In this document: positions 1 through 53,599 of the stretch, piece after piece
Position numbering within the stretch: position 1 is the stretch's first letter
Layout of the letters: each line of letters begins with the position of its first letter
Source: a virus
Length of the DNA: 53,599 nucleotides
Reading direction: 5' to 3' (one strand)
IMG/VR virus record: IMGVR_UViG_3300045988_107797
Location: 1 to 53,599 of that record
Translations under genes and position numbers: made by a program
The notes under the pieces: model-generated
What the model saw: the letters and a program-made list of their open reading frames with translations, nothing else
Database searches by the model: none
Told to the model about the DNA's origin: nothing

Positions 1-635
1 AACGCAGCTAATTGTTCAGGTGTGAAATCCGAATATACAAAAGGATCGCCCTTTGCGCCTTTTAGCTGTCCATTATTAGTCCATTTATTTCCATCCCAAC
101 CATAGTAATCATAGGTAGCATCCGCGCCCACTCCATATAATGAGCCGACTTCTACACCACTGGTCGGTAATTCTGAAACATTGCTAACATATCCGACGAT
201 CTTTACTACTGTATTTGATGCGATTGCCTTGTTAACAAGATTTGTAAGTGCTGTGAAATAATCTGATTGTTCTATTACTTGATCAGAAACACTTGCTGCT
301 TCCACATCAATGATAAAACCGAAAGTCGTAAGTTTCTCAGCATTCACATTATAGAGATTAACCTCGGCTTTAACTCGACCAGCCACGGAAAGAGCAGCTT
401 CAATAAGTTGCACCTCGATAATGTTATTTACAATGAGTGCATCATAAAAGAAAGAATGCCCGTTAGGACACAAACCTCTAAAAATTGCCGAGGTTCCATC
501 GGGAATTGTAAACGGAAGACCATTATCGGTTAGAGTTATATTAATATAACGAGCATTATCAAGCTGTTTCGCTCTCACAACTACCGGAAAATCTGGTTTT
601 GCAACATCAATAGTAATACTGTTTGTTACTTTCAT
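1..635 (-). CDS. Tail fibre / receptor-binding protein, N-terminal part (BppU_N-like domain, then the first collagen-like repeat). It continues across the circular junction into 52289..53599.
   Basis: Absent from the ORF track because it has no stop inside the window. ATG at 635 with a GGAGAA SD upstream. My own translation, MKVTNSITIDVAKPDFPVVVRAKQLDNARYINITLTDNGLPFTIPDG..., resembles the N-terminal domain of the lactococcal baseplate protein BppU. It reads through to nt 1 as ...GQLKGAKGDPFVYSDFTPEQLAA. Confidence 0.7.
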   Translation of the reverse strand, partial: MKVTNSITIDVAKPDFPVVVRAKQLDNARYINITLTDNGLPFTIPDGTSAIFRGLCPNGHSFFYDALIVNNIIEVQLIEAALSVAGRVKAEVNLYNVNAEKLTTFGFIIDVEAASVSDQVIEQSDYFTALTNLVNKAIASNTVVKIVGYVSNVSELPTSGVEVGSLYGVGADATYDYYGWDGNKWTNNGQLKGAKGDPFVYSDFTPEQLAA

Positions 636-699
636 ATCAGTTCTCCTACAATTTCTTTAGTTTTTTAATCAATTTAATAAACGTTTTATGTAACTTGGA

Positions 700-785
700 A
701 TAAGATTTAGGCGAGTTTGCACATCGTTTTAGCAAAAGGAGTAAAAACTAAAATAAGCAGATTTGCAAACTCGCCTAAATCTTAT
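700..785. repeat. Perfect 22-bp inverted repeat (700-721 / 764-785) with a 42-nt spacer
   Basis: ATAAGATTTAGGCGAGTTTGCA ... TGCAAACTCGCCTAAATCTTAT, read directly. It lies in the 274-nt gap between the stop of 910..1167 and the tail-fibre start at 635. Confidence 0.9.
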
Positions 786-813
786 AACCATTCTCCTAAA
801 TATCTAAAAAATT

Positions 814-880
814 CACCCCCCGGAGAATTTTTTAGGAGTGCCGCGATAACGAGGGGGGTGTAGTTTTTGCGACCCCCCTC
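814..880. promoter_or_regulatory. Mutually exclusive G6/C6 hairpins (attenuator-like, ncRNA-like or packaging-site-like element)
   Basis: CACCCCCC (814-821) and ACCCCCCTC (872-880) can each pair with the single G tract GAGGGGGGTG (851-860). A/T runs flank both alternatives. These are the only such G/C tracts in the AT-rich part of the genome. Confidence 0.5.
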
Positions 881-900
881 CCACCGTCTCCAGAGGAATT

Positions 901-918
901 GCAGGTTGTCTAACCTGC
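901..918 (+). terminator. Hairpin followed by a plus-strand U-run; it would stop plus-strand (antisense) transcription
   Basis: GCAGGTT-GTCT-AACCTGC, followed on the plus strand by TTTCTTTGTTTGTTT. It overlaps the stop codon of 910..1167. Confidence 0.4.
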
Positions 919-1167
919 TTTCTTTGTTTGTTTAACTTTTTTGTAAATGTTCATGAAATCATATTTTATGATTTCGTCAATTGCTTTTTCAATTTCTTCG
1001 TTTATTTCTTGCTCTGAAAGTTCATCAGAAATTTTTGCAATTCGAGCCAAATAAGCACAAGAATTGTAACCTTTTTGAACATCGAAAAGAAACCAAGAAG
1101 TGAAGTCATCGAAAGGATCATAAGGGTTGTCAAAAGTTGTTAGTGCAACATTATTCATATGCTTCAC
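910..1167 (-). CDS. Hypothetical acidic protein (85 aa)
   Basis: ORF track. Its start overlaps the stop of 1164..3878 (translational coupling). No recognisable domain. Confidence 0.6.
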   Translation of the reverse strand: MKHMNNVALTTFDNPYDPFDDFTSWFLFDVQKGYNSCAYLARIAKISDELSEQEINEEIEKAIDEIIKYDFMNIYKKVKQTKKAG

Positions 1168-3878
1168 TCCTTTCCTTTAACATAGTTACCGACTATTGTT
1201 GCTGAAACACCTAAAGCTTCTGCAATTTCTGCATTATTGTACCCAGAAGCGAGCATAGCTTTAATCTTTGCGACCTGGTTAGGTGACAATCCTTTAGAAT
1301 TACGAGGTGTTGCACGTTGTCTTAATTGATCGATGTCGGTGTATTTAAGAATCTGGCTGAGGATGTTATCCGAAATAGCTCCGGCTTGTATGGCTTCCCA
1401 TTGTCTATCTGAAATAGTTATAGGAGTTCTCTGTGCACCGACTTTAATACGAGCTGATGTTAAAGCTTGCTGGCTTGCTTTTTTAATTTCTGCCTTAGTC
1501 ATATCGGGGTTCTGCCGTTTTTTTGCATTAACCGCTGTGTTGGCGATAATCTGAGCCTGACGTTCACGTGGGGCGTTCTTAAGGGCTATGTTGAGGGATG
1601 ATACCAGGGAGTCTACCTCCCCTTTATAGGTTTCCTTAGCCGAAGGAGATACTTTTATACGTCCAGTATTCATCATCTCTTTACGGGCCTCATTGGCTAG
1701 CATCTTCATGTTGTTTGCATAAGTAGCATATGCCTCTTCTTCCGGAGTGCCAGATGAAAGTTCTCTAGCATCCTTGGCTTCTGCCATTCTCGTACTAGTT
1801 TGGGTTCTAATTCGAGTCTTTCCTTTAGAATCAACATAAGTTTCATTTGCTTCCTTGTAATGTTGTTCGCCAGTTTCCTTATCGATTATCGGACTTCCTT
1901 TTCTTTTTGGCACCTGCACTTGAGATTTGGCTCGTGAAATTAATGTCGCGGCTCCCTCATGGTATCTACCAGTTTCGGGGTCAATAGTACCCTGATAATA
2001 TTTGTGTAAAGCTGCAATACCATTATCTTTTTCACTCTGTTTGTAATCCAGTTCATGCTTAGTGGCATCTATAATTACCATACTATGCCGAACAGCTCTT
2101 TCAATCTCATTTCGAGGAGCACCCATTAAAGTCATATCCGTAATTAGATTTGAAATGACTCCCATTTCAATCTGTTTCTGGTTTTCGCTAAGAACGCGCA
2201 TACCTTCACGTTTAGGGTATTCCATTTTTGGATCGAAATTTTTAAGTCCTTCCAAATATGGAGTGGATTTGATCTTAGTCTTACCTCCAGTTGGTATAAC
2301 CATTACGGTATCACCATCAAAGTCTGCGCCAGATAACCGCGCAGCAACATTACTATTAATACCAACGGCGTCTACTGCATTACCAAGAATACGTTTAGCT
2401 TCCGGTTGTTTATTGTTTACGGTTAGGATAGGTATCTCAAAAGTTCCACCATGAGGATAGCGAATTAATGCGATTGTCTCACCATTCTTATAATTCGGAG
2501 CATAAACCTCATCATCCTTCATTGAAGTAATCGGAAGAATGACTTGGTATTTTTGACGAGGCAAAGCGGCCGCTTTCAGATGTACAGCTGCAGCATCGCA
2601 ATCATCGGCGAAAGACTTCAAAAGAGCCCGCTTCACGGTAGGATTTGTAAGTTCTGAAATTTGTTCAAATTCAAGACGCTTGTCAGCGGTTGCCAAATTA
2701 AGCTGCTTATTAATCAAAGACAGATTTTGTTTCGATAAAAACTGAGACGATAGATGATCGCTCCATTCACCCCAGTCACCTTCTTCTGCACGTTTATTAA
2801 TTAGTGACAACGATTGTCTTTTTCCGCTTACCTCATCCACAAATTTACCATTAGGGTCATCATAAAAGCTTTGCCCTCCATGTTCTTTTATCAAAGATCC
2901 AAATGGATTTTCGGGATCATCCTTAATTTTCTTAAGGACTTCCATTTTAGGGGTGGTTTTGCTTTTATTAGTATTGAATAGAACATCTACTCCATCTGGT
3001 AAATCATCTGAATAGACGGCCATGCCCTTAAGATAACGATTATTATCTACTAATATTCGAACCTGAGCATAATGAGCCTCTCCTAATGATAAATCGTCAA
3101 CTCCACGACGAATTTCAATAACTCCATCTTTCTCTTTTCCTCCGTCTTCCGCATATCGAATAGCTAATCGACTCGAATCCATGCTTGCTGGATAGTAAAA
3201 AGACTTCTTAAAAGTTTCTCCGCCATCATAAGTCACATAATCTCTAAGAGAATGAATGTTCTCAAAATTATATATGTCGCTATATTTAGTCCCGGGAGGA
3301 CAGAGTACTTTAATATTAGTCTGTTTTCCTTTATTCGTTACTTGAGGAACACCGACACCGTATATCTCATAACCTTCACGCTCCAAAATATAGAGCGCCT
3401 CTTCAAACTTCTCGCGGGAAATATCTCCAAGCTCTTTCTCAACGCCGGCTCCAACATCGATCATACCTTTTTCATCTACTTTACTCTTAAGAAATTCCGC
3501 AGTTCTACGAGCAGCGTTCATTCTTGCTTCTGAGTGCTCATTGAGTAATGAACGAACGGATGAGTCATTGTTATAGCCCATGATCTCTGCAATTTCATTC
3601 AGACTCTTTCCATCTTCTCGTAAAGATTTGGCACGATCTACCTCCAAACGACGACGTTCTTCTTTAGCTAAAGACTTCTGAACGCGAAACTCAGTTGTTG
3701 TAAGGCCTATTGCTCTTGCAATTTCGGTATCGTTCATACCTTGACTCTTTAATTCATCGACACGACTAAGAAAATCACCGCTATGCTGATACGGGTTTTC
3801 TCCTGAACCCCAGGGATAGCGTCCAGAACGGCGCTTAATTCCATAATGCATCAAAATATCTTCTGTTACGCTGTTCAT
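1164..3878 (-). CDS. Single-polypeptide two-barrel (YonO-like) DNA-dependent RNA polymerase candidate with N- and C-terminal HTH modules
   Basis: 904 aa. A beta-prime-like barrel reads IALIRYPHGGTFEIPILTV...AVGINSNVAARLSGADFDGDTVMVIP (DFDGD = aa 519-523, nt 2310-2324). A beta-like barrel reads RYLKGMAVYSDDLPDGVDVLFNTN (about nt 2964-3035). HTH-like segments are MNDTEIARAIGLTTTEF, SLNEIAEIMGYNNDSSVRSLL and the C-terminal SGYNNAEIAEALGVSATIVGNYV. Confidence 0.7.
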   Translation of the reverse strand: MNSVTEDILMHYGIKRRSGRYPWGSGENPYQHSGDFLSRVDELKSQGMNDTEIARAIGLTTTEFRVQKSLAKEERRRLEVDRAKSLREDGKSLNEIAEIMGYNNDSSVRSLLNEHSEARMNAARRTAEFLKSKVDEKGMIDVGAGVEKELGDISREKFEEALYILEREGYEIYGVGVPQVTNKGKQTNIKVLCPPGTKYSDIYNFENIHSLRDYVTYDGGETFKKSFYYPASMDSSRLAIRYAEDGGKEKDGVIEIRRGVDDLSLGEAHYAQVRILVDNNRYLKGMAVYSDDLPDGVDVLFNTNKSKTTPKMEVLKKIKDDPENPFGSLIKEHGGQSFYDDPNGKFVDEVSGKRQSLSLINKRAEEGDWGEWSDHLSSQFLSKQNLSLINKQLNLATADKRLEFEQISELTNPTVKRALLKSFADDCDAAAVHLKAAALPRQKYQVILPITSMKDDEVYAPNYKNGETIALIRYPHGGTFEIPILTVNNKQPEAKRILGNAVDAVGINSNVAARLSGADFDGDTVMVIPTGGKTKIKSTPYLEGLKNFDPKMEYPKREGMRVLSENQKQIEMGVISNLITDMTLMGAPRNEIERAVRHSMVIIDATKHELDYKQSEKDNGIAALHKYYQGTIDPETGRYHEGAATLISRAKSQVQVPKRKGSPIIDKETGEQHYKEANETYVDSKGKTRIRTQTSTRMAEAKDARELSSGTPEEEAYATYANNMKMLANEARKEMMNTGRIKVSPSAKETYKGEVDSLVSSLNIALKNAPRERQAQIIANTAVNAKKRQNPDMTKAEIKKASQQALTSARIKVGAQRTPITISDRQWEAIQAGAISDNILSQILKYTDIDQLRQRATPRNSKGLSPNQVAKIKAMLASGYNNAEIAEALGVSATIVGNYVKGKE

Positions 3879-3880
3879 TG

Positions 3881-4438
3881 TTAGCTCTCCTGTTCTTTGA
3901 TCTTATTGATGATTTTATCGAAAACTATAATTTTATCCATAATGGGAAGGATGATGTCCGCCCCAGGATTATCTATCAAAACATCATCAAACTGATACAA
4001 GCGTGTTTCTGTATAGATGTCGCCAGGTTTGATTTTATACTCCAAACAGAAAAGAGCGGCGTAAATATAAAGCTGCTCCATATGAGCAGGAACAAGTCCG
4101 CTTTTATAATCGTGAATTCTAAGAACATTCTTCCGAAAGGAAATGGTATCAGCTGTACCAAAGCAATTTTCTGAATAATATAAAATTTGCTCCGGTTCCA
4201 TTCGATAGCCTATCCCATCATTTACATACATGTTTAGAGTCTTCTTAGATTTAGGGAGTTTTTGTCCGAGCCTTATACATTGGGCTGCAAACTCATGCAA
4301 TTCAGTTCCGCGTTGCGCAGCTAAGAAATTACTATAAGAGGTTGCAATTTTATCCGATGAATAATTAATCCAGTGATATTTACTCGCACCTAGAAAAGCG
4401 TGTTGGCCTACCAGATTCAAATGCTTGTTGAAGTTCAT
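3881..4438 (-). CDS. PD-(D/E)xK family nuclease (RecB/Cas4-like fold, DUF2800-like)
   Basis: 185 aa. GTADTISF...LRIHDYKSG gives a D...D-x-K core. GAGGTG SD. Sits in a replication-module context. Confidence 0.5.
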   Translation of the reverse strand: MNFNKHLNLVGQHAFLGASKYHWINYSSDKIATSYSNFLAAQRGTELHEFAAQCIRLGQKLPKSKKTLNMYVNDGIGYRMEPEQILYYSENCFGTADTISFRKNVLRIHDYKSGLVPAHMEQLYIYAALFCLEYKIKPGDIYTETRLYQFDDVLIDNPGADIILPIMDKIIVFDKIINKIKEQES

Positions 4439-4709
4439 TTAACACCTCTTCTTTGTTTTCTGGATATATAAATCTGGAAAAAGACATTCCATCCATCTTA
4501 TCAACATAATAATCTTGATTAGGTTGGTGTGTAGCATCTTTACAACGTTTACATTCTAGCGATGCCCAGCGATCTTTATAAAGAATTAATAGATCTGGGA
4601 TACCTTGCTTTTGATCCATTTTAAAAACCATAGCATCTGGGTATAACTTTTCAATATCTTTTTTCAGACGATCTTGAAAACCACTCTCCAAATCTCTTTT
4701 CCTCGGCAT
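4380..4709 (-). CDS. VRR-NUC domain nuclease
   Basis: IPDLLILYKDRWASLECKR is a PD...ExK core typical of VRR-NUC. I moved the start to the ATG at 4709, which has a GGAGGT SD; the longer track ORF begins in a hydrophobic, low-complexity stretch. Confidence 0.55.
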   Translation of the reverse strand: MPRKRDLESGFQDRLKKDIEKLYPDAMVFKMDQKQGIPDLLILYKDRWASLECKRCKDATHQPNQDYYVDKMDGMSFSRFIYPENKEEVLNELQQAFESGRPTRFSRCE

Positions 4710-4777
4710 ATATTTACCTCCAAAAAAGACAAAAAATAAAGAGAGAAGTAAATGAATTTTACCCATTTTATTCTTCT

Positions 4778-4810
4778 CTCTCTATAAAAGAGCATGTTTT
4801 TTTCGCGAAG
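4778..4810 (-). promoter_or_regulatory. Copy of the conserved promoter-like block (TCGCG-N14-TTTTAT)
   Basis: Coding strand reads TCGCGAAAAAAACATGCTCTTTTATAGAGAG, with exactly 14 nt between CGCG and the hexamer. Upstream of the VRR-NUC gene. Confidence 0.5.
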
Positions 4811-5000
4811 CTAAAAATATATGTTGCAAGTCCTCGTAGTCAAATAGTTGTAAAAATGCTAAGATTACCATTTTCATAATTGAAGCGAAATCCACGTACA
4901 TAATCCTCGTCAAAGTGTTCTATTCATTAATACTCATTTCGTTCTGTTTATACGATCATATTGCATCTTCTTTCTTTAAAAAGCTTAATTTTTATGCTTC

Positions 5001-5283
5001 TGCCCATTTGCCCACTTTTTTTGGCTTATTATTATAAATATATATATTTTTTCTTCGCAATTAATAAGAGAAAAAAGTGGGTTTTTGGCCACAACACCCA
5101 AAAAACCCAGTAAATTAGGCAAAAATTGCTGGCCATTTTTAATTTTAAAAGTGGGCAATTGGCCAAAAAAAGTGGGCAAAAATCGTTTTTTCGCCACAAA
5201 TTGCTCTTAAAAATTCTTTCAAAAATGGCCACAAAGCCCACTTTTTGACTAAATTGCCCATTTTTTAAAACCGAAAATGGGCA
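5001..5283. repeat. Iteron array plus AT-rich tract: putative origin of replication
   Basis: AAAAGTGGGCA or AAAATGGGCA and their complements occur at 5001-5009, 5009-5019, 5073-5082, 5147-5157, 5168-5178, 5236-5245, 5255-5264 and 5274-5283. There are four TGGCCA palindromes (5087, 5130, 5160, 5226). An AT-only tract spans 5021-5070. Confidence 0.55.
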
Positions 5284-5293
5284 TAAAAATATC

Positions 5294-5413
5294 CTAACTA
5301 TTGTTTCTGAGGTATCTAATTAATATCCAAATCAGCCACAAACCGCCAGTTAGTATGACCAAAATAAAATCCAAAAGTGTCATTAAACAGCCCTGCTTAT
5401 TACCTTTTGACAT
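5294..5413 (-). CDS. Small membrane protein (39 aa)
   Basis: Start moved to the ATG at 5413, which has a GGAGGA SD. Sequence MSKGNKQGCLMTLLDFILVILTGGLWLIWILIRYLRNNS has one TM helix. Confidence 0.5.
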   Translation of the reverse strand: MSKGNKQGCLMTLLDFILVILTGGLWLIWILIRYLRNNS

Positions 5414-5424
5414 AAAATCCTCCG

Positions 5425-5643
5425 TCAGCTCCAAATTTTTCCGGTCTTCAAATCTTCTAAAACTATTCTTCCGCAAACTCTAAAACCCGCAATTTCGCAT
5501 AGGCAAAAAATCGCTCGTAAAGTCTTTCGAAAATGAATTGTTTCTTTTGATACTCTGTTTCTATCGAGATTTTTTATTGCTGTGTATGGCACAATATCAA
5601 CATACCCTTCTGTATTCTTTGAGGAAATAGAATCGTGTCGCAT
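5425..5643 (-). CDS. Hypothetical protein (72 aa)
   Basis: ORF track, with a GAAAGGGG SD. Confidence 0.55.
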   Translation of the reverse strand: MRHDSISSKNTEGYVDIVPYTAIKNLDRNRVSKETIHFRKTLRAIFCLCEIAGFRVCGRIVLEDLKTGKIWS

Positions 5644-5654
5644 TATAATCCCCT

Positions 5655-5689
5655 TTCAAAAATAAAAGGCCCACGACAAAAACGCGTAA
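5655..5689 (-). promoter_or_regulatory. Possible off-by-one variant of the promoter-like block
   Basis: ACGCG-N15-TTTTAT (hexamer 5662-5667, CGCG 5683-5686), upstream of 5425..5643. The spacing differs by 1 nt from the nine canonical copies. Confidence 0.3.
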
Positions 5690-5709
5690 GCCTTTAAACA
5701 ATAGATCAT

Positions 5710-5880
5710 TCAATTCTTGTTTTCAATAGACCTTTTAAGAAGAATATAAATTGCCTTACAAAACCACCAGAGAAGACGGGAAAGCTCACGTAAGGACAAA
5801 TCGCCTTTCTCTAAACGAATCATTCCAGTCTCCATAACGTCCATACATTCGACTATCTGAGTCCGGTTATCAGGTCCCAT
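5710..5880 (-). CDS. Hypothetical protein (56 aa, below the ORF-track cutoff)
   Basis: My own translation is MGPDNRTQIVECMDVMETGMIRLEKGDLSLRELSRLLWWFCKAIYILLKRSIENKN. Its ATG overlaps the MazG stop (TGATG), and it fills an otherwise empty gap. Confidence 0.45.
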   Translation of the reverse strand: MGPDNRTQIVECMDVMETGMIRLEKGDLSLRELSRLLWWFCKAIYILLKRSIENKN

Positions 5881-6215
5881 CAAATATCATCCTTTTCTCT
5901 GTTAATACTACGTTCGGACACAAAACCATTAGGATACCTTGCCTGAACTTTCTCAATATTCATACGAAGTATTGTTTCTAGGTCATACCCAATAGCATAA
6001 GCAGTTAGAGCAAGATACCAAGCAACGTCTCCAAGCTCCCGTGCGATATGTTCGCAATCGAGATTATGGTTCTGAAAGAGATGTTTTTTCAAAATATCAA
6101 TGCATTCTCCAGCTTCACCATTTAACCCCATTATTCCATCTTGCAAAGTAGCTTTGGGGCTAAGCTCAACATTTCGAGTTTTCACAGCAAGTTTCTGGTA
6201 TTCGTTTATAGTCAT
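5880..6215 (-). CDS. mazG: MazG-like nucleoside triphosphate pyrophosphohydrolase
   Basis: INEYQKLA...GLNGEAGECIDILKKHLF...ELGDVAWYLA is the typical EEXXE/D MazG layout. Confidence 0.8.
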   Translation of the reverse strand: MTINEYQKLAVKTRNVELSPKATLQDGIMGLNGEAGECIDILKKHLFQNHNLDCEHIARELGDVAWYLALTAYAIGYDLETILRMNIEKVQARYPNGFVSERSINREKDDI

Positions 6216-6442
6216 ATGTTCAATTCCTCAACTTTTTTATATAATCTGCAATCACAAACAGAACCGATAGGAGATTTCTTCATATATTCGCACGGACATT
6301 TGGTACTTTCATCTCGTACTATAGCACACGGACAATATTCCATATTTCCGATTGCATTCTCGCTAAGGAATTCATACAACGTAATATGATTATCTGTGCC
6401 ATCATAAGGCATAACATGATCGTCTATAGTTATCGTTTTCAC
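6212..6442 (-). CDS. Cys-rich small protein (76 aa)
   Basis: Contains CPCAIV...CPCEY...CDC. Its start is coupled to neighbouring genes. Confidence 0.55.
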   Translation of the reverse strand: MKTITIDDHVMPYDGTDNHITLYEFLSENAIGNMEYCPCAIVRDESTKCPCEYMKKSPIGSVCDCRLYKKVEELNI

Positions 6443-6464
6443 TTATATCTATTTGTTCTCCTTT

Positions 6465-6881
6465 CTATAAGCCCTTATATGGGCAGTCTTCACGGCTCAA
6501 ACCATCTATGTATAGTTCTTTAAGCTTCTTACGCTTAGCGCAACCCTTTACTTCTGCCGGGCTCTTGATACAATATGCGCACTCGCCAAGAGGATCTTTA
6601 AGAAAGAACTCCAGGTCGTCCAGAGACATGGCTATCCAGTTCTCTGTACGCTTGGATGCGGATCTTGGAGCAATTGAAATATCAAGCATTTCTGTCTCCT
6701 TTTTAATCCTGGTGAGCTCCTGCACAGTAAGTCCTTCAAGCAGTACATCCATAGACTCATCGAGAGCTTTCTCTGCTATAGCGAATTTCTCCTGGCAACC
6801 ATCGTATCTCAGATTATGTATTAGCCCCATCATGCCCATTACGTAGAGTATAGTCTCATGCCTTTTACCGTCCACACTCAT
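6465..6881 (-). CDS. Hypothetical protein (138 aa)
   Basis: ORF track; the stop overlaps the next start. Confidence 0.6.
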   Translation of the reverse strand: MSVDGKRHETILYVMGMMGLIHNLRYDGCQEKFAIAEKALDESMDVLLEGLTVQELTRIKKETEMLDISIAPRSASKRTENWIAMSLDDLEFFLKDPLGECAYCIKSPAEVKGCAKRKKLKELYIDGLSREDCPYKGL

Positions 6882-7144
6882 TTTTGTTTCTCCTTTAAAT
6901 ACTTCTTGTATTTTCGACTGTATTTTCTCAGAATAAGATCAAGCATTATACAGTTCGTCTGCTCAACACATTCAGGCATGGTGGTAAGATACGGGTAGTG
7001 CTCTTTATCGTCGACTAGAGTTTTGAATATCAAGTTGAGAGCATATTGAGCAGAAATAGGAGGATCACCAAACAGATTGTCTTTGTACCATTCTTCTATC
7101 TTTTGCGTATATCCTTCGAAAGATACGTCGTCATCCCAAATCAT
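6878..7144 (-). CDS. Hypothetical protein (88 aa)
   Basis: ORF track; ATGA overlap with 7141..7308. Confidence 0.6.
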   Translation of the reverse strand: MIWDDDVSFEGYTQKIEEWYKDNLFGDPPISAQYALNLIFKTLVDDKEHYPYLTTMPECVEQTNCIMLDLILRKYSRKYKKYLKEKQK

Positions 7145-7308
7145 TCATTTGTCTCCTTAGTAAATCTAACAGGCAGTGAGTTAAGGATGCCATAATATTC
7201 CTGCAGTAGATCAGCAAGAAGAGACGCATCCGGCATTTTTCCAGATCGTAAATTACTAATGCATTGGTCTATATGCTCCAATTTAAGGCATAGCTGTTCA
7301 ACGTTCAT
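7141..7308 (-). CDS. Hypothetical protein (55 aa, below the ORF-track cutoff)
   Basis: My own translation is MNVEQLCLKLEHIDQCISNLRSGKMPDASLLADLLQEYYGILNSLPVRFTKETNE. GGAGGAG SD; ATGA coupling to the next gene. Confidence 0.5.
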   Translation of the reverse strand: MNVEQLCLKLEHIDQCISNLRSGKMPDASLLADLLQEYYGILNSLPVRFTKETNE

Positions 7309-7816
7309 CTATATCTTTCTCCTCCAGTTTATCTTTCATCTTACCGAGAATATACTCCACTGATCTTCGAGTATTAGCACTAAGTTTCATATAATCCTTG
7401 CGATCTTCGTACCAGCCGAATATCTCGTTCAAATCGCCCTTCTTCCAACTGAAAGCCCACCAGTCGCATATCATCTCAACAACATAAATATAAGGCATGT
7501 CTATAATGACCATACCTTCTTTAGGCTCGTCGTTGATTAATATCCAATGCTGCCAATGATGAGGGTTGTTATGTATGTGTCTAAGCCAAGCCTTTTTAAA
7601 GTTTTGAACTATCTCATAAGATCGATTGTTTCCGTAGAAATATGCATCATACGCATCATATTCTTCAGGGTCGGTCTTTGAAGCATCATGGTTAAAACAA
7701 ATCTGCCATTCGAAACCATCCTCGATTACTTCAGGAATGTTTTCTTGAAGCCATCTAAAACCTTTAGCTACGTTTTCCTTATGCTCTGTCAAATAGTTAT
7801 CGTACTGTACACTCAT
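7298..7816 (-). CDS. His-rich metal-binding-type protein (DUF5662-like, from memory)
   Basis: Contains HDASK...HIHNNPHHWQHW...EMICDWW. Confidence 0.4.
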   Translation of the reverse strand: MSVQYDNYLTEHKENVAKGFRWLQENIPEVIEDGFEWQICFNHDASKTDPEEYDAYDAYFYGNNRSYEIVQNFKKAWLRHIHNNPHHWQHWILINDEPKEGMVIIDMPYIYVVEMICDWWAFSWKKGDLNEIFGWYEDRKDYMKLSANTRRSVEYILGKMKDKLEEKDIDER

Positions 7817-7840
7817 TATCTTCTCCTTGAATATTAATTA

Positions 7841-7996
7841 TTAATTGTGAGAATCATCTTGTTTATCTCTCTTCACACACTTACCATCTGCAAAGTGGTA
7901 GTCTATAGAGTAAATACAATCTGCACAGTCATTTGTTTCATCACCGCCAAGCGGGCATTCGAGGAATTCGTCAAGCCTTTCTGTTGAATTATCCAT
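7841..7996 (-). CDS. Cys-rich small protein (51 aa)
   Basis: Start moved to the ATG at 7996, which has an AAAGGAGAA SD. Contains ECPLGG...DCADC...GKC. Confidence 0.5.
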   Translation of the reverse strand: MDNSTERLDEFLECPLGGDETNDCADCIYSIDYHFADGKCVKRDKQDDSHN

Positions 7997-8024
7997 TGTT
8001 TTTCTCCTTTTGAATATTAATTTA

Positions 8025-8240
8025 CTACCATTTACAAGAGTAGTACTTACAACCAACTGAGATTCCACTAATGAAATCATATTGAGTAACTTTATTTGAT
8101 GTGATTCCATCTGGTGTATTTTGAGTCACAGTTGCGTTTTCAACTGCTTTGAGAATATCAATATAGTCCTGCTTGTAAATACATACTTCCCGATGAGCGC
8201 AGCGAGTACATAATGTTTCTTTTACTTCTGAGTTAGGCAT
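8025..8240 (-). CDS. Cys-rich small protein (71 aa)
   Basis: ATG at 8240 follows an AAAGGAGAA SD. An alternative start at 8258 overlaps the upstream stop. Contains CTRCAHREVC...GCKYYSCK. Confidence 0.5.
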   Translation of the reverse strand: MPNSEVKETLCTRCAHREVCIYKQDYIDILKAVENATVTQNTPDGITSNKVTQYDFISGISVGCKYYSCKW

Positions 8241-8254
8241 TAGTTGTTCTCCTT

Positions 8255-8638
8255 TCATGCGACCATAAAGAAAAGTTTCCAGAGAATTGGATGCTTCCTT
8301 ATCTTTTCAACCAGACGCAAGGCCACTTCGGCATTTACATTTTCCCAATTTCCCGTATCAATTACATATCCATTTTCGGATATAAGCAATTTCTGAACAA
8401 GAATAGAAAATTCAAAGCCATTGAGGTAACCTTTTTCAGTAGCTTTATCAATAATGTTTTTTTGTTCAGTATTGCAAGGGCAATGATCGTCGTAATAATA
8501 TTTCAATGCTCTGCGAATTGCATCTGATTTTGTTAGTTTTGAATATTTGCAAATTTCGTCAAGAGTTTGACTTTCTCTTGGGCTTAACTGAGCTCTGCAA
8601 ACGACTTTTTTCGCGTTTCTTTTTTGCTTTTCTGCCAT
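8255..8638 (-). CDS. Ribbon-helix-helix (CopG-like) DNA-binding protein candidate
   Basis: SPRESQTLDEICKYSKLTKSDAIRRALKYYY fits a beta-strand then helix-helix pattern. Confidence 0.4.
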   Translation of the reverse strand: MAEKQKRNAKKVVCRAQLSPRESQTLDEICKYSKLTKSDAIRRALKYYYDDHCPCNTEQKNIIDKATEKGYLNGFEFSILVQKLLISENGYVIDTGNWENVNAEVALRLVEKIRKHPILWKLFFMVA

Positions 8639-8664
8639 AAATATCGACCCTTATTTCAAAAAAA

Positions 8665-8925
8665 TCAATTTATAGATTGGTTCATTTCATATTTTGCTTT
8701 TTGTCGAATATCCAGCAATCTGTTCAATTGCTCCTGATTAGGAAGATGTGATCTTTCAATCGTTAACTCTGGAATGGATCTCATTTCGGGATCGAATTCA
8801 ATTGTCACCTTTAAGTTCGAAATAAAATCAGATCTCCCAGCAATGTCCTCCGCCATATCGTGCATCATCTGAGCTCCGATTTTAATAGACTCGGTGAGAT
8901 AGGTACGATACTGTTCACTAGTCAT
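8665..8925 (-). CDS. Hypothetical protein (86 aa)
   Basis: ORF track. Confidence 0.55.
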   Translation of the reverse strand: MTSEQYRTYLTESIKIGAQMMHDMAEDIAGRSDFISNLKVTIEFDPEMRSIPELTIERSHLPNQEQLNRLLDIRQKAKYEMNQSIN

Positions 8926-9637
8926 TATTTTCCTCCTTACCAGTAATCAGCTCACTGTACGGCAGCCTCTCAATCCAGTCACAGAAGGTATGCCACTCAT
9001 CGAGCTTATGGTTCCGACGAGACTTGTACATGTTTGCCAATACCTCATAATTCAACATTACTGTACGTTTCTGGTTATAGCTACTCGGAAGTAGCTGGAT
9101 CATCTGCCACCAGTATTTCTTATCTTTGGTTTGTAAATATAAATCCCTGTAGGAATTTAAGCATTCAATGGTCGTTGCCAATGCTTGTATTGGGCTTATA
9201 CGAATATGCTGTTCTCGAATTTCCATGCATGCAGAGTTTATAAGCTTTTCATGGCTGAAGTCATCAAATGTAAACTCCTTATCCGCAATCTTATGCATCG
9301 TACTGCAAGAGTTTGCAACTGTTCCAACTTTGTAAGTATCGAATTCTTTCCACCAATACAGCGGTGCCGTAATATCAAGATAGACAATGATCATCCGCAT
9401 GAATTTACGATGATCTGTACCGGCGTTGCGAAGACGCATCATTAGATCGTGATCGTTGGGGCCCAAATACAAACCACTTTCTTTATCGCATCCATCAATC
9501 GGTTTTCCGCAGAATTCATTACACCAAACGAATCCTTTAGTACAACTATCACTCTTATCCCACGAGTTCATCGGATTTCTCATTCCTCTAATAGCTGCCT
9601 CAAAACCTACAACCTCGGTGTTTTCAATTTTAAGCAT
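8918..9637 (-). CDS. Distant ThyX-like (flavin-dependent thymidylate-synthase-fold) protein candidate
   Basis: Start moved to the ATG at 9637 (GGAGGA SD). GTDHRKFMRMIIVYLDITAPLYWWKEFDTYKVGTVANSCSTMH resembles the ThyX core, but the canonical RHRxxS...S-x-R-Y is replaced. Confidence 0.3.
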   Translation of the reverse strand: MLKIENTEVVGFEAAIRGMRNPMNSWDKSDSCTKGFVWCNEFCGKPIDGCDKESGLYLGPNDHDLMMRLRNAGTDHRKFMRMIIVYLDITAPLYWWKEFDTYKVGTVANSCSTMHKIADKEFTFDDFSHEKLINSACMEIREQHIRISPIQALATTIECLNSYRDLYLQTKDKKYWWQMIQLLPSSYNQKRTVMLNYEVLANMYKSRRNHKLDEWHTFCDWIERLPYSELITGKEENND

Positions 9638-10034
9638 TTTTATCCTCCAGTTTAATAAATATACCATACTCACCGTTATCGGTGGCAAGAGTTTTGCCTT
9701 TTAGAAGAGCCATAATATCTTCTGTCGACAGCTCAAATGTATAGTTGCCCCAACATGAACTATTTAACTCCCTCATCATTTTCTTAGTGGCTTTAATTTT
9801 TTGATCATCGATCATAGCATGCGGGCACTTAAATGCGTCCAATTCACAGAAGATGCACATAGCTCCACGTGTCAACGTCCAGCAACGATTAGTAAGTGCT
9901 ATACAATCACTGGTCATGAACTCCTTAAGCTCCTCATAATCATTTTGCGCATCACGAAGATGTTCGCGAAGAAGATTTATCTCGGTTTTCAATCGCTCGT
10001 TTTCCTTTGTGTTAAGTAATTCCTCAAGATTCAT
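9630..10034 (-). CDS. Hypothetical coiled-coil protein (134 aa)
   Basis: ORF track. Confidence 0.55.
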   Translation of the reverse strand: MNLEELLNTKENERLKTEINLLREHLRDAQNDYEELKEFMTSDCIALTNRCWTLTRGAMCIFCELDAFKCPHAMIDDQKIKATKKMMRELNSSCWGNYTFELSTEDIMALLKGKTLATDNGEYGIFIKLEDKNA

Positions 10035-10588
10035 TGTTTATCTCCTTCCGATAAGCAGGAAAAGTATTTCACTTGCTCAACATCGCCACCCTGTATAGTG
10101 ACCGACTGCATAAGACACTTCTTTTCTTCATCCCAGAACAGAGTATCCAGAATATGGTCAATATCATCCTGAATATCCTTCTCTGTCATACGCATGACCT
10201 CGTAACCTTCAAGGCCAACACTAGCGCGGAGTTTCTTCATAACCATACCTGTCCACGTACGGAACTTACGAGCTTCAAGACGTCTGCTAGCAAATAAAGC
10301 TTCGTATATACCTAATTCGTTGACGGCAAGCATCCAGCGAGTTTTATTATCTCCAGGACGACGCCCAAAGTCTTCACTAATAGGATCGTGCTCGTATCTA
10401 AGGTCCTTTGAAGGGACATCAGATGTATCGACCAAGACTCTTTCAAGCATGCTCGGTTCAAGACGCTCTGCTATTTTCGCAGTTCTCAGTTGAAGAGCAT
10501 CGCAAATATCTTTAAGGATAGCCCACCATTCGCCATTAATTTCAACGAAACGAATGTCGTACCCACACCAGGTTTCAATTTTCATCAT
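10031..10588 (-). CDS. Bro-N domain protein (antirepressor-like)
   Basis: YDIRFVEINGEWWAILKDICDALQL...ELGIYEALFASRRLEARKFRTW matches the Bro-N pattern. Confidence 0.65.
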   Translation of the reverse strand: MMKIETWCGYDIRFVEINGEWWAILKDICDALQLRTAKIAERLEPSMLERVLVDTSDVPSKDLRYEHDPISEDFGRRPGDNKTRWMLAVNELGIYEALFASRRLEARKFRTWTGMVMKKLRASVGLEGYEVMRMTEKDIQDDIDHILDTLFWDEEKKCLMQSVTIQGGDVEQVKYFSCLSEGDKQ

Positions 10589-10794
10589 TTTTTATCCTCC
10601 TGAAACTTATCAGACATGAACTTCTCAAACTTATCCATGCATTCTGGGCATAAGTCTATAGCATAAGAAGAGTTTATCGTGTTGCCGATAGCGTTTCTTT
10701 GAATTCTTCGTATCGCATTGTATTGCAATTTATTTTCGGTCGGATAATGCTCGTACAATTTTCCACATCTATCGCATTTCTTTGCTAGTGCCAT
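10585..10794 (-). CDS. Zinc-ribbon small protein (69 aa)
   Basis: Contains CDRCGK...CPEC. Confidence 0.55.
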   Translation of the reverse strand: MALAKKCDRCGKLYEHYPTENKLQYNAIRRIQRNAIGNTINSSYAIDLCPECMDKFEKFMSDKFQEDKK

Positions 10795-10978
10795 CGCTAT
10801 TCTCCTTTTTCAGATGATTATAAAGAACTTTGCATTTGCATTGGTTTTCGCATTTTACTACCGTATCACCGCAAAGGTATTGCTCTTCATTTGAATAATA
10901 TAAAACCGGTCTTTGATCTACATACGGTTCAAATTCCAAGCAGTCCTGACAATATTCGCATACATCAAGTTTAATCAT
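10769..10978 (-). CDS. Cys-rich small protein (69 aa)
   Basis: Contains CEYCQDC...CGD...CENQCKC. Confidence 0.5.
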   Translation of the reverse strand: MIKLDVCEYCQDCLEFEPYVDQRPVLYYSNEEQYLCGDTVVKCENQCKCKVLYNHLKKENSDGTSKEMR

Positions 10979-11011
10979 CGTTATTGTCCTTTTGATAATT
11001 TATAGAACTAA

Positions 11012-11050
11012 GAAAAAAGTAAAAGGCCACTTTTGTGACCTCTTACTTTA
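11012..11050 (-). terminator. Rho-independent terminator
   Basis: Coding strand reads AAAGTAAGAGGTCAC-AAAA-GTGGCCTTTTACTTTTTTC: a 12-bp stem, then a U-run. It lies directly after the stop of 11059..11379. Confidence 0.75.
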
Positions 11051-11058
11051 TTGTTTTA

Positions 11059-11379
11059 TTAAGCTTTGATTCCTCCATGCTTATTGATAAGCTCTTCGAC
11101 TATTTCGATAGGCACGTAACCATAAACGGTTTCAGTGTATGGTTCGTCTTCGGCATACTCGTTAATGAGTTCATCTTCTATACTCGGATAACCAAGCTCA
11201 ACGCTTTCATAATCTTGCATCCCATTGCATCTTGGTTCACAATAATGAAATTCGCTGGCTTGTACCGAAATAGAATATCCATCATTACAGTACAACCTCG
11301 GTCGTTTCTCTTGAATTTCTGTTCCATCAACATAATTACGTGTCGTAATCGTTTTCTTCAACCAATCTTTAATTGTCAT
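11059..11379 (-). CDS. Hypothetical protein (106 aa)
   Basis: ORF track. It has its own promoter-like block and terminator. Confidence 0.6.
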   Translation of the reverse strand: MTIKDWLKKTITTRNYVDGTEIQEKRPRLYCNDGYSISVQASEFHYCEPRCNGMQDYESVELGYPSIEDELINEYAEDEPYTETVYGYVPIEIVEELINKHGGIKA

Positions 11380-11391
11380 GTTAAATCAACT

Positions 11392-11424
11392 CCCTTCATT
11401 ATAGGGAATGTATTTTTCGCGTGA
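11392..11424 (-). promoter_or_regulatory. Copy of the conserved promoter-like block (ACGCG-N14-TATAAT)
   Basis: Coding strand reads ACGCGAAAAATACATTCCCTATAATGAAGGG. Confidence 0.55.
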
Positions 11425-11823
11425 CTAGGAATTAATATTTGATAGCTCGTTAAATTGATTCTTCATTGCCATCATGTCTGTGAAAGCTTGGTCAATTCTA
11501 TCCAATTCAATCTGGTCTGCGTAAGCTTCGTTAGCAAGAAGCCATATAAAGTAAATATAATTGATCGAATCCTGACACTTTTCGAGAAGATCGTCTCGGT
11601 CAGACCAATCGGAATATTCAACCTTATCACGAAGTGCCACAAGGTGCTTAGTCAAATATCCCCAACAGCACTGAGCCGGCGTACAGTTTGCGATACTTGC
11701 TCCCTCTTTAAAATTATGCAGAGGATCATCTTTTTTACCATATAGCGCGTTTTTATTCTTTAGAACTTTTTTAGAGGAAGCATCAAGCTCGTCAATCAGT
11801 TTATTAAATATGTCACGTGTCAT
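11425..11823 (-). CDS. DUF1599-like protein (nucleotide-modification-associated family, from memory)
   Basis: KNKNALYGKKDDPLHNF...WGYLTKHLVALRDKV is similar to the DUF1599 pattern. Confidence 0.35.
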   Translation of the reverse strand: MTRDIFNKLIDELDASSKKVLKNKNALYGKKDDPLHNFKEGASIANCTPAQCCWGYLTKHLVALRDKVEYSDWSDRDDLLEKCQDSINYIYFIWLLANEAYADQIELDRIDQAFTDMMAMKNQFNELSNINS

Positions 11824-11825
11824 TA

Positions 11826-11981
11826 TTATTTCTCCTTATAATTGACTGGTTTATGTGAGTATGTATTGGTGGGATTCTCCAAACATTCGTTACACGGTTC
11901 TTCATCGCCTTTAAGTTCCGCGTACTTACAAGTTTTACAATATTCGTAAAAATATACTTCTTTTTCGATATTATCCATCAT
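11826..11981 (-). CDS. Zinc-ribbon micro-protein (51 aa, below the ORF-track cutoff)
   Basis: My own translation is MMDNIEKEVYFYEYCKTCKYAELKGDEEPCNECLENPTNTYSHKPVNYKEK. GGAGGA SD. Its stop abuts the next start. Confidence 0.5.
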   Translation of the reverse strand: MMDNIEKEVYFYEYCKTCKYAELKGDEEPCNECLENPTNTYSHKPVNYKEK

Positions 11982-11991
11982 TGATCCTCCT

Positions 11992-12420
11992 TTATGCAGT
12001 GCGAATAAGCCCGCCGTTCTTAGGCTTCACACAAACACTTTCAAATTCGGAAAAAGTATCATTGGTCAAATTATATACATACGCCATGATCGAGTAGCCA
12101 TATCTAGGATCATAGTTTTTAAGATCCTCACGATCAGTTGGCCAATCGTCTTCGTACTGAGAAATATAAAGAAGCGTCAACAATTCCTCGGTTTCGGTAG
12201 TAGAGGTTATAGCATGATAAACCAAACAATTATACTGGTTTTCAAATTTTTTAATAAGCTCGATTTGCTTATCAGTGTGCCAAAATAAGATTCCACATCC
12301 GAAGAACGAGACGGTAACTATGTCATTTTTTTCAAGATCGTTGACGGCATTTTCACGAATCTTAAGAATACGCATTCGAGCTAATGCTTCGTTCTTCATT
12401 TCATTACGAGTTACTGACAT
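11992..12420 (-). CDS. Hypothetical protein (142 aa)
   Basis: ORF track. Confidence 0.6.
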   Translation of the reverse strand: MSVTRNEMKNEALARMRILKIRENAVNDLEKNDIVTVSFFGCGILFWHTDKQIELIKKFENQYNCLVYHAITSTTETEELLTLLYISQYEDDWPTDREDLKNYDPRYGYSIMAYVYNLTNDTFSEFESVCVKPKNGGLIRTA

Positions 12421-12446
12421 GACGCACTCCTTTCAAAAAATATCAA

Positions 12447-13127
12447 TTAAGCCAAAATATCGACATTAGAATCATTCAGATCAGACGAATTTTCTCGAAG
12501 CTCGCAATAGGTTTCCCACGTAATCTCACGCCAATCTTTATTTTCCCTATCAGTAAAGAACCTATTGATATTGAATATTTCACCATCAGGCAACACGGCG
12601 TAGAATATCCCTTTAGTATCAAAATCACCATTTCCGTCCAAAGACAAGAAATCCTCAATATAAACTTTAATAGCATTCCCGGGACAGTACGGCATTTTAA
12701 CAGGGAAATATTCGTCCATGATTTTATCAATTAGACTGCTATGCCAAGAAGAACCGTTATGGATATCAACCCCAACGAAACGATTGACATCGGTATAATG
12801 TATCGATCCATCTGGCAATATTGTTTTAAATAGGCTGCTCATGCGTTTGTGTTGCCAGTGGTTCTCCCAAACAGGTTCTTCCCAGCTATCATCAGTATCG
12901 TAAATGGGGGTTAGAGGTCTTCCTTCAATAAGGCGGTTAAGAATGTTCTTTGTGATTTGAATACTCATCCCAGAATGCTGTACATTTGTAAGAACTTCGA
13001 AAGCTTTAAGTGCGTTTTCGTAGCATGCTACACCATACGCCCATTCGTTCCCAGATGCTGCGTCTTGCTCTCTACGGCAAGCCAATTCTACTTCGTTTTT
13101 CGCCCAATCCAGAACACTATTTTCCAT
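12447..13127 (-). CDS. Hypothetical protein (226 aa)
   Basis: ORF track. Confidence 0.6.
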   Translation of the reverse strand: MENSVLDWAKNEVELACRREQDAASGNEWAYGVACYENALKAFEVLTNVQHSGMSIQITKNILNRLIEGRPLTPIYDTDDSWEEPVWENHWQHKRMSSLFKTILPDGSIHYTDVNRFVGVDIHNGSSWHSSLIDKIMDEYFPVKMPYCPGNAIKVYIEDFLSLDGNGDFDTKGIFYAVLPDGEIFNINRFFTDRENKDWREITWETYCELRENSSDLNDSNVDILA

Positions 13128-14346
13128 CTGATATAAATTTCCCTTCGTTAAAATTTTGTTTTTTCTTTAATGCTTTTGAAATCGCCAAATCAATTCCTGA
13201 ATGAGTTTTAAAGTGATAGTAATATAAATCCTTATAAGGAGTATTGAGCCTATCGATTCTACCGCTTGCTTGGGTCATTACCTTATAAGAATAGTTTTGA
13301 GAATAGAATATAATAGTATCTGTTTTAATACAGTTCCAGCCTTCCGCTCCTGCATTATACTGAACTAAATATATCCATTTGTCTGTATCAGGAATTGGTT
13401 GATGCTTGTGGCCATTCCATTCTGCAATCTCTACCTGATCGCCATAATGAAGACTTTTAAGAATAGCTAGCTCGTAATCATAATTGTAAAATATAATAGC
13501 TCGTGAGTGACGTTCTAACAATTCCAGCAAAGCCACACATCGAGACTCATCAGAGTTTACAACACGCCGTAAAGCAAAACACAATTCACTCGCGTTTTCA
13601 ATTGGCTTGTCTTCCCAAATATTCCAGCGATTTCGATAGATGCTCTTATAGCTCAAAATATCATACTGAACATATACATCTTCGTGATGCGATACAGTCT
13701 CTCGACGAAAATCCATATTTACCAGAATCGAATTGCGCAATCGAATAAGCCGCCCAGTGTTTAAATATCTATCAATTTTAGGATAACTACCGTTTACCCA
13801 GCGATATACAATATGATCGTTTTTAAACTGAGTGCGGTTTTTGTAAAACCCATTGGCTATGAAGACCGGAATATAATCCGACCACGTATCCCCAGGTGTC
13901 GCACTTAACAAAATCCAGTCATTATGCTTGGCAATTTTAAGAAATGCCTTTACCCAAGTTCCGGATCCTACTACTCGCTGCTCGTCAAATATAAAGAAGG
14001 CACCAGATACTTCAGCATATTTATGAATGTTATTCCAAGAATCAATAACGACTTTATTGTGATATAGATTGTCTTCCTTATTTGGCGAAAGTAAAAAAGG
14101 AATCAACTCGGCTTCCCATTCTTTAGTATCTCGTTTTCTGGCCGTGGTAATAATATAAAGGTCTTTGATACCAACGTCGTCCATTGCAACGTATTCGTCC
14201 GTACCAATTTCGCCGCCTTGACAAATATAATAGTATGCCAGACCTGTTCTCGATTTACCGCTCCCGACGCCACCGCATAGAATGCAACCGTTTTTCATTC
14301 GTTTAACGGCGTCGAGTTGGTAATCTCGAAGCGATATACCAGCCAT
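13117..14346 (-). CDS. SF2 (SNF2/DEAD-like) helicase
   Basis: LRDYQLDAV, motif I GGVGSGKS, motif II FIFDEQ, motif VI QASGRIDRL. Confidence 0.75.
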   Translation of the reverse strand: MAGISLRDYQLDAVKRMKNGCILCGGVGSGKSRTGLAYYYICQGGEIGTDEYVAMDDVGIKDLYIITTARKRDTKEWEAELIPFLLSPNKEDNLYHNKVVIDSWNNIHKYAEVSGAFFIFDEQRVVGSGTWVKAFLKIAKHNDWILLSATPGDTWSDYIPVFIANGFYKNRTQFKNDHIVYRWVNGSYPKIDRYLNTGRLIRLRNSILVNMDFRRETVSHHEDVYVQYDILSYKSIYRNRWNIWEDKPIENASELCFALRRVVNSDESRCVALLELLERHSRAIIFYNYDYELAILKSLHYGDQVEIAEWNGHKHQPIPDTDKWIYLVQYNAGAEGWNCIKTDTIIFYSQNYSYKVMTQASGRIDRLNTPYKDLYYYHFKTHSGIDLAISKALKKKQNFNEGKFISDGK

Positions 14347-14380
14347 ATAGAACTTTACCTCCTAAATATAACTTAAGAGA

Positions 14381-14452
14381 AAAAGTAAAAGGGACTCGAA
14401 CCCTCGTCCTCTAAGTTTTAAACCTAGTGCTCTACCACTGAGCTATTACTTT
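14381..14452 (-). tRNA. tRNA with anticodon UAA (nominally Leu, codon UUA) but with class-I architecture
   Basis: 72 nt. Acceptor AAAGTAA/TTACTTT; U8. D arm GCTC-AGTGGTA-GAGC. Anticodon arm CTAGG-TTTAAAA-CTTAG (anticodon at 14418-14420). The variable loop is only AGGAC. T arm GAGGG-TTCGAGT-CCCTT. Discriminator U; no encoded CCA. Confidence 0.8.
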
Positions 14453-14486
14453 TTCTCTCATAATACGAGTTGCAAATTTTGCGTAA
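14453..14486 (-). promoter_or_regulatory. Copy of the conserved promoter-like block directly upstream of the tRNA
   Basis: Coding strand reads ACGCAAAATTTGCAACTCGTATTATGAGAGAA, then the tRNA 5' end. The hexamer ends 7 nt before the mature tRNA 5' end. Confidence 0.6.
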
Positions 14487-14495
14487 AACTTTAAT

Positions 14496-14972
14496 TTACC
14501 ACTCACTATCACCGTCGTCTGAATACTTATCAGCGAACTCATCGTCTGCAATCGTGACGTACATAGTCTTCAGATAAGCTTTGATGCCTTCCTTACCATT
14601 CAACTCCCAATTATAGGGTCGAATAGTCAGGTCTACATTGGCAATTTCTGCAAAGTCGAGTGTTTCTATGCTATCCTCGTCCAAAAGAACCTTCTTACCC
14701 TTATGAGTAATCATAACGATCTTTGGAGGAATCACCTTAAAGCTGACTGTAACCTGAATATAATTCGTGGGCTCGTCATCTTCATCTCTGGGTTTAAGTG
14801 CTCGAACGTTCCATCCATCTTCACGAAGGCGCTGCGCCATTTCTGGATCGTCTATGATAACACAGAAGTTACGATTGCCAGCTCTATTGAATGTCGTTTC
14901 CTCTCCGGCAAAATTTCGAAATATAATGTGAGCGTTTTCAATTATAATGTTATCTACATTCTTATATGCCAT
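14496..14972 (-). CDS. Putative ssDNA-binding protein
   Basis: 158 aa, immediately downstream of the polymerase. Acidic-aromatic C-terminal tail [16 protein letters not shown], as in SSB and gp2.5-type proteins. The family is recurrent next to phage polymerases (from memory). Confidence 0.4.
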
Positions 14973-14992
14973 GTTACTTAACTCCTTTTTTT

Positions 14993-17900
14993 TTAAATAT
15001 CAAATGGTGGTTTGTCATCGGGAATTGCTTTTACATATGGGTCATCTGAAACAAACCATTCAAAGTCGCCATAATCAAAAATAGCAGCAACAGCATCGTT
15101 TGCCATTGTCTCGTAATAGCGATAGTCTATATCGTTTTCTTTTTTATTCGATTTGACCATTTCGGATTCCATCCATCGATAACCTTTGGAACCGCTAACT
15201 GCCGCATAACCTTTTTCGCCGGTTTTCTTGTTTTCGGTTTCGCGCAACAGTATTCCGCCGCCACATCCGGGTTTTATCGGACAGAATTGGCCGACTTTAC
15301 CGATGAAGTGATAGTCGTGACCTTTGGAAATATCAGCGTTCAAAGCTAGAACACGATCGTCAATATCAAACGGCAAATCGCCATTTTCGTCACTGTACTT
15401 CTTGAGAAGAACTGCAACCTCTTTTTCCAGATCACTCACATCAGGCAAATTCTCGTTCATATCCAAATATAAAGCGGAGCTTACGGATTTTGTTTCGCAA
15501 AGATCGTCAAGTGTAATATCTTCATGTGTGAATAGTTTCTTAAAGACATACGGTACTTGGAATTGCGTACCAGTGGCTGTCCATTCACCGCCATGCTTCT
15601 TACAATCCTTGAGGATATCTTTGGCTTCATTGACATATTCTTCCCCATATAGCTCGCAGCAATGATCGATGGTGGCGTACTTAGCAATATAAACGGCGTC
15701 ATTAACGAGACACATACGGTCGTAAGTAGCCTCATGCTCAAAGTTATATCCATATTGCCGTCCGTACTTAGTTATAAAATCGATTATTTCCGGAGTAGCA
15801 TCGGGTATCTTTATCGAATCTGTCTTTATATGCGCCACAGTGAAGCCCTTCGACTGAACAACGTGCTTTAGGTTTATCATAAAGAGAGCTCCACGCTTAG
15901 CGACAATATTATCCCGATTGCGAACATCACGAAAAGGATTATCAAACGTTGCTGAAGTCAAACCATAAACAGAATTGATAGCAATTTTCAAAGCCTGAGC
16001 CAAATCTGCTGCTGCGGTCTCATCCGTTAAGTATTTAGCCAAAGCTCCATCCAGCATTTTCTTCGCTTTGTCGAAGTCCTTATGCTTAATAGCTATACGA
16101 GCGTCGAGAATTTCTTTGAATCGTTTGGTATAAACCGGACCGAAAAGCTCTTCCGCGACTATACTGCTCGGATGCATTGAGGCAATATCCAGTAATGCAA
16201 TATTTCCGTACATACCAGGTTCGGAATATACGTAACCACCTTCGCCAACTTCCTCTCCTCGATAAGTGGAAATACCATTGTCGTAGACATATCCAGGAAA
16301 TACAGGTTTTAAATTCTCATCGAAAAGTGTGTATTCATCACCAAAACTATCAAATATACATCCATCAGGAGAAACAGTCACAGGAGAAGTTTCCTTTGTA
16401 ACCAAGCCCATATCCCGATATTCAAATTGATCCTGAGGTTTACGATTATCGCCAAATATAATTCTTGTGGTAAGTGAGTTGGTTGTGTCATTAACAGACA
16501 TACCAGCCACATCCGCCAAGACTTTTCGAGCTATGAAATCCGCTTGACGGTTATCGAATACCGCTTCGGTTGCTATAACGTCATTGTCACAATATTCAGC
16601 AACTTTGGTCCACATCTCTTTCGGGACAGGTTGATCCCAAGGCAAACCAAGTTCTTGATGATGTATTCCGAGCTCGATTTCCCACTTTTTAAGTGATTGC
16701 TTTTTAGAACAGAAATCGTAGACATCGGTATACGATACGTTATAAGCCTCACCAAAAAATGCGTCCCGATTTCCGGTTATTATCTTTTGCGACAAAGAAT
16801 ATAATTGCTCGTTTGTATAACCCATAAGTCGAGCATACAATATATGATTGTCGTAACGTCGGCAATTGAATCCGACAAGATTGAAGCGCATTAGATCTTC
16901 AATTTCAATAGGTGTTGGATTGATCATACGTACGACCGGTTTTCCATCACCCTGAAATTTCCAATTGACTAAAAATAGATTTGGGAAAACTTCAACATCA
17001 TAAAAAACAAGCCGAACATCTTCACTTTTCGAGGGCTTAGAAATATCATCCGATTTGAACCGCATCTTTTTAACCAATTTGACGCAGTATTCCGCTTGGT
17101 TCGTACTGCTCATAGCAAAGTTGAGTATCGAATTGCGCATATCGGAAATATCATATTGCAATCCATTAGAATAAGCATCCTCAAGCCCTTTATATATGAA
17201 GTCGATACTCGGTTTGGTGTTGGCATGATATTCCTTGTTCAGATTTCGTTTAATAAATGTTCTTAAAGCCTTCTCGTTCTTAATGCCCTCAAAATTTACC
17301 ATCTTATTTTCTCCTTTCATTGGTAAACCTGAGCTTATTTGTGCTATAGGTAGATTATTGCATTTAGTCAATTTACGTCTAAGAGAGCTTTTACCCGTAA
17401 AGACTTTGACCTCGATATGATCATCATAGAATCGGCTAAGTTTCTTGGAATCACCAGTATAAATATAATGCAAGTGAATTCCCTTACCGCTTTTACTCAA
17501 TTCCGCATATGTTGCTGGCCATTTGCTCGCAGCAGCCAGATTAGCTTCGAATGATTTTTCTCCACTTTCATCTGGGATATCAAAGTCGATTACGATATGA
17601 TTTTCGGGAAGCTTTACATAATGCACCTTGGTCGTTGAAATATCTTTAAGTGTTGTAGTCACATCATCCCAAGGTTTACTTGGAGTTTCCTTAGATGTTG
17701 CATATTGTGCCGGACAATTCGAACATACCTCGTCGAAAATAGACTTTTGAGATTTAAACTCAATAGTTGAAATATCAGGCTCACATTTGGTAGTAAGTTT
17801 GACGTCTTCAAACTTGTCTGTCCGGAAACCCGAATAGTAACTACGAGATCTTGTACCATCGTCCATTGTAAAACGTTCCTTATAATCTCGGAAATAATTC

Positions 17901-19105
17901 TTAAGCTCTTCCTTAAACACCCTTTGACTTAATGGATAAGCTACCTTAGCTTCATCGCAATAAGTGTTATACATTTTCCAAGCGGCTTTTAGCGTAGTAC
18001 CATCTTCGTTCTTAAAAACGTAATAAGAGTCTAAAATATAATTGTAGAAATCGTTAGACGCACCAAGCATTGCTAATGGTATATAAGTATCATACGCTCC
18101 AGGGTTCTCCTTATAAACCTCCAGACAATGATATGCTATACCACCCAGCTCAAATTTAATGCGATCTACAGTAGTCTTATACTCTTTGCTATTAAGCTTA
18201 TTGCCAGTTGGGGATACATCAATCAGACGTCTAATAAGACCCGATTTTGCGTCCGTAATTTTTACAGGCTTATTCGTACCCATGAATAGTAAACATTTAA
18301 AGCGATTGGCGTAAGTGGATTTGAATTTCTCATTAACTGTCATAAGCTCATGTGAAACCAAGCTGTTAAGTCGTGTATTGTCTTCAATTCGAGACAAATC
18401 GCCGTCGTGTTGAATAGCCACTAGCGGATTAGACTTAAATGCTTCCAGAGCAAATGAGTTACTTGACGAGCCAAGAGCTTTCGCATCAAAAACTGAATAA
18501 TATCCTTCGAATAACTGCTGAATAATATTTAGAACGGTCGATTTACCAGTTCCGGCAGCACCATAAAGAACTAAAAATTTTTGAAGTTTCTTACTATCTC
18601 CAGATACGATTGAGCCAATAGCCCATTCTATCTTATGTCGTTCTTCGTCTGAATAAAGAGTAGACATTAACTTGTCATACGCTGAAATATCACCCGCTTC
18701 AAGAGGATAATTAAGTTTTTTACTCGCGTAATCAGTTTTTTTCAATTCAGTATTCGAGAATATCAACTCTTCGTCCAACATGTGATAGTTGTCACGCATT
18801 TGCTTTTGACAATATTTATGCCATGAATCTATCATTCCAGATTCGGCATCCCACATATGAAGGACCTTTATGTTTGAATCAAACTTTTGCCGATTTTCCT
18901 CGGCATATCTATCCAGTTCGCGATCTATGAGTTGCAGTGCGTCCTGCTCCTCAGTGGACCATAAACCGCGTTCCTCAACCCAGATGGCATAAAAATCGCC
19001 ACCGCGAATCATAAGATCGGAGCTTTTACAGACAATAAACTTCGGATAGATTTCGATTACTCCACGCCTTGTACTACGTGTTGAAATCATTAAGAAGTCC
19101 ATCAT
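14993..19105 (-). CDS. SF3 helicase / AEP primase-polymerase / family-B DNA polymerase triple fusion
   Basis: 1370 aa. SF3 helicase: Walker [10 protein letters not shown], Walker B IQHDGD, FMGTN. AEP primase: [17 protein letters not shown]. PolB: Exo[10 protein letters not shown], Exo[13 protein letters not shown], ExoIII YCDNDV, motif [10 protein letters not shown], motif [10 protein letters not shown], motif C HIKTDSI. Confidence 0.8.
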
Positions 19106-19110
19106 TCATG

Positions 19111-19320
19111 TTATCCTCCTCTCTTATTTGAAATATAATTATTAATCGTCTCTAAGCTCCAATTTGATGGACTAGCAAATGTAAATATCAATTCCTCTTT
19201 ATTGAGAAGTTCGATTATTATAGCATTCGGTCCTTTCGGAAACCACTGACTGATTAGGTTCGAAAATTGAGGAAACCTAGCGATTAATTGGTCAAATATC
19301 ATTTGTTGAGTCATGGCCAC
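19111..19320 (-). CDS. Hypothetical protein (69 aa)
   Basis: ORF track. Confidence 0.5.
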   Translation of the reverse strand: MAMTQQMIFDQLIARFPQFSNLISQWFPKGPNAIIIELLNKEELIFTFASPSNWSLETINNYISNKRGG

Positions 19321-19321
19321 C

Positions 19322-19873
19322 TCAATTATTTAAATCTGTTAAATACCAGCATAGCTGATACCATATTTCGGTTGATCGCATGTCACAATGGTTTCGATTC
19401 GTTTTAAATAAACCACCTTCGCCATTTGGAGCGTATTCTCGTTCAAGAAAACGAGTTATAACATAGTTTATATAATCCGCATCAAAATTCCTATCATCCA
19501 TCGACATCAATCCGAGATTTTCTATCATACTCCAGAACCATTGGCCTGTTCTATCTCCAATATCTGGATCGTCCATGATTTGTTCTTCACAACGAAAAGC
19601 CAGTGCGACCATCATTTCAAGGACTGATACATTATTATCATCCAGGTGTTCCTTTATGAGTGCGTGCGAATAACCGCATTCATATCCGAATCTATATCGA
19701 AGATCTATCCCATCTTGGGCTCGATTCCTATCTCTTGGCAAAATATAATAGAAATCCTTCTCAAAAAGTGCCATCAAAAGCTTACGATAGGATAGATTCT
19801 TCGTATAGTATTTGTCATGGACGAGCTGATACATCCAGTCAAAATATTCGTTGCACAGCTCATCGTCTATCAT
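19322..19873 (-). CDS. Hypothetical protein (183 aa)
   Basis: ORF track. Confidence 0.6.
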   Translation of the reverse strand: MIDDELCNEYFDWMYQLVHDKYYTKNLSYRKLLMALFEKDFYYILPRDRNRAQDGIDLRYRFGYECGYSHALIKEHLDDNNVSVLEMMVALAFRCEEQIMDDPDIGDRTGQWFWSMIENLGLMSMDDRNFDADYINYVITRFLEREYAPNGEGGLFKTNRNHCDMRSTEIWYQLCWYLTDLNN

Positions 19874-19878
19874 CTATA

Positions 19879-20496
19879 CTAATTCACCTCCGTTGTATCA
19901 TGGTAAAGCCTACGAGACAAAAGAATCTCGTATTCGCACTTGTAATTTTCATTACGAATATGCAGTGCGTCATCCTCGTACTCACCCATATGGTTTAGAT
20001 TTTCCAAACCTACCACGTCATCAACATTTTCGACGATATGATCATCTTCATCGGTTAAAACACCATCAATATAATAGTTCAAATTGACTATGGTGTATTC
20101 GTCATCTATGGCGAAATCTTCAGGCGAAATAATATAAGGAGGCTGATATGATGGATCGTTTAGTATTACCGGATCCAAAGATTCTTCATTATCTTTCTGT
20201 ACTACTGCATCGATCATATCTCCAGTAGCTTTAACAAGGCTCTTGGGATTAGTATAGTCGATATAACCATTCTTCGTCAGTTTCGCAGCGTACGCTATCA
20301 AATCGGGCTTTTCGTTAGTTTCTGTAGCACCATTCGAATCAACAGTTACTTCTTCCGACTCTTTCTTTTTACGATAATGCTCCCTTACCTCATTTATCTC
20401 TTCCTGCGTTTGACGTATGTACTTCTCTTTAAGCAGCCTCCAAGTCACGAATGACCCTACTGCCACACCGCCTATAAATATAATTGCTTTGTGCAT
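19879..20496 (-). CDS. N-terminally membrane-anchored acidic protein (205 aa)
   Basis: MHKAIIFIGGVAVGSFVTWRLL is a TM helix, followed by an acidic soluble part. Confidence 0.6.
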   Translation of the reverse strand: MHKAIIFIGGVAVGSFVTWRLLKEKYIRQTQEEINEVREHYRKKKESEEVTVDSNGATETNEKPDLIAYAAKLTKNGYIDYTNPKSLVKATGDMIDAVVQKDNEESLDPVILNDPSYQPPYIISPEDFAIDDEYTIVNLNYYIDGVLTDEDDHIVENVDDVVGLENLNHMGEYEDDALHIRNENYKCEYEILLSRRLYHDTTEVN

Positions 20497-20605
20497 TTTT
20501 TCTCCTCTGTACGGATCTTCATAATGGTTAAAGCCAAATCCAAAATATCATCAATTTGGACAATTATTCCATTAATCAGATCCGTAGTCTTACTTCCTAC
20601 TTGTT

Positions 20606-21541
20606 TTAGTGTTTTGGATTGATTTTGTCCCACATTACTCCATCAACATTAAAGTCAAGAAGAATGGCGGGTTCGATACCATTTACAAAATCTCTAGATA
20701 CTGCCCTATAAAGATCGTAAATACCGAAAGAAACACGACAATCCGCGTTCTGGTCCTCTGGATCATAAATCCAACCAACTACTTGACCTATACTACATTT
20801 AGGAATTCCAAGGCTCTCGTAAACATCGTTCAAGAAAAGATAGCCATCTGCACGAAGCCTCTGATTAGCATAGTTTTCCTGAGCACGGAGGAACATCAAA
20901 TTATAATCCGGATTCTTCTCCCAATTCGGATTAGTTTCGTCAAAGAAGCGAGCGTATACACTGTTCTTTTCATTTTCTACGACCGGAACTACAGTCTTGG
21001 TTTTCTTAGTTTTTCCGTTTTCGTCTACAACGGTCTCTTCTATCTTCTGAGCCTTAATGCCATATTTCAATTCATGATCCACAGTTTCGCCATAACGTTC
21101 AGTAAGGCGTTCACGATAACCCTTAAAGCTCTTATCGAGAGCCGCATATGCAGTTGCAAGTGCAATATTCCGCTTACGAAGAATATTGTTCGACGTCAGA
21201 ATCCCAGTTATTGACAGACCGCCAAGAAGAACCGCCGGGCCATACAGCTTAGCAAATTTCAATGCTGTCTGAGCATAAACTATTGTAAGATCCTTTTTCA
21301 TATCGCTCTCGGTATACTCATCAGCGTACTTCTCATCTTTAGCTACCGTATGTATTTTTTCAACATCCTCTTTATGCTGCTCCAAAATATCATTCACCTT
21401 GGTGGTTGCCTTGCAGGCCATTACGGCGCTTACAACGGTGCCTATAACTCCAGCCACTACAAGAATCTCGGGGCTATACTGACGCAACTGAAAGCCGGTC
21501 TTCTTAACAAAACTAGCTGCTTTAGTACTAATGTTACTCAT
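20606..21541 (-). CDS. Two-TM membrane protein, paralog family member 1 (DUF6353-like, from memory)
   Basis: 311 aa. PEILVVAGVIGTVVSAVMACKATTKV...second TM...YGETVDHE...LGIPKCSIGQVVGWIYD. It aligns by eye with 22604..23371 and 24172..24951. Confidence 0.65.
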   Translation of the reverse strand: MSNISTKAASFVKKTGFQLRQYSPEILVVAGVIGTVVSAVMACKATTKVNDILEQHKEDVEKIHTVAKDEKYADEYTESDMKKDLTIVYAQTALKFAKLYGPAVLLGGLSITGILTSNNILRKRNIALATAYAALDKSFKGYRERLTERYGETVDHELKYGIKAQKIEETVVDENGKTKKTKTVVPVVENEKNSVYARFFDETNPNWEKNPDYNLMFLRAQENYANQRLRADGYLFLNDVYESLGIPKCSIGQVVGWIYDPEDQNADCRVSFGIYDLYRAVSRDFVNGIEPAILLDFNVDGVMWDKINPKH

Positions 21542-21554
21542 TCTTTTCTCCTTC

Positions 21555-22184
21555 TTAATCTAATGGAATTGCTTTGGGCATTCTTAAAATATAACCATCA
21601 CGGGTACGCTCGATATATGCTTGACTAATATCAGTCCAACCGTATTTATTATCGGTATAGCGTCCTGTAATACCTACCAATTCATTAAGATCAGCTATGC
21701 TAACCGATGGATAGCGATTTAGCAGATCGTCTAATGTTGACAATACCTCGTCGGCGTCTCCACGATCTTCGAATTTCAAGTCATCAAAGATGTATCGTGA
21801 CGCACTACGAACGTAATTAGGTTCCCTGCGATCATTCGGTCTATCGTAATAACTACTATATGAAACCTGCGATACTCGTTTATTATTTGTTTTTCTATTT
21901 CTTGACGTCTCACCGTAAAGCATCATGTTTACGCTATCCGATATGACAGCTTTAAACGCCGGAAGTAATACCTCGGTCCAAATATAAGATTTGACAGTAT
22001 GCAAATCTTCTTTTACAAATGTCTCAGCGAATTTTTGAATATCGTTTTTCTTCTTTACACTGACATTGCCTGTTACGATACGCCCCAAGTTTTTTTCTGA
22101 TTCTGTTTTCGTTCTCTCCTTATACTTATCAGAATTCGGTTTCAAATCATTTAATATATCCACAGTCGTGTTGTTTTCGGCCAT
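21555..22184 (-). CDS. Hypothetical protein (209 aa)
   Basis: ORF track. Confidence 0.6.
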   Translation of the reverse strand: MAENNTTVDILNDLKPNSDKYKERTKTESEKNLGRIVTGNVSVKKKNDIQKFAETFVKEDLHTVKSYIWTEVLLPAFKAVISDSVNMMLYGETSRNRKTNNKRVSQVSYSSYYDRPNDRREPNYVRSASRYIFDDLKFEDRGDADEVLSTLDDLLNRYPSVSIADLNELVGITGRYTDNKYGWTDISQAYIERTRDGYILRMPKAIPLD

Positions 22185-22204
22185 TCGATTACTCCTATCT
22201 GCTA

Positions 22205-22247
22205 ATAAAAAAAGTAAAGGTGCCTTGTTACAGACACCTATACTTTT
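22205..22247 (-). terminator. Rho-independent terminator
   Basis: Coding strand reads AAAGTAT-AGGTGTC-TGTAACAA-GGCACCT-TTACTTTTTTTATT, after the stop of 22260..22535. Confidence 0.7.
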
Positions 22248-22259
22248 GGGTCACATCAA

Positions 22260-22535
22260 TTACTTGATCTTCTCTTCCCAATCATTGAACTCTTCGAATT
22301 CATCCTCCTTAGATTCTACATAAACGGCCTCTTTAGAAGCTTTCTTTGCTTCGTGCTTCGCCTTGAGTTTAGTCCAGAGCGGTTTGATGGCATACTTATA
22401 TGCTACTACGCCTATAAGTGCTGCCCCAGTAACCACCCCAGCTATCTTAAGGGTCTTACTTCCTCCACAAGTTGCAACCTCTTCAGTGACGTCCATGATG
22501 TCCTCTGCGTTAGTCATGATTTCGTTAGTTTCCAT
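22260..22535 (-). CDS. Small single-TM protein (91 aa)
   Basis: TM helix LKIAGVVTGAALIGVVAYKYAI. It has its own promoter-like block and terminator. Confidence 0.6.
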   Translation of the reverse strand: METNEIMTNAEDIMDVTEEVATCGGSKTLKIAGVVTGAALIGVVAYKYAIKPLWTKLKAKHEAKKASKEAVYVESKEDEFEEFNDWEEKIK

Positions 22536-22572
22536 AATTGTTCTCCTTTCAGATTATAATAAGTTAATGTTT

Positions 22573-22603
22573 CCTTCATAATAGAAAATGTAATTTTCGC
22601 GTA
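22573..22603 (-). promoter_or_regulatory. Copy of the conserved promoter-like block
   Basis: Coding strand reads ACGCGAAAATTACATTTTCTATTATGAAGG (hexamer 22578-22583, CGCG 22598-22601). Confidence 0.55.
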
Positions 22604-23371
22604 CTAACGGCAATATTTATACGTAGGAGATATGTTATAATCTACCGCTATGCACGGAGTTCCATCTTCGGACAGATGAGCGCTAAACCTAAAATTGATA
22701 AGGCCGTCCGCAATATTCCAACCCAAGTCATCTCCAATTTTTATTGGCGGCAGCCCTATTTCGTAGTAAAACTCATTAAGTGAGATGTACATTTCATTGA
22801 CGAGGCGCTTATTTACCTCGTTTTGCACATGCTTGAGTTTTTCGATATCTGATTTGAAATATCTTGATGAAATAGTATCAAAGCAAATCGTATCGCCCTT
22901 AGAGGTTATGATTACTTCGTTAGTTTTAATCGGGTTTTCTTTAATATGATCCTCCGCTATAGCGTCACGAATAATCTCATTCTTCTTTTCTCCGACGATT
23001 TCAACCACTTTTTTTTCATACTTGTTAAGAGCAGCCTCGGTTATGCTCCATGCTGCAGTCAATGCTGCTCTACGCTTAGCATTTTCCGAACTCGCTCCGA
23101 TTAGACAGGCAATAGACATCCCACTAGCTATTACAGATGGTAAATAAGAACGCCATGTGGCTTTGACTGTTTCGATCGGAGTCAATTTATCTTGATTAAG
23201 TTCCTGCTTAGATGCTTCAATCAAACGCAATGCCGTTGGCGTAGCTCTAACAGCCAATATCGTAGATGTAAGCATCCCAGTAATACCAATACCTGTTAAA
23301 ATTTCAGGATAATAGGTATTTAAAACAGTTTTGGCTTTATGCATAAATGCTGCCATTTTAGATGTGCTCAT
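22604..23371 (-). CDS. Two-TM membrane protein, paralog family member 2
   Basis: 255 aa. PEILTGIGITGMLTSTILAVRATPTA...IVGEKKNE...IGLPPIKIGDDLGWNIAD. Confidence 0.65.
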   Translation of the reverse strand: MSTSKMAAFMHKAKTVLNTYYPEILTGIGITGMLTSTILAVRATPTALRLIEASKQELNQDKLTPIETVKATWRSYLPSVIASGMSIACLIGASSENAKRRAALTAAWSITEAALNKYEKKVVEIVGEKKNEIIRDAIAEDHIKENPIKTNEVIITSKGDTICFDTISSRYFKSDIEKLKHVQNEVNKRLVNEMYISLNEFYYEIGLPPIKIGDDLGWNIADGLINFRFSAHLSEDGTPCIAVDYNISPTYKYCR

Positions 23372-23706
23372 TTCATACTCCTTTTTAATGATAACGCTTT
23401 TCTTGACAATAGAATATAAATCTCCTCTGCTGTTTCATAAGCATAAGAAAACACCACGCTTCTTGCTCCATCATTCATGCTATAAAATTCATACATCTCT
23501 TCCTTAAATTGTTTAACTGTTTGAATCGGATCGTCCGTACTACTTTCAAGTCTTTTAATTATCTCGCTTGCTGCACAAGATGAATAAGCTACTTCTTGCA
23601 GATAATAGTGGGGCCATCCGACTTTCGGTTTGGGAATAGTTTTCGAACAATAGCTACGAATGAAATTAATAGCCTGATCAGTTGTCATATTCGTCGTTTT
23701 TTGCAT
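23368..23706 (-). CDS. Hypothetical protein (112 aa)
   Basis: ORF track; ATGA-type coupling to 22604..23371. Confidence 0.55.
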   Translation of the reverse strand: MQKTTNMTTDQAINFIRSYCSKTIPKPKVGWPHYYLQEVAYSSCAASEIIKRLESSTDDPIQTVKQFKEEMYEFYSMNDGARSVVFSYAYETAEEIYILLSRKALSLKRSMK

Positions 23707-23890
23707 CTTCGAGAGCCTGACCGATTAAAGCATAAACTACAGTCTTCTGCTTTTCAGTCAATGTTTCAAAAACATCGCTTACAGTTTTTTCATTTTCTAG
23801 AACCTGACCGATTAAAGCGTAAACTACAGTCTTCTGCTTTTCATTCAATGTTTCAAAAACATCGCGTACAGTTTCTTCATTGCTCGCCAT
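23678..23890 (-). CDS. Small ORF built from two tandem copies of the capsid-gene linker segment
   Basis: 70 aa: MASNEETVRDVFETLNEKQKTVVYALIGQVLENEKTVSDVFETLTEKQKTVVYALIGQALEDAKNDEYDN. It has the same SD (GAGGAAGATAAA-ATG) and near-identical DNA to 38839..38952. Confidence 0.55.
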   Translation of the reverse strand: MASNEETVRDVFETLNEKQKTVVYALIGQVLENEKTVSDVFETLTEKQKTVVYALIGQALEDAKNDEYDN

Positions 23891-23905
23891 TTTATCTTCC
23901 TCTCA
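23702..23905. repeat. Two tandem copies of the ~105-nt segment also present at 38839..38952
   Basis: By-eye alignment: 23702-23790 and 23799-23905 each match 38839/38848-38952 with only a few mismatches. Confidence 0.85.
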
Positions 23906-23924
23906 ACGCCGCTATAAGTACTCC

Positions 23925-23953
23925 AAATAAATAAGAGTCCGTGTTCCGGACCC
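23925..23953 (-). terminator. Probable terminator
   Basis: Coding strand reads GGGTCCG-GAACA-CGGACTC, then TTATTTATTT. Confidence 0.45.
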
Positions 23954-24100
23954 TTACTGTTTGTTCGCGAGTGCTTTAGCAATCTTATCTTCGATTACTC
24001 CATCTAGCTTCTTGTCATTAATACGGTCGATGGCGAAAGTTACTGCCATTCCGATTATGCTAAGAGCTATATTCAAGATTTTAATCGTTTTAATGTTCAT
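23954..24100 (-). CDS. Small membrane protein (48 aa, below the ORF-track cutoff)
   Basis: My own translation is MNIKTIKILNIALSIIGMAVTFAIDRINDKKLDGVIEDKIAKALANKQ. GAAAGGAGG SD. It has its own promoter-like block. Confidence 0.55.
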   Translation of the reverse strand: MNIKTIKILNIALSIIGMAVTFAIDRINDKKLDGVIEDKIAKALANKQ

Positions 24101-24112
24101 AAGCTTTTAGCC

Positions 24113-24146
24113 TCCTTTCATAATATAAAATGTTTATTTCGCGTAA
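24113..24146 (-). promoter_or_regulatory. Copy of the conserved promoter-like block
   Basis: Coding strand reads ACGCGAAATAAACATTTTATATTATGAAAGGAGG (hexamer 24120-24125). Confidence 0.55.
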
Positions 24147-24171
24147 AAACAAAAAGATAATTGTGCGTAAA

Positions 24172-24951
24172 TTATTCCATATCGAGATAATCAGCTGTCG
24201 GAGGAAACGGAAAGTGAATATAAATACACTCTAACCCATCATCCAACGTCACCAATTCGTGATCGAAATCAATCCATGAATAACCATAATAACATTCGCC
24301 AGCTTCAATCGACCATCCGACAGTCTCGCCAAATAAAGTATTTGCGGGATGAAGATCCAAGAACGCATATAGTTCGTTCAGGTTTGCATAACCTCTAAGC
24401 TGGTAATTCCGATTGAAGTGATACTCGGCCAGTAATACCTCTTCTTTTGTACGAGTGAAGAATTCCCCATAATACTCTTCGAAAAACAGGAATTTTTCAT
24501 CGCTTAGCATTAAGCCAGTATTGTCATCGACTTTAGAGCGTATCATAGCACCCCTAACTTCTTTGTCGGCTTCATCGCCATAGAGCTCTCGCATCTTTGA
24601 CTTATACTCTTCATATGAATTACTCAAAATAGTATAAGCTCCGATCAATGCTTCCTTATTATTTCGGCTAATAGCGTCCGAACCTAATATACAGATTATA
24701 GTGCCCATGCATGAAATAGCGGTCGGAATATAACATTTCCAAGCTGATTGTATAGCCTCCAGCTTGGTGTAAGCATACGGGTCGCCATCATGATTAAAAC
24801 GACTATCTGCTTTTATAAGTTCATAGGCTTTTGGTGTAGCACGGATCGCAAGTATTGTCGTTACAATAACCCCTCCGGACCCTATGATCGATAGAATTGT
24901 CGAGTTGTTTCGTTTTACAAAACGTTTAATGTTCGCTATAAACCTTGTCAT
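24172..24951 (-). CDS. Two-TM membrane protein, paralog family member 3
   Basis: 259 aa. STILSIIGSGGVIVTTILAIRATPKA...LYGDEADKE...FGETVGWSIE. Confidence 0.65.
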   Translation of the reverse strand: MTRFIANIKRFVKRNNSTILSIIGSGGVIVTTILAIRATPKAYELIKADSRFNHDGDPYAYTKLEAIQSAWKCYIPTAISCMGTIICILGSDAISRNNKEALIGAYTILSNSYEEYKSKMRELYGDEADKEVRGAMIRSKVDDNTGLMLSDEKFLFFEEYYGEFFTRTKEEVLLAEYHFNRNYQLRGYANLNELYAFLDLHPANTLFGETVGWSIEAGECYYGYSWIDFDHELVTLDDGLECIYIHFPFPPTADYLDME

Positions 24952-24969
24952 CTCATGCTCCTTTCAGAG

Positions 24970-25005
24970 AATCAGAAATTAAGATGCCTTGTTAGACACC
25001 TTAAT
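24970..25005 (-). terminator. Probable terminator (same hairpin family as 22205..22247)
   Basis: Coding strand reads TTAAGGTGTC-TAACAA-GGCATCTTAA, then TTTCTG. Confidence 0.5.
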
Positions 25006-25015
25006 CCTTTCATAA

Positions 25016-25315
25016 TTACTTGGTGGGTTTAAATCTGTTAAACAGTCCTCTAAATGTCGTCGAGGTGTACGCTCCAGTTTCTTCGAACTTAAAGCCTCTG
25101 TTCATCCATATTCCGTAAAATACCAATGGTAAACCAATTCCTAGCAATCCAACTATCAGATCTGTCAAATTCTTGTCTTCCCTATTTTTCAAATCATACA
25201 GCTGACTTAGGTTTTCGGTCGTTTTCGCGTATTTTTCATCATACGGTTCCAACTCGGCTAAATGATCAAAGTCCTTTTCGATCTCACCTTTTAGCTTTTT
25301 TCTTTCTGTGAACAT
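25016..25315 (-). CDS. Small single-TM protein (99 aa)
   Basis: TM helix LIVGLLGIGLPLVFYGIWM. Confidence 0.6.
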   Translation of the reverse strand: MFTERKKLKGEIEKDFDHLAELEPYDEKYAKTTENLSQLYDLKNREDKNLTDLIVGLLGIGLPLVFYGIWMNRGFKFEETGAYTSTTFRGLFNRFKPTK

Positions 25316-25337
25316 TTTGTACCCCTTTCGTTATGGT

Positions 25338-25366
25338 TTCATAAAAGAAAATGTTAATTTCGCGGA
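25338..25366 (-). promoter_or_regulatory. Copy of the conserved promoter-like block
   Basis: Coding strand reads CCGCGAAATTAACATTTTCTTTTATGAAACC. It overlaps the last codons of 25354..25596. Confidence 0.5.
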
Positions 25367-25596
25367 AGAAAATCTTTCTGTTCAACAGCGAAAGTTACAA
25401 ACTTCTGTTTTGAAATATCGTCAACAGTATGCCCTTTAAGCTCCAAGAACAGATAAGGTGGTTCTTCAATATCCGAATGATCCATACGAAGAGTACCAAA
25501 AATCTCCTTGCCATCTTTTAAACCCCGCAGATAACCAGTAATCTGACCGACTATCAACAAGATAATACCCCCAATAAAGTACCAAGTGTAATTCAT
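25354..25596 (-). CDS. Small N-terminally anchored membrane protein (80 aa)
   Basis: TM helix WYFIGGIILLIVGQITGYL. Confidence 0.6.
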   Translation of the reverse strand: MNYTWYFIGGIILLIVGQITGYLRGLKDGKEIFGTLRMDHSDIEEPPYLFLELKGHTVDDISKQKFVTFAVEQKDFLPRN

Positions 25597-25654
25597 AATT
25601 CCATTCTCCTTTTCTATAAAATATCATTAATAATCGTTACCCGCATATGGTATT

Positions 25655-25693
25655 CGCGAAAAGAACAAGAGACCCAGTTTTCCAAGTCTCTTA
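25655..25693 (-). terminator. Rho-independent terminator
   Basis: Coding strand reads AAGAGAC-TTGGAAAACTGG-GTCTCTT, then GTTCTTTTCG. Confidence 0.65.
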
Positions 25694-25698
25694 AATCC

Positions 25699-25890
25699 TT
25701 AATGCAAGGCACGATAAATCTCATTCGCGATACAGATAATCAAGCAAATAGGAGCAACGAGTGTAGTGCACACGACATTAATAATCGTACGAAATAAAGA
25801 CCAGCCTTGTACTCTGCAAATCCAAATGTTAGCAGTAGCGACCATCACTAATACTCCAACTACTAGATACACTATAAATGCGATTAACAT
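25699..25890 (-). CDS. Small two-TM membrane protein (63 aa)
   Basis: ATG at 25890 follows a GAAAGGAAGG SD; the track ORF starts at an upstream GTG. Confidence 0.6.
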   Translation of the reverse strand: MLIAFIVYLVVGVLVMVATANIWICRVQGWSLFRTIINVVCTTLVAPICLIICIANEIYRALH

Positions 25891-25901
25891 AATTATCACC
25901 T

Positions 25902-25935
25902 TCCTTTCATAACAGAAAGTGCATATTTCGCGTAG
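25902..25935 (-). promoter_or_regulatory. Copy of the conserved promoter-like block
   Basis: Coding strand reads ACGCGAAATATGCACTTTCTGTTATGAAAGGAAGG. Confidence 0.55.
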
Positions 25936-25961
25936 AAAAAAGAAAGAGCCCTCGTGGGCTC
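25936..25961 (-). terminator. Rho-independent terminator
   Basis: Coding strand reads GAGCCC-ACGA-GGGCTC, then TTTCTTTTTT. It abuts the next promoter-like block. Confidence 0.7.
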
Positions 25962-26253
25962 AATCCGTGGTATAAACATAAATATCATTTTGTGGTATGT
26001 CTCTATTCGAGAAGACTCGTACAATCAATAATTCTTTGATCAAATTTCGCCATTCGGTATTGGAACAAGTTAAGTTAATGTACCACATCGTACTATTCTT
26101 CCAACCACAACTTCCAACTGCCATGTCAATTTGTATTTGAGTAAGCAGCCGGTCGCACGTCTTTTGTATAATACGCAGTGCCTCCATTACTTTGGTTTCG
26201 TCCATAATCAAATGATGTCTCTTGTAAATAATGTTGTCAAAAGTCCTCATCAT
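25960..26253 (-). CDS. Hypothetical protein (97 aa)
   Basis: Start placed at ATGATG 26253, after an AAAGGTAGGTG SD. The track start lies inside the promoter-like hexamer. Confidence 0.55.
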   Translation of the reverse strand: MMRTFDNIIYKRHHLIMDETKVMEALRIIQKTCDRLLTQIQIDMAVGSCGWKNSTMWYINLTCSNTEWRNLIKELLIVRVFSNRDIPQNDIYVYTTD

Positions 26254-26262
26254 AATACACCT

Positions 26263-26296
26263 ACCTTTCATAATAGAAAATGTAGGTTTCGCGTAT
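26263..26296 (-). promoter_or_regulatory. Copy of the conserved promoter-like block
   Basis: Coding strand reads ACGCGAAACCTACATTTTCTATTATGAAAGGTAGG. Confidence 0.55.
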
Positions 26297-26379
26297 TTAC
26301 TGCCTTTCGCGATCTAATATTCAGAAGAACCGTCTGTACAATTCGTAGTAAACGTCTTTACAGCTAATCCTTAAAAATG

Positions 26380-26407
26380 CAAAAAGAAAGAGTCCATGTA
26401 GGACTCG
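26380..26407 (-). terminator. Rho-independent terminator
   Basis: Coding strand reads GAGTCC-TACAT-GGACTC, then TTTCTTTTTG. Confidence 0.7.
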
Positions 26408-26416
26408 TTCCGTTAA

Positions 26417-26614
26417 TCAGTTTTCTTTAATTGGTCCATTAAATATCACCTTACTAGATGGGAGTAAGTTAGATTCCTTCTTAAACTGGTAACCTAGATT
26501 AGAACGAGCTTTCGCAAGCGTTGGTGCCATTGTCGCTCCTTCCCATTTATCGGTTAGTAATTTTCCGAATGAATTCGTAACCGGACCCTTATAGCTAAAG
26601 TGTTTGTATTCCAT
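26417..26614 (-). CDS. Hypothetical protein (65 aa)
   Basis: Start moved to the ATG at 26614, after a GGAGG SD. Sequence begins MEYKHFSYKGPVTNSFGKLLTDKWEGATMAPTLAKARSNLGYQFKK... Confidence 0.55.
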   Translation of the reverse strand: MEYKHFSYKGPVTNSFGKLLTDKWEGATMAPTLAKARSNLGYQFKKESNLLPSSKVIFNGPIKEN

Positions 26615-26632
26615 ATAAACCTCCATAAATAT

Positions 26633-26666
26633 AATTCTCATAAAAGAGGCTGTAAAAACCGCGTAT
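26633..26666 (-). promoter_or_regulatory. Copy of the conserved promoter-like block
   Basis: Coding strand reads ACGCGGTTTTTACAGCCTCTTTTATGAGAAT. Confidence 0.5.
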
Positions 26667-26725
26667 GTATAAATCGACAACTCTTACAGATTCACTATAT
26701 ACTTACTTTGGAGGTGTAAATATCA

Positions 26726-26839
26726 ATGGGTAGTAAATGCCCAGAATGTGAATTGCAAGCGAGTGATAAAGCAATTATCTGCCCACATTGCGGCTATCCA
26801 CTAAAACCAATATCGGATTATGTAGGAATCGTGGTGTAG
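26726..26839 (+). CDS. Zinc-ribbon micro-protein (37 aa); the only plus-strand coding candidate
   Basis: GGAGGTG SD 8 nt upstream. Sequence MGSKCPECELQASDKAIICPHCGYPLKPISDYVGIVV (CxxC...CxxC). It sits in the otherwise non-coding gap after the holin. Confidence 0.4.
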   Translation: MGSKCPECELQASDKAIICPHCGYPLKPISDYVGIVV

Positions 26840-26915
26840 GAGTGATATATGAATAATATAGGAATATCCTACATTTTTCATCTTTGTATCACTCCTAACC
26901 ACTTTTTAATTCATA

Positions 26916-26956
26916 CGATTTATTTGGGTGTTTCCTGTTCTAAGCCCAATAAATCG
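26916..26956. terminator. Hairpin at the end of the late operon (possibly a bidirectional terminator)
   Basis: CGATTTATTTGGG ... CCCAATAAATCG (12 bp with one bulge, 16-nt loop), just downstream of the holin stop. The U-run is weak. Confidence 0.35.
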
Positions 26957-26970
26957 CTGTTAATTACGTC

Positions 26971-27186
26971 TTAATTCGAGCTCTTCCTATACTCGGCTGT
27001 GCTTATACCAAGTATTGTACCGAGGAAGGTTATTACCGCCATAACGGTCTTTACTATTTCCTCGCTATAAGGAAGACCCCACTGATTAGCCAGAGCAAAA
27101 TACAGCGTAGAGAGTGCGGGAAGTACTACCATAGTTACCCACTTCAGAACGTCATACACCTTGTCGTTAAGCTTGAAAAACTGCAT
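26971..27186 (-). CDS. Holin (Dp-1 / LL-H-type small holin)
   Basis: 71 aa. YDVLKWVTMVVLPALSTLYFALANQWGLPYSEEIVKTVMAVITFLGTILGIS has two TM helices. From memory, this is a family motif seen in streptococcal and lactobacillal phage holins. Confidence 0.7.
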   Translation of the reverse strand: MQFFKLNDKVYDVLKWVTMVVLPALSTLYFALANQWGLPYSEEIVKTVMAVITFLGTILGISTAEYRKSSN

Positions 27187-27198
27187 AATATTACCTCC

Positions 27199-27489
27199 TT
27201 ATTCATGCGCTTTTTGGTTCAAGTGTTTTTCTATTTCATTAATGGCCTCAGTTACGGGGCCATTGCAACCTTGTTCTTTTAATCCTTTTAAACAAGCCAA
27301 GAGAGCATAAGTATGTAACCGTTGCTCCTTCTTTTGTTCTACAATTTCATTTTGAATTGCTGTAATATCAACGTCCTGCTTCTCCTGCTTCATATACCAT
27401 TGATGACCTTTGTTCAAGTAATGCGCTATTACTCCCATAGCAGTTAGAAGAGAAGCAAATGTGATAATCGTTTGTGCATCCAGATACAT
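27199..27489 (-). CDS. N-terminally anchored membrane protein next to the holin (96 aa)
   Basis: TM helix IITFASLLTAMGVIAHYL, then a coiled coil. Confidence 0.5.
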   Translation of the reverse strand: MYLDAQTIITFASLLTAMGVIAHYLNKGHQWYMKQEKQDVDITAIQNEIVEQKKEQRLHTYALLACLKGLKEQGCNGPVTEAINEIEKHLNQKAHE

Positions 27490-27508
27490 TAAATATCTTC
27501 CCCTTCTT

Positions 27509-29692
27509 TTAATTGTTAAGTTTCTTGGATAGCAACGATTTTATCTCGACAAGCTCAGCTTCGAGTGTTTTAAGCCGTTCATGAGTCTTCTGTGCATCTG
27601 CCCAAAGGATAGCAGGAACACGATCGTAGCTTACACTTTCGGCCTCTACCATACCGGTTTCTTTATTTCTGCAATACTCAGTAAGCCATGGGAATTCTTG
27701 TTCCATTTCCTCGGCAATGAAACCATAGCCACTGCGACCTTTGTCACCACTAGCCTTACTCTCAAACGTTACTGCTCGAACTCGGTCTATTCGATCTCCA
27801 ACATCGTCAAACTCCCGAATATCATGTATGTTGCGTTTAAAGCGTTTAGAGGAACTAATTCTATATACATGAAAATCATCGGTGTCAAGACGTAGATTCG
27901 CGCTCCAAGAGACGGATTGAGCTTCCATACCTAGGATATAAAAGTTATTGCTTCCTAAACTGAATGTGACCTGCCCGTTGTAGACATATAACCCCTGACC
28001 GCGTAAATCCGTTTTGGCATAAACTTCTCCATCAAACATTGCTCCGGTATCAACATGTGTATAGCCATTGCTAACCCCTGTTATAGTTGTACCACCAAGT
28101 TTTAATACACCTTTACCAGCCTGGGAATATAGTGTGCAGCTATTGCCTTGTAAATTGTCCCCATTTATTTTAAATCCCGCGATTGAGCCGCCTGTTGCTG
28201 TAATGTTTCCGCTGACCGTCAGGTTGCCATTGCTATCAAATGAGAACACCGTGTTTCCGCTGGGATTTTTCATAGTGATAGTATTGGCAGTCAGGTCAAT
28301 CAAAAATCGGCCATCTTTTGATTGGAGTATACCCGCGGTAATCCGCGCCGCGTCCATACTACCGGTCGTGATGAAGTCTGCTACTATCGAGCCATCTCTG
28401 GTTATGGCTGTGGTAAATGGCCCTTCATAACCGTTAGAAGAATATCCAAAACCTGATAAATTGAAACGCCAAACTTTCTGAGCTTGAGAAATATCATCAT
28501 TATCTAAAAACAGCAGCTCATTAGGCTTATTACCGCCACGAGTATCGTGTAGTATCACACTTCCGCCCTTCTGCCCGGTTATAGCCTCAGATGCCGCTAT
28601 TATAGCAGCTTTTACTGCACTGGATACGCCACTATTTTTCGAAATATCAATAATTGATGAAGTTTGAGATGAAATGGTATCCGCTAAACCTTTCTTAACT
28701 TCTCCGAGTTCCACATTGTCATACCGTTCAAGCAAGGTGTTATAAACGGTTTTGACACATCTCGCAGTCGAAGAAACACCCATAGCCGCAAATTCAACCT
28801 TGATCGTGTCTCCAAGTTCGACCCGTTCGAATATCCCAAGATTCTTATACTCCTCCGTCTGGTTCAAATGAACGAAAGAAACAGTTAGATTAACTTCTGG
28901 AATGCCGATATTATTAGCCGAAATATAATTCGTTGCGGCATTATCAAGCTGAGTCGTCGAGGGTTGTTCCTCAAAGTCGCTGGTAAAGTCGACCGGTAAT
29001 ATACGAGTAAAATCGTATGTACCAGGGGCATTTACTACCGAACCGCTAACAGTCGTATCATTACCAGTCCAGTAGGGTAATACACCGGTATAGACGTTCG
29101 AACAATTCTCATCCTGTTCCAAATCTGTAAGGTTCTTGCCATACTTTATGGAGACACCGTTATCAAATCCGCGAAGAGAATGCAGTTTAACCGTATACTT
29201 ATCGAACTCGTATTCTCCGCCATAAACATCCAGTATATTTGATAAAATTGTTCGGCAAGGCGTTGGAGTTTCGATTTCCATGACTCCAGAATTCGTCTTA
29301 TCGCTCCAAAATGTGAATGGATTACTTATCACACTAGACGTCGTTAAGGCCGTCAGAGCCGCTTGTACGGACTGAGAAGTGAAGTTTTTTACTGGTATTC
29401 CACTAAGATCGTAGCTAATATGAGCAGCATAGATAGTAACAATCTTATTTAATGGCTTCGTGATGCGATACACACGAAAAGGCTGTTCAGACTGGGCTGG
29501 ACTTGGTTTAGCGAATATAATACTACGCTGTTTGATCTCGTCATAAAGATGGCCCGTTATAGGATAGGTCATCTCTAACTCATAGGAACCATTTCTTTCC
29601 TCTGTAACTATACAAGAGCCGGCATCTATAAGCTTGCCAATTCCTCCTGTTGTAAATGAAGTAGTTGTTGGCGAATATAGTATTGGAATCAT
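27509..29692 (-). CDS. Tail-associated lysin / baseplate hub (Tal) with a C-terminal S74-type intramolecular chaperone domain
   Basis: Begins MIPILYSPTTTSFTTGGIGKL...PFRVYRI (prophage-tail N-terminal family). The C-terminus SSKRFKRNIHDI...YGFIAEEMEQEFPWL...SYDRVPAILW resembles the endosialidase chaperone domain. The ATG at 29692 overlaps the Dit stop. Confidence 0.75.
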   Translation of the reverse strand: MIPILYSPTTTSFTTGGIGKLIDAGSCIVTEERNGSYELEMTYPITGHLYDEIKQRSIIFAKPSPAQSEQPFRVYRITKPLNKIVTIYAAHISYDLSGIPVKNFTSQSVQAALTALTTSSVISNPFTFWSDKTNSGVMEIETPTPCRTILSNILDVYGGEYEFDKYTVKLHSLRGFDNGVSIKYGKNLTDLEQDENCSNVYTGVLPYWTGNDTTVSGSVVNAPGTYDFTRILPVDFTSDFEEQPSTTQLDNAATNYISANNIGIPEVNLTVSFVHLNQTEEYKNLGIFERVELGDTIKVEFAAMGVSSTARCVKTVYNTLLERYDNVELGEVKKGLADTISSQTSSIIDISKNSGVSSAVKAAIIAASEAITGQKGGSVILHDTRGGNKPNELLFLDNDDISQAQKVWRFNLSGFGYSSNGYEGPFTTAITRDGSIVADFITTGSMDAARITAGILQSKDGRFLIDLTANTITMKNPSGNTVFSFDSNGNLTVSGNITATGGSIAGFKINGDNLQGNSCTLYSQAGKGVLKLGGTTITGVSNGYTHVDTGAMFDGEVYAKTDLRGQGLYVYNGQVTFSLGSNNFYILGMEAQSVSWSANLRLDTDDFHVYRISSSKRFKRNIHDIREFDDVGDRIDRVRAVTFESKASGDKGRSGYGFIAEEMEQEFPWLTEYCRNKETGMVEAESVSYDRVPAILWADAQKTHERLKTLEAELVEIKSLLSKKLNN

Positions 29693-30396
29693 AGTGTCCA
29701 CCACCTAGGAATAATTTCTACAGCTGTAATATTACCAGTCCAGGTTATCGTATTTGCACCGGTGTTAAGAACCGGAAAATAAAGGGCTGAGATATCAGCA
29801 TTGCAATTTGTCAGCCCTTTATAAGCGTGCTCCAGCTCGCTATCGAGCATTATATACTCGTTTATAGCATTGAGAGTCACAGTCCGATCCCCTATTGTAA
29901 AGGTACCACTGCTACCGGTAATTTTGATTAGAGGTTTAGCCACTTGATTTGTAGGATTAACCCAAATATCACCATTAGTAATACTAACCGCTTTTTCGCC
30001 CTCTTTAAGAAAACGTTGAGGCTTGCAATTAAAGGTGACTTCTACTCTGCCCCCCTGATGAAAGAAATTCTCAATAGAAGTTCCTTCTTTATATAGAGCC
30101 ATACGATAATATTCTGGCTCGTAGCTATCCTCTAATCGTGCATAGGTTCGAGCGGAGTGTAGCCATGTGGAAAGACGATTGGCGAGTACCGTGAAATCGC
30201 CATGATACTCGCCTATTGCCAACTCATACACACGTTCTACATTTTGATAGGATTCACTATCGAGAACTAAGTCCCCGTTACGTCCGGGAACGTGCACAAT
30301 AGTGTAGTCTCTTTCTGGATAATTATACTTAGGTGGATGCTCAACCTCGATACCGTAATCTTTGGAAGACGCTCCATTAAACATTATTATGCCCAT
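29689..30396 (-). CDS. Distal tail protein (Dit)
   Basis: MFNGASSKDYGIEVEHPP...HVPGRNGDLV. Position between the tape measure and Tal. Confidence 0.7.
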   Translation of the reverse strand: MGIIMFNGASSKDYGIEVEHPPKYNYPERDYTIVHVPGRNGDLVLDSESYQNVERVYELAIGEYHGDFTVLANRLSTWLHSARTYARLEDSYEPEYYRMALYKEGTSIENFFHQGGRVEVTFNCKPQRFLKEGEKAVSITNGDIWVNPTNQVAKPLIKITGSSGTFTIGDRTVTLNAINEYIMLDSELEHAYKGLTNCNADISALYFPVLNTGANTITWTGNITAVEIIPRWWTL

Positions 30397-33300
30397 ACAG
30401 CGTCCCTCCTTTCGACTTGCTGCTGGAGTATTCTGGATACTTCATTCGCGATTTCACGCGGATTGTCACCAGTAATTGAGAAATGATTAGTTATGGTAGT
30501 GTTCTTTTCGCCAGACATAGCATTACCAAGTTTCTTAATTTGATCGAGCATAGACGCGGTAAGACTTGCATTATTAGGCTGAAGCGGGAGTGATCCCATA
30601 GTAGTTTTTGCCAGATTAACCGTTCCATCAATAGAGTATCCATTCCAGGAATTCGAAAGCTTGTCTATACGAGTAGCCCCGGACTCTATATCCGATAAGT
30701 CTAATATGGGTCGAATCGTAGGCTGAGTATCGATGCCGTTGACAATATCCGACATTCCATTAATAGCCTTTTCCATTGCAGTCTTAGCTGTTTTGCCAAT
30801 GCCAATAGCAGAATTCGCAATACTATTTTCGGAATCCTCCAAACCCAAAGCTAAACCTTCACCGGTATATACGCCGATTTTTCTGAAAACCTTAGAAGGA
30901 GAATTAATTCCAAGCCAGCCTTTAACGGTTCTTATGGCTGCCTTAGCGATGTCTTTAGCTTTCTGCACTACAGCATCGATCATATCACCCATACCTTTGA
31001 TGAATCCTTCTATAACGGCTTTACCCGAAGCACAGAAGTCGGTTACAGCTCCGCCAGTCAAGAATTCAACAACACTGTCTATGATAGTAGTTATCAAATT
31101 CAATACTGAATTCAGAAGATCAGTGAAGTTTTCATCAATTGCCTTCGAAAGACCATCGATAAAACTTATAAGCAAGTCGAAACCCGCTTGGGCTATATCA
31201 TCCATTTTCTCACTTATACCACGAATGAGTCCCAAAACGATTTCTATACCTGCCTCAACGATAGGCTGCATGTTATTAGCAATAGTCTCTAGTAAACCCG
31301 TTATTATAGAAAGAACCTTTTCAAATATCATCGGACCATTCTCATCGATGGCCGTAAGAATAGATGTAATAAGGTTCAATATCGTAGTTACTATAAGCGG
31401 AAGAGTTTCGCCAATGGTTACGACAAGGCTCGTAATACCGTCAAGAATTGCCTGGATAATACCAGTAACGATAGCTGATACCACAGTTATCAAGGCATTT
31501 ACACTGGCCGTACTTGCTAAAGCTAAAGCGGTTAAACCAGCTGCGATGGCAGTCAATCCAGCACCAGTTAAAGCAAGACCAGCTCCGAATGCTAGTATGG
31601 CTACACCAACTAAGGCTAGTGCACCAGCCAAACCAAGAATAGTAGGTATAACGGGAGTCAAAATCGCGCCTGCCAACCCAAGAACCAGAAAAGTACCTGC
31701 AAGAGCGCCAAGAGCTACTAGCATCTTTGTAAAAGGAATATTACTTAGGATTTTTAATGCTGTACCCAATATTATTAGCGAACCTGCTACAATTGTTAAA
31801 GCAAAAGCACCCTTGACGTTGTTGTTCATTGCAGTAAGGAACAGTGCTAGTACGCCAAGTGAACCGCCGATAGCGACTATGCCCTTAGCAATGTCTTCCC
31901 ATTGAAGAGTTTGAAATATCTTTAATGCAAGGCTCAAAGTTATTAATGCTCCAGCCGCAATCGTTAAAGCAAAAGCACCTTTGATATTATCGTTCATCGC
32001 GGTAAGGAATAGTGCTAGTACGCCAAGTGACCCTCCGATAGCCACTATACCCTTAGCAATGTCTTCCCATTGAAGAGTTTGAAAGATCTTTAACGCAAGA
32101 CTCAAAGTTATTAAAGCTCCTGCCGCAATTGTTAAAGCAAAAGCCCCTTTGATATTATCGTTCATCGCGGTAAGGAACAGCGCCAAGACACCAAGTGAAC
32201 CACCGATAGCAACTATACCCTTAGCGATGTCTTCCCATTGAAGAGTTTGAAATATCTTCATGGCTCCAGCTAATATAACGACTGCTGTAGCAACGCTAAC
32301 CATAGCTAGACCGACACCTAACATTTTCTTTTGTGGAAAAGCGCGGGCTGTTGCAGTAAGAATTGCCATTACTCCGACAAGAGCCGCGATACTACGCCCT
32401 ATATCCTCTTCGGGTATTTTAGAAAGGATTTTCATTGCGCTAGCTAATATCAGCACAGAAGTTGAAATACCAACCATTGCTATAGCGATGGATCCAAATC
32501 CTTTTATACCGCCACCAAATCCCGAAAATAACTTGAGGAACAAGCCAAGTTCTGTCATCAAAGCTCCGATAGCGACAACTGATTTCATAAGTTTATCGCT
32601 TTCAATAGAAGATATAAGCATTAACGAACCAGCTAATATCCCAATCGAAATCGATATATTCAAAAGCGATTTGGCATCTATGCTGGTTTTCCAAGATGAC
32701 AAAGCATCTCGAACACCGTCCAGCACACCCACTATCGAACCTTTTATATCGCTAAATATTTGAAGAGGCTTTTTAATGCCAGATAATGCTTTTCCAAGAA
32801 ATACTGAAATAGAAGCAAGGGAAAGACTGTTGATTAGCTTTGGCATGTCCACTTTTATATTGCTAAAAAGCTTTGATAAAACTTTACTAACAAATGCAGC
32901 GCCTTTCCCAATAGCAGAAAATATATTTGTAATATGAGGCGAAGCACCAGAAAATAAACCTGTTAACCATTTTAAAACGCCGCCTATTTTTTCTCCAATA
33001 GTAACAAAAATATTTCCTTCTTCTATACTCTTGGATAAAGAAGTAACCATTTCTCCCAAAGAGCCAGTAAATTCTAAGAGTATCGGCACGAGAGATCCCG
33101 AATTATCAATAATGGATCGCACGACAGTCCAAACGCCTTTTAGAGCATCTTTGATAATACGAAGAACTGAAAATAACCCCTGAAATGTCGAAACTAAATT
33201 ATCACGATGCTTTTGTATAAAATCAGAAATTGATTTTACAAAATCACGAAAGTTTTCAGTAATCTCTACTAATCGTTCAGCGGTCATTGGAGGAAATACA

Positions 33301-34565
33301 TTAGACCAAGCTTCGCCTAAAATATCCAGCATATCTTTAAGCTGGCCTACTATCCCCATTAGAGATTCGATGAGAGCTTTTTGCCCCCCAAGTTCACTCC
33401 ATTGAGATAGTAATTCATTGCGAGTATTACCAGGTTCAGCAAAAATGTCGTACATAATTTCTGCTAAATCAGTCCAGGTACTAGTGGCTTGTTCCGCATT
33501 ACCAAATATCAATTCAAAAGTATTTAACCAGCCAGAGCTTACAGCGTCCCGAGCGGAATTTATAGCATCTTCAAAAGTACGAGCTTCCTGTGCAGCTTTA
33601 AATCCCTTCAGTGAAAACGCATCAATTTGACCGTTTAATTCTTTTATGGCTTGAGATGCAGTTATACCTTTTTCAGTTGCATAATCGTAAATCTGATCAA
33701 CAGCTTTAGAATAATCTTGGAAAACGGACATCATGACATCCGATGTAAACCAAGCTCCTTGTGTTAAGCTCGTTGCAAACTGAGATTTAGTAAAATTATT
33801 CGCTTTGCCTACCAAAGAAGAATATGTACCATCAGCATTTTTCTTTAACGTACCTAATGCTACTGCGGCATCCAAAGCTTTTTGGCGAAACTCATCAGTA
33901 TCCATCGATACGTTCTGAATAGACTTATAATCTTCCAAACGCATGACACCAGCACCCATAGCTTGGGAAAGCTGATACATTGCATGACTAGCTGTGTTAG
34001 CATTTTGACCAGACAAAGCTGCCCAGTTTGCTATACCTTCCATAGCAGTAACGGATTCGTCCAAGTCTTTGCCGGTTGCTGTGAATTTAGCGATATTAGC
34101 AACCATTTGGGCGAAATCGTAACTTGTTTCATCTGTAAACCAGTTCAGTCTTTCAAGTTGCGAATTAACGGTTTCTATATCATAACCTTGAGCAACCATA
34201 GTTGCTACAGATTGATTCTTAGTATTGTATTTTGACCATCCGGTGGAAATCGGATCTATTGTTAATGATTTTGCAAGCTTCAAACCAGCATTTACAGCCG
34301 AATTAGTGATGTTTGCCAAAGCCGTGACTGCCATGACTTCAAGTGCCGAGAATTTCATCTGGACACTGTCAATGGCATTGCTAAAACCCGAGAAATCGAT
34401 ACGATTTGCAGAATCGCTAATATCTTCTATACCCTTAGAAACCCCATCAAATTTCAAACTTCGTTTGAGTTTATCGATGGTGCTCATACTCGTCGCCACA
34501 TTGCGTTCGAATTGAGAATTATCAAATCGCATTTCAACGACTTTTTCGTCAATCGTTTTGCTCAT
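30387..34565 (-). CDS. Tape measure protein
   Basis: About 1390 aa; start moved to the ATG at 34565 after a GGAGG SD. It has a TP901-type core (ATGKDLDESVTAMEGIANWAALSGQNANTASHAMYQLSQAMG), long Gly/Ala/Leu-rich TM-like repeats, and the expected position. Confidence 0.85.
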   Translation of the reverse strand: MSKTIDEKVVEMRFDNSQFERNVATSMSTIDKLKRSLKFDGVSKGIEDISDSANRIDFSGFSNAIDSVQMKFSALEVMAVTALANITNSAVNAGLKLAKSLTIDPISTGWSKYNTKNQSVATMVAQGYDIETVNSQLERLNWFTDETSYDFAQMVANIAKFTATGKDLDESVTAMEGIANWAALSGQNANTASHAMYQLSQAMGAGVMRLEDYKSIQNVSMDTDEFRQKALDAAVALGTLKKNADGTYSSLVGKANNFTKSQFATSLTQGAWFTSDVMMSVFQDYSKAVDQIYDYATEKGITASQAIKELNGQIDAFSLKGFKAAQEARTFEDAINSARDAVSSGWLNTFELIFGNAEQATSTWTDLAEIMYDIFAEPGNTRNELLSQWSELGGQKALIESLMGIVGQLKDMLDILGEAWSNVFPPMTAERLVEITENFRDFVKSISDFIQKHRDNLVSTFQGLFSVLRIIKDALKGVWTVVRSIIDNSGSLVPILLEFTGSLGEMVTSLSKSIEEGNIFVTIGEKIGGVLKWLTGLFSGASPHITNIFSAIGKGAAFVSKVLSKLFSNIKVDMPKLINSLSLASISVFLGKALSGIKKPLQIFSDIKGSIVGVLDGVRDALSSWKTSIDAKSLLNISISIGILAGSLMLISSIESDKLMKSVVAIGALMTELGLFLKLFSGFGGGIKGFGSIAIAMVGISTSVLILASAMKILSKIPEEDIGRSIAALVGVMAILTATARAFPQKKMLGVGLAMVSVATAVVILAGAMKIFQTLQWEDIAKGIVAIGGSLGVLALFLTAMNDNIKGAFALTIAAGALITLSLALKIFQTLQWEDIAKGIVAIGGSLGVLALFLTAMNDNIKGAFALTIAAGALITLSLALKIFQTLQWEDIAKGIVAIGGSLGVLALFLTAMNNNVKGAFALTIVAGSLIILGTALKILSNIPFTKMLVALGALAGTFLVLGLAGAILTPVIPTILGLAGALALVGVAILAFGAGLALTGAGLTAIAAGLTALALASTASVNALITVVSAIVTGIIQAILDGITSLVVTIGETLPLIVTTILNLITSILTAIDENGPMIFEKVLSIITGLLETIANNMQPIVEAGIEIVLGLIRGISEKMDDIAQAGFDLLISFIDGLSKAIDENFTDLLNSVLNLITTIIDSVVEFLTGGAVTDFCASGKAVIEGFIKGMGDMIDAVVQKAKDIAKAAIRTVKGWLGINSPSKVFRKIGVYTGEGLALGLEDSENSIANSAIGIGKTAKTAMEKAINGMSDIVNGIDTQPTIRPILDLSDIESGATRIDKLSNSWNGYSIDGTVNLAKTTMGSLPLQPNNASLTASMLDQIKKLGNAMSGEKNTTITNHFSITGDNPREIANEVSRILQQQVERRDAVWA
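31751..32255. repeat. Three tandem 168-bp (56-aa) in-frame repeats inside the tape measure gene
   Basis: ATTGAAGAGT anchors recur at 31901, 32069 and 32237 (period 168). The protein unit is FQTLQWEDIAKGIVAIGGSLGVLALFLTAMNDNIKGAFALTIAAGALITLSLALKI. Confidence 0.9.
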
Positions 34566-34939
34566 GCTCTCGTGACCTCCTTCCATACAGATTCTGCTAT
34601 TTTGTCAAAAATTGGTTGAATAGCAGGATTAATATAATCACGTCCTTCTACCCATCTTCCATTTCGAGAAGCGTGGCCGTACTGTATGATTACGGCAATG
34701 GGAACTCCATTTTGAATATTCGAGTTCGTAAAAACAATCGACACGCGATTATTGCCCTGCTGTATTTCATAGTCCCACGAATTAGCAGTTAAACCCGAAT
34801 CTATAGGTGTTGCAGATTGTAAAGCGGCTACCCCTTCGCGACCATAAGCATTTAAATTTCCAATCTTAACTGCTTCTTTAATTCTTTCCGTATATCTTTT
34901 AAACTTAAAAAAATTCCCAGTTTGCTTAAAGGTAATCAC
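34562..34939 (-). CDS. HK97 gp10-family protein
   Basis: ALQSATPIDSGLTANSW...IIQYGHASRNGRWVEGRDYI. Confidence 0.5.
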   Translation of the reverse strand: MITFKQTGNFFKFKRYTERIKEAVKIGNLNAYGREGVAALQSATPIDSGLTANSWDYEIQQGNNRVSIVFTNSNIQNGVPIAVIIQYGHASRNGRWVEGRDYINPAIQPIFDKIAESVWKEVTRA

Positions 34940-34952
34940 TTAAACCCACCGC

Positions 34953-35501
34953 CTATCCTCTCGTACCAAGAGCATTTCTCCGAGCTTCATTCAAAGACTT
35001 ATTGCGTCGCATAATTTCGCTCTTAGACATTTTCTTAGGTGGCTCATTCTTAATTGCAAATACTCGAAGAAGTGTTAGCAATCGATTGAGATGCCATTTC
35101 TGAAATTCCACTGGTATATTATATGAACACATAGCATAATAGATTAATTCATTAGTTAGTATCTCTCTACGAACCGGTTTCTTGTTTTTATCATCGTTGA
35201 ACCAAGTTGCGGTCATAGGATCGTCTATATACGCTATAATCGCAGATATGTTGTCTTTTGTTAGATTGTTATAAACTTCGGGGTCAACATTCTGAGTAAT
35301 TGTCATGCAGCGAATGTAATCTATTATTTCTTCTGCGGTTTTTTCTTTTTTATCCAAAAATGGTTTATGCCACTTTGATTCCCATTTTGAAATGGAAACA
35401 AGAGAATGCTCTAATTGCAACGTACATTCTTTGCTATAGCAAAACTCATTTTTGACTTCGTCATAAGCTATTTCCCTAGCAGGTATTGTAATCTGAAGCA
35501 T
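34953..35501 (-). CDS. Tail assembly chaperone-associated protein (gpT-like position)
   Basis: LEHSLVSISKWESKWHKPF motif, common in siphovirus chaperone-region proteins. It has its own SD and ATG. Confidence 0.45.
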   Translation of the reverse strand: MLQITIPAREIAYDEVKNEFCYSKECTLQLEHSLVSISKWESKWHKPFLDKKEKTAEEIIDYIRCMTITQNVDPEVYNNLTKDNISAIIAYIDDPMTATWFNDDKNKKPVRREILTNELIYYAMCSYNIPVEFQKWHLNRLLTLLRVFAIKNEPPKKMSKSEIMRRNKSLNEARRNALGTRG

Positions 35502-35518
35502 TCTCCCTATCCTCGTTT

Positions 35519-35893
35519 TTACTTCCCTGTTGCAGTATCCTTAGAAATAAGGCCATTAATAAACTCACTGGCCTTCTCTTCATTCGTTGTCAGCTCAGTG
35601 AACAAAACCGAATATGCTTCACTTTCTGAAAATTCCTTCGTTTTTTCAGGCGATTTAATGAACCTTCGTCCATCTTCAGACTTTTCGCCATAAGCTTCCA
35701 GAAGAAGTTTCTTAAAAATCTTAACTATTTCATAGTAATTCTCGCTCTTAATTATAGTCTTTATATATGTTTCGATATTATTATCTATTCCTAAAAGCAT
35801 TTCGGTAAGTTCCGGTCTAGAAAGATGGAACCAAAAATTTTCAGTACGTTCATTACCATTAAAATCTGTATAGGTAACAGTCTTTACGATCAT
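35519..35893 (-). CDS. Tail assembly chaperone (gpG-like)
   Basis: 124 aa, acidic. Position between the major tail and tape measure genes. Confidence 0.5.
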   Translation of the reverse strand: MIVKTVTYTDFNGNERTENFWFHLSRPELTEMLLGIDNNIETYIKTIIKSENYYEIVKIFKKLLLEAYGEKSEDGRRFIKSPEKTKEFSESEAYSVLFTELTTNEEKASEFINGLISKDTATGK

Positions 35894-35911
35894 ATTATTT
35901 CTCCTTTCTAA

Positions 35912-35950
35912 ATAAAAAAGAGTCGCCAGCTTACCTGAATACGACTCTCT
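35912..35950 (-). terminator. Hairpin plus U-run after the major tail gene
   Basis: Coding strand reads AGAGTCG-(16 nt)-CGACTCT, then TTTTTTATTT. Confidence 0.6.
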
Positions 35951-35964
35951 ACAACTAGTTTAGA

Positions 35965-36756
35965 TTAACCGTTCGCTTTAGGTCCAAAAAGTTCTATAAC
36001 TTCGGCAGGAAGAGGTAGACGGGCGTCAACATTTTTAACCTCATCCCACTTAGACGAATCCCATGCTCCTGCAGTCTGAATGGCTGTCTTACACCTATAG
36101 GTCTTACTCTCATAAGTACAGTAATCGCCAACCTGATACGTTGCACTTTCACTAAACTCATCAGCCGATATGCCATACAGTATATCTTCAAGCTGCTTAA
36201 GTTTAGTTTTATCGCACTTTGTAGAATCAACAGTAAGCAAAGAAGTAGCCTTTCTACCAGGTACGTTAACCGGAGTAGTCGATACTTCCCAAGAAAAAGT
36301 TATTGCCTCAGGGGAATCGTTTATAGTGCTGTAAGCGCGCTCACTAGGAGCTGCCAACGCACCATATATCAGATGAAGCTTATAGCCATGTTCATTACCT
36401 TCGAGGTCATTACCGATAACCGTCCGGTAAGACATACCGAAAGTCTTACGTTCCTGCTGGCCAATAGTAACGCCATCGGAGACCTCAGCAGAACCATCGC
36501 AAGCTTCAAATTCTTTCGGATAAGTATAAGCCTCAACTGTAGCGCCAAACTCCTCAGTAGACATAAGGTTAAGATACTTCATGTCATCCGCATAAAGTGC
36601 AGTAGCTTCAGCGCCAGACGGAGTTTCAGTTACGGCTGTAAGACCATTCCATGGAACGCCCTTACCATAGTTATTCTCGCTGAAAGGATAAAGTACACCA
36701 TTTCGGACACCGGTTTCGAACAAGCGTTCGCCAGCATTATCCCAATTAAGTCTCAT
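35965..36756 (-). CDS. Major tail protein with a C-terminal CBM5/12-like motif
   Basis: WDNAGERLFETGV...VPWNGLTAVTETPSGAE...LYADDMKYL...VEAYTYPKEF. The C-terminus reads YQVGDYCTYESKTYRCKTAIQTAGAWDSSKWDEV. Confidence 0.7.
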   Translation of the reverse strand: MRLNWDNAGERLFETGVRNGVLYPFSENNYGKGVPWNGLTAVTETPSGAEATALYADDMKYLNLMSTEEFGATVEAYTYPKEFEACDGSAEVSDGVTIGQQERKTFGMSYRTVIGNDLEGNEHGYKLHLIYGALAAPSERAYSTINDSPEAITFSWEVSTTPVNVPGRKATSLLTVDSTKCDKTKLKQLEDILYGISADEFSESATYQVGDYCTYESKTYRCKTAIQTAGAWDSSKWDEVKNVDARLPLPAEVIELFGPKANG

Positions 36757-36768
36757 AGATTTGCCTCC

Positions 36769-37074
36769 TTAATAGTAAAGTGTAAACGCATCGTGATACA
36801 GATTGTCGGAAACATAATTACGATCATGTTGAATCCCAGGAATTCGAGAAACGTCCATAACAATAGGGCTATCAGGATTCGAATCTATCACGATTACAGA
36901 ATAAAAATGCGATTGTATATAAACTAAATCATCTCCAAAATCATTATCGATTTTTTGACGTTTATATACAATCGCTGGGTATTTCATTTGAACATTCGGG
37001 GGAGGTTGAAAATACACATTGCGGCTCCCTAAAGTTTTCTCCAAAAGTTTTTGAAGATCGAGTCTAGTGCGCAT
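36769..37074 (-). CDS. Head-tail joining / tail completion protein candidate
   Basis: 101 aa; assigned by position and size only. Confidence 0.4.
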   Translation of the reverse strand: MRTRLDLQKLLEKTLGSRNVYFQPPPNVQMKYPAIVYKRQKIDNDFGDDLVYIQSHFYSVIVIDSNPDSPIVMDVSRIPGIQHDRNYVSDNLYHDAFTLYY

Positions 37075-37381
37075 TATATATACCTCCCAGCGATAGATTC
37101 AAACGAGGAAAATTCACTTCCACGCTTATAACTTTCCATTTCTGCCCCATATAAGTAGCATAGCGTATAGCGTGGAAAGTGTTCCTAGCATATGGGTCGG
37201 CTACGATGCTTAAAGTGTTTTGTATCACGATATCATCATTAACCTTCTCGGCTGTTCGAAACTTTCCTGTGTTCTGAATCCAATCGCCATAATAATTGTG
37301 TTCTACGATTTGCTCTGACCACACACCAGGTGTTGTTTCAATCGTCGTAGCAAAGCCGATTTTCCCATAATATTTTTTCAT
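37064..37381 (-). CDS. Head-tail joining protein candidate
   Basis: 105 aa. YGKIGFATTIETTPGVWSEQIVEHNYYGD...PRLNLSLGG is a pattern conserved in siphovirus connector-region proteins (from memory). Confidence 0.4.
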   Translation of the reverse strand: MKKYYGKIGFATTIETTPGVWSEQIVEHNYYGDWIQNTGKFRTAEKVNDDIVIQNTLSIVADPYARNTFHAIRYATYMGQKWKVISVEVNFPRLNLSLGGIYNAH

Positions 37382-37398
37382 TTTGATTTTTTACCTTA

Positions 37399-37671
37399 TT
37401 ATTCGGCTACGGCAGACCATTCAGTAAGATCCACGGTAGAAGCTCCCTTGCTAACTGTGGATACCTTATTTGCGGCCAGAGAAACAGCGGCCAAAGTAGT
37501 ATTGCCATCAATAACAAGCAGACGGCCCTTCTTAAAAGCGTCCTGAAGAACAGACTGCGTTACCTGCGTCTTATAATCAGACTCATAATAGAGCTTCTTA
37601 TCAGCAGTCTTACCATAAAAGACATATGCAGCGATATTCTTATCCTTAGCCTGATCGAAAATCTTCATCAT
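37399..37671 (-). CDS. Hypothetical head-associated protein (90 aa)
   Basis: Immediately follows the capsid gene. Confidence 0.45.
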   Translation of the reverse strand: MMKIFDQAKDKNIAAYVFYGKTADKKLYYESDYKTQVTQSVLQDAFKKGRLLVIDGNTTLAAVSLAANKVSTVSKGASTVDLTEWSAVAE

Positions 37672-37703
37672 AATTATATACCTCCTAATATTCTTTCAGC
37701 ATA

Positions 37704-39509
37704 TTAAGCAGAAACCTTTTCTACAGCTATGGCAGAATAGGGAAGAGTCAAGGCACCAGAGCAACGAGTTTCAATAAGATACTTCTGCTGGTTATAGTCA
37801 ATGTCGAAATCATCGAACATATTGACCGCACCACCCTTATCTGCACCAATGGTATAATCATTCGGATTGACGATAATGCCCAACAGAGTATGTACCTTAC
37901 TGTTATCATCAGTCCTTGTCAGATTCTCCATTACAGGAACAGTAACGATTTCCTTAACACGCAGAGTCGTAGCCAGTTTGGCAGCTGACTCATAGATCAC
38001 ACGACCGGTGGTGTCTTCCAGAAGAAGCATATCAGTAAGCATATCTTCAGTAGTGTACAGGGTGGGATTGCCAGAACCCTTATAATTCTTACGAGCCTTG
38101 ATGCACTGCTTAATGAAATTCTTAGCTATAGTAGATTCATTATCACTAGAAGCAACACTTACAGTCTGCTTGATTGTGTAGAAGTCGTCATCAGTCCAGA
38201 TAGGACGAATATGAATGGGATCAATCTTATCATCAGAAGAACTTACACGGCCATCACCAACCAAGATTGCCCTGGCAAGTTCTTCGTCTAGCATAATCCG
38301 CATTTCCTTCTTTATCCAAGCTACTACATCCAAATCAACGATATCAACCACATCATCACGATCCATCTTCTGCTTCTTATACACAGTAGTGGGGCTAGTG
38401 CTTCTCTTAAGCAAGGTGAAGACTTCCTCCTTCTTAAGATTACCCTTAATATAACCCTTAGCTCGAGCATCATCCTCGGTAATATTAGCGAAAAGGGACT
38501 TTATCCTAGAAAAAGGAGTATGGCGAATGTTATTCATGAGCTTGCTCACCCAATCCATATTGCGAGAAACAAATATGGGCTCATTCGTTACCGAGCGATC
38601 ATCGGGGAACAAATATCCGACATTCTCTATACCATAATCAGCATGGAACAGAGAATTGCTATCACAACCTCTATCCTGAGCAAAGTTCTCTACCGCTTCC
38701 CTCATACTGCCAGTACGCCTAGCATCAGCAAGTATAGCCTGCATATCATCAGCATGAATCATAGTGGTTTCGGGATCGACGTTATCAAATACATTATGCT
38801 TCATATTTTCTCCTCCATCTTCTTCGTCATTATCGTTTGCATCTTCGAGAGCCTGACCGATTAAAGCGTAAACTACAGTCTTCTGCTTTTCAGTCAATGT
38901 TTCAAAAACATCGCGTACAGTTTCTTCATTACTAGCCATTTTATCTTCCTCCTTTAAAGAATCACCCTTTGGACCTTGTGGACCAATATCTCCTTTCGGA
39001 CCTTTCGGACCTTTCAATGCAGCCAATTGTTCTTCTGTAAAATCATTCATGGAATTATGCTCGAGTATAAAATCTTCGCCGGTATAAATATCTGCTTCAT
39101 CTTCTACCATTTCCCCATGGCGCACCACATTACATATAGATGCTCCAGGATTAGCGCCAGCCAGGACAAGACTGACCTCTTTAATATCACCGTGAAGAAC
39201 ATTCGAGCCTTCCTGCTTAAGCTGATTTGCGAATATTGACAAAGCGGAAATATCACCATGTTCTACGAGAAGTTTAGCGGCTTTACCAGCTTCGCTTTCA
39301 TTAAACGTGCAATATGCATAAACACCATCTTCTTGATTCTTCAACAAAGCGTGACCAAGAACGTTACTAGGATCATCATGCCGATGGTTCCAAACCAACG
39401 GTACAATTTTTCCGTCACAGCCTTTAAAGGCGTCTCTACGTATTACACGGCCATCGGAGCATTTCAAATCGTTTCGAGTTGCCCAACCGTGAAAATCGTA
39501 TTTTACCAT
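37704..39509 (-). CDS. Prohead protease (HK97/S78-type) - collagen-like linker - major capsid protein fusion
   Basis: Protease part: VPLVWNHRHDD...ALSIFAN...EVSLVLAGANPGA. Linker: FTEEQLAALKGPKGPKGDIGPQGPKGD. The C-terminal ~410 aa are HK97-fold-capsid-like. Confidence 0.75.
   Translation of the reverse strand: MVKYDFHGWATRNDLKCSDGRVIRRDAFKGCDGKIVPLVWNHRHDDPSNVLGHALLKNQEDGVYAYCTFNESEAGKAAKLLVEHGDISALSIFANQLKQEGSNVLHGDIKEVSLVLAGANPGASICNVVRHGEMVEDEADIYTGEDFILEHNSMNDFTEEQLAALKGPKGPKGDIGPQGPKGDSLKEEDKMASNEETVRDVFETLTEKQKTVVYALIGQALEDANDNDEEDGGENMKHNVFDNVDPETTMIHADDMQAILADARRTGSMREAVENFAQDRGCDSNSLFHADYGIENVGYLFPDDRSVTNEPIFVSRNMDWVSKLMNNIRHTPFSRIKSLFANITEDDARAKGYIKGNLKKEEVFTLLKRSTSPTTVYKKQKMDRDDVVDIVDLDVVAWIKKEMRIMLDEELARAILVGDGRVSSSDDKIDPIHIRPIWTDDDFYTIKQTVSVASSDNESTIAKNFIKQCIKARKNYKGSGNPTLYTTEDMLTDMLLLEDTTGRVIYESAAKLATTLRVKEIVTVPVMENLTRTDDNSKVHTLLGIIVNPNDYTIGADKGGAVNMFDDFDIDYNQQKYLIETRCSGALTLPYSAIAVEKVSA
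38839..38952. repeat. Master copy of the ~105-nt segment duplicated at 23702..23905
   Basis: Read directly: TGCATCTTCGAGAGCCTGACCGATTAAAGCGTAAACTACAGTCTTCTGCTTTTCAGTCAATGTTTCAAAAACATCGCGTACAGTTTCTTCATT... Confidence 0.85.
38937..38957 (-). promoter_or_regulatory. Internal in-frame SD and ATG that could yield a separate 411-aa capsid protein
   Basis: AAAGGAGGAAGATAAA-ATG, with the ATG at 38939 (codon 191 of the fusion ORF). The same SD and ATG context recurs at 23890. Confidence 0.5.
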
Positions 39510-39515
39510 TTTGAA

Positions 39516-40778
39516 TTATTCCTCCTGTTTTGAAGTCGCGTTTACCCTTTCTTTTGTAATATCGTCAAGTGGTTTGACCTTGGATGTCTCTTCGTTCGAT
39601 CTATTAAGATTTTTGTTTCTCAATTCATCAGCCTGAGGAGCTCGAGAAGGCTTCATACCGACAATTTGACGAATTTCATTTGAAGTCATGATTTCATTAC
39701 GCGTAAACTTATCCGCTATTTCGGCAATCTCAGACACAGGTACCAGTTTGAATGGCTCCATGAAAAAAGAAATCGACTGCCCCTGAGTTCTTGCAGTTTT
39801 AGTAATAAAACGAACTTTCATGGCGTCGACAATTGCGGAAAGTATTGGCTCGATAATTCGATTGCGATAATTTAATATCGTTTTTTCGTCGGCGGTTCCA
39901 TCTAATATCGTCTGTGTAATACCTAACTGGCTAAAAAGCATGCTCGTTAAATATTCAACTTGCTTCAAAAGATTGTTCTCCACCGCCCGATTCAATTGAG
40001 TTATCCGCTCAGTACCATCAGTATACGCAATACCATATTTAGAACCAGTTAACTGTTCTTCGATTTCCTTTCTTCGATTTTCGGCTTGCTGCCGACGTGT
40101 TTCAGTCTTTACAACATAAGGGAGCTGAATGATAAGATCCAATTTACCTGAACTGCTCTGCTCGTCTACTGCATCGAGAAGTTTTAATTTCCTAATAAGA
40201 CGCTGCATAGTCGAGTTAGGCTCATTCATAACGGAATACATTGGGTTTTCAATAATGGCAACTTTGCGTTTTGGCCGAATAATTTGCTGTTTACGGCCAG
40301 AGTTATCATTATAAACCTCGACTTTTACCTTTTTTGGATACCATTCAGTAATCTTTCCGGTTCGAATCTCATAAATATCATACGAATCCGTATAATCCGG
40401 ATTAACATCTGTTACTGTTGGTACCAACGCAACACATCCCTCATCGAGCATTGAAAGGACAGCATCCTGAATAAAAGCCCTACCAGTCTGATCGAGATTT
40501 GCTTCAAGATTAAGACAGTTATTCAAACCCGAATCAATAGTATTTAAATATCCGCCATCTTCATCTAGTCTTACATGTCGTATAGGAATGGCTGCAACAT
40601 CAATAGCTATTCGATTATTAATTGCGGTAATTATAGATCGTTCGTTACCCCTAGTCGGCCTATATCTGTCCGGGCGATAACTGGAACTATTACCCGAATT
40701 ATCGAACATCGGGGTGGGATCACGATTAAAAAAAGCATTCCAAGCGTTTTTAAACCTGGAACCTATAGTTTCAGACAT
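39516..40778 (-). CDS. Portal protein
   Basis: 420 aa. Position between the terminase region and the protease-capsid gene. I did not recognise a family signature. Confidence 0.6.
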   Translation of the reverse strand: MSETIGSRFKNAWNAFFNRDPTPMFDNSGNSSSYRPDRYRPTRGNERSIITAINNRIAIDVAAIPIRHVRLDEDGGYLNTIDSGLNNCLNLEANLDQTGRAFIQDAVLSMLDEGCVALVPTVTDVNPDYTDSYDIYEIRTGKITEWYPKKVKVEVYNDNSGRKQQIIRPKRKVAIIENPMYSVMNEPNSTMQRLIRKLKLLDAVDEQSSSGKLDLIIQLPYVVKTETRRQQAENRRKEIEEQLTGSKYGIAYTDGTERITQLNRAVENNLLKQVEYLTSMLFSQLGITQTILDGTADEKTILNYRNRIIEPILSAIVDAMKVRFITKTARTQGQSISFFMEPFKLVPVSEIAEIADKFTRNEIMTSNEIRQIVGMKPSRAPQADELRNKNLNRSNEETSKVKPLDDITKERVNATSKQEE

Positions 40779-40795
40779 TTTAAAATATCTCCTTG

Positions 40796-41275
40796 CTAAG
40801 CAATATTAACTTTTCGTTTACTGTATGCAACTCGGCCAGAAGCCCAAACGCCATTTTTAAGTTGATTAATATTATAACCTTGATCAGCCAAAGCCATATG
40901 TACTCCTATTTCACCACGTTTAGCGATAAATTTGACCGCTCTACCTGACGGAGCTGTTATGTTAGTTGCTTTTTCATTCATGAGTTCGGCTAATTTACGA
41001 TTATAAGAATTAATTGTAGAAGCACTAATTTTACCTTTTGATGTTCTGCTTCTAGGCTGGGACAGAAGTTGATTAGCATATCTATTCATATCCCTCGAAA
41101 CGCTCTTTTGCGTTTTAGAAACGATTTTATTATAGTTCTTATTAGCCCATTTAACATCTTTCTTTTCCAGACGTTTTTGGCCCAACTCGGTCAATGTTCC
41201 ATCAGGATTCTGATACCTTCGAATGCCCCACTTCATACCAAGAATGCCATGATGATAAAGCTCATTTTTAAACAT
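40796..41275 (-). CDS. N-box paralog 4 (159 aa)
   Basis: Begins MFKNELYHHGILGMKWGIRRYQNPDGTLTELGQKR; the C-terminus is divergent. Confidence 0.65.
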   Translation of the reverse strand: MFKNELYHHGILGMKWGIRRYQNPDGTLTELGQKRLEKKDVKWANKNYNKIVSKTQKSVSRDMNRYANQLLSQPRSRTSKGKISASTINSYNRKLAELMNEKATNITAPSGRAVKFIAKRGEIGVHMALADQGYNINQLKNGVWASGRVAYSKRKVNIA

Positions 41276-41348
41276 TCATGATAACCCTCCTTTGCTCCAA
41301 AAATTCTTTATTAAGTTCAGAATCCATGGCAGACAAAAAGTAACTTCT

Positions 41349-41690
41349 CTAATTTAAAAGCCGTTTAGCTTTTGACATTTCTTCTTTATACTGGTCTTTT
41401 ATTGATGAAAGTTGGCTATCATATATTTTTGACCGTTTAATTACCGCATCTATATCATTTCCCATTCCCTTCTTTTGAAGAACGTCGAGATCTTTTAGAA
41501 AAGAATTATATGCTTTCTTAATCCTACGAGCTTTATTTTCTTTTGCCCGCCGTTTGGCCTCTTTGTATTCGCCTTTTTTATATCGTTTCGCTGATTTTGA
41601 TACTCCAACAGAATTGGTAGATGCGCGCTTTTTATGAACGCCCCATTTCATACCAAGAACACCATAGTGATAAAGCTCATTTTTAAACAT
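41349..41690 (-). CDS. N-box paralog 3 (113 aa)
   Basis: Begins MFKNELYHYGVLGMKWGVHKKR; basic C-terminus. Confidence 0.65.
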   Translation of the reverse strand: MFKNELYHYGVLGMKWGVHKKRASTNSVGVSKSAKRYKKGEYKEAKRRAKENKARRIKKAYNSFLKDLDVLQKKGMGNDIDAVIKRSKIYDSQLSSIKDQYKEEMSKAKRLLN

Positions 41691-41705
41691 TCATGAGAAT
41701 CCTCC

Positions 41706-43451
41706 TTATTCAAATGCATCTTTATTCAGTTTATATGCAACATAAGCATCTAACATAGCTGAAACAGGATCTATCTTCTGTTCGTAACGTTTTTTTAATA
41801 GTTTACGATTACCGTTCGTATCTTCGAGCGTGATGCAATTACCCATCGCAAAAGACATAAGTTCCTCATCAAAAATAAGCATTCGTTCTTCGGACAATTT
41901 CTTCAATTCTCCAAGAGGAACCGTCTCTGTCTTGGCGCCTTGACGAACCATCTCAATTCCGAATGGTCCATTTTCAGATTGCCATCTTTCGATAAACTCT
42001 TTAGCGTTATATGGGTCATAACCAAGACAACGAACATCATATTCGGCTTCAATAATATGCCTATCAATATCTTCGAAAACTTCCATCATATCCAAAACAG
42101 TTCCCTCAAGAACGATCAGACTACCTTCTTGCATAAACTGATCATATTTAATTCTCATAGCACCTGGAAGTTTATGTAACGTAAGAGACGAAATATAGGA
42201 TCTTACTTTTACGCCGAAACGACCATTCCCCAATGGAAATAGAAATACAAAAGCACAAAAGTCGTCGCCCTGCGATAAATCGACGCCCATAGCACAAGGC
42301 ATTTTCCAAAAACTTTGTTTTCTATGAGGAAGGGTCTCTTCATATGAGAAGTAATAGGTATAACCCTCCATAGGTAGACCAAATCTCTTCGCAAGGATAT
42401 CATTTCTGGCAGCTGGAGCTTTTTCAGCTCTTTCAACATCAAGCTGATACGTTTCGTAGCTTACGGTTTTTCCAATATTCGGATTAGCCTTGATATACAT
42501 TTCAGGGTCTCCGACTTCGTCAATGGAGTCAAGCTTATACCACCAAATCGAAACGTGAGGATTGATATAGTCACCCTTAAGGATGTCTATCAATTCCATT
42601 TTGATAGTATCACCGCTTCCGTTACGAACCGTACCTTCTGAGCTGATTGCAACTATGATGTAGTCATTCACCTTAGATGCACCCTGCTCAATTGCACCGA
42701 TAACATCCTCACGAATGTCGCCAGAAAGCCACTCGTCAACGGTCGCGACCTTGATTTGTAGACCCTGAAGCTTATTGATGCTCATGGGCCTGACCTCAAG
42801 AAGTGAACCTGTAAGGAAGTTTTCAATACCCTTTTTTGTAGAGGCTAACTTTGTGCGATTTGCTTTAGAACCGGTTGTATTTTGTAAAGAGCCTTCTGTT
42901 AGAAACCGAAACAGCGGTCCTCTTGCACGGGTTATAGCAGTACGAAGAGGCGACATGACTTCCTCTGCCTGTTTCATCGTTGGTGCCGTAGTAATCTGAT
43001 GGGTGGTTGAGGTATCAACGTTCAGAAAGTAACCTTGTAAAGTTGATGCATACATTGATTTGGCAGCACCTCGTGCAACAATCAAATACTGTTTGTTGAT
43101 TAGCCGTTTCTTTATATTTTTGCGAACATAATGTCCGCCATGTCCATCCAAATTAGGCTCGTACACACTTCGTTCTACAAAATAGTACCATCCAAAAATT
43201 TGCTCGCCCCAAAGTTTAAAACTGTCAAGAAGATTAAGATCGGATCCATCAGTTAATGTCAACTCATGTTCACAGTATTTAATCCAGCCTTCAACGGCTT
43301 TATCGTCGTAATAAACGCCAGGATTGGCGATTAGATCGTCAATGCGATTCATCTCCATTGAAATTTCGCGATTAACGGGTATCTCTCCTCGTATTACAGC
43401 ATCGCGAAACATACCGTAGTATTTTGGAGTAGCTGTATTTGATAGTGCCAT
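41706..43451 (-). CDS. terL: Terminase large subunit (Terminase_1 type)
   Basis: 581 aa. YLIVARGAAKSMY (P-loop-like), VATVDEW (Walker B). Nuclease part: GVDLSQGDDFCAF...KIDPVSAMLDAY. Confidence 0.85.
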   Translation of the reverse strand: MALSNTATPKYYGMFRDAVIRGEIPVNREISMEMNRIDDLIANPGVYYDDKAVEGWIKYCEHELTLTDGSDLNLLDSFKLWGEQIFGWYYFVERSVYEPNLDGHGGHYVRKNIKKRLINKQYLIVARGAAKSMYASTLQGYFLNVDTSTTHQITTAPTMKQAEEVMSPLRTAITRARGPLFRFLTEGSLQNTTGSKANRTKLASTKKGIENFLTGSLLEVRPMSINKLQGLQIKVATVDEWLSGDIREDVIGAIEQGASKVNDYIIVAISSEGTVRNGSGDTIKMELIDILKGDYINPHVSIWWYKLDSIDEVGDPEMYIKANPNIGKTVSYETYQLDVERAEKAPAARNDILAKRFGLPMEGYTYYFSYEETLPHRKQSFWKMPCAMGVDLSQGDDFCAFVFLFPLGNGRFGVKVRSYISSLTLHKLPGAMRIKYDQFMQEGSLIVLEGTVLDMMEVFEDIDRHIIEAEYDVRCLGYDPYNAKEFIERWQSENGPFGIEMVRQGAKTETVPLGELKKLSEERMLIFDEELMSFAMGNCITLEDTNGNRKLLKKRYEQKIDPVSAMLDAYVAYKLNKDAFE

Positions 43452-43530
43452 AATCTTAATAACTTTCTATTTATTTAGAGAACGTTTCAACTCGTTTATG
43501 TTTTTGTGTGTTTGTGTGTTTGTATGTTTT

Positions 43531-43941
43531 TTATTTTTCTTTCAAGCTATAATTTCCAGTTGCTACGTCATAAGATACATAATAGTCATTTGAAAATTTA
43601 TTAATATATTCTTTTACTTGATTAACGCGCTTTTCAGATAACTTTTTTAATTGATTTAGACGCATTGTTTGGTCCATTCTTGCACCTGACGTAACCCATC
43701 TTCCATATAGTGCTGGGGTTAATGCTTCTTTAGCTCCAGCATCAGCTAATTTATATTGTCTATCATAAGACTTATATTTCATTATAGCTTTATCTGATTT
43801 TTTGAATGCCTTGTTAATTTTGTATTCCGCTCTTTTTCGTCCAGCATCCGTCAAACTTCCATCAGCATTCTGATATCTTCGAACACCCCACTTCATACCA
43901 AGAATACCGTGATGGTAGAGTTCATTGGTCATACTATTCAT
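43531..43941 (-). CDS. N-box paralog 2 (136 aa)
   Basis: Begins MNSMTNELYHHGILGMKWGVRRYQNADGSLTDAGRKR. Confidence 0.65.
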   Translation of the reverse strand: MNSMTNELYHHGILGMKWGVRRYQNADGSLTDAGRKRAEYKINKAFKKSDKAIMKYKSYDRQYKLADAGAKEALTPALYGRWVTSGARMDQTMRLNQLKKLSEKRVNQVKEYINKFSNDYYVSYDVATGNYSLKEK

Positions 43942-43960
43942 CCTCTCTTATTCAAAAATA

Positions 43961-44386
43961 TCACAATCCATTACGGTTAAGTTCTTTCATGAGCTGATTT
44001 CCAACAGCGTTAGCGATACCATTTCCGACTATTTTACCGACGGTAACAAGTTGGTTACTACTATTGTAAATACTTAGTGCTGTACCCATAACCCCAGCAC
44101 CAAGAACAACATATTTCCAACCCTTTTTAATCGCATTCGGATTGAGTTTCTTATAATTCTGTTCAAGTTGTGCTCTTTCGGTTAATTTTCGTAATTCCGC
44201 ATTCGACATTTCATTGATAGATTTCCGCTTCAATTGGTCGACCGTCTTTGCGTCATCGCTCCAATTGTTGGTTCGATCTCGTCTGCGTTTCTTACCGGCC
44301 GGAGTATAAGTGCCATCTTTATTCTGATAACGTCTTATACCCCACTTCATACCAAGAATACCGTGATGATACAGTTCATTTTTCAC
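43961..44386 (-). CDS. N-box paralog 1 (141 aa, GTG start) with a hydrophobic Gly-rich C-terminus
   Basis: GGAGGTG SD. Begins MKNELYHHGILGMKWGIRRYQNKDGTYTPAGKKR...; also KYVVLGAGVMGTALSIY. Confidence 0.6.
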   Translation of the reverse strand: MKNELYHHGILGMKWGIRRYQNKDGTYTPAGKKRRRDRTNNWSDDAKTVDQLKRKSINEMSNAELRKLTERAQLEQNYKKLNPNAIKKGWKYVVLGAGVMGTALSIYNSSNQLVTVGKIVGNGIANAVGNQLMKELNRNGL

Positions 44387-44388
44387 GA

Positions 44389-44745
44389 TTAATCACCTCC
44401 ATTATTGATTAGCGGAGGATCAGCTTCTACCATAAGTCTCCATTCTAATTCGACGATCTGCGCTTTTAATGATTCGAGCACGGATGCTATGGTTGGAGGA
44501 TCGAATAGAAGCCTAACTTTAGCATACATATAACTCTTAACAGCTGCAAGCTTCGAACCATCTGCAAGAAAGTCGTTCCAAGTATCCAAATCGCTTGTAA
44601 TGCTAAATCCATATTTCGGGCCAACTCCAAGCTGCTTAAGAATCATAAAAACCGAATTAATATGAATAATCAAGTCGGTATCAAAAGATGTATCCTCCTG
44701 CGATATGCCTACCAATTTCTTTACCGATATTAGTATGCTATCCAT
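44389..44745 (-). CDS. Hypothetical protein, possibly a gp6-like head-tail connector
   Basis: 118 aa. An N-terminal ISVKKLVGISQEDTSFDTDLI pattern resembles connector/adaptor proteins. Confidence 0.3.
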   Translation of the reverse strand: MDSILISVKKLVGISQEDTSFDTDLIIHINSVFMILKQLGVGPKYGFSITSDLDTWNDFLADGSKLAAVKSYMYAKVRLLFDPPTIASVLESLKAQIVELEWRLMVEADPPLINNGGD

Positions 44746-44760
44746 TTTGATTTTTCTCCT

Positions 44761-45045
44761 TTAAGACGATAGTTCCACAAAATCTTTCATACAGTAGCCT
44801 TTAACACCATAACTGTTGGCTACCTCAAAAAAGACCGAATTCGCTTCCCCGATCAATTCTAGTCGGGTGCCTTTCTCCAATACGCAAAGAATTTTACTTT
44901 CAACACGTGGAAGTTCACGAAGATTAAGCCTTTCACATGTAACTGTAACAAAAGATTTAATAGGTGTTTCCGCAATAGGATGAGGTTTGTCGTAATTTCG
45001 ATGATTTCGAGACATTATTTCCTCCATCAATGCCGCCAAGGGCAT
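44761..45045 (-). CDS. SH3-like domain protein (94 aa)
   Basis: VTCERLNLRELPRVESKILCVLEKGTRLELIGE...GYC is an SH3_3-like pattern. Confidence 0.4.
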   Translation of the reverse strand: MPLAALMEEIMSRNHRNYDKPHPIAETPIKSFVTVTCERLNLRELPRVESKILCVLEKGTRLELIGEANSVFFEVANSYGVKGYCMKDFVELSS

Positions 45046-45443
45046 GTATCATATTGTTTTCTTTCAATTGGTGCGACTATCAACAGTTTTTCATCGCCGT
45101 AATGTATTGCATTGTGTGTGTTGTGCGAAGTTGAAATAAGATTATTCAAATCAAAAACGCAAGGGTTACACGCAACTATGTCTTCTACCGTTATCGGATT
45201 AATGTGATGAATAATAATTTTACTGTAAATCTCAAATCCCTCACATCCCAAATCACAGCCATTATCGCGTAGTATTACCTTATCTCGTACTCGTTTCCAT
45301 TCGCTTAACGTATAAAGCTTTTGATTTAAATACCTATCGTGTCCAAAAGTTTGATCGCCAATAACCCCATAGACTTTAAGATAACGAAATCGTTCCTCAA
45401 AAGTTGGTATCGTTATTAGTTCATTATAAGACTTCATCATCAT
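45027..45443 (-). CDS. HNH endonuclease
   Basis: IIIHHINPITVEDI...NLISTSHNTHNAIHYG. The start is uncertain (three consecutive ATGs at 45437-45443; the track uses an upstream GTG). Confidence 0.7.
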   Translation of the reverse strand: MMMKSYNELITIPTFEERFRYLKVYGVIGDQTFGHDRYLNQKLYTLSEWKRVRDKVILRDNGCDLGCEGFEIYSKIIIHHINPITVEDIVACNPCVFDLNNLISTSHNTHNAIHYGDEKLLIVAPIERKQYDTCPWRH

Positions 45444-45765
45444 CCGAATCGTCCCGCCCACTATATTCTTTCATAGCTGCTAGAGCCTCGAGATACATTT
45501 CTTTCATTTCTGTAGCCGATTCATAAGCGTGTTTCTTAGCGTCAAGCAATGCTACCTCTTTTTCAAGTTTAGCCCTTTCCAACCGTTCTCTTTCCGTCCC
45601 CAATCTCAAATAATGAGCTATCACCTGCGTGGAGGCGGTTCCATTCCTAAGCTGTTGTTCAGCCAAATCAGTAGCAAGAAATATCAGCTGATTTTCTCTG
45701 GCTTCTGGAGTCAAAGCCGGTTTGAATTTAGTCTCGGACTTTTTTTCAGAAGTTACTTTTTTCAC
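45424..45765 (-). CDS. Small-terminase-like / packaging accessory protein candidate
   Basis: 113 aa, helical, acidic tail. Its position upstream of HNH is the only real evidence. Confidence 0.3.
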   Translation of the reverse strand: MKKVTSEKKSETKFKPALTPEARENQLIFLATDLAEQQLRNGTASTQVIAHYLRLGTERERLERAKLEKEVALLDAKKHAYESATEMKEMYLEALAAMKEYSGRDDSDDDEVL

Positions 45766-45796
45766 AATAACCGCCTCCTTTCATCATTTATAGGGA

Positions 45797-46822
45797 TCAT
45801 GAAATGAAGATTTTCAGCCTTCCGTAATGGGTCCACTTCTTAAGATTATCGATTTTACCCGTCATTCTATTGTAAGTCTTGCGACTCCAAACATCGGGAA
45901 ACGGACGGAATACCACACCATAAGCAGTGCCAGCGGCTTCATAAAGACCATCTGAACCAAGAACTGCCATATGAACAGCCTTACCTGTAGCATCAACCCT
46001 AAAGAAAATATCCAAGGGACGAACTTCGTTGGCGGTTATCTGCTTGCAGAAGTTTTTAAACATTCCATTAGCAGTAGTATCATCCTTACGATTGACTACT
46101 CCATCGCCATTAATATCGATAAGCCCGATCATCTCATTCAGCTTCATAAACAAACCGGAGCAATCTTCGGCATATATATGACGTCCAAGGGAATTGGCCC
46201 TCGAAACTTCTGCCAGCATCCAATTCTTTCGACCACCGGTAAAATACCCAGGTCTATCTTTCGCTCTCGCATTTACATAATCTGCGGTTACTTCGTGTCC
46301 CTGAGCACCGATAATATACTCGTCACCGACCATCATTCTCAGCCAACAGGTGGCATCATTAATGAGCTCATCGTCATATACGAGTTTAGAAATATCCGGA
46401 GCCATATTAAGAGCATCCATAGTTATGTCATCCACAATACCGGTAGTCGGAAATCCTTTATCCTTCTGGAATTTCTCTACTGCTTTTGCTGACTTAGGGC
46501 CATATACTCCATCTGAAGAAACCTTATAGCCATGAACTATAAGGCGCTCCTGAACGTGTTTCACTTCCTCACCCCTCATATAAGGATTATCCAATTTAAT
46601 TTCCATATGCTTGTCAATAGTATTAAGCGCGGCCATTGTAGCGTCATCTACAATACCAGTAACATGTAGTCCATTAGCCTTTTGGAACTTCTCTACTGCT
46701 TTGGCTGACTTGGGTCCGTATATTTCGTCAACGGAGACCTTATAGCCATGAATTATAAGACGCTCCTGAATATGTTTTACTTCTTCGCCTTTCATATAAG
46801 GCATATCGAGTTTAATTTCCAT
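45797..46822 (-). CDS. Endolysin: 2 x PG_binding_1 plus an NlpC/P60-type cysteine peptidase
   Basis: Two repeats of VKHIQERLIIHGYKVS.DEIYGPKSAKAVEKFQKANGL..TGIVDD.TM.ALN. The C-terminus has AEDCSGLF...VHMAV. Confidence 0.7.
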   Translation of the reverse strand: MEIKLDMPYMKGEEVKHIQERLIIHGYKVSVDEIYGPKSAKAVEKFQKANGLHVTGIVDDATMAALNTIDKHMEIKLDNPYMRGEEVKHVQERLIVHGYKVSSDGVYGPKSAKAVEKFQKDKGFPTTGIVDDITMDALNMAPDISKLVYDDELINDATCWLRMMVGDEYIIGAQGHEVTADYVNARAKDRPGYFTGGRKNWMLAEVSRANSLGRHIYAEDCSGLFMKLNEMIGLIDINGDGVVNRKDDTTANGMFKNFCKQITANEVRPLDIFFRVDATGKAVHMAVLGSDGLYEAAGTAYGVVFRPFPDVWSRKTYNRMTGKIDNLKKWTHYGRLKIFIS

Positions 46823-47753
46823 CGATTATCCTCCAAGTTTTAGGTCCAACAATTCCGTCGTCATCAAGAGCGTTGTCACGCTGCAAAGATTTGACTGCTT
46901 TGCTTGTTTTACTTCCAAATATACCATCAGCCGTACCGCAATCGTAATGATGCGCATTGAGCCAATTCTGAAGCTGAGAAACATCGGTATAACCATCTTC
47001 ATCTCTCATGCCTTTTCGCAAAGTTCGACGAATCTCTACTCCATTTTGAATTTCTTGCTCTTTATCTCTGACTGGCTGAATCACCAGGATGTCGCCAACA
47101 CGCAGCACATCTTCCCAACTAATGAAGCACTCGCCCCTCTTTCCCCATCTGGAACCCCACGAGTTTTGAACGCAGGCATATTCCGTACCATTAATAACAT
47201 CCCAACCGAAAATTCGCATTTCATGGTAACCATACGTAGATTGAGTACAAGGCCAGATACCCTTGCTATTAGGATTCCACTGGCTGATAGCAAAGCATGC
47301 GGCAACGCCATATCCGGCATATAAAGCGGATTTAATGTCATTAACCGTATAAGCTCTGCCATAAATAGCTCCCTTATAAGGAGCAGCTACTTTTTCCAAT
47401 GCGTCACGATTTTGGCGATAATAATAGATTACATCCATAACCTCTCTTTCACCACGATCGTGTTTGTATGGCGCAATACCATAAGTATTCAAGAATTTTG
47501 CTGCTTCGGCTGGGATCATTCCCTCCATCTGATGGCTCCTTCCGCCACCATAGAGAAAATTTGTACCGAATTCAATACCGTATGCTTCTCGCATAATATT
47601 GCGCAGAGTTTGTGCTACACAAGTGCCATGCTCTTGATCATAATTCTTACCTACATGCTGTTTAAAAGTTTTTGGTAATGCAACAGGCATAAGGGTTCTT
47701 ACAGAATAGTCTCTCGGATCTGGAGGTGATGGGATAGCTCCTATCTTATACAT
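46812..47753 (-). CDS. Endolysin candidate: papain-like (C1) cysteine peptidase plus PG_binding_1
   Basis: DQEHGTCVAQT (Q...C), GYHEMRIFGWD (His), VQNSWGSRWGKRG (N-S-W). The C-terminus reads LQNWLNAHHYDCGTADGIFGSKTSKAVKSLQRDNALDDDGIVGPKTW. Confidence 0.65.
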   Translation of the reverse strand: MYKIGAIPSPPDPRDYSVRTLMPVALPKTFKQHVGKNYDQEHGTCVAQTLRNIMREAYGIEFGTNFLYGGGRSHQMEGMIPAEAAKFLNTYGIAPYKHDRGEREVMDVIYYYRQNRDALEKVAAPYKGAIYGRAYTVNDIKSALYAGYGVAACFAISQWNPNSKGIWPCTQSTYGYHEMRIFGWDVINGTEYACVQNSWGSRWGKRGECFISWEDVLRVGDILVIQPVRDKEQEIQNGVEIRRTLRKGMRDEDGYTDVSQLQNWLNAHHYDCGTADGIFGSKTSKAVKSLQRDNALDDDGIVGPKTWRIIDGN

Positions 47754-47778
47754 GATTAAACTCCTTTTTTAAATATGT

Positions 47779-48558
47779 TTATCGTTTCATTCGAAATATC
47801 GCCAAAAATGCGAAAAATACCCCGAAACCTAGAATTATACAAACACCCACTATAGCAGCCGTTATCGGAACATCTCCAGTCTTGGGCAGTACCATGTTTT
47901 CAACGGGTTTTACGGTAGCACTCTGAGCCTTCCAGCTTACTATTTTTTCAGTTTCGCAAATCTTGCCGAAATTTCGAAGAAGTACCTCGTCACTCATTAC
48001 TATCCGTCCACCATAGACATCTTCTAGTGTCATCTCTAGCTCGTTCAGCTTTTTGGTTAGTTCGAGAGCGGTCCCGTTAAACCTCACATCCGTAACAATA
48101 TTGTTCGCTCGTGTAAAAGTCAGTTCGCCTATCTGGACTGTATTTCCGTTAGCTGTAACTTTCTCGGAGCCAAAGTAAAGTTCATTCATATCAGTCTTTT
48201 CTGTAATCTTAACCTGAAGATAAGGGTCGTCTCCGGTCACCTTGGCCTCATGAAGACCATTTGAAAGCGTTCGAGTATACTCTAGGTCATGCATAAAAAG
48301 TTCATAACCATCGAAATCGTTATTATTCTTATCCCTTACAGAAAGTGAAAAATAAACCTTACTGTGCTTCTTAGCAACAGCATTCGAATTCTCAGTAAAA
48401 GCTGTGCCCAAATCAGAATTGACCACTTCATACTTATCCACCTGAATATTGTAATAGGTGGAATTCTCTACATTTAGTGTCTTCCAATTAAGTGCCAAAG
48501 CCGATGACGTTGAAAAAACAAGTATCATAATGATAAGAAACGTTATAATCTTTTTCAT
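47779..48558 (-). CDS. Secreted LPXTG (sortase-anchored) cell-wall surface protein
   Basis: Signal peptide MKKIITFLIIMILVFSTSSALA. The C-terminus has LPKTGD, then the hydrophobic VPITAAIVGVCIILGFGVFFAFLAIF, then RMKR. Confidence 0.8.
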   Translation of the reverse strand: MKKIITFLIIMILVFSTSSALALNWKTLNVENSTYYNIQVDKYEVVNSDLGTAFTENSNAVAKKHSKVYFSLSVRDKNNNDFDGYELFMHDLEYTRTLSNGLHEAKVTGDDPYLQVKITEKTDMNELYFGSEKVTANGNTVQIGELTFTRANNIVTDVRFNGTALELTKKLNELEMTLEDVYGGRIVMSDEVLLRNFGKICETEKIVSWKAQSATVKPVENMVLPKTGDVPITAAIVGVCIILGFGVFFAFLAIFRMKR

Positions 48559-48607
48559 TTTGATTTTTCCTTTCTATTTTTGTGTTAACAAAGAGCCATG
48601 TGGTTTC

Positions 48608-48797
48608 TTATTCCTGAAGTTTCCATCCATCGGGATATTGTTCTGGGGTGTAGACGTTAGCGGCGATGAGGCTCTTGGCCGTTGTGAACGAATGCCGCGC
48701 CTTTTGCATAGCTCGTTCCAGCCTGCCACGGCTCCAATGCCGCCGCGTCCATACTGGCACGGATGGCCTGCGCCTGCTGCAAAATATCTGTTCTCAT
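48608..48797 (-). pseudogene. Small ORF split by a +1 frameshift
   Basis: ATG at 48797 with a GGAGGAG SD gives MRTDILQQAQAIRASMDAAALEPWQAGTSYAKGAAFVHNGQEPHRR*. In the +1 frame the text continues KSLIAANVYTPEQYPDGWKLQE*. Removing one C in AACGGCCAAG restores a 62-aa ORF. Confidence 0.55.
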
Positions 48798-48941
48798 ACG
48801 CTCTCCTCCGTTTCCACACCCAATAACGACCTTTCTATATTTTGCAAGCTAAATTTTGCGTGATTAAAAATTTTTAACAGCCACCCCGATGGCAGATGCC
48901 GCCGGTATGATGTATTCCATTTACGTTACCTCCGTCATACG

Positions 48942-49463
48942 TTACGATAGCTTTGTTGCGTTGGCTTCCAAAAATTCAAGGACTTCGCCGGTTGCAGGTT
49001 CGTCAAGCACGATTGTACGGTAGGCTTCGTTTTGCCATGTAGATGTTTTGTAATCGTAAACAAGTGTTTGATTGTAGTCATCTTTATAATAGTACAGATA
49101 ATCGTAGAACTTGTTTCTTATTTCCACAAATCGCACATATGCGACACCATTTGATTTAAAATTGACAATTTTCGACTGCCGACATCTATCTATCGTATCG
49201 TTGAAGTACCATGTCTCGCCACTTGGCGCAGAGCCAACTAATTCCACAACAATATTGCCCTGCATTAACTTCCCATTGCAGTTCAGCGTTTTGCCTCCTA
49301 TGACAACATCAGATACCATCACTTTGCCATTACAGCCCAGTGTTTTGGTGTCTCCGTCATTAAGTGTTGCAATGGTTGCGTTGTTGTAAGCAACAGACAC
49401 AGGGGCGGTTTCGTCAACAGCAGATATCTCGTTGCCGTTATAAGAAATCTTGCAAGTGCTCAT
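48942..49463 (-). CDS. Tail-fibre-module protein (173 aa)
   Basis: ORF track; its start overlaps the upstream stop. Confidence 0.6.
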   Translation of the reverse strand: MSTCKISYNGNEISAVDETAPVSVAYNNATIATLNDGDTKTLGCNGKVMVSDVVIGGKTLNCNGKLMQGNIVVELVGSAPSGETWYFNDTIDRCRQSKIVNFKSNGVAYVRFVEIRNKFYDYLYYYKDDYNQTLVYDYKTSTWQNEAYRTIVLDEPATGEVLEFLEANATKLS

Positions 49464-49744
49464 TATGTCACGCTCCCGTCATAGGTCGGAATTGCCACCG
49501 TCACCGCCACACTACTCAGCCCATCATACCCATCATCAGGCGTGATGGTAGCCGTACCGTTTGAGGTGTAGGTGACAGATTTGGATTGGAGGCTGGGCGC
49601 GCTGCTGGCAGGAATACTAGCAATCGCCGTGGCGAGGTTGGCAACAGTTTGAGACGCTGGCACCGTGCCGCCTTTCTCTGATACCTTGCTGTAGGCGTTT
49701 CCGACAGCCGTAATAATGCGATCAATTTCGCTTTGTACGCTCAT
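49463..49744 (-). CDS. Tail-fibre-module protein (93 aa), with an N-terminus paralogous to 49757..50866
   Basis: MSVQSEIDRIITAVGNAYSKV... compared with MSIANEISRIQEARDTLRAKA... Confidence 0.6.
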   Translation of the reverse strand: MSVQSEIDRIITAVGNAYSKVSEKGGTVPASQTVANLATAIASIPASSAPSLQSKSVTYTSNGTATITPDDGYDGLSSVAVTVAIPTYDGSVT

Positions 49745-49756
49745 ATGATACCTCCG

Positions 49757-50866
49757 TCAGATAGCGGCAAGAGCCGTCTCAATGTCGTTGGTAAGACTTA
49801 CAGTGCCGCCGGTAGTGTAACCGGAAGGAATCGTGTACTGCGTGTCGCCGGTTACAGAACCCAGACCGGTAATGGTTGCGGAGATTTGATCGTTGTTCGC
49901 CATAGTGCCGGTGATTTTAGTGCCGTTCACCCAGCCCTGATAGCCTGTCAGCATCTGAGCGGCGGTAACTGCGGTTTTGCCGTTGTCAACGCCAGTCTGA
50001 GATCCCAGCGTCTTGGCAGTCACTTTACCGGAGCCGTTGTGATAACCGGCGGGAATGGTGTAGGAACCACCGGCACTCAATGCAGAAGGCGTAACAGCGC
50101 CATTGTTCTCCATTGTACCGGTAATAGCTACCGGAGTCTTTTCTGTGGAATCCCAACTGATAGCTGTCTTCCCTGACAGGATATTTGCAGCCACAGCGGT
50201 CTTGTCGGTAGCGTCAGCGTACTGCTTGGGGATCGCCGCAACGGTCACAGAGGACAGCACCTTCCCATCGTCGGCGGAAATCGTCTGCGCCTCTTTTGTA
50301 GGCGTTGCGGACTTTGTCTGCGGAACAACAGATACCGTACCGATGCCGTTATGGTATCCGGCCGGAACGGAATAACTGGTGGTGTTCGTGTCAAGCGTTG
50401 CGCTTACTGCACCGCGATTTTGCATAGTACCGGTCTGCACCTTGCCGTTGGAATCTACATACACTTTAGGAGACAGCACATCGCCAACCGTTGCAGTGAC
50501 AGAAGAAACGTCCTGATAAACATCTGGGATGGGCGCAACTGTAACGGTATCAAGTCCGTAATAACCGGCATCGTTATCCACGACCTGTTCCGACTTCGTA
50601 GGGGTCACTGTCTTGGACTGAAGATTATAGTTGCCGCCGCCGGCGACGCCCTTGATAGATCCGCCGTGATAGTATCCGGCGGAAAGGGTAACGCTCTCGC
50701 CCTCTTTCACCTCGGCATTGGGTGTTCCACGGTCAACAATTCCGTCGTACTTTGTCGCAAGCTGCGTAAGGTTGTCAGTCGACAGGCCAACGCCCAGAGC
50801 AACAGCCTTTGCGCGGAGCGTGTCACGCGCTTCCTGAATTCTGCTGATTTCATTCGCAATGCTCAT
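49757..50866 (-). CDS. Tail fibre protein with internal repeats
   Basis: 369 aa. Recurring units ...PAGYHNG.G.V.V... and ...GKTA....G....GTM.N.GAV... High GC. Confidence 0.65.
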   Translation of the reverse strand: MSIANEISRIQEARDTLRAKAVALGVGLSTDNLTQLATKYDGIVDRGTPNAEVKEGESVTLSAGYYHGGSIKGVAGGGNYNLQSKTVTPTKSEQVVDNDAGYYGLDTVTVAPIPDVYQDVSSVTATVGDVLSPKVYVDSNGKVQTGTMQNRGAVSATLDTNTTSYSVPAGYHNGIGTVSVVPQTKSATPTKEAQTISADDGKVLSSVTVAAIPKQYADATDKTAVAANILSGKTAISWDSTEKTPVAITGTMENNGAVTPSALSAGGSYTIPAGYHNGSGKVTAKTLGSQTGVDNGKTAVTAAQMLTGYQGWVNGTKITGTMANNDQISATITGLGSVTGDTQYTIPSGYTTGGTVSLTNDIETALAAI

Positions 50867-50877
50867 AATTTACCTCC

Positions 50878-51552
50878 TTAAATCGCCTGTAACAGAGCGT
50901 TGATATTCCCGCAAATAACGTGCACACCGGAAGATGTGATCGGTCTTGTGTTGTCTTGTTCCGCGTCATCAGTTGTGTTTACACACAGAGTCCCGGAACG
51001 ACTGACAAGCGTGTTTCCGTCGATGGTGTTAAACGGCTTATCGCTGATTTGGCTCCAGTTTCCGCCAGAACCACCACTGGACACCTCCGGCAAAGGAAGC
51101 TCGCTCTCTACATATACACCGCTGTCTGTGTCCCAAAGCAGCCAGTATCCGTTTTCACCAGGAATGGGCGGGTGATTGTTCAGGTCGATTACTTTAGCTA
51201 GCCAACTGGGCTGCGGCTCCGGCGCGTCCTTCTCCCAAAGGGTATTGGACTTCTCCAACCGCAGGGACACAACGTTTGTTGGAACTTCTTGCGTACCGCT
51301 TTTTCCGAACAGTGTAACTTCAAAGCGGTCCTGTTCTGTGAACCATTCTGGCACTTCCACAAGGTCGTCTACCACGTCGATGGGCTGCGATACCTCGCCA
51401 TGCTGCAAATAGCACAGCTTGTCTAAATCTTTCCAGTCGGAAGAGAACGTGAATTGCAAGGTCAGATAGTCTTTACTTCCTTTACGGGGAACAGATTTTG
51501 TTTCTACAATGGACAACGTTTGCTCAAATACTTGCAGTCGTATAATCATCAA
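50878..51552 (-). CDS. Tail fibre / baseplate-module protein
   Basis: 224 aa. HPPIPGENGYWLLWDTDSGVYVES motif. Confidence 0.55.
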   Translation of the reverse strand: MMIIRLQVFEQTLSIVETKSVPRKGSKDYLTLQFTFSSDWKDLDKLCYLQHGEVSQPIDVVDDLVEVPEWFTEQDRFEVTLFGKSGTQEVPTNVVSLRLEKSNTLWEKDAPEPQPSWLAKVIDLNNHPPIPGENGYWLLWDTDSGVYVESELPLPEVSSGGSGGNWSQISDKPFNTIDGNTLVSRSGTLCVNTTDDAEQDNTRPITSSGVHVICGNINALLQAI

Positions 51553-51577
51553 ATCACCTCCTTTACACGCGATGATA

Positions 51578-51985
51578 TTAAGAATTATCTATTGCCAGAT
51601 CTTCAGTCGTGACGTCTATCCTGGCATAACCACCCCTTTCGTGTACTTTTCCCTGACCGTTTATCGTGCAGTTGCATGCGACGGTATACTCGTAGTCCGG
51701 ACCGTGATTTATACACTGCACAGCAGTTCTTACGCACTTGTTGTTCACGAATATGCCGTACTTCTCGTTTCCGCCCATGTTGGGGCTTATCTTTGTATGC
51801 AGTATTATGGTACTGCCCTGCCTCACCTTGTACGTACCCAGTTCCGTTATGATCTCCTGGTCTACAGCCACATACCTTTCACCAAACAGGCCGGAATTAT
51901 CAAAGCTTCCTGTAAGCGTCAGCGTGACCGTCTTAACTATTTTCCTCATCATCCTACGTCTTAGTGCGTACTGTATAGGTATCAT
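51578..51985 (-). CDS. Tail-fibre-module protein (135 aa)
   Basis: Start set at the ATG at 51985, which overlaps the upstream stop (ATGA). Confidence 0.55.
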   Translation of the reverse strand: MIPIQYALRRRMMRKIVKTVTLTLTGSFDNSGLFGERYVAVDQEIITELGTYKVRQGSTIILHTKISPNMGGNEKYGIFVNNKCVRTAVQCINHGPDYEYTVACNCTINGQGKVHERGGYARIDVTTEDLAIDNS

Positions 51986-52284
51986 GCGCTCACAACCTCC
52001 TGCACCGCCCATACACCGTTCAGCACATCAAATTCATAAGTCTTTGATGCTTCAATGGTGGGGGCAGTTCCTAAGAACGTACCCGCAAAGGATACGGATA
52101 CGCTTGTCCCTGTGGTAAACTTACCATGCGCCCATCCAGTAGCAGGGGGCGTAAAAGCGTATGTTTTTACAGTAACGGCAACATTATAAATCGTATTATT
52201 GGCCAAAGCAGTTCCGATATCAGGGAGTATTGTTGTAGTGATGGGTGCAGCTTGCAAACCCGTTCCAGTCACTTGATACATCAT
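51982..52284 (-). CDS. Tail-fibre-module protein (100 aa)
   Basis: ORF track. Confidence 0.55.
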   Translation of the reverse strand: MMYQVTGTGLQAAPITTTILPDIGTALANNTIYNVAVTVKTYAFTPPATGWAHGKFTTGTSVSVSFAGTFLGTAPTIEASKTYEFDVLNGVWAVQEVVSA

Positions 52285-52288
52285 ATTA

Positions 52289-53599
52289 TCACCCCATTAT
52301 TAAAACATTGATAGTCAAATCGTTAGTTGGCGGCGTTGTAACGGCGCTTTGAAACGTCAATGCGTTGTAAGACTGTTTGGCGCAATATATGCCGGTTCTA
52401 AGATATTCTTCCATACTGTTAATATCCGGGCTAATAATAACTTTGTTCCTCAGTCTCACACCGTCTACTGATACAGCCTGCGTTATACTATAATCGCCAA
52501 CCACCCAATCAGTAGCCACTAATGTTGCATTTGTTTCTACAATAGGAGCTTGGTAGTCTGTGCCAGCTTCCGCCAGTTGCACATTTGTACCATTACCTTT
52601 TAGTAATCCGGTCAAATTAGTTTGCGTCTCGGTAGTGATCTCATTAGGGCCAGCGGGGCCCTGTTCGCCCTGTGCGCCCTGTGCGCCCTGTGCGCCTGGA
52701 TCGCCTTTCGCTCCCGTGTCGCCCTTTGCCCCCTGCGGGCCTTTGATGCTGACGCTTGCGGGGTTATCCAGCCCGCCGTTGTTGCTCCATGAGATTATGC
52801 CCTCAGCAGAGACGGTGGGGGTAAAATACGGCCCGGTGTCGCCCTTCGCGCCGTCCGCGCCATTGGGGCCTTGTGCGCCTTTTTCACCAGTAGCACCCTT
52901 TTCGCCCGTGTCTCCTTTAGCGCCCTTAGGAATTCCAAAGATGAATTTAAATATTTTCGAAGTGTCTTCGCCTGAAGCTTCGACTACTACTGTTGGTTCT
53001 GCATTCGGTTCGAGTTGTGTAGCAGAGGCTGTTGGGATTCCGAATCCAGCAGCTGCACCAGTTTCGCCCTTATCACCTTTTGCTCCTTGAAGTGGGCCAT
53101 TATTTACCCATTGAGAATTTTTACCATCCCATATATAAATGTCATAAGGCTCGTTTTCTCCAACTCCATAAGCATCACCAGCGGAAGGATTAGATACATT
53201 GGTTTGTAGTAATGAGACATTTGCAAAATATCCAAGAACTGCTAAACCTGAACCAGTATCTCCTTTCTCTCCCTTTTCACCTTGAATACCTTGTGGACCT
53301 TGAATACCCTGATCACCCTTTGGGCCTCGTTCGCCAATCTCTCCTTTCGGACCTATCGGACCTCTCAACGCAGCTAATTGTTCAGGTGTGAAATCCGAAT
53401 ATACAAAAGGATCGCCCTTTGGGCCTCGTTCGCCAATCTCTCCTTTCGGACCTATCGGACCTCTCAACGCAGCTAATTGTTCAGGTGTGAAATCTGAATA
53501 TACAAAAGGATCACCCTTTGGGCCTCGTTCGCCAATCTCTCCTTTCGGACCTCTCAACGCAGCTAATTGTTCAGGTGTGAAATCCGAATATACAAAAGG
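52289..53599 (-). CDS. Tail fibre / receptor-binding protein, C-terminal part (collagen-like repeats plus distal domain); continuation of 1..635
   Basis: The frame is open to the window end. Repeats of GDPFVYSDFTPEQLAALRGP(IGP)KGEIGERGPK, then long G-X-Y runs (GAKGDTGEKGATGEKGAQGPNGADGAKGDTG...). Confidence 0.75.
   Translation of the reverse strand, partial: PFVYSDFTPEQLAALRGPKGEIGERGPKGDPFVYSDFTPEQLAALRGPIGPKGEIGERGPKGDPFVYSDFTPEQLAALRGPIGPKGEIGERGPKGDQGIQGPQGIQGEKGEKGDTGSGLAVLGYFANVSLLQTNVSNPSAGDAYGVGENEPYDIYIWDGKNSQWVNNGPLQGAKGDKGETGAAAGFGIPTASATQLEPNAEPTVVVEASGEDTSKIFKFIFGIPKGAKGDTGEKGATGEKGAQGPNGADGAKGDTGPYFTPTVSAEGIISWSNNGGLDNPASVSIKGPQGAKGDTGAKGDPGAQGAQGAQGEQGPAGPNEITTETQTNLTGLLKGNGTNVQLAEAGTDYQAPIVETNATLVATDWVVGDYSITQAVSVDGVRLRNKVIISPDINSMEEYLRTGIYCAKQSYNALTFQSAVTTPPTNDLTINVLIMG
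53311..53599. repeat. Tandem 99/99/90-nt in-frame repeats in the tail-fibre gene; a fourth copy spans the junction into nt 1-55
   Basis: Units start at 53311, 53410 and 53509. AACGCAGCTAATTGTTCAGGTGTGAAATC recurs at 53367, 53466, 53556 and 1. Confidence 0.9.

Follow-up and report, generated by a model that had tools for sequence, protein, structure and literature searches.

Helix-turn-helix units at both ends of a single-chain two-barrel RNA polymerase homolog from an undeposited phage

Single-chain two-barrel polymerases and the PHROG 4291 family

Several polymerases combine two double-psi beta-barrels (DPBBs) in one polypeptide, with the beta-like barrel (DPBB-B) ahead of the beta-prime-like barrel (DPBB-A). 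YonO of the Bacillus prophage SPbeta (PHROG 8308) is a characterised single-chain DNA-dependent RNA polymerase (RNAP) of this kind, and its gene lies just upstream of structural and late genes. The non-virion RNAPs of Thermus phages, P23-45 gp64 and P74-26 gp62 (PDB 8f72, 8f5m), are compact single-chain enzymes of about 590 aa. P23-45 gp64 has its own promoter motif and serves early and middle genes. Its promoters are GC-rich, its own expression depends on a second RNAP, carried in the virion, that has no counterpart in the phage described here, and the text of the paper on the Thermus enzyme mentions no helix-turn-helix (HTH). QDE-1 and other eukaryotic cellular RNA-dependent RNA polymerases (RdRPs; PF05183; PDB 2j7n, 7y7p; RDR2, 7w82) order their barrels in the same way and carry a DxDGD loop. 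They are silencing enzymes that copy RNA or single-stranded DNA and are without terminal HTH domains.

A further family, PHROG 4291, is found in Lactococcus phages 1706 and P162, Faecalibacterium phage FP_oengus (gp AUV56548), Rhodococcus phage ReqiPepy6, Arthrobacter AM and AU phages, and Gordonia and Streptomyces phages of the BI cluster. The phage 1706 protein represents one of five YonO-like families (Ruprich-Robert & Thuriaux 2010). Koert et al. (bioRxiv 10.1101/842583) described HTH domains at the N- and C-terminus of this family, a DxDGD motif and RdRP/YonO-like motifs, and reported an HHpred RdRP probability of 95.7% from the family alignment. PHROG and RefSeq both name the family 'RNA-dependent RNA polymerase'. 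Most deposited homologs carry the GenBank name 'helix-turn-helix DNA-binding domain protein', and the Pfam lists precomputed for them hold HTH families and DUF1699 (PF08004) only, with no polymerase domain. The searchable literature yielded no biochemistry or enzymology for any family member.

The window analysed here, 53,599 nucleotides of viral DNA, carries a further member of this family at positions 1164..3878 on the minus strand, where the protein parts, operon genes and block copies mapped below also lie. The ORF starts with ATG and encodes 904 aa. A preliminary description had placed it there, leaving the strand unstated, and the peptides that it quoted all lie where it put them, including DFDGD at aa 519-523 (nt 2310-2324). 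The PHROG 4291 profile matches over its full length (E=0, 1303 bits; ORF aa 2-903 on profile positions 5-908 of 909), architecture and synteny agree, and there is no essential difference from the 'phage 1706-like' proteins, which share full-length homology and an identical HTH-core-HTH arrangement. The family is already catalogued and described in silico. The HTH-flanked core, which the preliminary description had offered as new, was in print (Koert et al., bioRxiv 10.1101/842583) and has PHROG and RefSeq entries.

Homologs covering at least 80% of the query occur in ∼249 deposited phages at 39-51% identity, and Ruthenibacterium-type prophages encode one with 74% identity. About 1,170 homolog clusters (clustering at 50% identity) have E <= 1e-30, and ENA metagenomes hold a protein cluster 99% identical to the ORF. 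The present copy belongs to an undeposited phage: megablast of the first 12 kb of the window against deposited phages returned no match.

Catalytic core and terminal HTH units

The protein almost certainly has the two-barrel polymerase fold. AF2 models were confident both for the full-length chain (pLDDT 83.1, pTM 0.74) and for the core (pLDDT 88.2, pTM 0.83). When the core model was compared with the PDB by Foldseek, the 25 hits with E <= 1e-3 all proved to be RNAPs of the single-chain two-barrel type, and the 426-581 aligned columns take in both barrels. The best matches (E 1e-10 to 1e-6, probability 1.0) were QDE-1 (1.8e-10), P74-26 gp62 (1.9e-9), P23-45 gp64 (6.7e-9) and plant RDR2 (1.3e-7); crAss gp66 (4e-3), the AR9 nvRNAP and beta-prime/Rpb1 chains, the latter aligned at DPBB-A over 144-230 columns, ranked next. 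Among solved phage structures gp64 and gp62 match best (E 2e-9 to 7e-9, TMq 0.40-0.45, rmsd 6.5-8.3 A, ∼430 columns), at ∼13% identity and with much shorter chains. By global TM-score the similarity to QDE-1 and gp62 is low (0.26-0.47), and a core fold of about 500 residues is maintained. The model contains two DPBBs, the beta-like one first, and DPBB-B lies inside the 428-551-column alignments to QDE-1 and gp62. The preliminary description had called the protein a single-chain two-barrel polymerase homolog with this barrel order and had staked the call on DPBB similarity in a structure comparison; the matches to QDE-1, gp62/gp64 and RDR2 bear it out.

DPBB-B spans aa 238-305 (2964..3167), with strands at 238-241, 253-257, 270-277, 281-290 and 299-302 (DSSP of the AF2 model), and includes YLKG (K284) and FNTNK. 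DPBB-A spans aa 443-531 (2286..2552), with strands at 443-449, 457-459, 468-472, 484-487, 504-507 and 524-531 by the same method, and is also marked by local profile matches. It contains R473-Y-P475-H476 (2451..2462), the [RK]xP motif of two-barrel RNAPs, within ETIALIRYPHGGTFEIPILTV (aa 467-487), and the DFDGD metal-binding loop within AVGINSNVAARLSGADFDGDTVMVIP (aa 504-529). The published filter for two-barrel RNAPs, [RK]xPx{20,100}DxDxD (PMC10770324, Supplementary Data 4), finds R473-Y-P475 followed by D519-F-D-G-D523, with 43 residues between them. In an alignment of 74 sequences with 39-74% identity to the query, invariant positions include K284, G285, P294, G296, D298, F301-K305, R473, P475, H476 and D519-D523, the DFDGD loop being intact in 74/74. 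Judged by this invariance, the motifs exceed chance. Reference residues in the beta-like barrel are the equivalents of Rpb2 K979, K987 and D837 (PMC2919709). K284 of YLKG aligns with YonO WVKG, and the invariant R274, K305, D251 and D298 are candidates for the remaining basic and acidic positions. Past DPBB-A, DSSP places two long helices (aa 565-584 and 589-608; 2055..2186) with invariant S576, N577, L578, D581, D604, K607 and H608. They are colinear with GEYSNNITKI and FTIDFAKT of YonO and may correspond to the bridge-helix and trigger-loop region.

Sequence-level links to characterised polymerases are marginal. The parallel with the bacterial beta-prime barrel, first drawn position by position, is weakly significant against the real E. 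coli sequence (local score 39, z 3.9, 0/300 shuffles), with ADFDGD driving the score; the optimal alignment leaves RYPH unpaired with RAPTLH. The corresponding parallel for the beta-like barrel, drawn with RYLKGMAVYSDDLPDGVDVLFNTN (aa 281-304, 238 aa upstream of DFDGD), is non-significant in pairwise alignment with E. coli beta (z -0.7). That barrel was nonetheless correctly located, because the predicted fold shows it. Pfam RdRP (PF05183) reached 13.8 bits against a gathering threshold of 23.8 (E 0.023, aa 510-613 only), and membership was rejected. Sequence and profile searches of the PDB returned HTH proteins only and no polymerase.

The likeness to YonO holds for barrel order and for the colinear motifs KG, RxPH, DxDGD, SNxIT and IDxxK, whereas the direct link is slight. 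The YonO profile phrog_8308 matches locally (aa 451-530, E 3.2e-4), hhalign gives a probability of 3% against YonO alone and E 0.03-0.08 against a 31-sequence YonO-family alignment, and tblastn with the window protein listed no Bacillus SPbeta-like record among its matches. Membership of the YonO family sensu stricto was therefore rejected on these local and hhalign values. YonO also differs in reading DNDGD where the present protein has DFDGD, and no HTH family occurs among its PHROG matches.

HTH units lie at both ends of the chain, as had been proposed. N-terminal unit 1 (aa 31-66; 3681..3788) has helices at 31-45, 50-56 and from 61 by DSSP, includes MNDTEIARAIGLTTTEF (aa 48-64) and an invariant R65, and matches phrog_7061 'HTH DNA binding protein' at aa 38-61 (E 1e-4). 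Unit 2 (aa 90-112; 3543..3611; helices 93-100 and 105-111 by DSSP) includes SLNEIAEIMGYNNDSSVRSLL (aa 92-112). It gives a sub-threshold match to Pfam HTH_18 (aa 73-114, E 0.004); among PDB profiles, the HTH of the IS5376 transposase and a DeoR-type regulator match it at E about 0.2. Its recognition-helix Arg (R109) differs from clade to clade. Although the N-terminal profile matches stay under cutoff, the model shows a helix-turn-helix at both of these peptides. At the other end, a three-helix unit (aa 824-856; 1311..1409; helices 824-831, 837-845 and 849-856) with invariant W827, A829, A834 and L840 precedes the C-terminal HTH (aa 862-900; 1179..1295; helices 866-877, 882-889 and 893-900), which holds SGYNNAEIAEALGVSATIVGNYV (aa 878-900). 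HTH_38 at aa 862-896 (E 3.7e-8, 33.4 bits against a cutoff of 27) is the sole Pfam domain past cutoff in the protein, and matches to phrog_664 and phrog_323 cover aa 823-903. The C-terminal HTH had been likened to sigma region 4 or LuxR. Both profiles score under cutoff (Sigma70_r4_2, 16.5 bits against 25.7; GerE, 18.3 against 23.5), and the domain is better called a generic tri-helical HTH.

Ahead of these units lies an invariant peptide, HYGIKRRSGRYPWGSG (aa 11-26; 3801..3848), predicted to be disordered (pLDDT about 41). In the 74 sequences H11, Y12, G13, S18, G19 and R20 are invariant and Y21, P22, G24, S25 and G26 are at least 90% conserved; a weak DUF7211 match (E 0.002) is under cutoff.

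Gene neighbourhood and a repeated promoter-like block

Upstream in the same operon (3881..4766) lie genes for an endonuclease (4380-4766; phrog_93) and a Cas4-like exonuclease (3881-4438; phrog_3953), and the endonuclease-exonuclease-polymerase order is kept in all relatives examined. An 85-aa ORF (910..1167; phrog_4303, E 6e-36) without a Pfam match always comes next after the polymerase gene, and a small gene holds the equivalent position in P162, Rima, FP_oengus, HotFries, Circum and L088. A non-coding gap of ∼270-350 nt, tail-fibre and small genes and then TerL follow; in linear actinophage genomes this polymerase-to-TerL order crosses the joined ends.

A ∼30-nt block, TACGCGAAA-N3-ACA-N5-TATTATGAAAGG, also written TACGCGAAA-N3-ACA-N5-TATTAT-GAAAGG, recurs at eight sites in the window, on the gene strand only (0 on the other strand, ∼0 in shuffles). 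One copy (4776..4809, 38.6 bits by position weight matrix) heads the endonuclease-exonuclease-polymerase operon; it is conserved at the equivalent place in L088 (9066) and close to that place in FP_oengus (27682), with an unconserved upstream flank. Another (14452..14485) abuts tRNA-Leu (14381-14452), whose 5′ end is block position 34. The others are at 11390..11423 (41.7 bits), 22570..22603 (45.0), 24112..24145 (43.7), 25333..25366 (38.1), 25901..25934 (42.4) and 26262..26295 (42.7). The blocks sit ahead of early-like small genes, several replication genes, the tRNA and the polymerase operon.

The block and the PHROG 4291 polymerase gene co-occur across two bacterial phyla. Recognisable versions are present in enzyme-encoding Faecalibacterium, Lactococcus, Arthrobacter and Streptomyces phages, with 12-14 in FP_oengus, about 11 in P162, 7-8 in Circum, at least 6 in HotFries and 2 in L088. 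Two Faecalibacterium phages without the polymerase, Mushu and Lugh, served as controls and have none. A 45-kb SPbeta segment, which encodes YonO and not a PHROG 4291 enzyme, has none at a 16-bit threshold and one site at 12 bits. The upstream element CGCG(A/T)AAA occurs in phages that infect Bacillota as well as in those that infect Actinomycetota, and conserved letters follow the hexamer (GAAAGG, GGAAGG or GAGACCCCTAC).

As a functional analogy only, the block resembles the promoters of T7-type single-subunit RNAPs: both are contiguous and ∼30 bp long, and in both an element for specificity lies upstream of AT-rich letters and of a start rich in purines, putative in the block. The T7 consensus …CACTATA/GGGAGA can be compared with …TATTAT/GAAAGG of the block. 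The T7-type enzymes have an unrelated right-hand polymerase fold.

Proposed own-phage transcription and competing readings

On balance we favour a phage single-chain two-barrel RNAP that transcribes genes of its own phage after docking on the block through its HTH units. DPBB-B, with K284, and DPBB-A, with R473-x-P475 and the Mg-binding D519-F-D-G-D523, together make up the catalytic cleft, an arrangement shared with QDE-1, YonO and gp64, and the enzyme would transcribe one gene class of its double-stranded DNA phage without host core subunits. The two N-terminal HTH units, together with the C-terminal three-helix unit and HTH, would replace a sigma factor, recognise the promoter and dock the enzyme on the conserved ∼30-bp block. 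An active DNA-dependent transcriptase is probable by analogy with YonO, gp64 and crAss gp66, all of which are DNA-dependent transcriptases. More tentatively, we propose the block as the cognate promoter of this enzyme and the HTH domains as the parts that read it. Against this, a block heads the polymerase operon too, and the enzyme would then depend on itself for expression, barring delivery in the virion or read-through into its gene.

Should the enzyme be an active DNA-dependent RNAP, its labour might also be divided as in SPbeta, a less likely but substantial alternative. The blocks would then be early promoters of the host RNAP, possibly with an HTH protein or another phage factor on the CGCG element, and the phage enzyme would transcribe the late structural operon that starts just downstream of its gene, from one or a few promoters outside any repeat family. 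In SPbeta, the late operon that YonO transcribes from a single promoter (yonK ... yonF terminase) begins immediately downstream of yonO, and the order of polymerase, small ORF, gap, tail-fibre and small genes and TerL repeats that layout. The structural-gene region of the window has no block, relatives include prophages, P162 and Circum have TATAAT without a mismatch as the hexamer, and the polymerase-operon block, which follows a terminator-like hairpin in L088 and FP_oengus, is easily explained by host RNAP use. Against this reading, CGCG(A/T)AAA lies 12-13 nt from the TATAAT-like hexamer, unlike a -35 spacing, and no -35 element is found at 16-18 nt. In FP_oengus the hexamer is CTTTAT in 11 of the 14 listed blocks, none of the 14 has the -11 A needed by sigma-70-type -10 elements, and the tRNA begins 3 nt past TTAT, where a -10 element predicts a start 6-8 nt downstream. 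Moreover, the gap downstream of the polymerase gene contains no conserved promoter-like motif; its sole features are a GC-rich element of cos-like character and an inverted repeat that is not conserved.

Two other readings would make the protein something other than a promoter-dependent transcriptase. An enzyme for RNA or single-stranded templates, either an RdRP or a replication-module enzyme that makes primers or copies single-stranded DNA, as QDE-1 does, would suit the nearest solved structures, as QDE-1 and RDR2 copy such templates, and a gene that ends a replication and recombination module beside nucleases. It is improbable: the RdRP name goes back solely to a likeness to Pfam RdRP, those phage members of the clade that have been characterised (YonO, gp64 and gp66) are DNA-dependent transcriptases, and HTH fusions of the double-stranded-DNA type, like the promoter-like block that accompanies the gene, are more in keeping with transcription. 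A priming role is also not needed, since the 1370-aa replicase of this phage (helicase-AEP primase-PolB) already includes an AEP primase. Even more improbable is a large HTH regulator or DNA-binding protein whose polymerase-like core is catalytically dead or a scaffold, which the GenBank names, the HTH-dominated Pfam lists and HTH_38 as the only domain past cutoff would suggest. In such a protein the residues for two-metal catalysis and NTP binding (DFDGD, RxP, KG), invariant down to 39% identity in phages of two phyla, and the ∼500-residue fold would not persist.

Two further observations count against the block being the enzyme's own promoter: some relatives are prophages, which must begin from host RNAP, and the perfect TATAAT of P162 and Circum fits host sigma-A.

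The polymerase chain and its predicted fold

The window (~53.6 kb) holds a near-complete siphophage genome in which essentially every gene lies on the minus strand, and its ORF at 1164..3878 (minus strand, ATG start, 904 aa) was confirmed. The peptides singled out in the preliminary description all lie where it had placed them, including DFDGD at aa 519-523 (nt 2310-2324). The PHROG 4291 profile (‘RNA-dependent RNA polymerase’) covers the protein end to end (E=0, 1303 bits). The only Pfam domain above cutoff is the C-terminal HTH_38 (aa 862-896), and the RdRP family PF05183 falls below threshold (13.8 vs 23.8 bits, aa 510-613). PDB searches with the single sequence or with a 74-sequence profile returned HTH proteins only and no polymerase. 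The polymerase homology lies beyond the reach of sequence methods.

An AlphaFold2 model of the full-length protein, built from the 74-sequence alignment, was confident (pLDDT 83.1, pTM 0.74), and a model of the core only (aa 225-720) was better (pLDDT 88.2, pTM 0.83). When this core was compared with the PDB in Foldseek, 25/25 matches at E <= 1e-3 were single-chain two-barrel RNA polymerases. The best was QDE-1 (E 1.8e-10, TMq 0.45); others were the Thermus phage proteins P74-26 gp62 (E 1.9e-9) and P23-45 gp64 (E 6.7e-9), and RDR2 of maize and Arabidopsis (E 1e-7 to 1e-6). Weaker matches came next from crAss-like phi14:2 gp66 (E 4e-3) and then from an AR9 nvRNAP chain, and beta-prime/Rpb1 subunits aligned with the core model around the DFDGD barrel over 144-230 columns. 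Further structure searches used the full-length model and a viral library. Predicted strands place the barrels at aa 238-305 and aa 443-531. As had been proposed from the sequence, the beta-like barrel precedes the other in the model, the order seen in QDE-1 and in YonO, the characterised single-chain RNA polymerase of Bacillus prophage SPbeta. Two long helices after the second barrel (aa 565-584 and 589-608) bear the invariant SNLxxD and DxxKH.

Conservation was assessed across 74 non-redundant homologs from three clades, with 39-74% identity to the query. In the first barrel, K284-G285, P294, G296, D298 and F301-N-T-N-K305 are invariant, as are R473, P475, H476 and D519-F-D-G-D523 in the second. 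DFDGD and the other motifs are thus under selection, and the pentapeptide is not there by chance. The beta-like motif RYLKGMAVYSDDLPDGVDVLFNTN (aa 281-304) lies 238 residues upstream of DFDGD. The sequence parallels previously drawn to the bacterial subunits fared less well against the real E. coli proteins. The ‘position by position’ likeness to beta-prime shrank to a weakly significant local alignment (score 39, z 3.9, 0/300 shuffles) driven by ADFDGD, and the pairwise alignment to beta did not reach significance (z -0.7). That the first barrel is beta-like holds on the grounds of the predicted structure, not through that sequence parallel.

The three peptides for which HTH folds had been suggested match modelled helices exactly (aa 50-56 and 61 onwards, 93-100/105-111, 882-889/893-900), and another unit, of three helices, is modelled at aa 824-856. 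Profiles strongly support the C-terminal HTH; for the N-terminal units their support is weak, though consistent. Calling the C-terminal HTH ‘sigma region 4-like’ was unjustified, with Sigma70_r4_2 and GerE both under their cutoffs. The central proposal, that two-barrel polymerase and HTH domains are fused in one chain, is backed by the fold, the invariant residues and published analysis. In P0483, a 1789-aa representative from the profile search of the family, the polymerase region (profile positions 115-852) occupies residues 1053-1788 and is fused to ~1,050 additional N-terminal residues.

Family, distribution and gene neighbourhood

Full-length homologs were found by tblastn in ~250 deposited phages of Arthrobacter (95), Gordonia (55), Streptomyces (54), Lactococcus (13), Faecalibacterium (FP_oengus) and other hosts. 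An exhaustive profile search over 50%-identity representatives retrieved 3,734 at E <= 1e-3 and 1,169 at E <= 1e-30. Deposited labels range from ‘HTH DNA-binding domain protein’ to ‘RNA-dependent RNA polymerase’ and ‘putative RNA polymerase’. What had been presented as new is already in print: Ruprich-Robert & Thuriaux (PMC2919709) recognised five YonO-like families, the phage 1706 protein being one of them, and Koert et al. (bioRxiv 10.1101/842583) reported N- and C-terminal HTH domains, a DxDGD motif and an HHpred match to RdRP (probability 95.7%) for the PHROG 4291 family and suggested RNA polymerase activity. Another paper (PMC10770324) distinguishes 23 families, and its Supplementary Data 4 covers only viruses with two or more RNAPs. 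Papers from 2024-2026 still regard the polymerase annotation as a curiosity, and our literature search found no biochemical work on the family. The window protein is therefore a new member of a known family that has so far been described in silico only. In Streptomyces phage HotFries (L085, 40580-40664), the polymerase gene is probably annotated with the wrong start: the deposited one (40664) excludes the invariant N-terminal HYGVLRRSGRYPWGSG motif, whose coding sequence lies upstream, from about 40580.

Membership in the YonO family proper was rejected. YonO belongs to PHROG 8308, to which the window protein has only a local match (E 3.2e-4, aa 451-530). A 31-sequence YonO-family alignment was assembled from viral-contig loci, and profile-profile comparison with it gave only E 0.03-0.08, which argues against strict membership, with colinearity across five motif blocks. 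These pair YLKGMA with YonO WVKGLL, LIRYPHGG with ILRSPHLF, ADFDGDTVMVIP with FDNDGDKALIIS, GVISNLITDM with GEYSNNITKI, and VIIDATKH with FTIDFAKT. An hhalign comparison of the family profile with YonO alone produced a spurious 32-column match and was discarded. PHROG 4291 is a sister family to YonO within the phage/plasmid/RdRP clade of two-barrel polymerases.

The polymerase gene is second-to-last in the replication/recombination arm, in the order VRR-Nuc-type endonuclease, Cas4-like exonuclease, polymerase and 85-aa phrog_4303 protein. This order is kept in Lactococcus phage P162, Streptomyces phages Rima and HotFries, Arthrobacter phage Circum, FP_oengus and Ruthenibacterium-type prophages. 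The 1370-aa replicase (phrog_4210; 14993-19105, minus strand) is an SF3 helicase-AEP primase-PolB fusion, of the type described for phage 1706 gp55 (Kazlauskas et al. 2016). A primase role for the two-barrel enzyme was considered and rejected, being unnecessary alongside the AEP primase of the replicase.

A promoter-like block and its possible reader

A ~34-nt block with consensus TACGCGAAAwwwACATTTTCTATTATGAAAGG occurs at eight sites in the window, on the gene strand only; there is none on the opposite strand and essentially none in shuffles. All eight copies (minus strand) lie just upstream of a gene start: 4776-4809, heading the polymerase operon, 11390-11423, 14452-14485, abutting tRNA-Leu, 22570-22603, 24112-24145, 25333-25366, 25901-25934 and 26262-26295. 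Enzyme-encoding relatives were scanned on the gene strand with the window weight matrix or by simple word counts. FP_oengus has 12-14 sites (CGCGAAAAA-N-CA-N7-TTTATGGAAGG), Circum 7-8 (CGCGTAAATTACA-N5-TATAAT) and HotFries, whose genome is high-GC, at least 6 (TCGCAcGTTTTACatGCTTTATAgTGAGACCCCTAC). Ruthenibacterium-type prophages have two in 22.7 kb, one of them in the same place, heading the polymerase operon. P162 has about 11 (TTTTACATACCCTATAATGAAAGG), alike in the downstream half and different in the upstream half. Among controls, Mushu and Lugh, Faecalibacterium phages without the enzyme, had no sites, and a 45-kb SPbeta segment, which encodes YonO and not the PHROG 4291 enzyme, had none at a 16-bit threshold and one at 12 bits. 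Promoters are mentioned neither by Koert et al. (bioRxiv 10.1101/842583) nor in the Arthrobacter phage paper, and the block appears to be new, as far as could be found.

A tRNA gene directly follows a block in three phages: the window (14381-14452, minus strand), FP_oengus (L084, 2936-3005) and P162 (L086, 18689-18755). The tRNA 5′ end falls at block position 34 in the window and P162 and at position 29 in FP_oengus. The anticodon-loop region is shortened in the tRNAs of FP_oengus and P162, which ARAGORN misses or labels ‘tRNA-???’. The 9-mer ATGATATTT and its relatives (TGATATTT) have 12 gene-strand copies and none on the other strand in the window and FP_oengus alike, a bias that may be driven by codon usage.

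Two candidate users of the block were weighed. The fused HTH domains would read the ~30-bp block and the enzyme would initiate there without a sigma factor, making the block the enzyme's own promoter, a proposal to which we give a little under an even chance. The upstream CGCG element stands 12-13 nt, not 16-18 nt, from the TATAAT-like hexamer, and because it is common to phages of Bacillota and Actinomycetota it points to a conserved phage-encoded reader, for which the HTH-bearing polymerase is the obvious conserved candidate. Among the listed FP_oengus hexamers, A at -11 occurs in 0/14 and CTTTAT in 11. A tRNA of this phage (Rfam 47.9 bits) starts 3 nt past TTAT, so no sigma-70-type start would be possible if that block drives it. 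Conservation also runs on past the hexamer into a purine-rich stretch, where the block resembles T7-type promoters. Around the polymerase operon, a sigma-70 promoter scan found no enrichment (25 vs 19 +/- 4.5 expected); one TTGACT-16-TATATT site upstream of the block at 4809 is not conserved in the Ruthenibacterium-type relative L088.

Several observations tell against such a self-made promoter. In L088 and FP_oengus, a terminator-like hairpin directly precedes the block heading the polymerase operon, so that the enzyme would need itself for its own synthesis. Some enzyme-encoding relatives are prophages, and the hexamers of P162 and Circum are perfect TATAAT. Host RNA polymerase might instead use the blocks while the phage enzyme, as with YonO, transcribes the structural operon just downstream of its own gene. 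The gene layout common to the window and SPbeta fits this arrangement, but the gap that follows the small ORF, when searched for a late promoter, held just a cos-like element and an inverted repeat that is not conserved, and we rate the arrangement as rather improbable. That the CGCG element is a lysogeny operator is unlikely: Circum and HotFries carry it, and no integrase or repressor is annotated in the stretches of these two phages examined.

For the self-promoter reading, a hint at the reading domain comes from the second N-terminal HTH unit (HTH2). Its recognition helix, [DE]S[ST][VIF]R, is kept in every phage having the CGCG element, and in P162 the helix is altered (PGSVTNY) and the element is missing. 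This may be a single point of co-variation between reader and site in the sequences compared. A PDTTVG subgroup, sought for the same comparison, had no member among deposited genomes. The full proposal is of a first two-barrel RNA polymerase with promoter recognition in its catalytic chain, whose HTH domains would read CGCG(A/T)AAA-N3-ACA-N5-TATAAT-like-GRA, conserved with the enzyme in siphophages of both phyla; it is possible, if somewhat doubtful.

By what means single-chain two-barrel RNA polymerases locate promoters is an open question in the field, and the YonO paper left undetermined both the promoter of YonO and any specificity factor. Here, candidate specificity domains and a catalytic core share one chain, and a promoter-like block travels along across two phyla. 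The family is widespread, with ~250 isolated phages, several on culturable hosts, and >1,000 metagenome clusters at 50% identity. Together, the cross-phylum block and the HTH2 hint make promoter finding by minimal polymerases directly testable. If true, the proposal would describe an early/middle transcription system that depends on neither sigma factor nor host and whose promoter code can be predicted, and the invariant disordered N-terminal peptide could deliver or recruit the enzyme at the start of infection. A self-sufficient enzyme would offer a compact, rifampicin-insensitive orthogonal transcription module and a model for fusing sigma-like functions to a minimal polymerase core. It would also correct two misleading database annotations, ‘HTH DNA-binding protein’ and ‘RNA-dependent RNA polymerase’.

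DUF7211 paralogs, genome ends and repeats

Four small paralogs flanking the terminase gene (40796-41275, 41349-41690, 43531-43941 and 43961-44386, minus strand) have the DUF7211 motif NELYHHGILGMKWGIRRYQN at their start, with scores over the Pfam cutoff. The invariant, disordered polymerase N-terminus DILMHYGIKRRSGRYPWGSG (aa 4-26, 3801-3869) is a weak relative (E 0.002). The motif may serve these proteins in common as a peptide for targeting or recognition; outside the window and its Ruthenibacterium-type relatives the small paralogs do not occur, so they permit no general inference of this kind.

A conserved GC-rich non-coding element, GGGAGGGGGGTCGCAAAAAC-ACACCCCCCTC ... TCGCGGC ... CCGGGGGG, lies just after the phrog_4303 gene in the window (~815-905, minus strand), L088 (~12990-13070) and FP_oengus (~31665-31740). 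It is probably a cos region, because linear actinophage genomes have cohesive ends there; Circum has cos-type ends (Arthrobacter phage paper). Between this element and the tail-fibre gene is a 19-bp perfect inverted repeat, AGATTTAGGCGAGTTTGCA / TGCAAACTCGCCTAAATCT (764-782 and 703-721, 42 nt between arms), and in the same place L088 and FP_oengus carry long inverted repeats that differ from it in sequence.

The tail-fibre gene, with collagen-like repeats, starts at ~635 (minus strand) and continues from the far end (52289-53599 and 1-635). The window ends overlap within its 99-nt collagen-like repeats (1-60 vs 53367-53426, 98% identity over 60 nt), and the assembly is probably circular or terminally redundant, with its break inside the repeat. 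A 116-nt segment recurs at 94% identity between the 23700-23902 region, among small genes at 23.7 kb, and 38836-38951, in a capsid protease/major-capsid fusion gene (37704-39509). This capsid fusion gene and the tail fibre have collagen-like Gly-X-Y coding repeats in common.

Follow-up and report, generated by a model that had tools for sequence, protein, structure and literature searches.

A 30-nt block recurs nine times on one strand of this phage genome, and its repetition raises the question of which RNA polymerase, if any, reads it. The window, by which we mean the whole 53,599-nt stretch of DNA that was analysed, is a complete cos-type phage genome of ~53.5 kb. We propose, with a probability of roughly 65%, that the nine blocks are promoters for the phage's own 904-aa single-chain RNA polymerase and not for host sigma-A holoenzyme.

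Nine blocks of one geometry in the window

Scanning the window recovered all nine copies where the first-pass annotation had placed them, exclusively on the minus (coding) strand and each in a gap between genes (Table 1). These gaps measure 38–356 nt and are flanked by minus-strand ORFs. The spacing from CGCG or CGCA to the hexamer is exactly 14 nt at every site, and an RCA trinucleotide occupies spacer positions 7–9 in all nine (ACA in seven, GCA in two), both as originally described. Other parts of that description needed revision. The hexamer given as TATTAT has this sequence at four of the nine sites, but reads TTTTAT at three, TGTTAT at one and TATAAT at one; the leading A of ACGCG occurs at seven sites and is missing from the other two; and the list of genes served by the copies was only approximately right.

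The strict pattern ACGCR-N14-TATTAT matched the window four times versus 0.05 expected, and the consensus with up to three mismatches matched six times versus 0.00 expected. With a weight matrix trained on the nine window sites, these sites scored 32–48 bits (15–43 bits when each was left out in turn), compared with 11.4 bits for the best non-member site on either strand.

Table 1. Positions of the nine blocks and of associated features in the window.
Feature	Position	Strand	C of CGCG/CGCA	Hexamer	Predicted +1	Details
Block 1	26636..26665	(-)	26663	TTTTAT 26640-26645	G 26639	CGCG 26660-26663; first copy past holin/late genes; upstream of 65-aa ORF 26417-26614; terminator-like hairpin after this ORF 26390-26406
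Block 2	26266..26295	(-)	26293	TATTAT 26270-26275	G 26269	SD starts 2 nt past hexamer; 97-aa ORF 25960-26253 downstream; terminator-like hairpin of this unit 25946-25961
Block 3	25905..25934	(-)	25932	TGTTAT 25909-25914	G 25908	Small ORF downstream, end at 25699; terminator-like hairpin 25666-25693
Block 4	25337..25366	(-)	25364	TTTTAT 25341-25346	G 25340	99-aa ORF 25016-25315 downstream, then DUF6353 gene 24172-24951
Block 5	24116..24145	(-)	24143	TATTAT 24120-24125	G 24119	GAAAGGAGG directly after +1 G; small ORFs and DUF6353 gene 22604-23371 downstream
Block 6	22574..22603	(-)	22601	TATTAT 22578-22583	G 22577	Begins 1 nt past stop codon of DUF6353 gene 22604-23371; 91-aa ORF 22260-22535 downstream; terminator-like hairpin 22218-22239
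Block 7	14456..14485	(-)	14483	TATTAT 14460-14465	G 14459	CGCA variant; tRNA directly downstream
Block 8	11394..11423	(-)	11421	TATAAT 11398-11403	G 11397	106-aa ORF 11059-11379 downstream; terminator-like hairpin 11016-11049
Block 9	4780..4809	(-)	4807	4784-4789	A 4783	Sequence CGCGAAAAAAACATGCTCTTTTAT; at head of endonuclease, exonuclease and polymerase operon
tRNA gene	14379..14453	(-)				Anticodon TAA (ARAGORN)
Polymerase operon leader	4731..4783	(-)				Hairpin AGAGAGAGAAG ... CTTCTCTCT, 5' arm from predicted +1
Candidate polymerase, 904 aa	1164..3878	(-)				RdRP-like (two-barrel class); residues GADFDGD 517-523, RYPHGG 473-478; two HTH-like repeats near N-terminus; HTH_38 / sigma-region-4-like HTH at 862-896
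82-aa ORF	910-1158					After polymerase gene
cos-like genome end	807..878	(-)				31 nt downstream of stop of 82-aa ORF

Conservation in relatives

The window phage belongs to a group with Lactococcus phage 1706, Faecalibacterium phage FP_oengus and an actinophage supercluster, whose signature gene encodes an RdRP-like RNA polymerase of ~900 aa with an invariant GADFDGD motif and HTH domains. The first-pass annotation had proposed a motif scan of this genome and its relatives, and the fixed-geometry motif CGCR-N6-RCA-N5-TWTTAT-G was found in every relative examined. Across 80 loci from metagenomic relatives (1.13 Mb), recruited via a DUF6353 protein at 47–97% identity, matches of at least 14 bits numbered 484 on the coding strand versus 2 on the other. 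Anchoring on the upstream half alone gave 281 coding-strand sites versus 33 on the opposite strand; the downstream half followed at the exact spacing in 260 of the 281 but in only 1 of the 33. The unbiased hexamer composition was T 87%, A 46%/T 45%, T 95%, T 81%, A 95% and T 94%, and the next base was G in 95%. Conservation of this G and of the purines that occupy +2 to +4 matches that of the hexamer itself.

Five named phages carry the motif with identical geometry, each genome having its own variant: FP_oengus (15 sites, CTTTAT followed by GGA, with T at hexamer position 2 in 14), Arthrobacter Circum (9–10 sites, CGCGTAAATTACAnGGGCTATAAT followed by GA), Gordonia Schwartz33 (8 sites, ...ACACGTCCTATAAT followed by GAGACCCC), Streptomyces HotFries (at least 7 sites, TATAGT followed by GAGACCCCTAC) and Lactococcus phage 1706 (12 sites, TTTTACAnnnnCTATAGT followed by AGAAAG). 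Motif and polymerase co-occur in phages of Clostridia, Lactococcus, Arthrobacter, Gordonia and Streptomyces. The signal travels with the polymerase in hundreds of related phages whose hosts span two phyla, and a single 30-nt geometry is kept across hosts of 36–72% GC with different sigma-A preferences. These data establish the motif, its statistics, orientation and intergenic position, and its fixed-geometry conservation throughout the polymerase-bearing phage family. Co-occurrence cannot separate the polymerase from about ten other proteins shared family-wide.

Predicted position of the transcription start

One copy had been reported to end 7 nt before the tRNA. The copy is indeed there, but the gap is shorter: the hexamer ends at 14460 and the tRNA 5' end predicted by ARAGORN is at 14453, leaving 6 nt between them. 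The resulting leader of 6 nt (GAGAGA) and the 3' trailer TCTCT are complementary. In relatives, the motif lies directly before a tRNA gene in 22 of 33 distinct tRNA contexts, and in these 22 the distance from hexamer to tRNA 5' end is 1–6 nt (mode 3 nt). The report of Shine-Dalgarno (SD) sequences directly after the hexamer in four copies also proved correct (sites 26293, 25932, 24143 and 11421). In 87 of 273 sites, an SD-like tetramer begins 2–3 nt past the hexamer and the start codon lies 17–20 nt past it.

Because tRNA 5' ends and SDs lie so close to the hexamer, a start about 7 nt downstream of it would be impossible; transcription should therefore begin at the 95%-conserved G abutting the hexamer. 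The positional constraints place the start at or beside this G. If tRNAs and SDs are served by read-through transcripts, the argument is weakened.

The candidate polymerase and its operon

We infer that the motif is read by the 904-aa protein, as the first-pass annotation had suggested; GADFDGD and the HTHs, the database match and the cross-phylum co-occurrence all point to it. The protein matches PHROG 4291, annotated 'RNA-dependent RNA polymerase', with E = 0, and both GADFDGD and RYPHGG are invariant across six clades. Over the region holding these motifs, Pfam RdRP is the top but weak match. Published HHpred results give RdRP at 95.7% probability with HTH domains at both ends (10.1101/842583). 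The C-terminal HTH matches HTH_38 (E = 3.7e-8), and precomputed Pfam listings of the protein's relatives include the sigma-70 region-4 families PF04545 and PF08281. An AlphaFold model did not confirm the polymerase fold (pLDDT 62, below 50 in the catalytic region), Foldseek gave no significant match, and hhalign against YonO detected no sequence similarity (0.4% probability). Examination of 40 small ORFs revealed no sigma factor, and no other candidate reader emerged.

Of the polymerase-anchored loci, 75 extend into the region upstream of the polymerase gene, and in nearly all of these the polymerase operon begins with a motif copy. Almost all relatives have this block 9 subclass, with T at hexamer position 2, at ~920–970 nt upstream of the gene. 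In the window, TTTATTTTTT follows the leader hairpin, which therefore looks like an intrinsic terminator or attenuator; an equivalent hairpin of differing sequence is present in 36 of 56 distinct relatives' leaders. Beyond the operon, the cos-like end reads, in order, G6-TCGCAAAAACTACA-C6-TCGTTAT, CGCGGCACT and a CC...G6-T run. This end corresponds to the physical right ends of the Circum and HotFries genomes and divides the motif-bearing genome half from a late region of ~27 kb.

Proposed mechanism

Taking the conserved G as +1, the promoter would consist of CGCR (-24 to -21), an A-rich tract (-20 to -18), (T)T-R-C-A (about -16 to -12), a spacer of 5 variable nt whose last base is C, and an AT-rich melting block T-W-T-T-A-T (-6 to -1), with initiation at G(+1) and purines at +2 to +4. 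At least one of the HTH modules fused to the polymerase may dock on the upstream CGCR, A-tract and RCA elements. Such docking would bring the AT-rich block under the two-barrel active site, an arrangement that resembles the use of one continuous block abutting +1 by T7-type polymerases.

These promoters would drive short cassettes, often arranged as promoter, small gene and hairpin terminator, as well as the unit of tRNA and helicase and the operon for endonuclease, exonuclease and polymerase; together they would therefore span the entire non-structural genome half. Since the polymerase gene itself lies behind a motif copy, a separate source of the first polymerase molecules is needed. They could arrive with the virion, or come from weak host transcription or from read-through. 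The 27-kb structural and lysis half has zero motif copies. By analogy with YonO of SPbeta, the polymerase might instead serve this late region.

Alternative readings

It is possible, though in our view unlikely, that these are host promoters, the hexamer being a sigma-A -10 box for host RNA polymerase. CGCR, the A-tract and RCA would then form a nonstandard upstream element or a phage-activator box replacing the -35 element, as in T4 MotA-type middle promoters, and the phage polymerase would be left with just the late genes, which lack the motif, in the manner of SPbeta YonO. The hexamer is TATAAT-like, and exactly TATAAT in Circum and Schwartz33, and the genome announcements of phages Vardy and Conley read a sigma-70 -10 box. 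In addition, the polymerase gene behind its motif copy lies immediately upstream, across cos, of the late region, a single start site suffices for YonO to transcribe late genes, and the 6-nt spacing to the window tRNA, taken alone, would fit a start 7 nt downstream of the hexamer. However, A occupies hexamer position 2 in only 46% of sites, and T replaces it in FP_oengus and the polymerase-operon subclass. No -35 element was found at 16–18 bp from the hexamer, and a sigma-70 pattern scan returned matches at chance level. A sigma-type start would truncate the tRNA in most relatives, where it is 1–4 nt away, and the SD at 2–3 nt. The conservation of the G and following purines and the single geometry despite differing host GC and sigma-A preferences also argue against host promoters; apart from the polymerase, there is no conserved activator or sigma candidate. 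The first-pass view that this is not a standard sigma-A promoter is borne out by the missing -35 element, the 95% G and the closeness of SD and tRNA. The hexamer thus does not read as a sigma-A -10 box, its would-be key A(-11) being the poorly conserved position 2.

Unusual promoters are a familiar feature of phage sigma factors such as SPO1 gp28 and T4 gp55. This precedent, the three HTH modules of the 904-aa protein and the sigma-70 region-4 families in its relatives' listings would suit a host core polymerase directed by a sigma-like or specificity factor of phage origin; one version of this idea makes the 904-aa protein only an HTH DNA-binding adaptor. We consider this very improbable. Sigma-type initiation always occurs several bases past the -10-like element, but here at most 1–3 nt are available; a sigma region-2 domain was found in none of the window ORFs, and the invariant GADFDGD argues for an active polymerase beyond a mere adaptor.

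We give almost no credence to the idea that the block is no promoter but an RNA-level signal (a processing site or translational operator) or a DNA replication, packaging or recombination site: it does run into the SD in one third of copies, and the cos element contains a related half-site in its loop, but RNAalifold found no consensus structure (0 pairs), the motif is also found ahead of tRNAs, which are not translated, it is restricted to the coding strand and intergenic gaps, and it often has a terminator-like hairpin before it and a single small gene plus terminator after it, the layout of an independent transcription unit. The first-pass annotation's choice of a transcription over a translation signal agrees with these results. 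A search of the literature turned up no mapped 5' ends of transcripts, no rifampicin experiments and no in vitro transcription for any family member.

Comparison with known systems

Sigma-70/sigma-A and T4 MotA middle promoters share with our motif a TATAAT-like AT-rich hexamer, and the element conserved ~14 nt upstream lies where a MotA box would. They differ in that here the A at hexamer position 2 is unconserved, the -35 element is missing, the hexamer lies too close to the start to leave room for a discriminator, and the next base is G in 95%.

The only earlier report that probably concerns this motif comes from Gordonia DJ phages, where it was taken for a sigma-70 promoter. Vardy and Conley of cluster DJ carry a 50-bp / 43-bp intergenic motif (PMC9671010, PMC10868162), which is probably the same element, judging from the Schwartz33 (DJ) sites that match the description. 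It too contains TATAAT, and its five intergenic copies lie in a central region of small membrane-protein genes with terminators between genes. In contrast to the present analysis, that description covers a single cluster and makes no link to a phage polymerase, to conservation in Firmicutes phages or to start position.

Compared with T7/T3/SP6-type promoters, the block is longer and bipartite-looking, with CGCR conserved 21–24 nt upstream, its promoter role is deduced from sequence, and the enzyme is an RdRP-like two-barrel protein with fused HTHs, not a T7-like (Pol A family) polymerase. The T7 polymerase gene lies behind host promoters, whereas here it lies behind a motif promoter. The likenesses are a continuous conserved block of ~25–30 bp abutting +1, with an AT-rich TATA-like segment just ahead of a purine start and conservation of the first purines to be transcribed. 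Both kinds of promoter also occur in many copies in each genome, always pointing in the direction of the genes, and both have variants, specific to a genome, that accompany the polymerase of the phage itself.

Like P23-45 gp96/gp64, SPbeta YonO and the AR9/phiKZ non-virion polymerases, the window phage would combine a two-barrel polymerase with its own non-sigma motif. The P23-45 enzymes have their own promoter motifs, which co-occur with them across relatives. YonO transcribes late genes from one promoter with one mapped start (PMC5467207), in contrast to the 9–15 copies here, which occupy the early/middle half and are absent from the late one; the SPbeta P(yonO) region yielded no motif of this kind. 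SPbeta resembles the window in having its polymerase gene just upstream of the late gene block. What sets the window phage family apart from all these polymerases is the fusion of HTH modules to the catalytic chain.

A nine-copy motif in the window

The first-pass annotation had described nine promoter-like blocks on the minus strand of the window. All nine were found where it placed them, each with exactly 14 nt between CGCG or CGCA and the hexamer and with RCA at spacer positions 7–9, as it claimed; only the copy at the tRNA has CGCA. Two of its details are corrected here. The hexamer, given as TATTAT, takes that form in four of the nine sites and is TTTTAT in three, TGTTAT in one and TATAAT in one, and the copy said to adjoin the tRNA does so, with a gap of 6 nt rather than 7 between the hexamer and the 5' end called by ARAGORN. 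All nine blocks lie in gaps between minus-strand ORFs. The strict pattern ACGCR-N14-TATTAT gave 4 matches in the window vs 0.05 expected, and the consensus with ≤3 mismatches gave 6 vs 0.00 expected. A weight matrix built on the nine sites scored them at 32–48 bits (15–43 bits in leave-one-out scoring) and detected no further site above 11.4 bits on either strand of the window. The nine-block finding in the window is real.

The motif across the phage family

Megablast of 8 kb of the window against GenBank phages returned no match, and the window is without a close sequenced relative among them. A set of 80 loci was fetched through a DUF6353 protein (47–97% identity) and was thus not selected by the motif. 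Scanning these 1.13 Mb with the window-derived matrix yielded 484 matches on the coding strand vs 2 on the other. Sites anchored on the upstream half alone numbered 281 on the coding strand vs 33 on the other, and the downstream half was present at the exact spacing in 260 of the 281 vs 1 of the 33. Pattern scans matched at least 120 viral contigs; in bacterial genomes they matched at least 120 stretches, mostly from Oscillospiraceae, Lachnospiraceae, Ruminococcus and Clostridium leptum. The same geometry occurs on the coding strand of the five named phages (Faecalibacterium FP_oengus, Lactococcus 1706, Arthrobacter Circum, Gordonia Schwartz33 and Streptomyces HotFries), each genome with its own variant. 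The motif belongs to the polymerase-bearing phage family as a whole.

Genome layout and transcription units

The two ends of the window repeat 44 nt, giving a unit of ~53,555 bp; because it is closed by this terminal repeat, the window is a complete genome. Every gene lies on the minus strand. Five of the nine promoters precede a single small ORF that is followed by a terminator-like hairpin, and one heads the tRNA and helicase unit. No motif copy is present in the late half of the window or, in relatives, over the 10 kb that follow the polymerase gene. In lambda, transcription reads through across the joined cos ends; similar read-through is one possibility for how the first polymerase molecules and the late transcripts might arise. 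The motif-driven half also contains anti-defence genes that are homologous to two Thoeris inhibitors, Tad3 (E = 2.5e-28) and Tad8 (E = 4.9e-23).

Features of the window and of related phage genomes; numbered rows give the gene order in coding orientation
Feature	Genome or locus	Position or number of sites	Strand	Remark
1. Tail-fibre-like gene	Window			
2. Endolysins	Window			
3. Terminase, portal and capsid genes	Window			
4. Tail genes and holin	Window	down to ~26971		
5. Small ORFs and three DUF6353 paralogues	Window			motif-bearing half begins
6. 1370-aa primase-polymerase	Window			
7. ssDNA-binding protein	Window			
8. tRNA and helicase	Window			
9. Anti-Thoeris Tad3/Tad8 homologues and MazG-like protein	Window			
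10. Exonuclease	Window			
11. 904-aa protein	Window			
DUF6353 paralogue	Window	20606-21541	-	
DUF6353 paralogue	Window	22604-23371	-	
DUF6353 paralogue	Window	24172-24951	-	
Tad3/Tad8 homologues	Window	12447-13127		plus one small ORF between 910 and 27489
Terminator-like hairpin	Window	26390-26406		after single small ORF
Terminator-like hairpin	Window	25946-25961		after single small ORF
Terminator-like hairpin	Window	25666-25693		after single small ORF
Terminator-like hairpin	Window	22218-22239		after single small ORF
Terminator-like hairpin	Window	11016-11049		after single small ORF
tRNA	Window	14379-14453		
tRNA, same scaffold	L001	~15259		
tRNA, same scaffold	L004	~15250		
tRNA, same scaffold	L005	~13595		
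Polymerase-operon promoter	Window	4807		
Leader hairpin and T run	Window	4731-4783		
Sigma-70-like pair	Window	4816-4843	-	
82-aa ORF	Window	910-1158		follows polymerase gene
cos element	Window	807-878	-	
cos loop	Window	846-872	-	
cos element	L203	49952-50000		
cos element	L202 (HotFries)	43651-43699		
'Intergenic' DNA before gene 56	L202 (HotFries)	40514-40664		
Motif sites	FP_oengus	15	coding	one abuts tRNA
Motif sites	Circum	9-10	coding	
Motif sites	Schwartz33	8	coding	
Motif sites	HotFries	≥7	coding	
Motif sites	1706	12	coding	

The window tRNA shares its scaffold with three relatives whose neighbouring DUF6353 protein is 95–96% identical. The anticodons on this scaffold are TAA (window), TGA, GAA and TAG, and in more distant relatives the anticodon is TTA ('stop') or the anticodon loop is irregular; this variation suggests diversifying selection on the anticodon. 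ARAGORN gives the window tRNA an 8-bp acceptor stem, and the leader GAGAGA on its 5' side base-pairs with the trailer TCTCT on its 3' side. A second tRNA, tRNA-Leu CAG, is found in loci L219, L221, L223, L224, L226, L233 and L242, where AAAGTGCAGCACAAGTAT abuts the tRNA 5' end with no gap and may be a divergent promoter variant.

A cos element is conserved family-wide, including in many of the 75 polymerase-anchored loci L207-L281, and in the window lies 31 nt downstream of the stop codon of the 82-aa ORF. Its layout is G5-10, a loop T-CGCAAAAA-nn-RCA, C5-6, TCnnnCAT / 9-nt CGCGGCACT-like / ...CCGGGGG and a T run. The element coincides with the physical right end of the HotFries genome and with that of Circum, which has a 9-base 3' overhang, and many IMG/VR contigs end exactly at its ...CAT. 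The loop, CGCAAAAACTACA, is similar to the promoter's upstream half, CGCR-AAA-N3-RCA, and with a spacer 2 nt longer the putative nick ...TAT/CG would coincide with the +1 position. This likeness may be accidental, or it may mean that an HTH domain binds both. If the broader proposal for the polymerase given below holds, the enzyme might be brought in with the right end of the genome.

The hexamer, the start site and host sigma factors

The strongest competitor to a promoter read by the phage enzyme is a host sigma-A promoter, with or without an activator box. The analogy with YonO and the location of the polymerase gene itself behind the motif count in its favour, yet we consider it unlikely. 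Sigma-70 needs the A at hexamer position 2 most, with a near-invariant A there and T at position 6. In anchor-only sites the hexamer composition was T 87%, A 46%/T 45%, T 95%, T 81%, A 95% and T 94%, and the following base was G in 95% of sites, with purines thereafter. Conservation is thus missing at the key A but present at a base beyond the hexamer. In FP_oengus, CTTTAT is the hexamer in 12 of 15 sites, and 14 of 15 have T at position 2. No TTGACA-like -35 element was found 16–18 bp upstream of the hexamer at the sites, which have the nnTACG noted in the first-pass annotation or other non-matching bases. Sigma-70 pattern scans of the whole window remained at chance level, returning 72, 43 and 27 matches vs 62.5, 55.5 and 29 expected.

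Initiation under a sigma factor also requires some bases between the -10-like element and +1. Of 33 distinct tRNA contexts in relatives, 22 have the tRNA 5' end 1–6 nt past the hexamer, most often 3. An SD-like tetramer begins 2–3 nt past the hexamer in 87 of 273 sites, with the start codon 17–20 nt past it. A start ~7 nt past the hexamer is disfavoured because it would truncate the tRNAs and, as had been argued, remove the SD sequences; judged indirectly from these tRNA and SD positions, the sites would not have the sigma-type start 5–9 nt past the hexamer. Base composition, the lack of a -35 element and the tRNA and SD positions are three independent lines against a sigma-A promoter, and all agree with the earlier view that these are not standard ones.

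Initiation at the conserved G next to the hexamer is the simplest reading of these sites. With +1 at this G, TWTTAT would occupy -6 to -1, RCA ~-14 to -12 and CGCR -24 to -21. The conserved block would then span -26 to +4, with G in 95% of sites at the inferred +1, which would fit the proposed likeness to phage-polymerase promoters abutting the start.

The proposed promoter of the polymerase operon

The promoter at 4807 heads the endonuclease/exonuclease/polymerase operon; together with its leader it takes up 4731-4809. It is one of a subclass, CGCGAAAAAAACATGCCCTTTTAT/GAAGAG, that is conserved to a striking degree and features an A7 tract, CATGCCC and the hexamer TTTTAT. In nearly all polymerase-anchored loci (polymerase 52–76% identical to that of the window), a member of this subclass precedes the polymerase gene by ~920–970 nt. 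Since this orthologous promoter hardly varies, covariation between polymerase residues and promoter bases is uninformative. The leader contains a hairpin from the inferred +1 and then a T run, a combination present in 36 of 56 distinct leaders and in 8 of 1120 shuffled controls; the sequence of the stem varies from clade to clade. From its sequence, it looks like an intrinsic terminator or attenuator. The helix begins at the first base past the hexamer in 38 of 56 leaders, and folding with 12 upstream bases added often extends the predicted pairing in that direction; as a pointer to the position of +1, the hairpin is suggestive only.

Just upstream of this promoter is a sigma-70-like pair, TTGACT-N16-TATATT (10/12 matches). 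It could provide host-driven priming of polymerase expression, although such matches occur at chance frequency window-wide.

The 904-aa protein as the candidate reader

The 904-aa protein matches PHROG 4291 'RNA-dependent RNA polymerase' at E = 0 and carries a C-terminal HTH. In tblastn searches its counterparts in FP_oengus and in phages of Arthrobacter, Gordonia and Streptomyces were ~51% identical; Lactococcus phages also matched, and the 1706 protein showed 41% identity in a six-way alignment. LSGADFDGD and RYPHGG are invariant in the six-clade alignment, whose members are 41–52% identical to the window protein. The protein thus has the DxDGD loop of two-barrel polymerases (GADFDGD, residues 517–523) and an RxPxxH-type motif ~40 residues upstream in what would be the same barrel (RYPHGG, 473–478), a pattern that we take to correspond to the beta-prime NADFDGD signature. 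The top Pfam match, PF05183, is sub-threshold (E = 0.01, 15 bits vs a cut-off of 23.8). Koert et al. (10.1101/842583) reported an HHpred probability of 95.7% to this RdRP family, together with a DxDGD motif and an HTH domain at each end. They described shared ancestry of this phage group across Actinobacteria and Firmicutes, with the polymerase-like protein among the very few conserved in all of these phages; their text does not mention promoters or transcription. In HotFries, the annotated start of the homologue (gene 56) is apparently too far downstream, and the preceding 'intergenic' DNA encodes the conserved N-terminal segment HYG-x-RRSGRYPWGSG.

An AlphaFold2 model built from 32 sequences of 71–76% identity had a mean pLDDT of 62 and a pTM of 0.40, with residues 434–542 below 50 and the catalytic region disordered. 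Foldseek of this low-confidence model against the PDB gave no match at E ≤ 0.001 and a weak LuxR/DosR-type HTH match over 39 residues. A PDB sequence search with the protein returned nothing relevant.

Blocks abutting +1 are typical of polymerases that find their promoters unaided, such as the T7-type enzymes. The motif has the corresponding architecture: a continuous conserved block that reaches the inferred +1, a purine start, many co-oriented copies (9–15 per genome) and per-genome variants. The window encodes no T7-like (Pol A family) single-subunit RNA polymerase, and its sole polymerase-like protein is the RdRP-like 904-aa ORF. Host core polymerase redirected by a phage specificity factor seems improbable; 40 small ORFs of the window yielded no sigma factor, and nothing in the window other than the 904-aa ORF resembles a polymerase or a sigma factor. 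A signal acting in the RNA, or a DNA site unrelated to transcription, is very improbable. RNAalifold found no consensus fold (0 pairs) across the nine sites.

Promoter variants are alike within a genome and different between genomes, the pattern expected if promoters co-evolve with a phage-specific enzyme. Together, the sequence evidence supports, without proving, the 904-aa protein as the reader of the nine blocks. The best-supported explanation, in line with the first-pass annotation, is a promoter specific to the phage polymerase and conserved across two bacterial phyla; the polymerase would belong to an uncharacterised two-barrel class with fused HTH domains. A broader proposal is more tentative, with a probability of roughly 0.45: here the ~900-aa protein would work unaided as a two-barrel RNA polymerase with promoter specificity, would have sigma-region-4-like HTH modules fused into its catalytic chain, and would read one 30-nt promoter grammar that stayed recognisable while the lineage moved between Firmicutes and Actinobacteria.

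Significance and comparison with known systems

The two genome announcements of the Gordonia DJ phages Vardy and Conley describe an intergenic motif, 50 bp or 43 bp long and present five times, as 'containing a -10 sigma-70 promoter' (PMC9671010, PMC10868162). In the open-access literature we found no report tying the motif to a polymerase, placing it outside cluster DJ or mapping its starts, nothing on promoters of 1706, cluster AM or ReqiPepy6, and no promoter assigned to the ~900-aa polymerase family. This family is very large, with more than 8000 protein clusters at 90% identity among the matches listed, and is common in prophages of human-gut Clostridia and in hundreds of classroom-isolated actinophages.

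If the proposal is correct, the whole non-structural half of these genomes is transcribed independently of the host sigma factor, and such freedom would help explain how the lineage crossed phyla. A defined promoter would make enzyme activity and promoter specificity directly testable with culturable phages such as 1706, Circum, FP_oengus and those of cluster DJ. It would also provide Gram-positive and high-GC hosts with a candidate system for orthogonal expression and improve the annotation of transcription units, anti-defence cassettes included, across thousands of phage genomes from metagenomes. A minimal two-barrel polymerase able to recognise promoters by itself would bear on the evolution of sigma-dependent multisubunit polymerases.

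For YonO of SPbeta, hhalign detected no similarity to the 904-aa family (0.4% probability with the six-clade alignment), and a regex scan of the yonN-yonK intergenic region, the YonO promoter region, found no motif-like site. Phage P23-45 has two two-barrel polymerases, each with its own motif co-occurring with its enzyme, and thus provides a precedent for pairing a two-barrel polymerase with a promoter motif of its own.

Follow-up and report, generated by a model that had tools for sequence, protein, structure and literature searches.

The window considered here is the whole stretch of virus DNA that was analysed, 53,599 nt in length and from a gut phage, in which nearly all genes lie on the minus strand. 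One of these genes (37704..39509, minus strand) encodes a 601-aa protease-capsid fusion protein that carries the Pfam domains PF04586 and PF05065 and matches phrog_3270 over its full length (E=1.8e-220). Within this one gene, a prohead protease (Peptidase_S78, aa 22-134 by Pfam) is followed by a collagen-like linker, a conserved repeat and an HK97-type major capsid protein (Phage_capsid, aa 341-595), and the stretch between the two domains includes the collagen-like GPKGPKGD... and then KEEDK-MASNEETVRDVFETLTEKQKTVVYALIGQALEDA. The segment of interest (38836..38951, minus strand) contains an internal AAAGGAGGAAGATAAA-ATG, at an internal methionine of the fusion gene, followed by a helix-turn-helix repeat that occupies aa 191-225 of the fusion protein.

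Approximately 15 kb from this source segment, a small ORF (23678..23890, minus strand) encodes 70 amino acids (MASNEETVRDVFETLNEKQKTVVYALIGQVLENEKTVSDVFETLTEKQKTVVYALIGQALEDAKNDEYDN) that comprise two helix-turn-helix repeat units and an acidic tail ending in ...EDAKNDEYDN. The final three codons and the stop derive from the target site of an insertion described below, and overlap the start of the next gene. Specifically, the TGA stop codon (23680-23678) is 6 nt downstream of the ATG of a 106-aa gene, such that the two frames overlap by 11 nt (23678-23688). A repeat search of the window found three copies of the unit. Taking 23787-23902 as the reference, the copy in the fusion gene (38836-38951) is 94% identical over 116 nt, and the remaining copy (23700-23815) is 78% identical when aligned in this register, a consequence of the 87-nt tandem period. 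A 69-nt core (DVFETLxEKQKTVVYALIGQxLE), for which no occurrence is expected by chance (100 shuffles), is found with no mismatches at 38844-38912, one at 23708-23776 and three at 23795-23863.

These results bear out two claims of the first-pass annotation of this DNA, namely that a capsid-gene segment recurs twice in tandem and that it does so within an island of membrane-protein genes, which indeed consists of small membrane-protein cassettes with repeated promoter-like elements. Two further claims need amendment. The duplicated segment was said to bring its own Shine-Dalgarno (SD) sequence and ATG, and this holds for the upstream copy A (23795..23904, minus strand; core 23795-23863), where an SD-like GAGAGG, altered relative to the capsid gene (GAGAGGAAGATAAAATG versus AAAGGAGGAAGATAAAATG), precedes the ATG and the first repeat unit. 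It does not hold for copy B (23708..23794, minus strand; core 23708-23776), an 87-nt in-frame tandem duplicate that begins at Asn4 and carries neither signal. Likewise, the ORF was described as two copies of a capsid N-terminal helix. Two units are present, but the helix is an inter-domain element of the fusion protein rather than the N terminus of a capsid protein.

Phage genes surround the small ORF, which belongs to the phage genome itself and lies in a transcription unit that opens with a 48-aa membrane-protein gene (23954..24100, minus strand; from the ORF list and the loci of relatives). Directly after this gene, and just upstream of the insertion point, is a 12-bp hairpin followed by UUAUUU (23930..23958, minus strand; RNA fold z=-3.4), which by its predicted fold looks like a terminator or an RNA stabiliser, and a promoter and terminator scan of this region returned only a hairpin on the opposite strand (23937-23951). 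Downstream of the small ORF are the 106-aa gene (phrog_10740; 23368..23688, minus strand), whose true start reads MTTDQAINF, and the last gene of the unit, a DUF6353 membrane-protein paralogue (22604..23371, minus strand; PF19880, E=3.8e-75). The small ORF has its nearest candidate promoter in a sigma-70-like site upstream of the 48-aa gene (24120..24147, minus strand; TTTACG, 16 nt, TATTAT), which is a match to the consensus only and falls within one of six copies of a 37-mer (D7), five of which precede island cassettes. We considered whether the small ORF might be an autonomous cassette of the moron type, and set this idea aside because the promoter-like site precedes the 48-aa gene, the hairpin intervenes, and the ORF overlaps the next gene. 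A role in exclusion expressed from a prophage was considered unlikely, given that a scan of the larger ORFs of the window revealed no integrase.

The small ORF has the motif of the fusion-linker repeat (T-V-x-D-V-F-x-T-L-x-E-x-Q-K-x-V-V-Y-x-x-I-G-Q-A-L-E) and matches phrog_3270 at positions 176-210 only, in two stretches (E=2.2e-15). It stands alone amid accessory genes rather than between Peptidase_S78 and Phage_capsid domains, and we therefore regard it as a derivative of the phrog_3270 fusion family and not as a member. An AF2 model of the peptide (pLDDT 70.5) predicts helices at residues 8-13, 17-32, 38-41 and 46-67, in which each repeat unit would form a short helix followed by a long helix. 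The sequence LTEKQK resembles a helix N-cap. A Foldseek search of the PDB with this model gave no match with E<1 (the top entry, at a probability of 0.66, was the phage protein 2ao9, whose function is unknown), and a PDB sequence search with the fusion protein gave nothing meaningful. Small ORFs of this type have no family of their own in Pfam, PHROG or Rfam, and Rfam identified no structured RNA or RNA family at the locus.

In fusion proteins, the repeat is widely distributed. All 160 of the IMG/VR loci compared carry it within a long ORF (570-830 aa for complete genes), and it also occurs in actinophage genes annotated as ‘major capsid and protease fusion’ and in GTDB genomes, mostly Clostridia MAGs such as those of Ruminococcus and Lachnospiraceae. 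Fusion genes carry one to five tandem copies, with two in Gordonia phage Avazak and in ~25 IMG/VR loci, three in locus L127, and five in Arthrobacter phage Paella. The repeat is a deeply conserved helix-turn-helix unit between protease and capsid domains. The internal SD and ATG are a different matter. Both are invariant in 120 close alleles of the fusion gene, but most of 57 diverse family members lack the methionine that precedes the helix. We therefore rejected the possibility of a conserved internal start in the fusion gene, since the methionine is restricted to the window lineage. The internal SD and ATG are probably incidental products of Lys and Glu codons that became useful only once copied.

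Alignment of empty and filled sites reveals that the small ORF is carried by a strain-specific insertion of 225 nt (23690..23914, minus strand), whose junctions are defined by 11 filled and 13 empty sites and whose ends can be placed only to within 2-3 nt, TA(T) being present at both junctions. The insertion point lies between the hairpin and the start codon of the 106-aa accessory gene, and the inserted DNA consists, in order, of ~11 nt of filler, the SD, the ATG, the two repeat units and an EDAKNDE tail. Six of six IMG/VR contigs from very close relatives are empty at this site. In these contigs the flanking genes are present, the small ORF is absent, the downstream gene is 91-92% identical to that of the window and, in some cases, the capsid gene is near-identical; the empty site reads ...TTATTTATTTGGAGTAC(T/C)-G(A/G)-TATGACAAATGATCAGGC. 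An exact-match scan of JGI metagenomes for the left flank recovered seven more sites, every one of them empty, although the resulting 13 of 13 sites are not all independent, as at least one appears to be the same contig in both collections. One empty allele (L371) reads GGAGTACTTATATGACAA, from which TA(T) is then found at both junctions of the filled allele, and it looks like the progenitor.

A protein search of ENA/Logan data gave 22 variant small proteins of the window lineage, corresponding to ~60 contigs with the small ORF when per-cluster contig counts are summed. The first-pass annotation had held that an ORF that is missing from related genomes and gives no detectable translation product would be a neutral recombination scar. 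With regard to its presence in relatives, the evidence is divided between the IMG/VR and JGI sites, all of which lack the ORF, and the ENA/Logan contigs that carry it. In 10 of 10 ENA/Logan contigs examined, the insertion is at the same site and has identical outer junctions (left, GGAGTACT/TATAGC...GAGAGGAAGATAAAATGG; right, ...AACGACGAA/TATGACAA; the slash marks the junction), which indicates a single ancestral insertion. The simplest filled form is 138 nt in length and contains a 41-aa ORF with one repeat (L095-L097), and two-copy forms in ENA/Logan encode 68-76 aa. The derived forms, all of them in frame, are longer by 87 nt (the window and L092-L094), by 105 nt (L098, in which the second unit re-includes MASNE) or by 81 nt (L099-L101, equivalent to the 105-nt form minus 24 nt). 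The different in-frame duplication junctions of the +87 and +105 forms imply at least two independent tandem duplications after one insertion. The donor type can also be identified, because the EDAKNDE tail is absent from the window's own capsid allele (EDANDNDEED) and matches only rare capsid alleles in the population (GQALEDAKNDEDEKDND...).

As recorded in these alleles, the small ORF is shown to be a recent ectopic copy of the helix-turn-helix repeat of the fusion protein that is present in only some strains. The same comparison shows, at the sequence level, that ~110-125 nt of a capsid allele of the ‘GQALEDAKNDE...’ type, including the internal SD and ATG, were inserted at a TA(T) microhomology, that the one-repeat 41-aa ORF came first, and that in-frame duplications later gave rise to the two-repeat forms, including that of the window. 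The presence of TA(T) at both junctions together with a progenitor-like empty allele is the pattern looked for in template switching, and the ~11 nt of filler is unexplained. A comparison of the locus DNA with 50,697 phage records returned only a 56-nt match to the helix in one uncultured phage, and thus there is no cultured close relative among these records.

The similarity between the small ORF and the capsid gene had been taken by the first-pass annotation as a sign of selection or gene conversion. We rejected this argument on the strength of our diversity estimates. Among 11 filled haplotypes, nucleotide diversity is 0.036-0.052 for the insert, compared to 0.050 for the 48-aa gene and 0.022 for the 106-aa gene, and with an insert as diverse as its flanks, the 94% identity to the capsid gene reflects recent origin. 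Across 120 capsid alleles, the core DVFETLxEKQKTVVYALIGQA does not vary, whereas small-ORF units differ at these capsid-invariant positions (E>K, K>Q, V>I/A, A>T, A>V/D and T>I), which indicates that the small ORF is under weaker constraint than its capsid counterpart. Filled alleles do not differ in the SD and ATG stretch, while four sites vary in the adjacent filler. Copies A and B of the window differ by four nonsynonymous and two synonymous changes, giving a near-neutral pN/pS of 0.55. When copies are compared with each other within seven free-standing ORFs, including that of the window, the values are 0.55, 0.17, 0.14, 0.05, 0.07, 0.25 and 1.11, or 0.28 when pooled. Gene conversion from capsid alleles could account for the low values outside the window. 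In strain L092, the small-ORF copies differ from P0087, a capsid allele presumed to reside on the same contig because its longest contig equals the L092 contig in length (21,913 nt), and full homogenisation of the two loci by conversion is thus not supported for this strain.

Free-standing copies of the repeat were absent from 232 IMG/VR loci, and we found no description of them in the papers searched, Pfam or PHROGs. An exhaustive HMMER search of 1.84 billion representative proteins yielded 154 matches, of which ~60 are no longer than 150 aa. These short proteins, some of which are gene fragments and several of which are complete two-repeat proteins, match only the repeat region of phrog_3270. 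Differences in position and end points indicate that at least three lineages other than that of the window (G1) acquired free-standing copies independently, and in all three (G2, G3 and G4) the ORF is collinear with fusion genes. In G2 (P0023 and relatives; L001-L004, L102), a one- or two-repeat ORF is located between a Phage_VG64 gene and a ribonucleotide reductase gene, with Tad3, Tad8 and Lar-like genes as neighbours, and the copy runs through a remnant of MKRNVFDN, where it is frameshifted, and ends at a hairpin. In G3 (P0045, P0026; L264, L265), a 98-aa one-repeat or 104-aa two-repeat ORF is collinear with fusion genes from the protease end (..ILEH..) to MKHNIFDN, begins with the duplicated start of the downstream membrane-protein gene, and is associated with duplicated target pieces of 22 nt and 28 nt. 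The G4 copy (P0049; L266, L267) is a 122-nt fragment flanked by an 84-nt, 99%-identical target duplication, with a start (MGKKEK) borrowed from the downstream gene and junction microhomologies AAGAAAA and AAAATG. Target duplications in two lineages (50-84 nt), combined with microhomology, are a signature of replicative template switching.

One- and two-repeat forms coexist in G1, G2 and G3, and the second repeat has been gained convergently, at least twice in G1, through three junction types in G2, and in G3. Two-repeat ORFs are also located after a ThyX-like gene (L268) and before an XRE-type regulator gene (L269). Perhaps the most informative case is L275, a 56-kb contig binned with a Ruminococcus MAG, which has a terminase-portal-fusion module as in the window and a 92-aa two-repeat ORF between the portal and fusion genes, each of which it overlaps. 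Compared with the resident capsid repeat, the repeats of this ORF are diverged (~47% identity for one unit), the frame is intact, and homologues exist at 45-50% identity. We regard this ORF as an older example inside a head module, for which ~4 stop codons would be expected, by a rough estimate, had the fragment been neutral.

Given these observations, we propose that the small ORF encodes a translated mimic of the scaffold repeat that modulates head assembly, a tentative reading to which we assign slightly less than an even chance of being correct. Among possible functions, and arguing by analogy, that of a scaffold or delta-domain mimic remains the most attractive. In these phages, which lack a separate scaffolding gene, the repeat follows the protease and precedes the HK97-fold domain, and from this position it is most plausibly a transient internal scaffold, by analogy with the delta domain of HK97 and D3, lambda C/Nu3 and P2 gpO. 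In the proposed sequence of events, template switching during replication produced the insertion, transcription from the promoter-like element ahead of the 48-aa gene would read through into the small ORF, and the ribosome-binding site brought in with the copy would direct its translation. A free peptide of one or two repeats might then join or cap the same helix bundles as the fusion repeat, and might, as an additional or competing scaffold element, tune the assembly of procapsids, whether those of its own phage or of a co-infecting relative.

Several features of the sequences suggest that such a mimic has been favoured. The independent origins are all translatable, a point to be read with the fact that free-standing copies were found via protein databases, which would miss untranslatable copies. 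Second repeats have been gained in frame, and most copy pairs have an excess of synonymous changes. The insertion persists across strains that differ by 3-5%, despite the presence of a 15-kb direct repeat, and the independent recurrences, together with the diverged two-repeat ORF in the head module of L275, lend the proposal indirect support. Against it, the filled site is a minority allele, as indicated by the 13 of 13 empty IMG/VR and JGI sites, none of 232 IMG/VR loci has a free-standing copy, constraint is relaxed, and the two copies within the window differ in a near-neutral pattern. Since most strains lack the small ORF, it must be dispensable.

The main rival to this proposal is that the small ORF is a near-neutral by-product of recombination, which we think possible but rather doubtful. 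By this account, template switching sporadically pastes fragments of the slippage-prone and highly repetitive linker at new sites, where they look like genes only because of an SD and ATG that are carried along or happen to be adjacent, and such ORFs are born frequently and lost quickly. The emptiness of every IMG/VR and JGI site is as expected for such a minority allele, as are the rarity of free-standing copies (~60 short proteins, including fragments, among 154 matches in 1.84 billion representatives), the equal diversity of insert and flanks, the relaxation of constraint relative to the capsid copy, and the decay of the 3' part of the G2 copy. Another transfer in the same genome, from a collagen repeat of the tail fibre to the capsid linker, fits the same picture, and the target duplications and microhomologies point to a mutational mechanism. 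However, a purely neutral process does not readily account for the retention of several independent in-frame duplications, or for the synonymous excess in most copy pairs. The two-repeat ORFs of L275, L268 and L269 are diverged yet open, which is difficult to reconcile with neutrality given the stop codons expected for L275 on our rough estimate. Moreover, the insertion has been kept by strains 3-5% apart even though recombination across the 15-kb direct repeat could delete the tail genes.

A second alternative is that the peptide is irrelevant and that the frame is kept open as a leader ORF, because the 106-aa and DUF6353 genes are translated only by coupling. Empty sites have GGAG, 8 nt and then ATG before the 106-aa gene, whereas filled sites have no SD before that ATG, which is only 6 nt upstream of the small ORF stop. 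The original SD of the 106-aa gene (GGAG) has been pushed ~225 nt upstream by the insertion, and therefore this gene probably relies now on coupling to the small ORF for its translation. A frameshift variant (P0017) that ends in an ATGA overlap with the same ATG is also consistent with a leader function. Coupling of this kind leaves most of the other cases unexplained, which makes it unlikely as the reason for the existence of the ORF. In G2, a hairpin follows the ORF and the next gene has its own SD; in G3 and G4, it was the downstream gene's own start that was duplicated; and neither L275 nor the repeated gain of a second repeat is accounted for.

We consider it quite improbable that the peptide is a counter-defence decoy, that is, a fragment of the capsid precursor made early to mask, titrate or pre-empt a host sensor of the capsid, scaffold or prohead protease. 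What speaks for it is purely contextual: the accessory regions that harbour these ORFs are rich in counter-defence genes, with Tad3 and Tad8 near the G2 copy, a Tad2-like/Sequestin gene near the G4 copy and a Tad3 homologue in the window. Capsid-sensing Thoeris has been documented (PMC11312562), and escape from CBASS via mutations in virion assembly proteins is reported in a preprint (10.1101/2023.05.21.541620). Nevertheless, the documented Thoeris sensor is reported to bind the hexameric major head protein and not a scaffold peptide (PMC11312562), and the L275 ORF is inside a head module rather than among defence genes.

Most improbable of all is that the locus is a silent donor cassette or a DNA or RNA element, providing the capsid linker with a template for gene conversion or sequestering, as a decoy, a regulator that acts on the capsid gene's internal ribosome-binding site: some polymorphisms are common to the capsid and small-ORF copies (T/N at one position, TAC/TAT) and the capsid linker varies greatly in length between strains, but the small-ORF copies of L092 differ from its presumed resident capsid allele, the locus yielded no structured RNA, and the capsid helix core is invariant.

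Returning to the scaffold-mimic proposal, we can speculate further, as no better than a doubtful possibility, that fusion phages repeatedly spin off the 30-aa repeat as free mini-proteins of one to three repeats. These would constitute an unrecognised class of phage-encoded scaffold mimics that adjust procapsid nucleation or size, or that poison head assembly in co-infecting relatives with the same motif, and that undergo rapid birth by template switching, tandem expansion and loss. An active peptide would represent a phage's own version of scaffold mimics known so far only from satellites (CpmB, Sid), and it would offer a natural handle on the uncharacterised and very widespread head-assembly repeat of phrog_3270 fusions, which are found in phages of gut Clostridia and in many actinophages. 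The proposal is directly testable, given that natural isogenic empty, one-repeat and two-repeat alleles exist. Even if the peptide is inactive, the locus records a clean and datable birth of an ORF from a fragment of an essential gene, with the progenitor, the insertion and the expansions all still present.

In outline, the small ORF can be compared with scaffold-motif mimics and with ORFs derived from gene fragments. In the lambda C/Nu3 and P2 gpO systems, a single reading frame encodes both protease and scaffold and can contain a nested internal start. The window's fusion gene is similar in combining a protease and a scaffold-like part, with a perfect internal SD and ATG before the repeat, and PMC6893505 covers part of what is known of the two model systems. 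Unlike a nested start, the small ORF would supply an extra product from a second locus 15 kb away, and we rejected a nested scaffold of the lambda C/Nu3 type for the fusion gene, given the absence of the methionine from most of the 57 diverse family members.

The delta domain of HK97 and D3 resembles the repeat in that both are helical segments N-terminal to an HK97-fold domain in phages without a separate scaffolding gene, and both are presumably removed by the prohead protease. The two have no detectable relationship in sequence or fold, and the repeat differs in being a 30-aa helix-turn-helix present in one to five copies with the protease upstream in the same polypeptide. Free-standing delta-domain genes are not described in PMC10275583 or PMC12749128. 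The window's fusion gene belongs to the wider family of protease-capsid fusion genes, with which it shares the repeat motif, and the general genome layout is shared as well, with small membrane-protein genes forming an island that lies downstream of the tail genes (preprint 10.1101/2020.01.10.891226). Two cultured phages of this family were inspected, and in both every copy of the repeat is inside the fusion gene and none is free-standing.

By analogy, the closest functional counterpart of the small ORF is CpmB (gp6) of SaPI1, a satellite-encoded protein with a proven role in redirecting capsid size, which reproduces the capsid-binding motif at the C terminus of a separate scaffolding protein (PMC6893505). 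Both are ~70 aa in length and all-helical (for the small ORF, as predicted by the AF2 model with a pLDDT of 70.5), both carry the short motif of the assembly protein with which they would compete, which in the small ORF is identical to that of the phage's own fusion protein and may be an interaction surface, and both could sit in the procapsid at the place of the scaffold. The small ORF differs in that it resides on the phage genome itself rather than on a satellite that redirects capsid size, takes its repeat from the phage's own protease-capsid fusion and varies between strains, and its function is a proposed one, whereas that of CpmB is proven.

The protease-capsid fusion gene appears to have shared coding material with the tail-fibre region. 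Its collagen-like linker (FTEEQLAAL-KGPKGPKGD..., window 38960-39058) is 73% identical in DNA sequence to the 99-nt tandem repeats of a collagen-like tail-fibre gene, which occupy 53311-53598 and 1-60. The linker is wholly absent from some capsid alleles (571 aa, P0169-P0171), and the tail-fibre wording KGEIGERGPKGD is present in other capsid alleles. The likeness suggests that this is a second case of a segment moving within the genome, and one that is likewise polymorphic among strains. A 47-nt direct repeat with 83% identity (20186-20232 and 30952-30998; repeat family D10), which connects a 205-aa gene beside the island of membrane-protein cassettes with the tape-measure gene, may be another small transfer of this kind or a shared motif. 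The tail-fibre repeat array contains both ends of the window, and positions 1-60 recur at 53367-53426 with 98% identity (family D8). A genome of about 53.4 kb, either circularly permuted or terminally redundant, is probable.

A repeat search in the window recovered six copies of a 37-nt element carrying a -10-like TATTAT (22575-22611, 24117-24153, 25338-25374, 25906-25942, 26267-26303 and 11395-11431). Five of the six lie directly upstream of small island genes, and the elements probably serve as a related set of promoters for the cassettes. In the relatives L086-L091 and L100-L101, an extra membrane-protein cassette of about 64 aa lies between the DUF6353 gene (24172-24951 in the window) and the 48-aa gene; the window is without this cassette, and the corresponding site is at about 24105-24170. 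The breakpoints of the cassette fall within the repeated promoter-like elements, and therefore the island gains and loses cassettes. Within the same island, the ORF list includes a 112-aa open frame on the plus strand (23596-23934), antisense to the small ORF built of two helix-turn-helix repeats. This frame, in which LQSSAFxSMFQKH occurs twice, simply mirrors the tandem repeat of the small ORF, and a real gene here is very improbable.

Repeated DNA is also found beside the terminase and portal genes, where four neighbouring genes have in common the conserved N-terminus MFKNELYHHGILGMKWG and the DNA that encodes it (families D5 and D6; 41159-41292, 41636-41707, 43819-43952 and 44273-44406). 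Judged by these shared segments, the four constitute a paralogous family. The early region of the window holds a gene homologous to Tad3, an inhibitor of Thoeris (12447-13127; PF25185, E=2.5e-28), together with a single tRNA gene (14381-14452), and no integrase was found among the larger ORFs scanned in the window.

Among 57 diverse fusion proteins that were compared, the motif MKHNVFD is near-universal, with Met sometimes replaced by Val, and is located about 40 aa past the helix. In the window it spans residues 231-243 of the fusion protein (about 38800-38830) and is preceded by GGAGGAGAAAAT-ATG, which gives the fusion gene a second internal start of SD-like type. MKHNVFD may be conserved as a cleavage site or as an N-terminal motif, or else may mark a real nested start.

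The number of helix-turn-helix repeats differs between the fusion genes compared (L271, L005, L006-L010 and L104-L129), which hints that repeat number is tied to genome or capsid size, a relationship that has exceptions and draws on contigs that may be incomplete. One repeat is present in the fusion gene of the window (53 kb), two in gp19 of Gordonia phage Avazak (L005; 60 kb) and in the fusion genes of several IMG/VR contigs that are 80-97 kb long, three in the fusion gene of L127, and five in gp28 of Arthrobacter phage Paella (L271; 113.7 kb).

Follow-up and report, generated by a model that had tools for sequence, protein, structure and literature searches.

Why do several small genes among the head genes of a gut phage begin with the same short peptide and then encode unrelated proteins, and does the RNA polymerase of this phage carry a version of that peptide? 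We addressed these questions in a stretch of 53,599 nt (IMG/VR record IMGVR_UViG_3300045988_107797, positions 1 to 53,599), called the window throughout, which derives from an Oengus/1706-like siphovirus. The original prediction had tentatively read the shared peptide, here called the box, as a tag for proteins that are packaged into the capsid and ejected with the DNA.

Four box genes flank the large terminase gene

Four open reading frames with a common N-terminal box, termed p1 to p4, lie on the minus strand exactly where the original prediction had placed them: two are upstream and two downstream of terL, all four precede the portal gene, and the shared box extends over about 35 aa. The genes and their landmarks are given from high to low coordinates:

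44389-44745, minus strand: head-tail connector (Phage_connect_2, E = 1.4e-37), upstream boundary of slot 1
43961-44386, minus strand: p1, 141 aa, DUF7211 box protein
44282-44386, minus strand: p1 box, VKNELYHHGILGMKWGIRRYQNKDGTYTPAGKKRR
43531-43941 as listed, minus strand: p2, ORF of 136 aa, box protein
43831-43932, minus strand: p2 box, MTNELYHHGILGMKWGVRRYQNADGSLTDAGRKR
41706-43451, minus strand: large terminase terL (TerL_nuclease, E = 9.5e-35), fixed landmark separating the two box-gene slots
41349-41690, minus strand: p3, 113 aa, DUF7211 box protein
40796-41275, minus strand: p4, 159 aa, DUF7211 box protein, directly upstream of the portal gene
39516-40778, minus strand: portal protein (Phage_portal, E = 1.7e-16), downstream boundary of slot 2
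37704-39509, minus strand: prohead protease (S78) fused to the HK97-fold major capsid protein (MCP; Pfam match and alignment)

All four box genes belong to a single late operon that no promoter or terminator interrupts; a separate scaffold gene is absent from the window, which has the protease-MCP fusion instead. The residues N-E-L-Y-H-x-G-x-L-G-M-K-W-G are invariant across p1 to p4, and a four-box profile searched against the six-frame translation of the window returned these four proteins only (E = 1e-24 to 1e-27; next E = 0.7). Past the box they diverge as completely as had been claimed, mutual similarity being not significant (best blastp E = 0.47). The gene for p1 starts with GTG 2 nt past the connector stop codon, and its product represents a conserved subfamily in which the box is followed by MSNAELRKLxERxxLEQxY and then by LNP and a Gly-rich stretch of hydrophobic character. 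Full-length homologues of p1 number at least 120, with identities of 50-98%. For p2 the true start is most likely the second ATG at 43932, which yields a protein of 133 aa beginning MTNELYHHG, because an SD-like GAGAGGA abuts the first ATG and family members begin with the same residues. The third protein, p3, is box-like over the first ~22 aa only, with a degenerate YQNxDGSLT half and a strongly basic remainder (K+R 27%). The predicted shared RBS context, AAGGAGGnTTnTCATGAATGTTT, was found upstream of p3 and p4.

The box is a short peptide of the DUF7211 family

The box corresponds to Pfam DUF7211 (PF23847), a family for which Pfam records no function and public data contain 32,461 representative clusters. 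With scores of 30.8, 39.5, 36.4 and 30.3 bits for p1, p2, p3 and p4, respectively, all four proteins pass the gathering score cut-off of 27 bits and belong to this family. The Pfam model spans 25 positions, whereas the conserved unit in the window phage comprises ~35 residues plus an acidic lead-in, with the consensus acidic-x-E-L-Y-H-H-G-I-x-G-M-K-W-G-V-R-R-Y-Q-N-x-D-G-S-L-T-x-A-G-x-K-R; fused proteins add a junction motif upstream of the box. The box surpasses every other part of the proteins in conservation, but the two AF2 runs gave it low confidence and little regular structure: in p1 pLDDT values were 42-58 in the first half of the box and 77-87 in the middle helices, and in p2 an unstructured box preceded a helical remainder with a hairpin. 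Judged by these models, the box behaves as a short linear motif and would not fold by itself. A conserved peptide as strongly basic as this might alternatively act by binding nucleic acid.

Box genes occupy two recurrent slots and carry hypervariable cargo

Extra genes at this position had been thought unusual; they are instead the rule in this phage lineage. When the box profile was searched in other phages together with gene neighbourhoods, as had been suggested, two recurrent slots emerged, connector-terL and terL-portal. The order in 80 IMG/VR loci was polymerase ... p113-HNH-connector-(0-4 box genes)-terL-(0-4 box genes)-portal-protease/MCP, and on independent genome contigs the module was present in 52 of the 54 loci that measured 12 kb or more, where the nearest neighbours of box genes were connector and terL 72 times and terL and portal 67 times; as the loci were sampled by similarity to the window's box, these positional statistics are biased to this lineage. 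Across the 80 viral and 54 genome loci a phage carries one to eight box genes. The same arrangement was seen in Gordonia phage Odesza, Arthrobacter phage Synepsis, FP_oengus and ReqiPoco6, and the siphoviruses with the box comprise Oengus-like and 1706-like Firmicutes phages plus an actinophage supercluster.

The cargo parts of the box proteins are hypervariable: 177 unique sequences fell into 84 clusters, whereas TerL, portal, MCP, connector and HNH formed one cluster apiece in the same comparison, and TerL identity is ~74% among phages with such diverse cargo. Box proteins are basic (K+R 20% versus D+E 12%), a hydrophobic segment is present in 22% of them, and their modules include papain-fold toxin/glutamine deamidase, GNAT and Barstar. 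No match to a known DNA-binding family emerged, and the MuF family was absent from the Pfam matches of p1 to p4 and of 65 multi-box proteins.

Multi-box proteins share a junction motif

The box had been described as N-terminal, a view that proved too narrow: it also occurs internally, and many proteins bear two to five boxes. All 65 multi-box representatives match DUF7211. In these fused proteins a junction motif (hydrophobic-K-H-S-D/A) lies 4-25 residues ahead of each internal box; of 213 internal boxes, 54% had H[SD] ahead of them, versus 7.5% of random windows, and stand-alone box proteins ended in it no more often than background (3% versus 2.9%). Judging from the sequences, the junctions of the fused forms are probably cut sites of the prohead protease. 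A similar pattern may exist in the protease-MCP fusion:

38787-38804, minus strand: MKHNVF motif, aa 236-241 of the protease-MCP fusion, at the linker/capsid boundary; a lead only

A (M/V)KHNxF motif past the acidic linker is present in 46 of 53 unique protease-MCP homologues, and MKHNVF at the MCP boundary resembles the hydrophobic-K-H-S junction ahead of internal boxes. Comparison of the two motifs gave no statistical support for this resemblance (hhalign P = 0.008; 7 of 200 shuffles scored equally well or better), and the boundary motif scored at most 3.4 bits against an HMM of the first half of the box.

The polymerase peptide is linked to the box at the family level

The proposed connection to the RNA polymerase concerns the following features:

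1164-3878, minus strand: YonO-like single-subunit RNA polymerase, 904 aa, with HTH domains
2310-2327, minus strand: catalytic loop GADFDGD, at aa 518 of the polymerase
3777-3878, minus strand: polymerase N-terminal peptide, aa 1-34, ...EDILMHYGIKRRSGRYPWGSGENPYQHSG, a 'type-B' box variant

The enzyme is a YonO-type two-barrel polymerase with a DxDGD loop; it matched phrog_4291 with 1302.9 bits over aa 2-903 and Pfam RdRP weakly. HHpred evidence for a YonO-like/RdRP-like polymerase family has been reported, and HTH domains are present at both ends of the polymerase (Pfam; 10.1101/842583). Homologues occur in 250 phage records, and the N-terminal peptide is conserved from Firmicutes phages through to actinophages.

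The original prediction had based the connection on pairwise similarity, which was not significant for three of the paralogs (p = 0.06-0.22). The match to p2 reached p = 0.007, but it was driven by 'MNS', residues that are probably untranslated because p2 most likely starts at the second ATG. The polymerase gave no match to DUF7211 at E <= 0.1, and a broad full-length box HMM reached E = 0.16. On profile comparison, the link between polymerase and box holds at the family level, the first halves being related: hhalign of the polymerase N-terminal profile with the box profile scored 26.8 (P = 7.6e-6), a value reached in none of 300 column shuffles (mean 9.6, maximum 24.1), and when 3,076 non-box N-termini were ranked by an HMM of the first half of the box, the first seven places went to polymerases and 18 of the 22 polymerases stood within the top 26. 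The similarity spans about 10-17 residues and is confined to the acidic/hydrophobic first half (D-x-L-x-H-Y-G); the basic second half is not shared with the polymerase. A 413-aa non-polymerase protein of locus L055, which occurs on two contigs from two samples, combines a canonical N-terminal box, a KHSD junction and then the polymerase-type 'DVLIHAGVKFKSGRYPWGSGARPHQH' in the slot of an internal box. Outside polymerases, the polymerase-type motif was found in this one mosaic lineage only.

Lactococcus phage 1706 is a relative with the same genome plan. Its orf7, a two-box protein directly upstream of terL, and its orf75, the polymerase homologue, both bear the GenBank label 'structural protein'; their virion association is taken from the GenBank annotation, and the corresponding labels in the Rhodococcus phages were transferred by similarity only.

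A capsid-loading peptide is the favoured reading

With moderate confidence we favour the reading that the box is a capsid-loading peptide for ejected proteins, including the polymerase with its variant, and that the fused junctions are likely cut by a protease. We infer docking, cleavage and ejection of the box proteins as follows. The box would mark the start of each 'cargo module' and dock it within the assembling procapsid, with the protease-scaffold-capsid fusion protein or the portal as partner. In this way a variable collection of proteins, mainly basic and helical and in some cases with membrane-like segments or effector domains, would be packaged in the head and ejected with the DNA into the host. 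The YonO-type polymerase, with its diverged peptide (same first half, different second half), would be loaded likewise and would then be a virion RNA polymerase. Cutting of the junctions by the prohead protease would release modules with N-termini like those of stand-alone proteins, which makes the protease-MCP fusion (37704-39509) both a candidate processing enzyme and a candidate docking partner. The idea of a tag on packaged and ejected proteins finds partial, circumstantial support: the 1706 labels, the family-level polymerase link, the L055 mosaic and the hypervariable and sometimes effector-like cargo argue for it, whereas the pairwise polymerase evidence is not significant, the polymerase has no DUF7211 match and the box is also internal.

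A wider version, which we regard as possible rather than probable, extends this to the whole supercluster of Firmicutes and Actinobacteria siphoviruses. One peptide code, an acidic lead-in followed by hydrophobic-L-x-H-[H/Y]-G with interchangeable second halves, would load a hypervariable ejected arsenal and the YonO-type RNA polymerase into an HK97-type head with a protease-capsid fusion, and hydrophobic-x-His would be the cleavage code of the maturation protease.

Alternative readings

The box proteins could instead be head assembly or structural accessories (auxiliary scaffold, portal/connector plug, head completion), with the box as an oligomerisation or portal/terminase-binding motif; they may then be present in the virion without being delivered effectors, and the likeness to the polymerase would reflect a shared partner or convergence. 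The location of the genes between the connector, terL and portal genes suits this, as do the many long, scaffolding-protein-like helices, the presence of a protease-MCP fusion without a separate scaffold gene and the structural annotation of 1706 orf7; moreover, p1 is a conserved positional orthologue and not a variable gene. We nevertheless consider it unlikely: copy numbers of 1-8, 84 cargo clusters among 177 sequences and toxin-like, GNAT and Barstar modules are atypical of stoichiometric structural parts, and the related polymerase peptide would be left unexplained.

The composition of the box, rich in K/R/W/Y (GMKWGVRRYQN...KR), and the basic excess of the box proteins would also fit a nucleic-acid-binding peptide, by which histone-like DNA-condensing or end-binding proteins enter the head on the DNA and which the polymerase shares as a DNA-binding element; the genes flank the terminase, and the polymerase has its HTH domains at both ends (10.1101/842583). 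However, what the polymerase shares is the acidic/hydrophobic and not the basic half, the lack of a match to known DNA-binding families is unfavourable, toxin, GNAT and Barstar cargo as well as TM-like segments are unexpected of DNA-condensing proteins, and the junction motif of fused modules finds no explanation, which renders this reading improbable.

We assign a similarly low probability to an action of the box proteins in the infected cell rather than in the virion, as late host-takeover or anti-defence factors whose box binds a host factor or a phage enzyme, for example the polymerase. Hypervariability and effector-like domains suit arms-race genes, and box proteins are without functional annotation anywhere, but the genes lie inside a late head-gene operon without promoters of their own, their position is conserved across two bacterial phyla and the 1706 homologue is labelled a virion structural protein.

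Very improbable is a box that matters mainly as DNA, the conserved 5' segment and RBS acting as a cassette-shuffling recombination site and the peptide having no specific role: the boxes are similar in DNA, including the RBS context of p3 and p4, and the slots contain variable numbers of unrelated cassettes, but 7 of the 12 invariant residues are encoded by more than one codon among the four paralogs and high-GC actinophages retain the peptide with different codons, which argues for selection at the protein level, and the box recurs within long ORFs, at places that require no RBS. Cassettes may still be exchanged by recombination at the box, though this cannot account for everything.

Implications

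Were the box to serve as a signal for loading the head, it would account for more than 30,000 clusters of proteins without known function from phages of gut and soil, and the injected proteins of a phage could be read from sequence alone. These proteins would be candidates for anti-defence and host takeover, among them ones with toxin-like, acetyltransferase and RNase-inhibitor modules; the YonO-type polymerase that is the signature of the lineage would belong to the virion, with consequences for the start of transcription in these phages; and a compact tag would be at hand for packaging foreign proteins in siphovirus capsids of Gram-positive hosts. Should the supercluster-wide code hold, a capsid-targeting system would for the first time be defined in siphoviruses, one akin to encapsulin cargo loading, and it would offer a sequence handle to list injected proteins in thousands of uncultured gut phages. 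Cultured phages of the lineage include 1706, FP_oengus and many SEA-PHAGES isolates.

Comparison with known systems

The T4 capsid targeting sequence (CTS) is a short N-terminal propeptide common to unrelated, poorly conserved internal proteins (IPI, IPII, IPIII); it directs these basic proteins into the prohead, where the prohead protease removes it, and the proteins are then injected, their variability being attributed to an arms race with host defences (PMC9026906). The box is likewise a short N-terminal peptide on otherwise unrelated proteins of one phage. It has no sequence similarity to the CTS and is longer (~35 aa versus ~10 aa, the CTS being cut at L/I-x-E by gp21); furthermore it recurs in multi-module proteins and belongs to siphoviruses with a protease-MCP fusion, where its roles in targeting and cleavage are putative.

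Paralogous sets of head-internal proteins that include virion RNA polymerase subunits and are protease-processed and ejected occur in phiKZ-like phages and SPN3US (PMC5694885, PMC7411985, PMC10052503). Unlike the window phage, these giant phages are myoviruses, and their virion RNA polymerases are multisubunit enzymes. Glu occupies P1 of their cleavage motif, and we know of no shared box of this kind in them. N4-like and crAss-like phages have virion RNA polymerases, and the window's 904-aa protein shares the two-barrel type of YonO of SPbeta; it differs from the N4-like and crAss-like enzymes in lineage (siphovirus, about 900 aa). To our knowledge, no packaging signal has been described for N4-like, crAss-like or YonO polymerases, nor is YonO of SPbeta known as a virion protein.

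MuF-fused polymorphic toxins and the Dar proteins of phage P1, which are packaged anti-defence proteins, resemble the box proteins, on the reading favoured here, in placing variable effectors on a conserved capsid-placing element and in being encoded beside portal and head genes. Box proteins differ from MuF toxins in having no MuF domain, their conserved element being a short peptide and not a folded domain. Short unstructured peptides on diverse cargo are known from encapsulins too, where they dock inside an HK97-fold shell, as we propose for the box; these cargo-loading peptides usually stand at the C-terminus and have no sequence relationship to the box.

Box genes around the large terminase

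We found that the four small genes around the large terminase gene (terL), p1-p4, all lie on the minus strand and begin, as predicted, with a common N-terminal peptide of ~35 aa (the box), followed by an individual remainder (the cargo part). The terminase, portal, protease/capsid fusion, connector and HNH genes assigned as their neighbours were found as well:

37704-39509, minus strand: prohead-protease/HK97-capsid fusion
39516-40778: portal
40796-41275, minus strand: p4, 159 aa
41349-41690, minus strand: p3, 113 aa
41706-43451: large terminase
43531-43941, minus strand: p2, 136 aa as listed
43961-44386, minus strand: p1, 141 aa, GTG start
44389-44745: head-tail connector
44761-45045, minus strand: 94-aa protein with a bacterial SH3 (SH3_3) domain, between HNH and connector
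45027-45461: HNH endonuclease
45424-45765, minus strand: p113 (phrog_4259), 113 aa, upstream of the HNH gene

The residues N-E-L-Y-H-x-G-x-L-G-M-K-W-G are invariant across the four boxes, and a four-box profile searched against the six-frame translation of the window matched p1-p4 only (E = 1e-24 to 1e-27; next match E = 0.7). Past the box, none of the four proteins is related to another (best blastp E = 0.47), in line with the divergence noted originally, and the ribosome-binding context said to be common to p3 and p4 was confirmed upstream of both. The true start of p2 is probably the second ATG at 43932, since the SD-like GAGAGGA directly adjoins the first ATG but is separated from the second by ~9 nt, and since MTNELYHHG is how relatives begin.

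The p1-p4 genes form one operon, and no convincing promoters or terminators were found between them. Matches to sigma-70-like promoters are depleted in window 39400-46000 (8 versus 20.1 ± 3.3 in shuffles), and all window ORFs that were given a function are on the minus strand. Both observations would fit transcription independent of host-type promoters, for which they are not evidence. The SH3_3 gene shares 19 bases with the end of the HNH gene. The position of p113 is kept across the sampled loci; the protein has no Pfam match and its PHROG family, phrog_4259, is of unknown function, and it is likely the small-terminase candidate of an HNH/cos-type packaging module.

Conservation and predicted structure of the box

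The box is already catalogued as a domain without function: it corresponds to Pfam PF23847 (DUF7211), a 25-position family whose gathering score is exceeded by all of p1-p4. PHROG families containing the box are all labelled 'unknown function', and a literature search with the DUF7211 name and box motif strings gave no relevant paper. When 1.84 billion representative proteins were searched exhaustively with HMMER, 32,461 matched at E <= 0.001 and 10,595 still did at E <= 1e-10. The best-scoring proteins carry 2-5 boxes apiece; the first box lies inside the first 60 residues in 144 of the top 150 proteins and additional boxes are internal. Therefore the box marks the start of a module and not only that of a protein. 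The idea that it occurs mainly as free mini-peptides was dropped because a second search showed a preference for matches near the query length, a bias reflected in the first wide search by matches of 32-79 aa only.

A rival explanation places the function of the box in the DNA, as a recombination site; among p1-p4, more than one codon is used at 7 of the 12 invariant box residues, the peptide is kept in high-GC actinophages (DDFLxHYGVKGMKWGKRR), and selection acts on the box peptide.

In AlphaFold2 models of p2 and p1 (two runs, 61 and 65 aligned sequences) the box was the least confident part, with a pLDDT of 49-63 for residues 1-20 of p2 and below 50 for residues 1-12 of p1; no fold was obtained for the box, and the variable parts of both proteins were modelled as confident helices. 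Foldseek against BFVD returned no match at E <= 0.001, nor did a profile search of PDB sequences match the box. Judged from these models, the box, highly conserved yet not folding alone, appears to behave like a linear docking motif.

Two gene slots in one phage lineage

The window is akin to Faecalibacterium phage FP_oengus and Lactococcus phage 1706, which group with a supercluster of Arthrobacter, Gordonia, Streptomyces, Rhodococcus, Curtobacterium and Microbacterium phages. This grouping has been described with the putative RNA polymerase as a signature gene and without mention of box genes (bioRxiv 10.1101/842583).

A profile search for the box in other phages with a record of gene neighbourhoods, as the original prediction had proposed, revealed two slots that recur across the sampled loci. 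In 80 IMG/VR loci the gene order is polymerase ... p113-HNH-connector-(0-4 box genes)-terL-(0-4 box genes)-portal-protease/MCP, with 1-8 box genes per phage, counts that are underestimates because the box HMM misses ORFs with a degenerate variant. An independent sample was drawn from bacterial genomes and MAGs, mainly of gut Clostridia: the module is present in 52 of 54 loci of >= 12 kb, and the nearest non-box neighbours are connector and terL 72 times and terL and portal 67 times, although both samples say little on other lineages because they were chosen by similarity to the window's box. Among cultured relatives, Arthrobacter phage Synepsis bears the box on all four terminase-portal genes and on one gene upstream of terL; Gordonia phage Odesza bears it on three terminase-portal genes and internally in one protein upstream of terL, and the annotators of ReqiPoco6 already recorded similarity 'at amino terminus' among seven genes of this slot. 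Thus extra genes at this position, previously considered unusual, are the norm in this lineage.

The N-terminal ~350 aa of the Odesza protein (gp12) may be a separate domain fused ahead of the box module; a Gly/Ser-rich low-complexity stretch follows the box. A third, degenerate variant (NELMHGGHKYIKK..., DELYHS...HHKYVK; pattern ELxH..HKY.K) was seen in some ORFs of the terL-portal slot and also in the third module of 1706 orf7.

Odesza (L001), 7361-8926, minus strand: gp12, upstream of terL, box internal at aa 358 of a 523-aa frame
L024, 1783-2259: degenerate-box ORF, terL-portal slot
L028, 6258-6800: degenerate-box ORF, terL-portal slot
L028, 6813-7334: degenerate-box ORF, terL-portal slot
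L017, 12569-12967: degenerate-box ORF, terL-portal slot

Cargo parts

TerL of the related phages forms one cluster with a median identity of 74%, and portal, MCP, connector, HNH and p113 likewise fall into a single cluster each; clustering the cargo parts of single-box proteins (177 unique sequences) gives 84 clusters. In box proteins, basic residues outnumber acidic ones (K+R 20%, D+E 12%), a property to be considered with the rival explanation of the box as a nucleic-acid-binding element, and 22% of the proteins have a hydrophobic segment. Most modules lack a Pfam match. The matched modules in 65 multi-box proteins are papain-fold toxin/glutamine deamidase (3), GNAT acetyltransferases (3-4) and Barstar (1), and it is beside these that an intracellular role of box proteins, a further rival, has to be weighed.

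Unlike the variable cargo, p1 is a member of a conserved subfamily (at least 120 homologues over the full length, 50-98% identity) in which the box is followed by MSNAELRKLxERxxLEQxY and then by LNP and a hydrophobic Gly-rich segment. Of 11 genes of the p1 type, 10 are upstream of terL, and this layout is also that of the first module in 1706 orf7.

Relation of the polymerase N-terminus to the box

The 904-aa protein encoded at 1164-3878 (minus strand) is a YonO-type two-barrel RNA polymerase, with GADFDGD at aa 518 and a phrog_4291 match of 1302.9 bits. The pairwise likeness between its N-terminus and the paralogs was not upheld in shuffles (p = 0.18, 0.007, 0.06 and 0.22 for p1-p4), the lone low value resting on 'MNS', a stretch that probably lies ahead of the true p2 start. 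The polymerase did not match Pfam DUF7211 and the narrow four-box profile test of the link was negative; with a broad full-length box HMM it reached only E = 0.16, yet was the best non-box ORF of the window.

The link was positive in family-level tests only. The N-terminal peptide of the polymerase family is strongly conserved, (D/E)xLxHYG(M/I/V/T)x(R/K)(R/H/K)SGRYPWGSG, and is retained in 1706, Tanis, Cheesy and Rima. Its profile-profile alignment with the box spans 17 columns (acidic-x-L-x-H-Y-G-I-K) and scores 26.8; in 300 column shuffles the highest score was 24.1 (mean 9.6, sd 2.6). From the 80 loci we also took 3,076 non-box ORFs and searched their N-termini with an HMM of the first 15 columns of canonical boxes (first-half HMM): polymerases took ranks 1-7 and 18 of 22 came within the top 26, a ranking that amounts to one family coming first and not to 18 independent events because the polymerases are mutually related.

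Both peptide types meet in a 413-aa mosaic protein (L055:10592-11833, plus strand; also L089:71-859), identical on contigs of two samples. It has a canonical box at the N-terminus and, after a KHSD junction, 'DVLIHAGVKFKSGRYPWGSGARPHQH' at the second-box site; two TM-like segments, the polymerase-type 'GVKFKSGRYPWGSG' and the p1-type 'LNRVKLEQEYNKV' lie in one chain, the remainder of which is unrelated to polymerase. Further non-polymerase proteins with the polymerase-type motif were searched for, and only this lineage was found. From these family-level results we conclude that the polymerase peptide is a diverged box variant, with the same first half and a different second half.

Directly after the polymerase, a small conserved gene (910-1158, minus strand; MNNVALTTFDNPYDPFDDFTSWF...GYNSCAYLARI...) was observed, which also closes the gene order of Tanis (gp93), Cheesy (gp101) and 1706 (orf76) and accompanies the polymerase at the right genome end. 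A tail-fibre- or baseplate-like ORF runs off the left window edge (1-900, minus strand); the right edge has a gene for a collagen-repeat protein (52289-53557, minus strand). In relatives, the right genome end is where the polymerase sits, and the left can hold fibre genes; therefore the window has the look of a complete genome (about 53.6 kb), circularly permuted or joined. Across roughly 48-52 kb, G+C rises from about 0.38-0.42 to 0.46-0.51; the ORFs 49757-50866 and 50878-51552 in this region have no Pfam match, and window 48000-52000 may be of foreign origin.

Junction motif and protease-capsid fusion

Internal boxes are preceded, 4-25 residues ahead of their HHG, by a junction motif (hydrophobic-K-H-S-(D/A)-hydrophobic). 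H[SD] occurs in 54% of 213 windows upstream of internal boxes versus 7.5% of random windows from the same proteins. Stand-alone box proteins show no such enrichment at their C-termini (3% versus 2.9% background), and a general C-terminal module feature was rejected; the motif is therefore specific to module-module joins within one chain. The distance from junction to box matches that from start codon to box in stand-alone proteins, mostly 6-20 residues. In this placement, the junction motif is what would be expected of a processing site.

In 46 of 53 unique protease-MCP fusions (M/V)KHN(V/I/A)F directly follows an acidic linker (aa 236-241 in the window), and further hydrophobic-x-His sites lie ahead of the conserved capsid-domain start, which suggests, as a lead only, that hydrophobic-x-His may be a cleavage code. 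A suspected homology of the MCP boundary (MKHNVF ... VLxHSD) with junction plus box is likewise a lead only, without statistical support: hhalign aligned the two as predicted (P = 0.008, a result equalled or bettered by 7 of 200 shuffles), and the first-half HMM gave 3.4 bits or less on the MCP sites. A collagen-like GPKGPKGDIGPQGPKGD stretch (fusion aa 167-183, 38961-39011) lies in the linker between the protease domain and an acidic scaffold-like region; it is absent from three aligned relatives (FP_oengus, 1706 and Synepsis).

Possible function of the box

In phage 1706, the product of orf7 (462 aa), encoded immediately upstream of terL, has two boxes, near residues 32 and 178. The GenBank record labels it 'structural protein', as it does orf75, the polymerase homologue; these labels presumably come from mass spectrometry of virion proteins. 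Reviews mentioning 1706 are silent on its proteome. The 'structural' labels in ReqiPepy6 and ReqiPoco6 were rejected as support, being no independent evidence because they were transferred from 1706 by similarity. The 1706 labels also bear on the rival in which box proteins have a structural or scaffold role.

A capsid-loading peptide like the T4 capsid targeting sequence would be the most economical reading of the box, and we lean slightly towards it. The original prediction of such a tag is partly supported, on better grounds than its own; its pairwise polymerase evidence did not stand. In T4, the capsid targeting sequence is a short N-terminal propeptide carried by basic internal proteins that are poorly conserved and mutually unrelated; it suffices for packaging and is cut off by the prohead protease (PMC9026906). 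In contrast to T4, the box peptide is longer and two-part, is reused within multi-module proteins, belongs to a siphovirus with a protease-capsid fusion, and has a variant that sits on a YonO-type polymerase.
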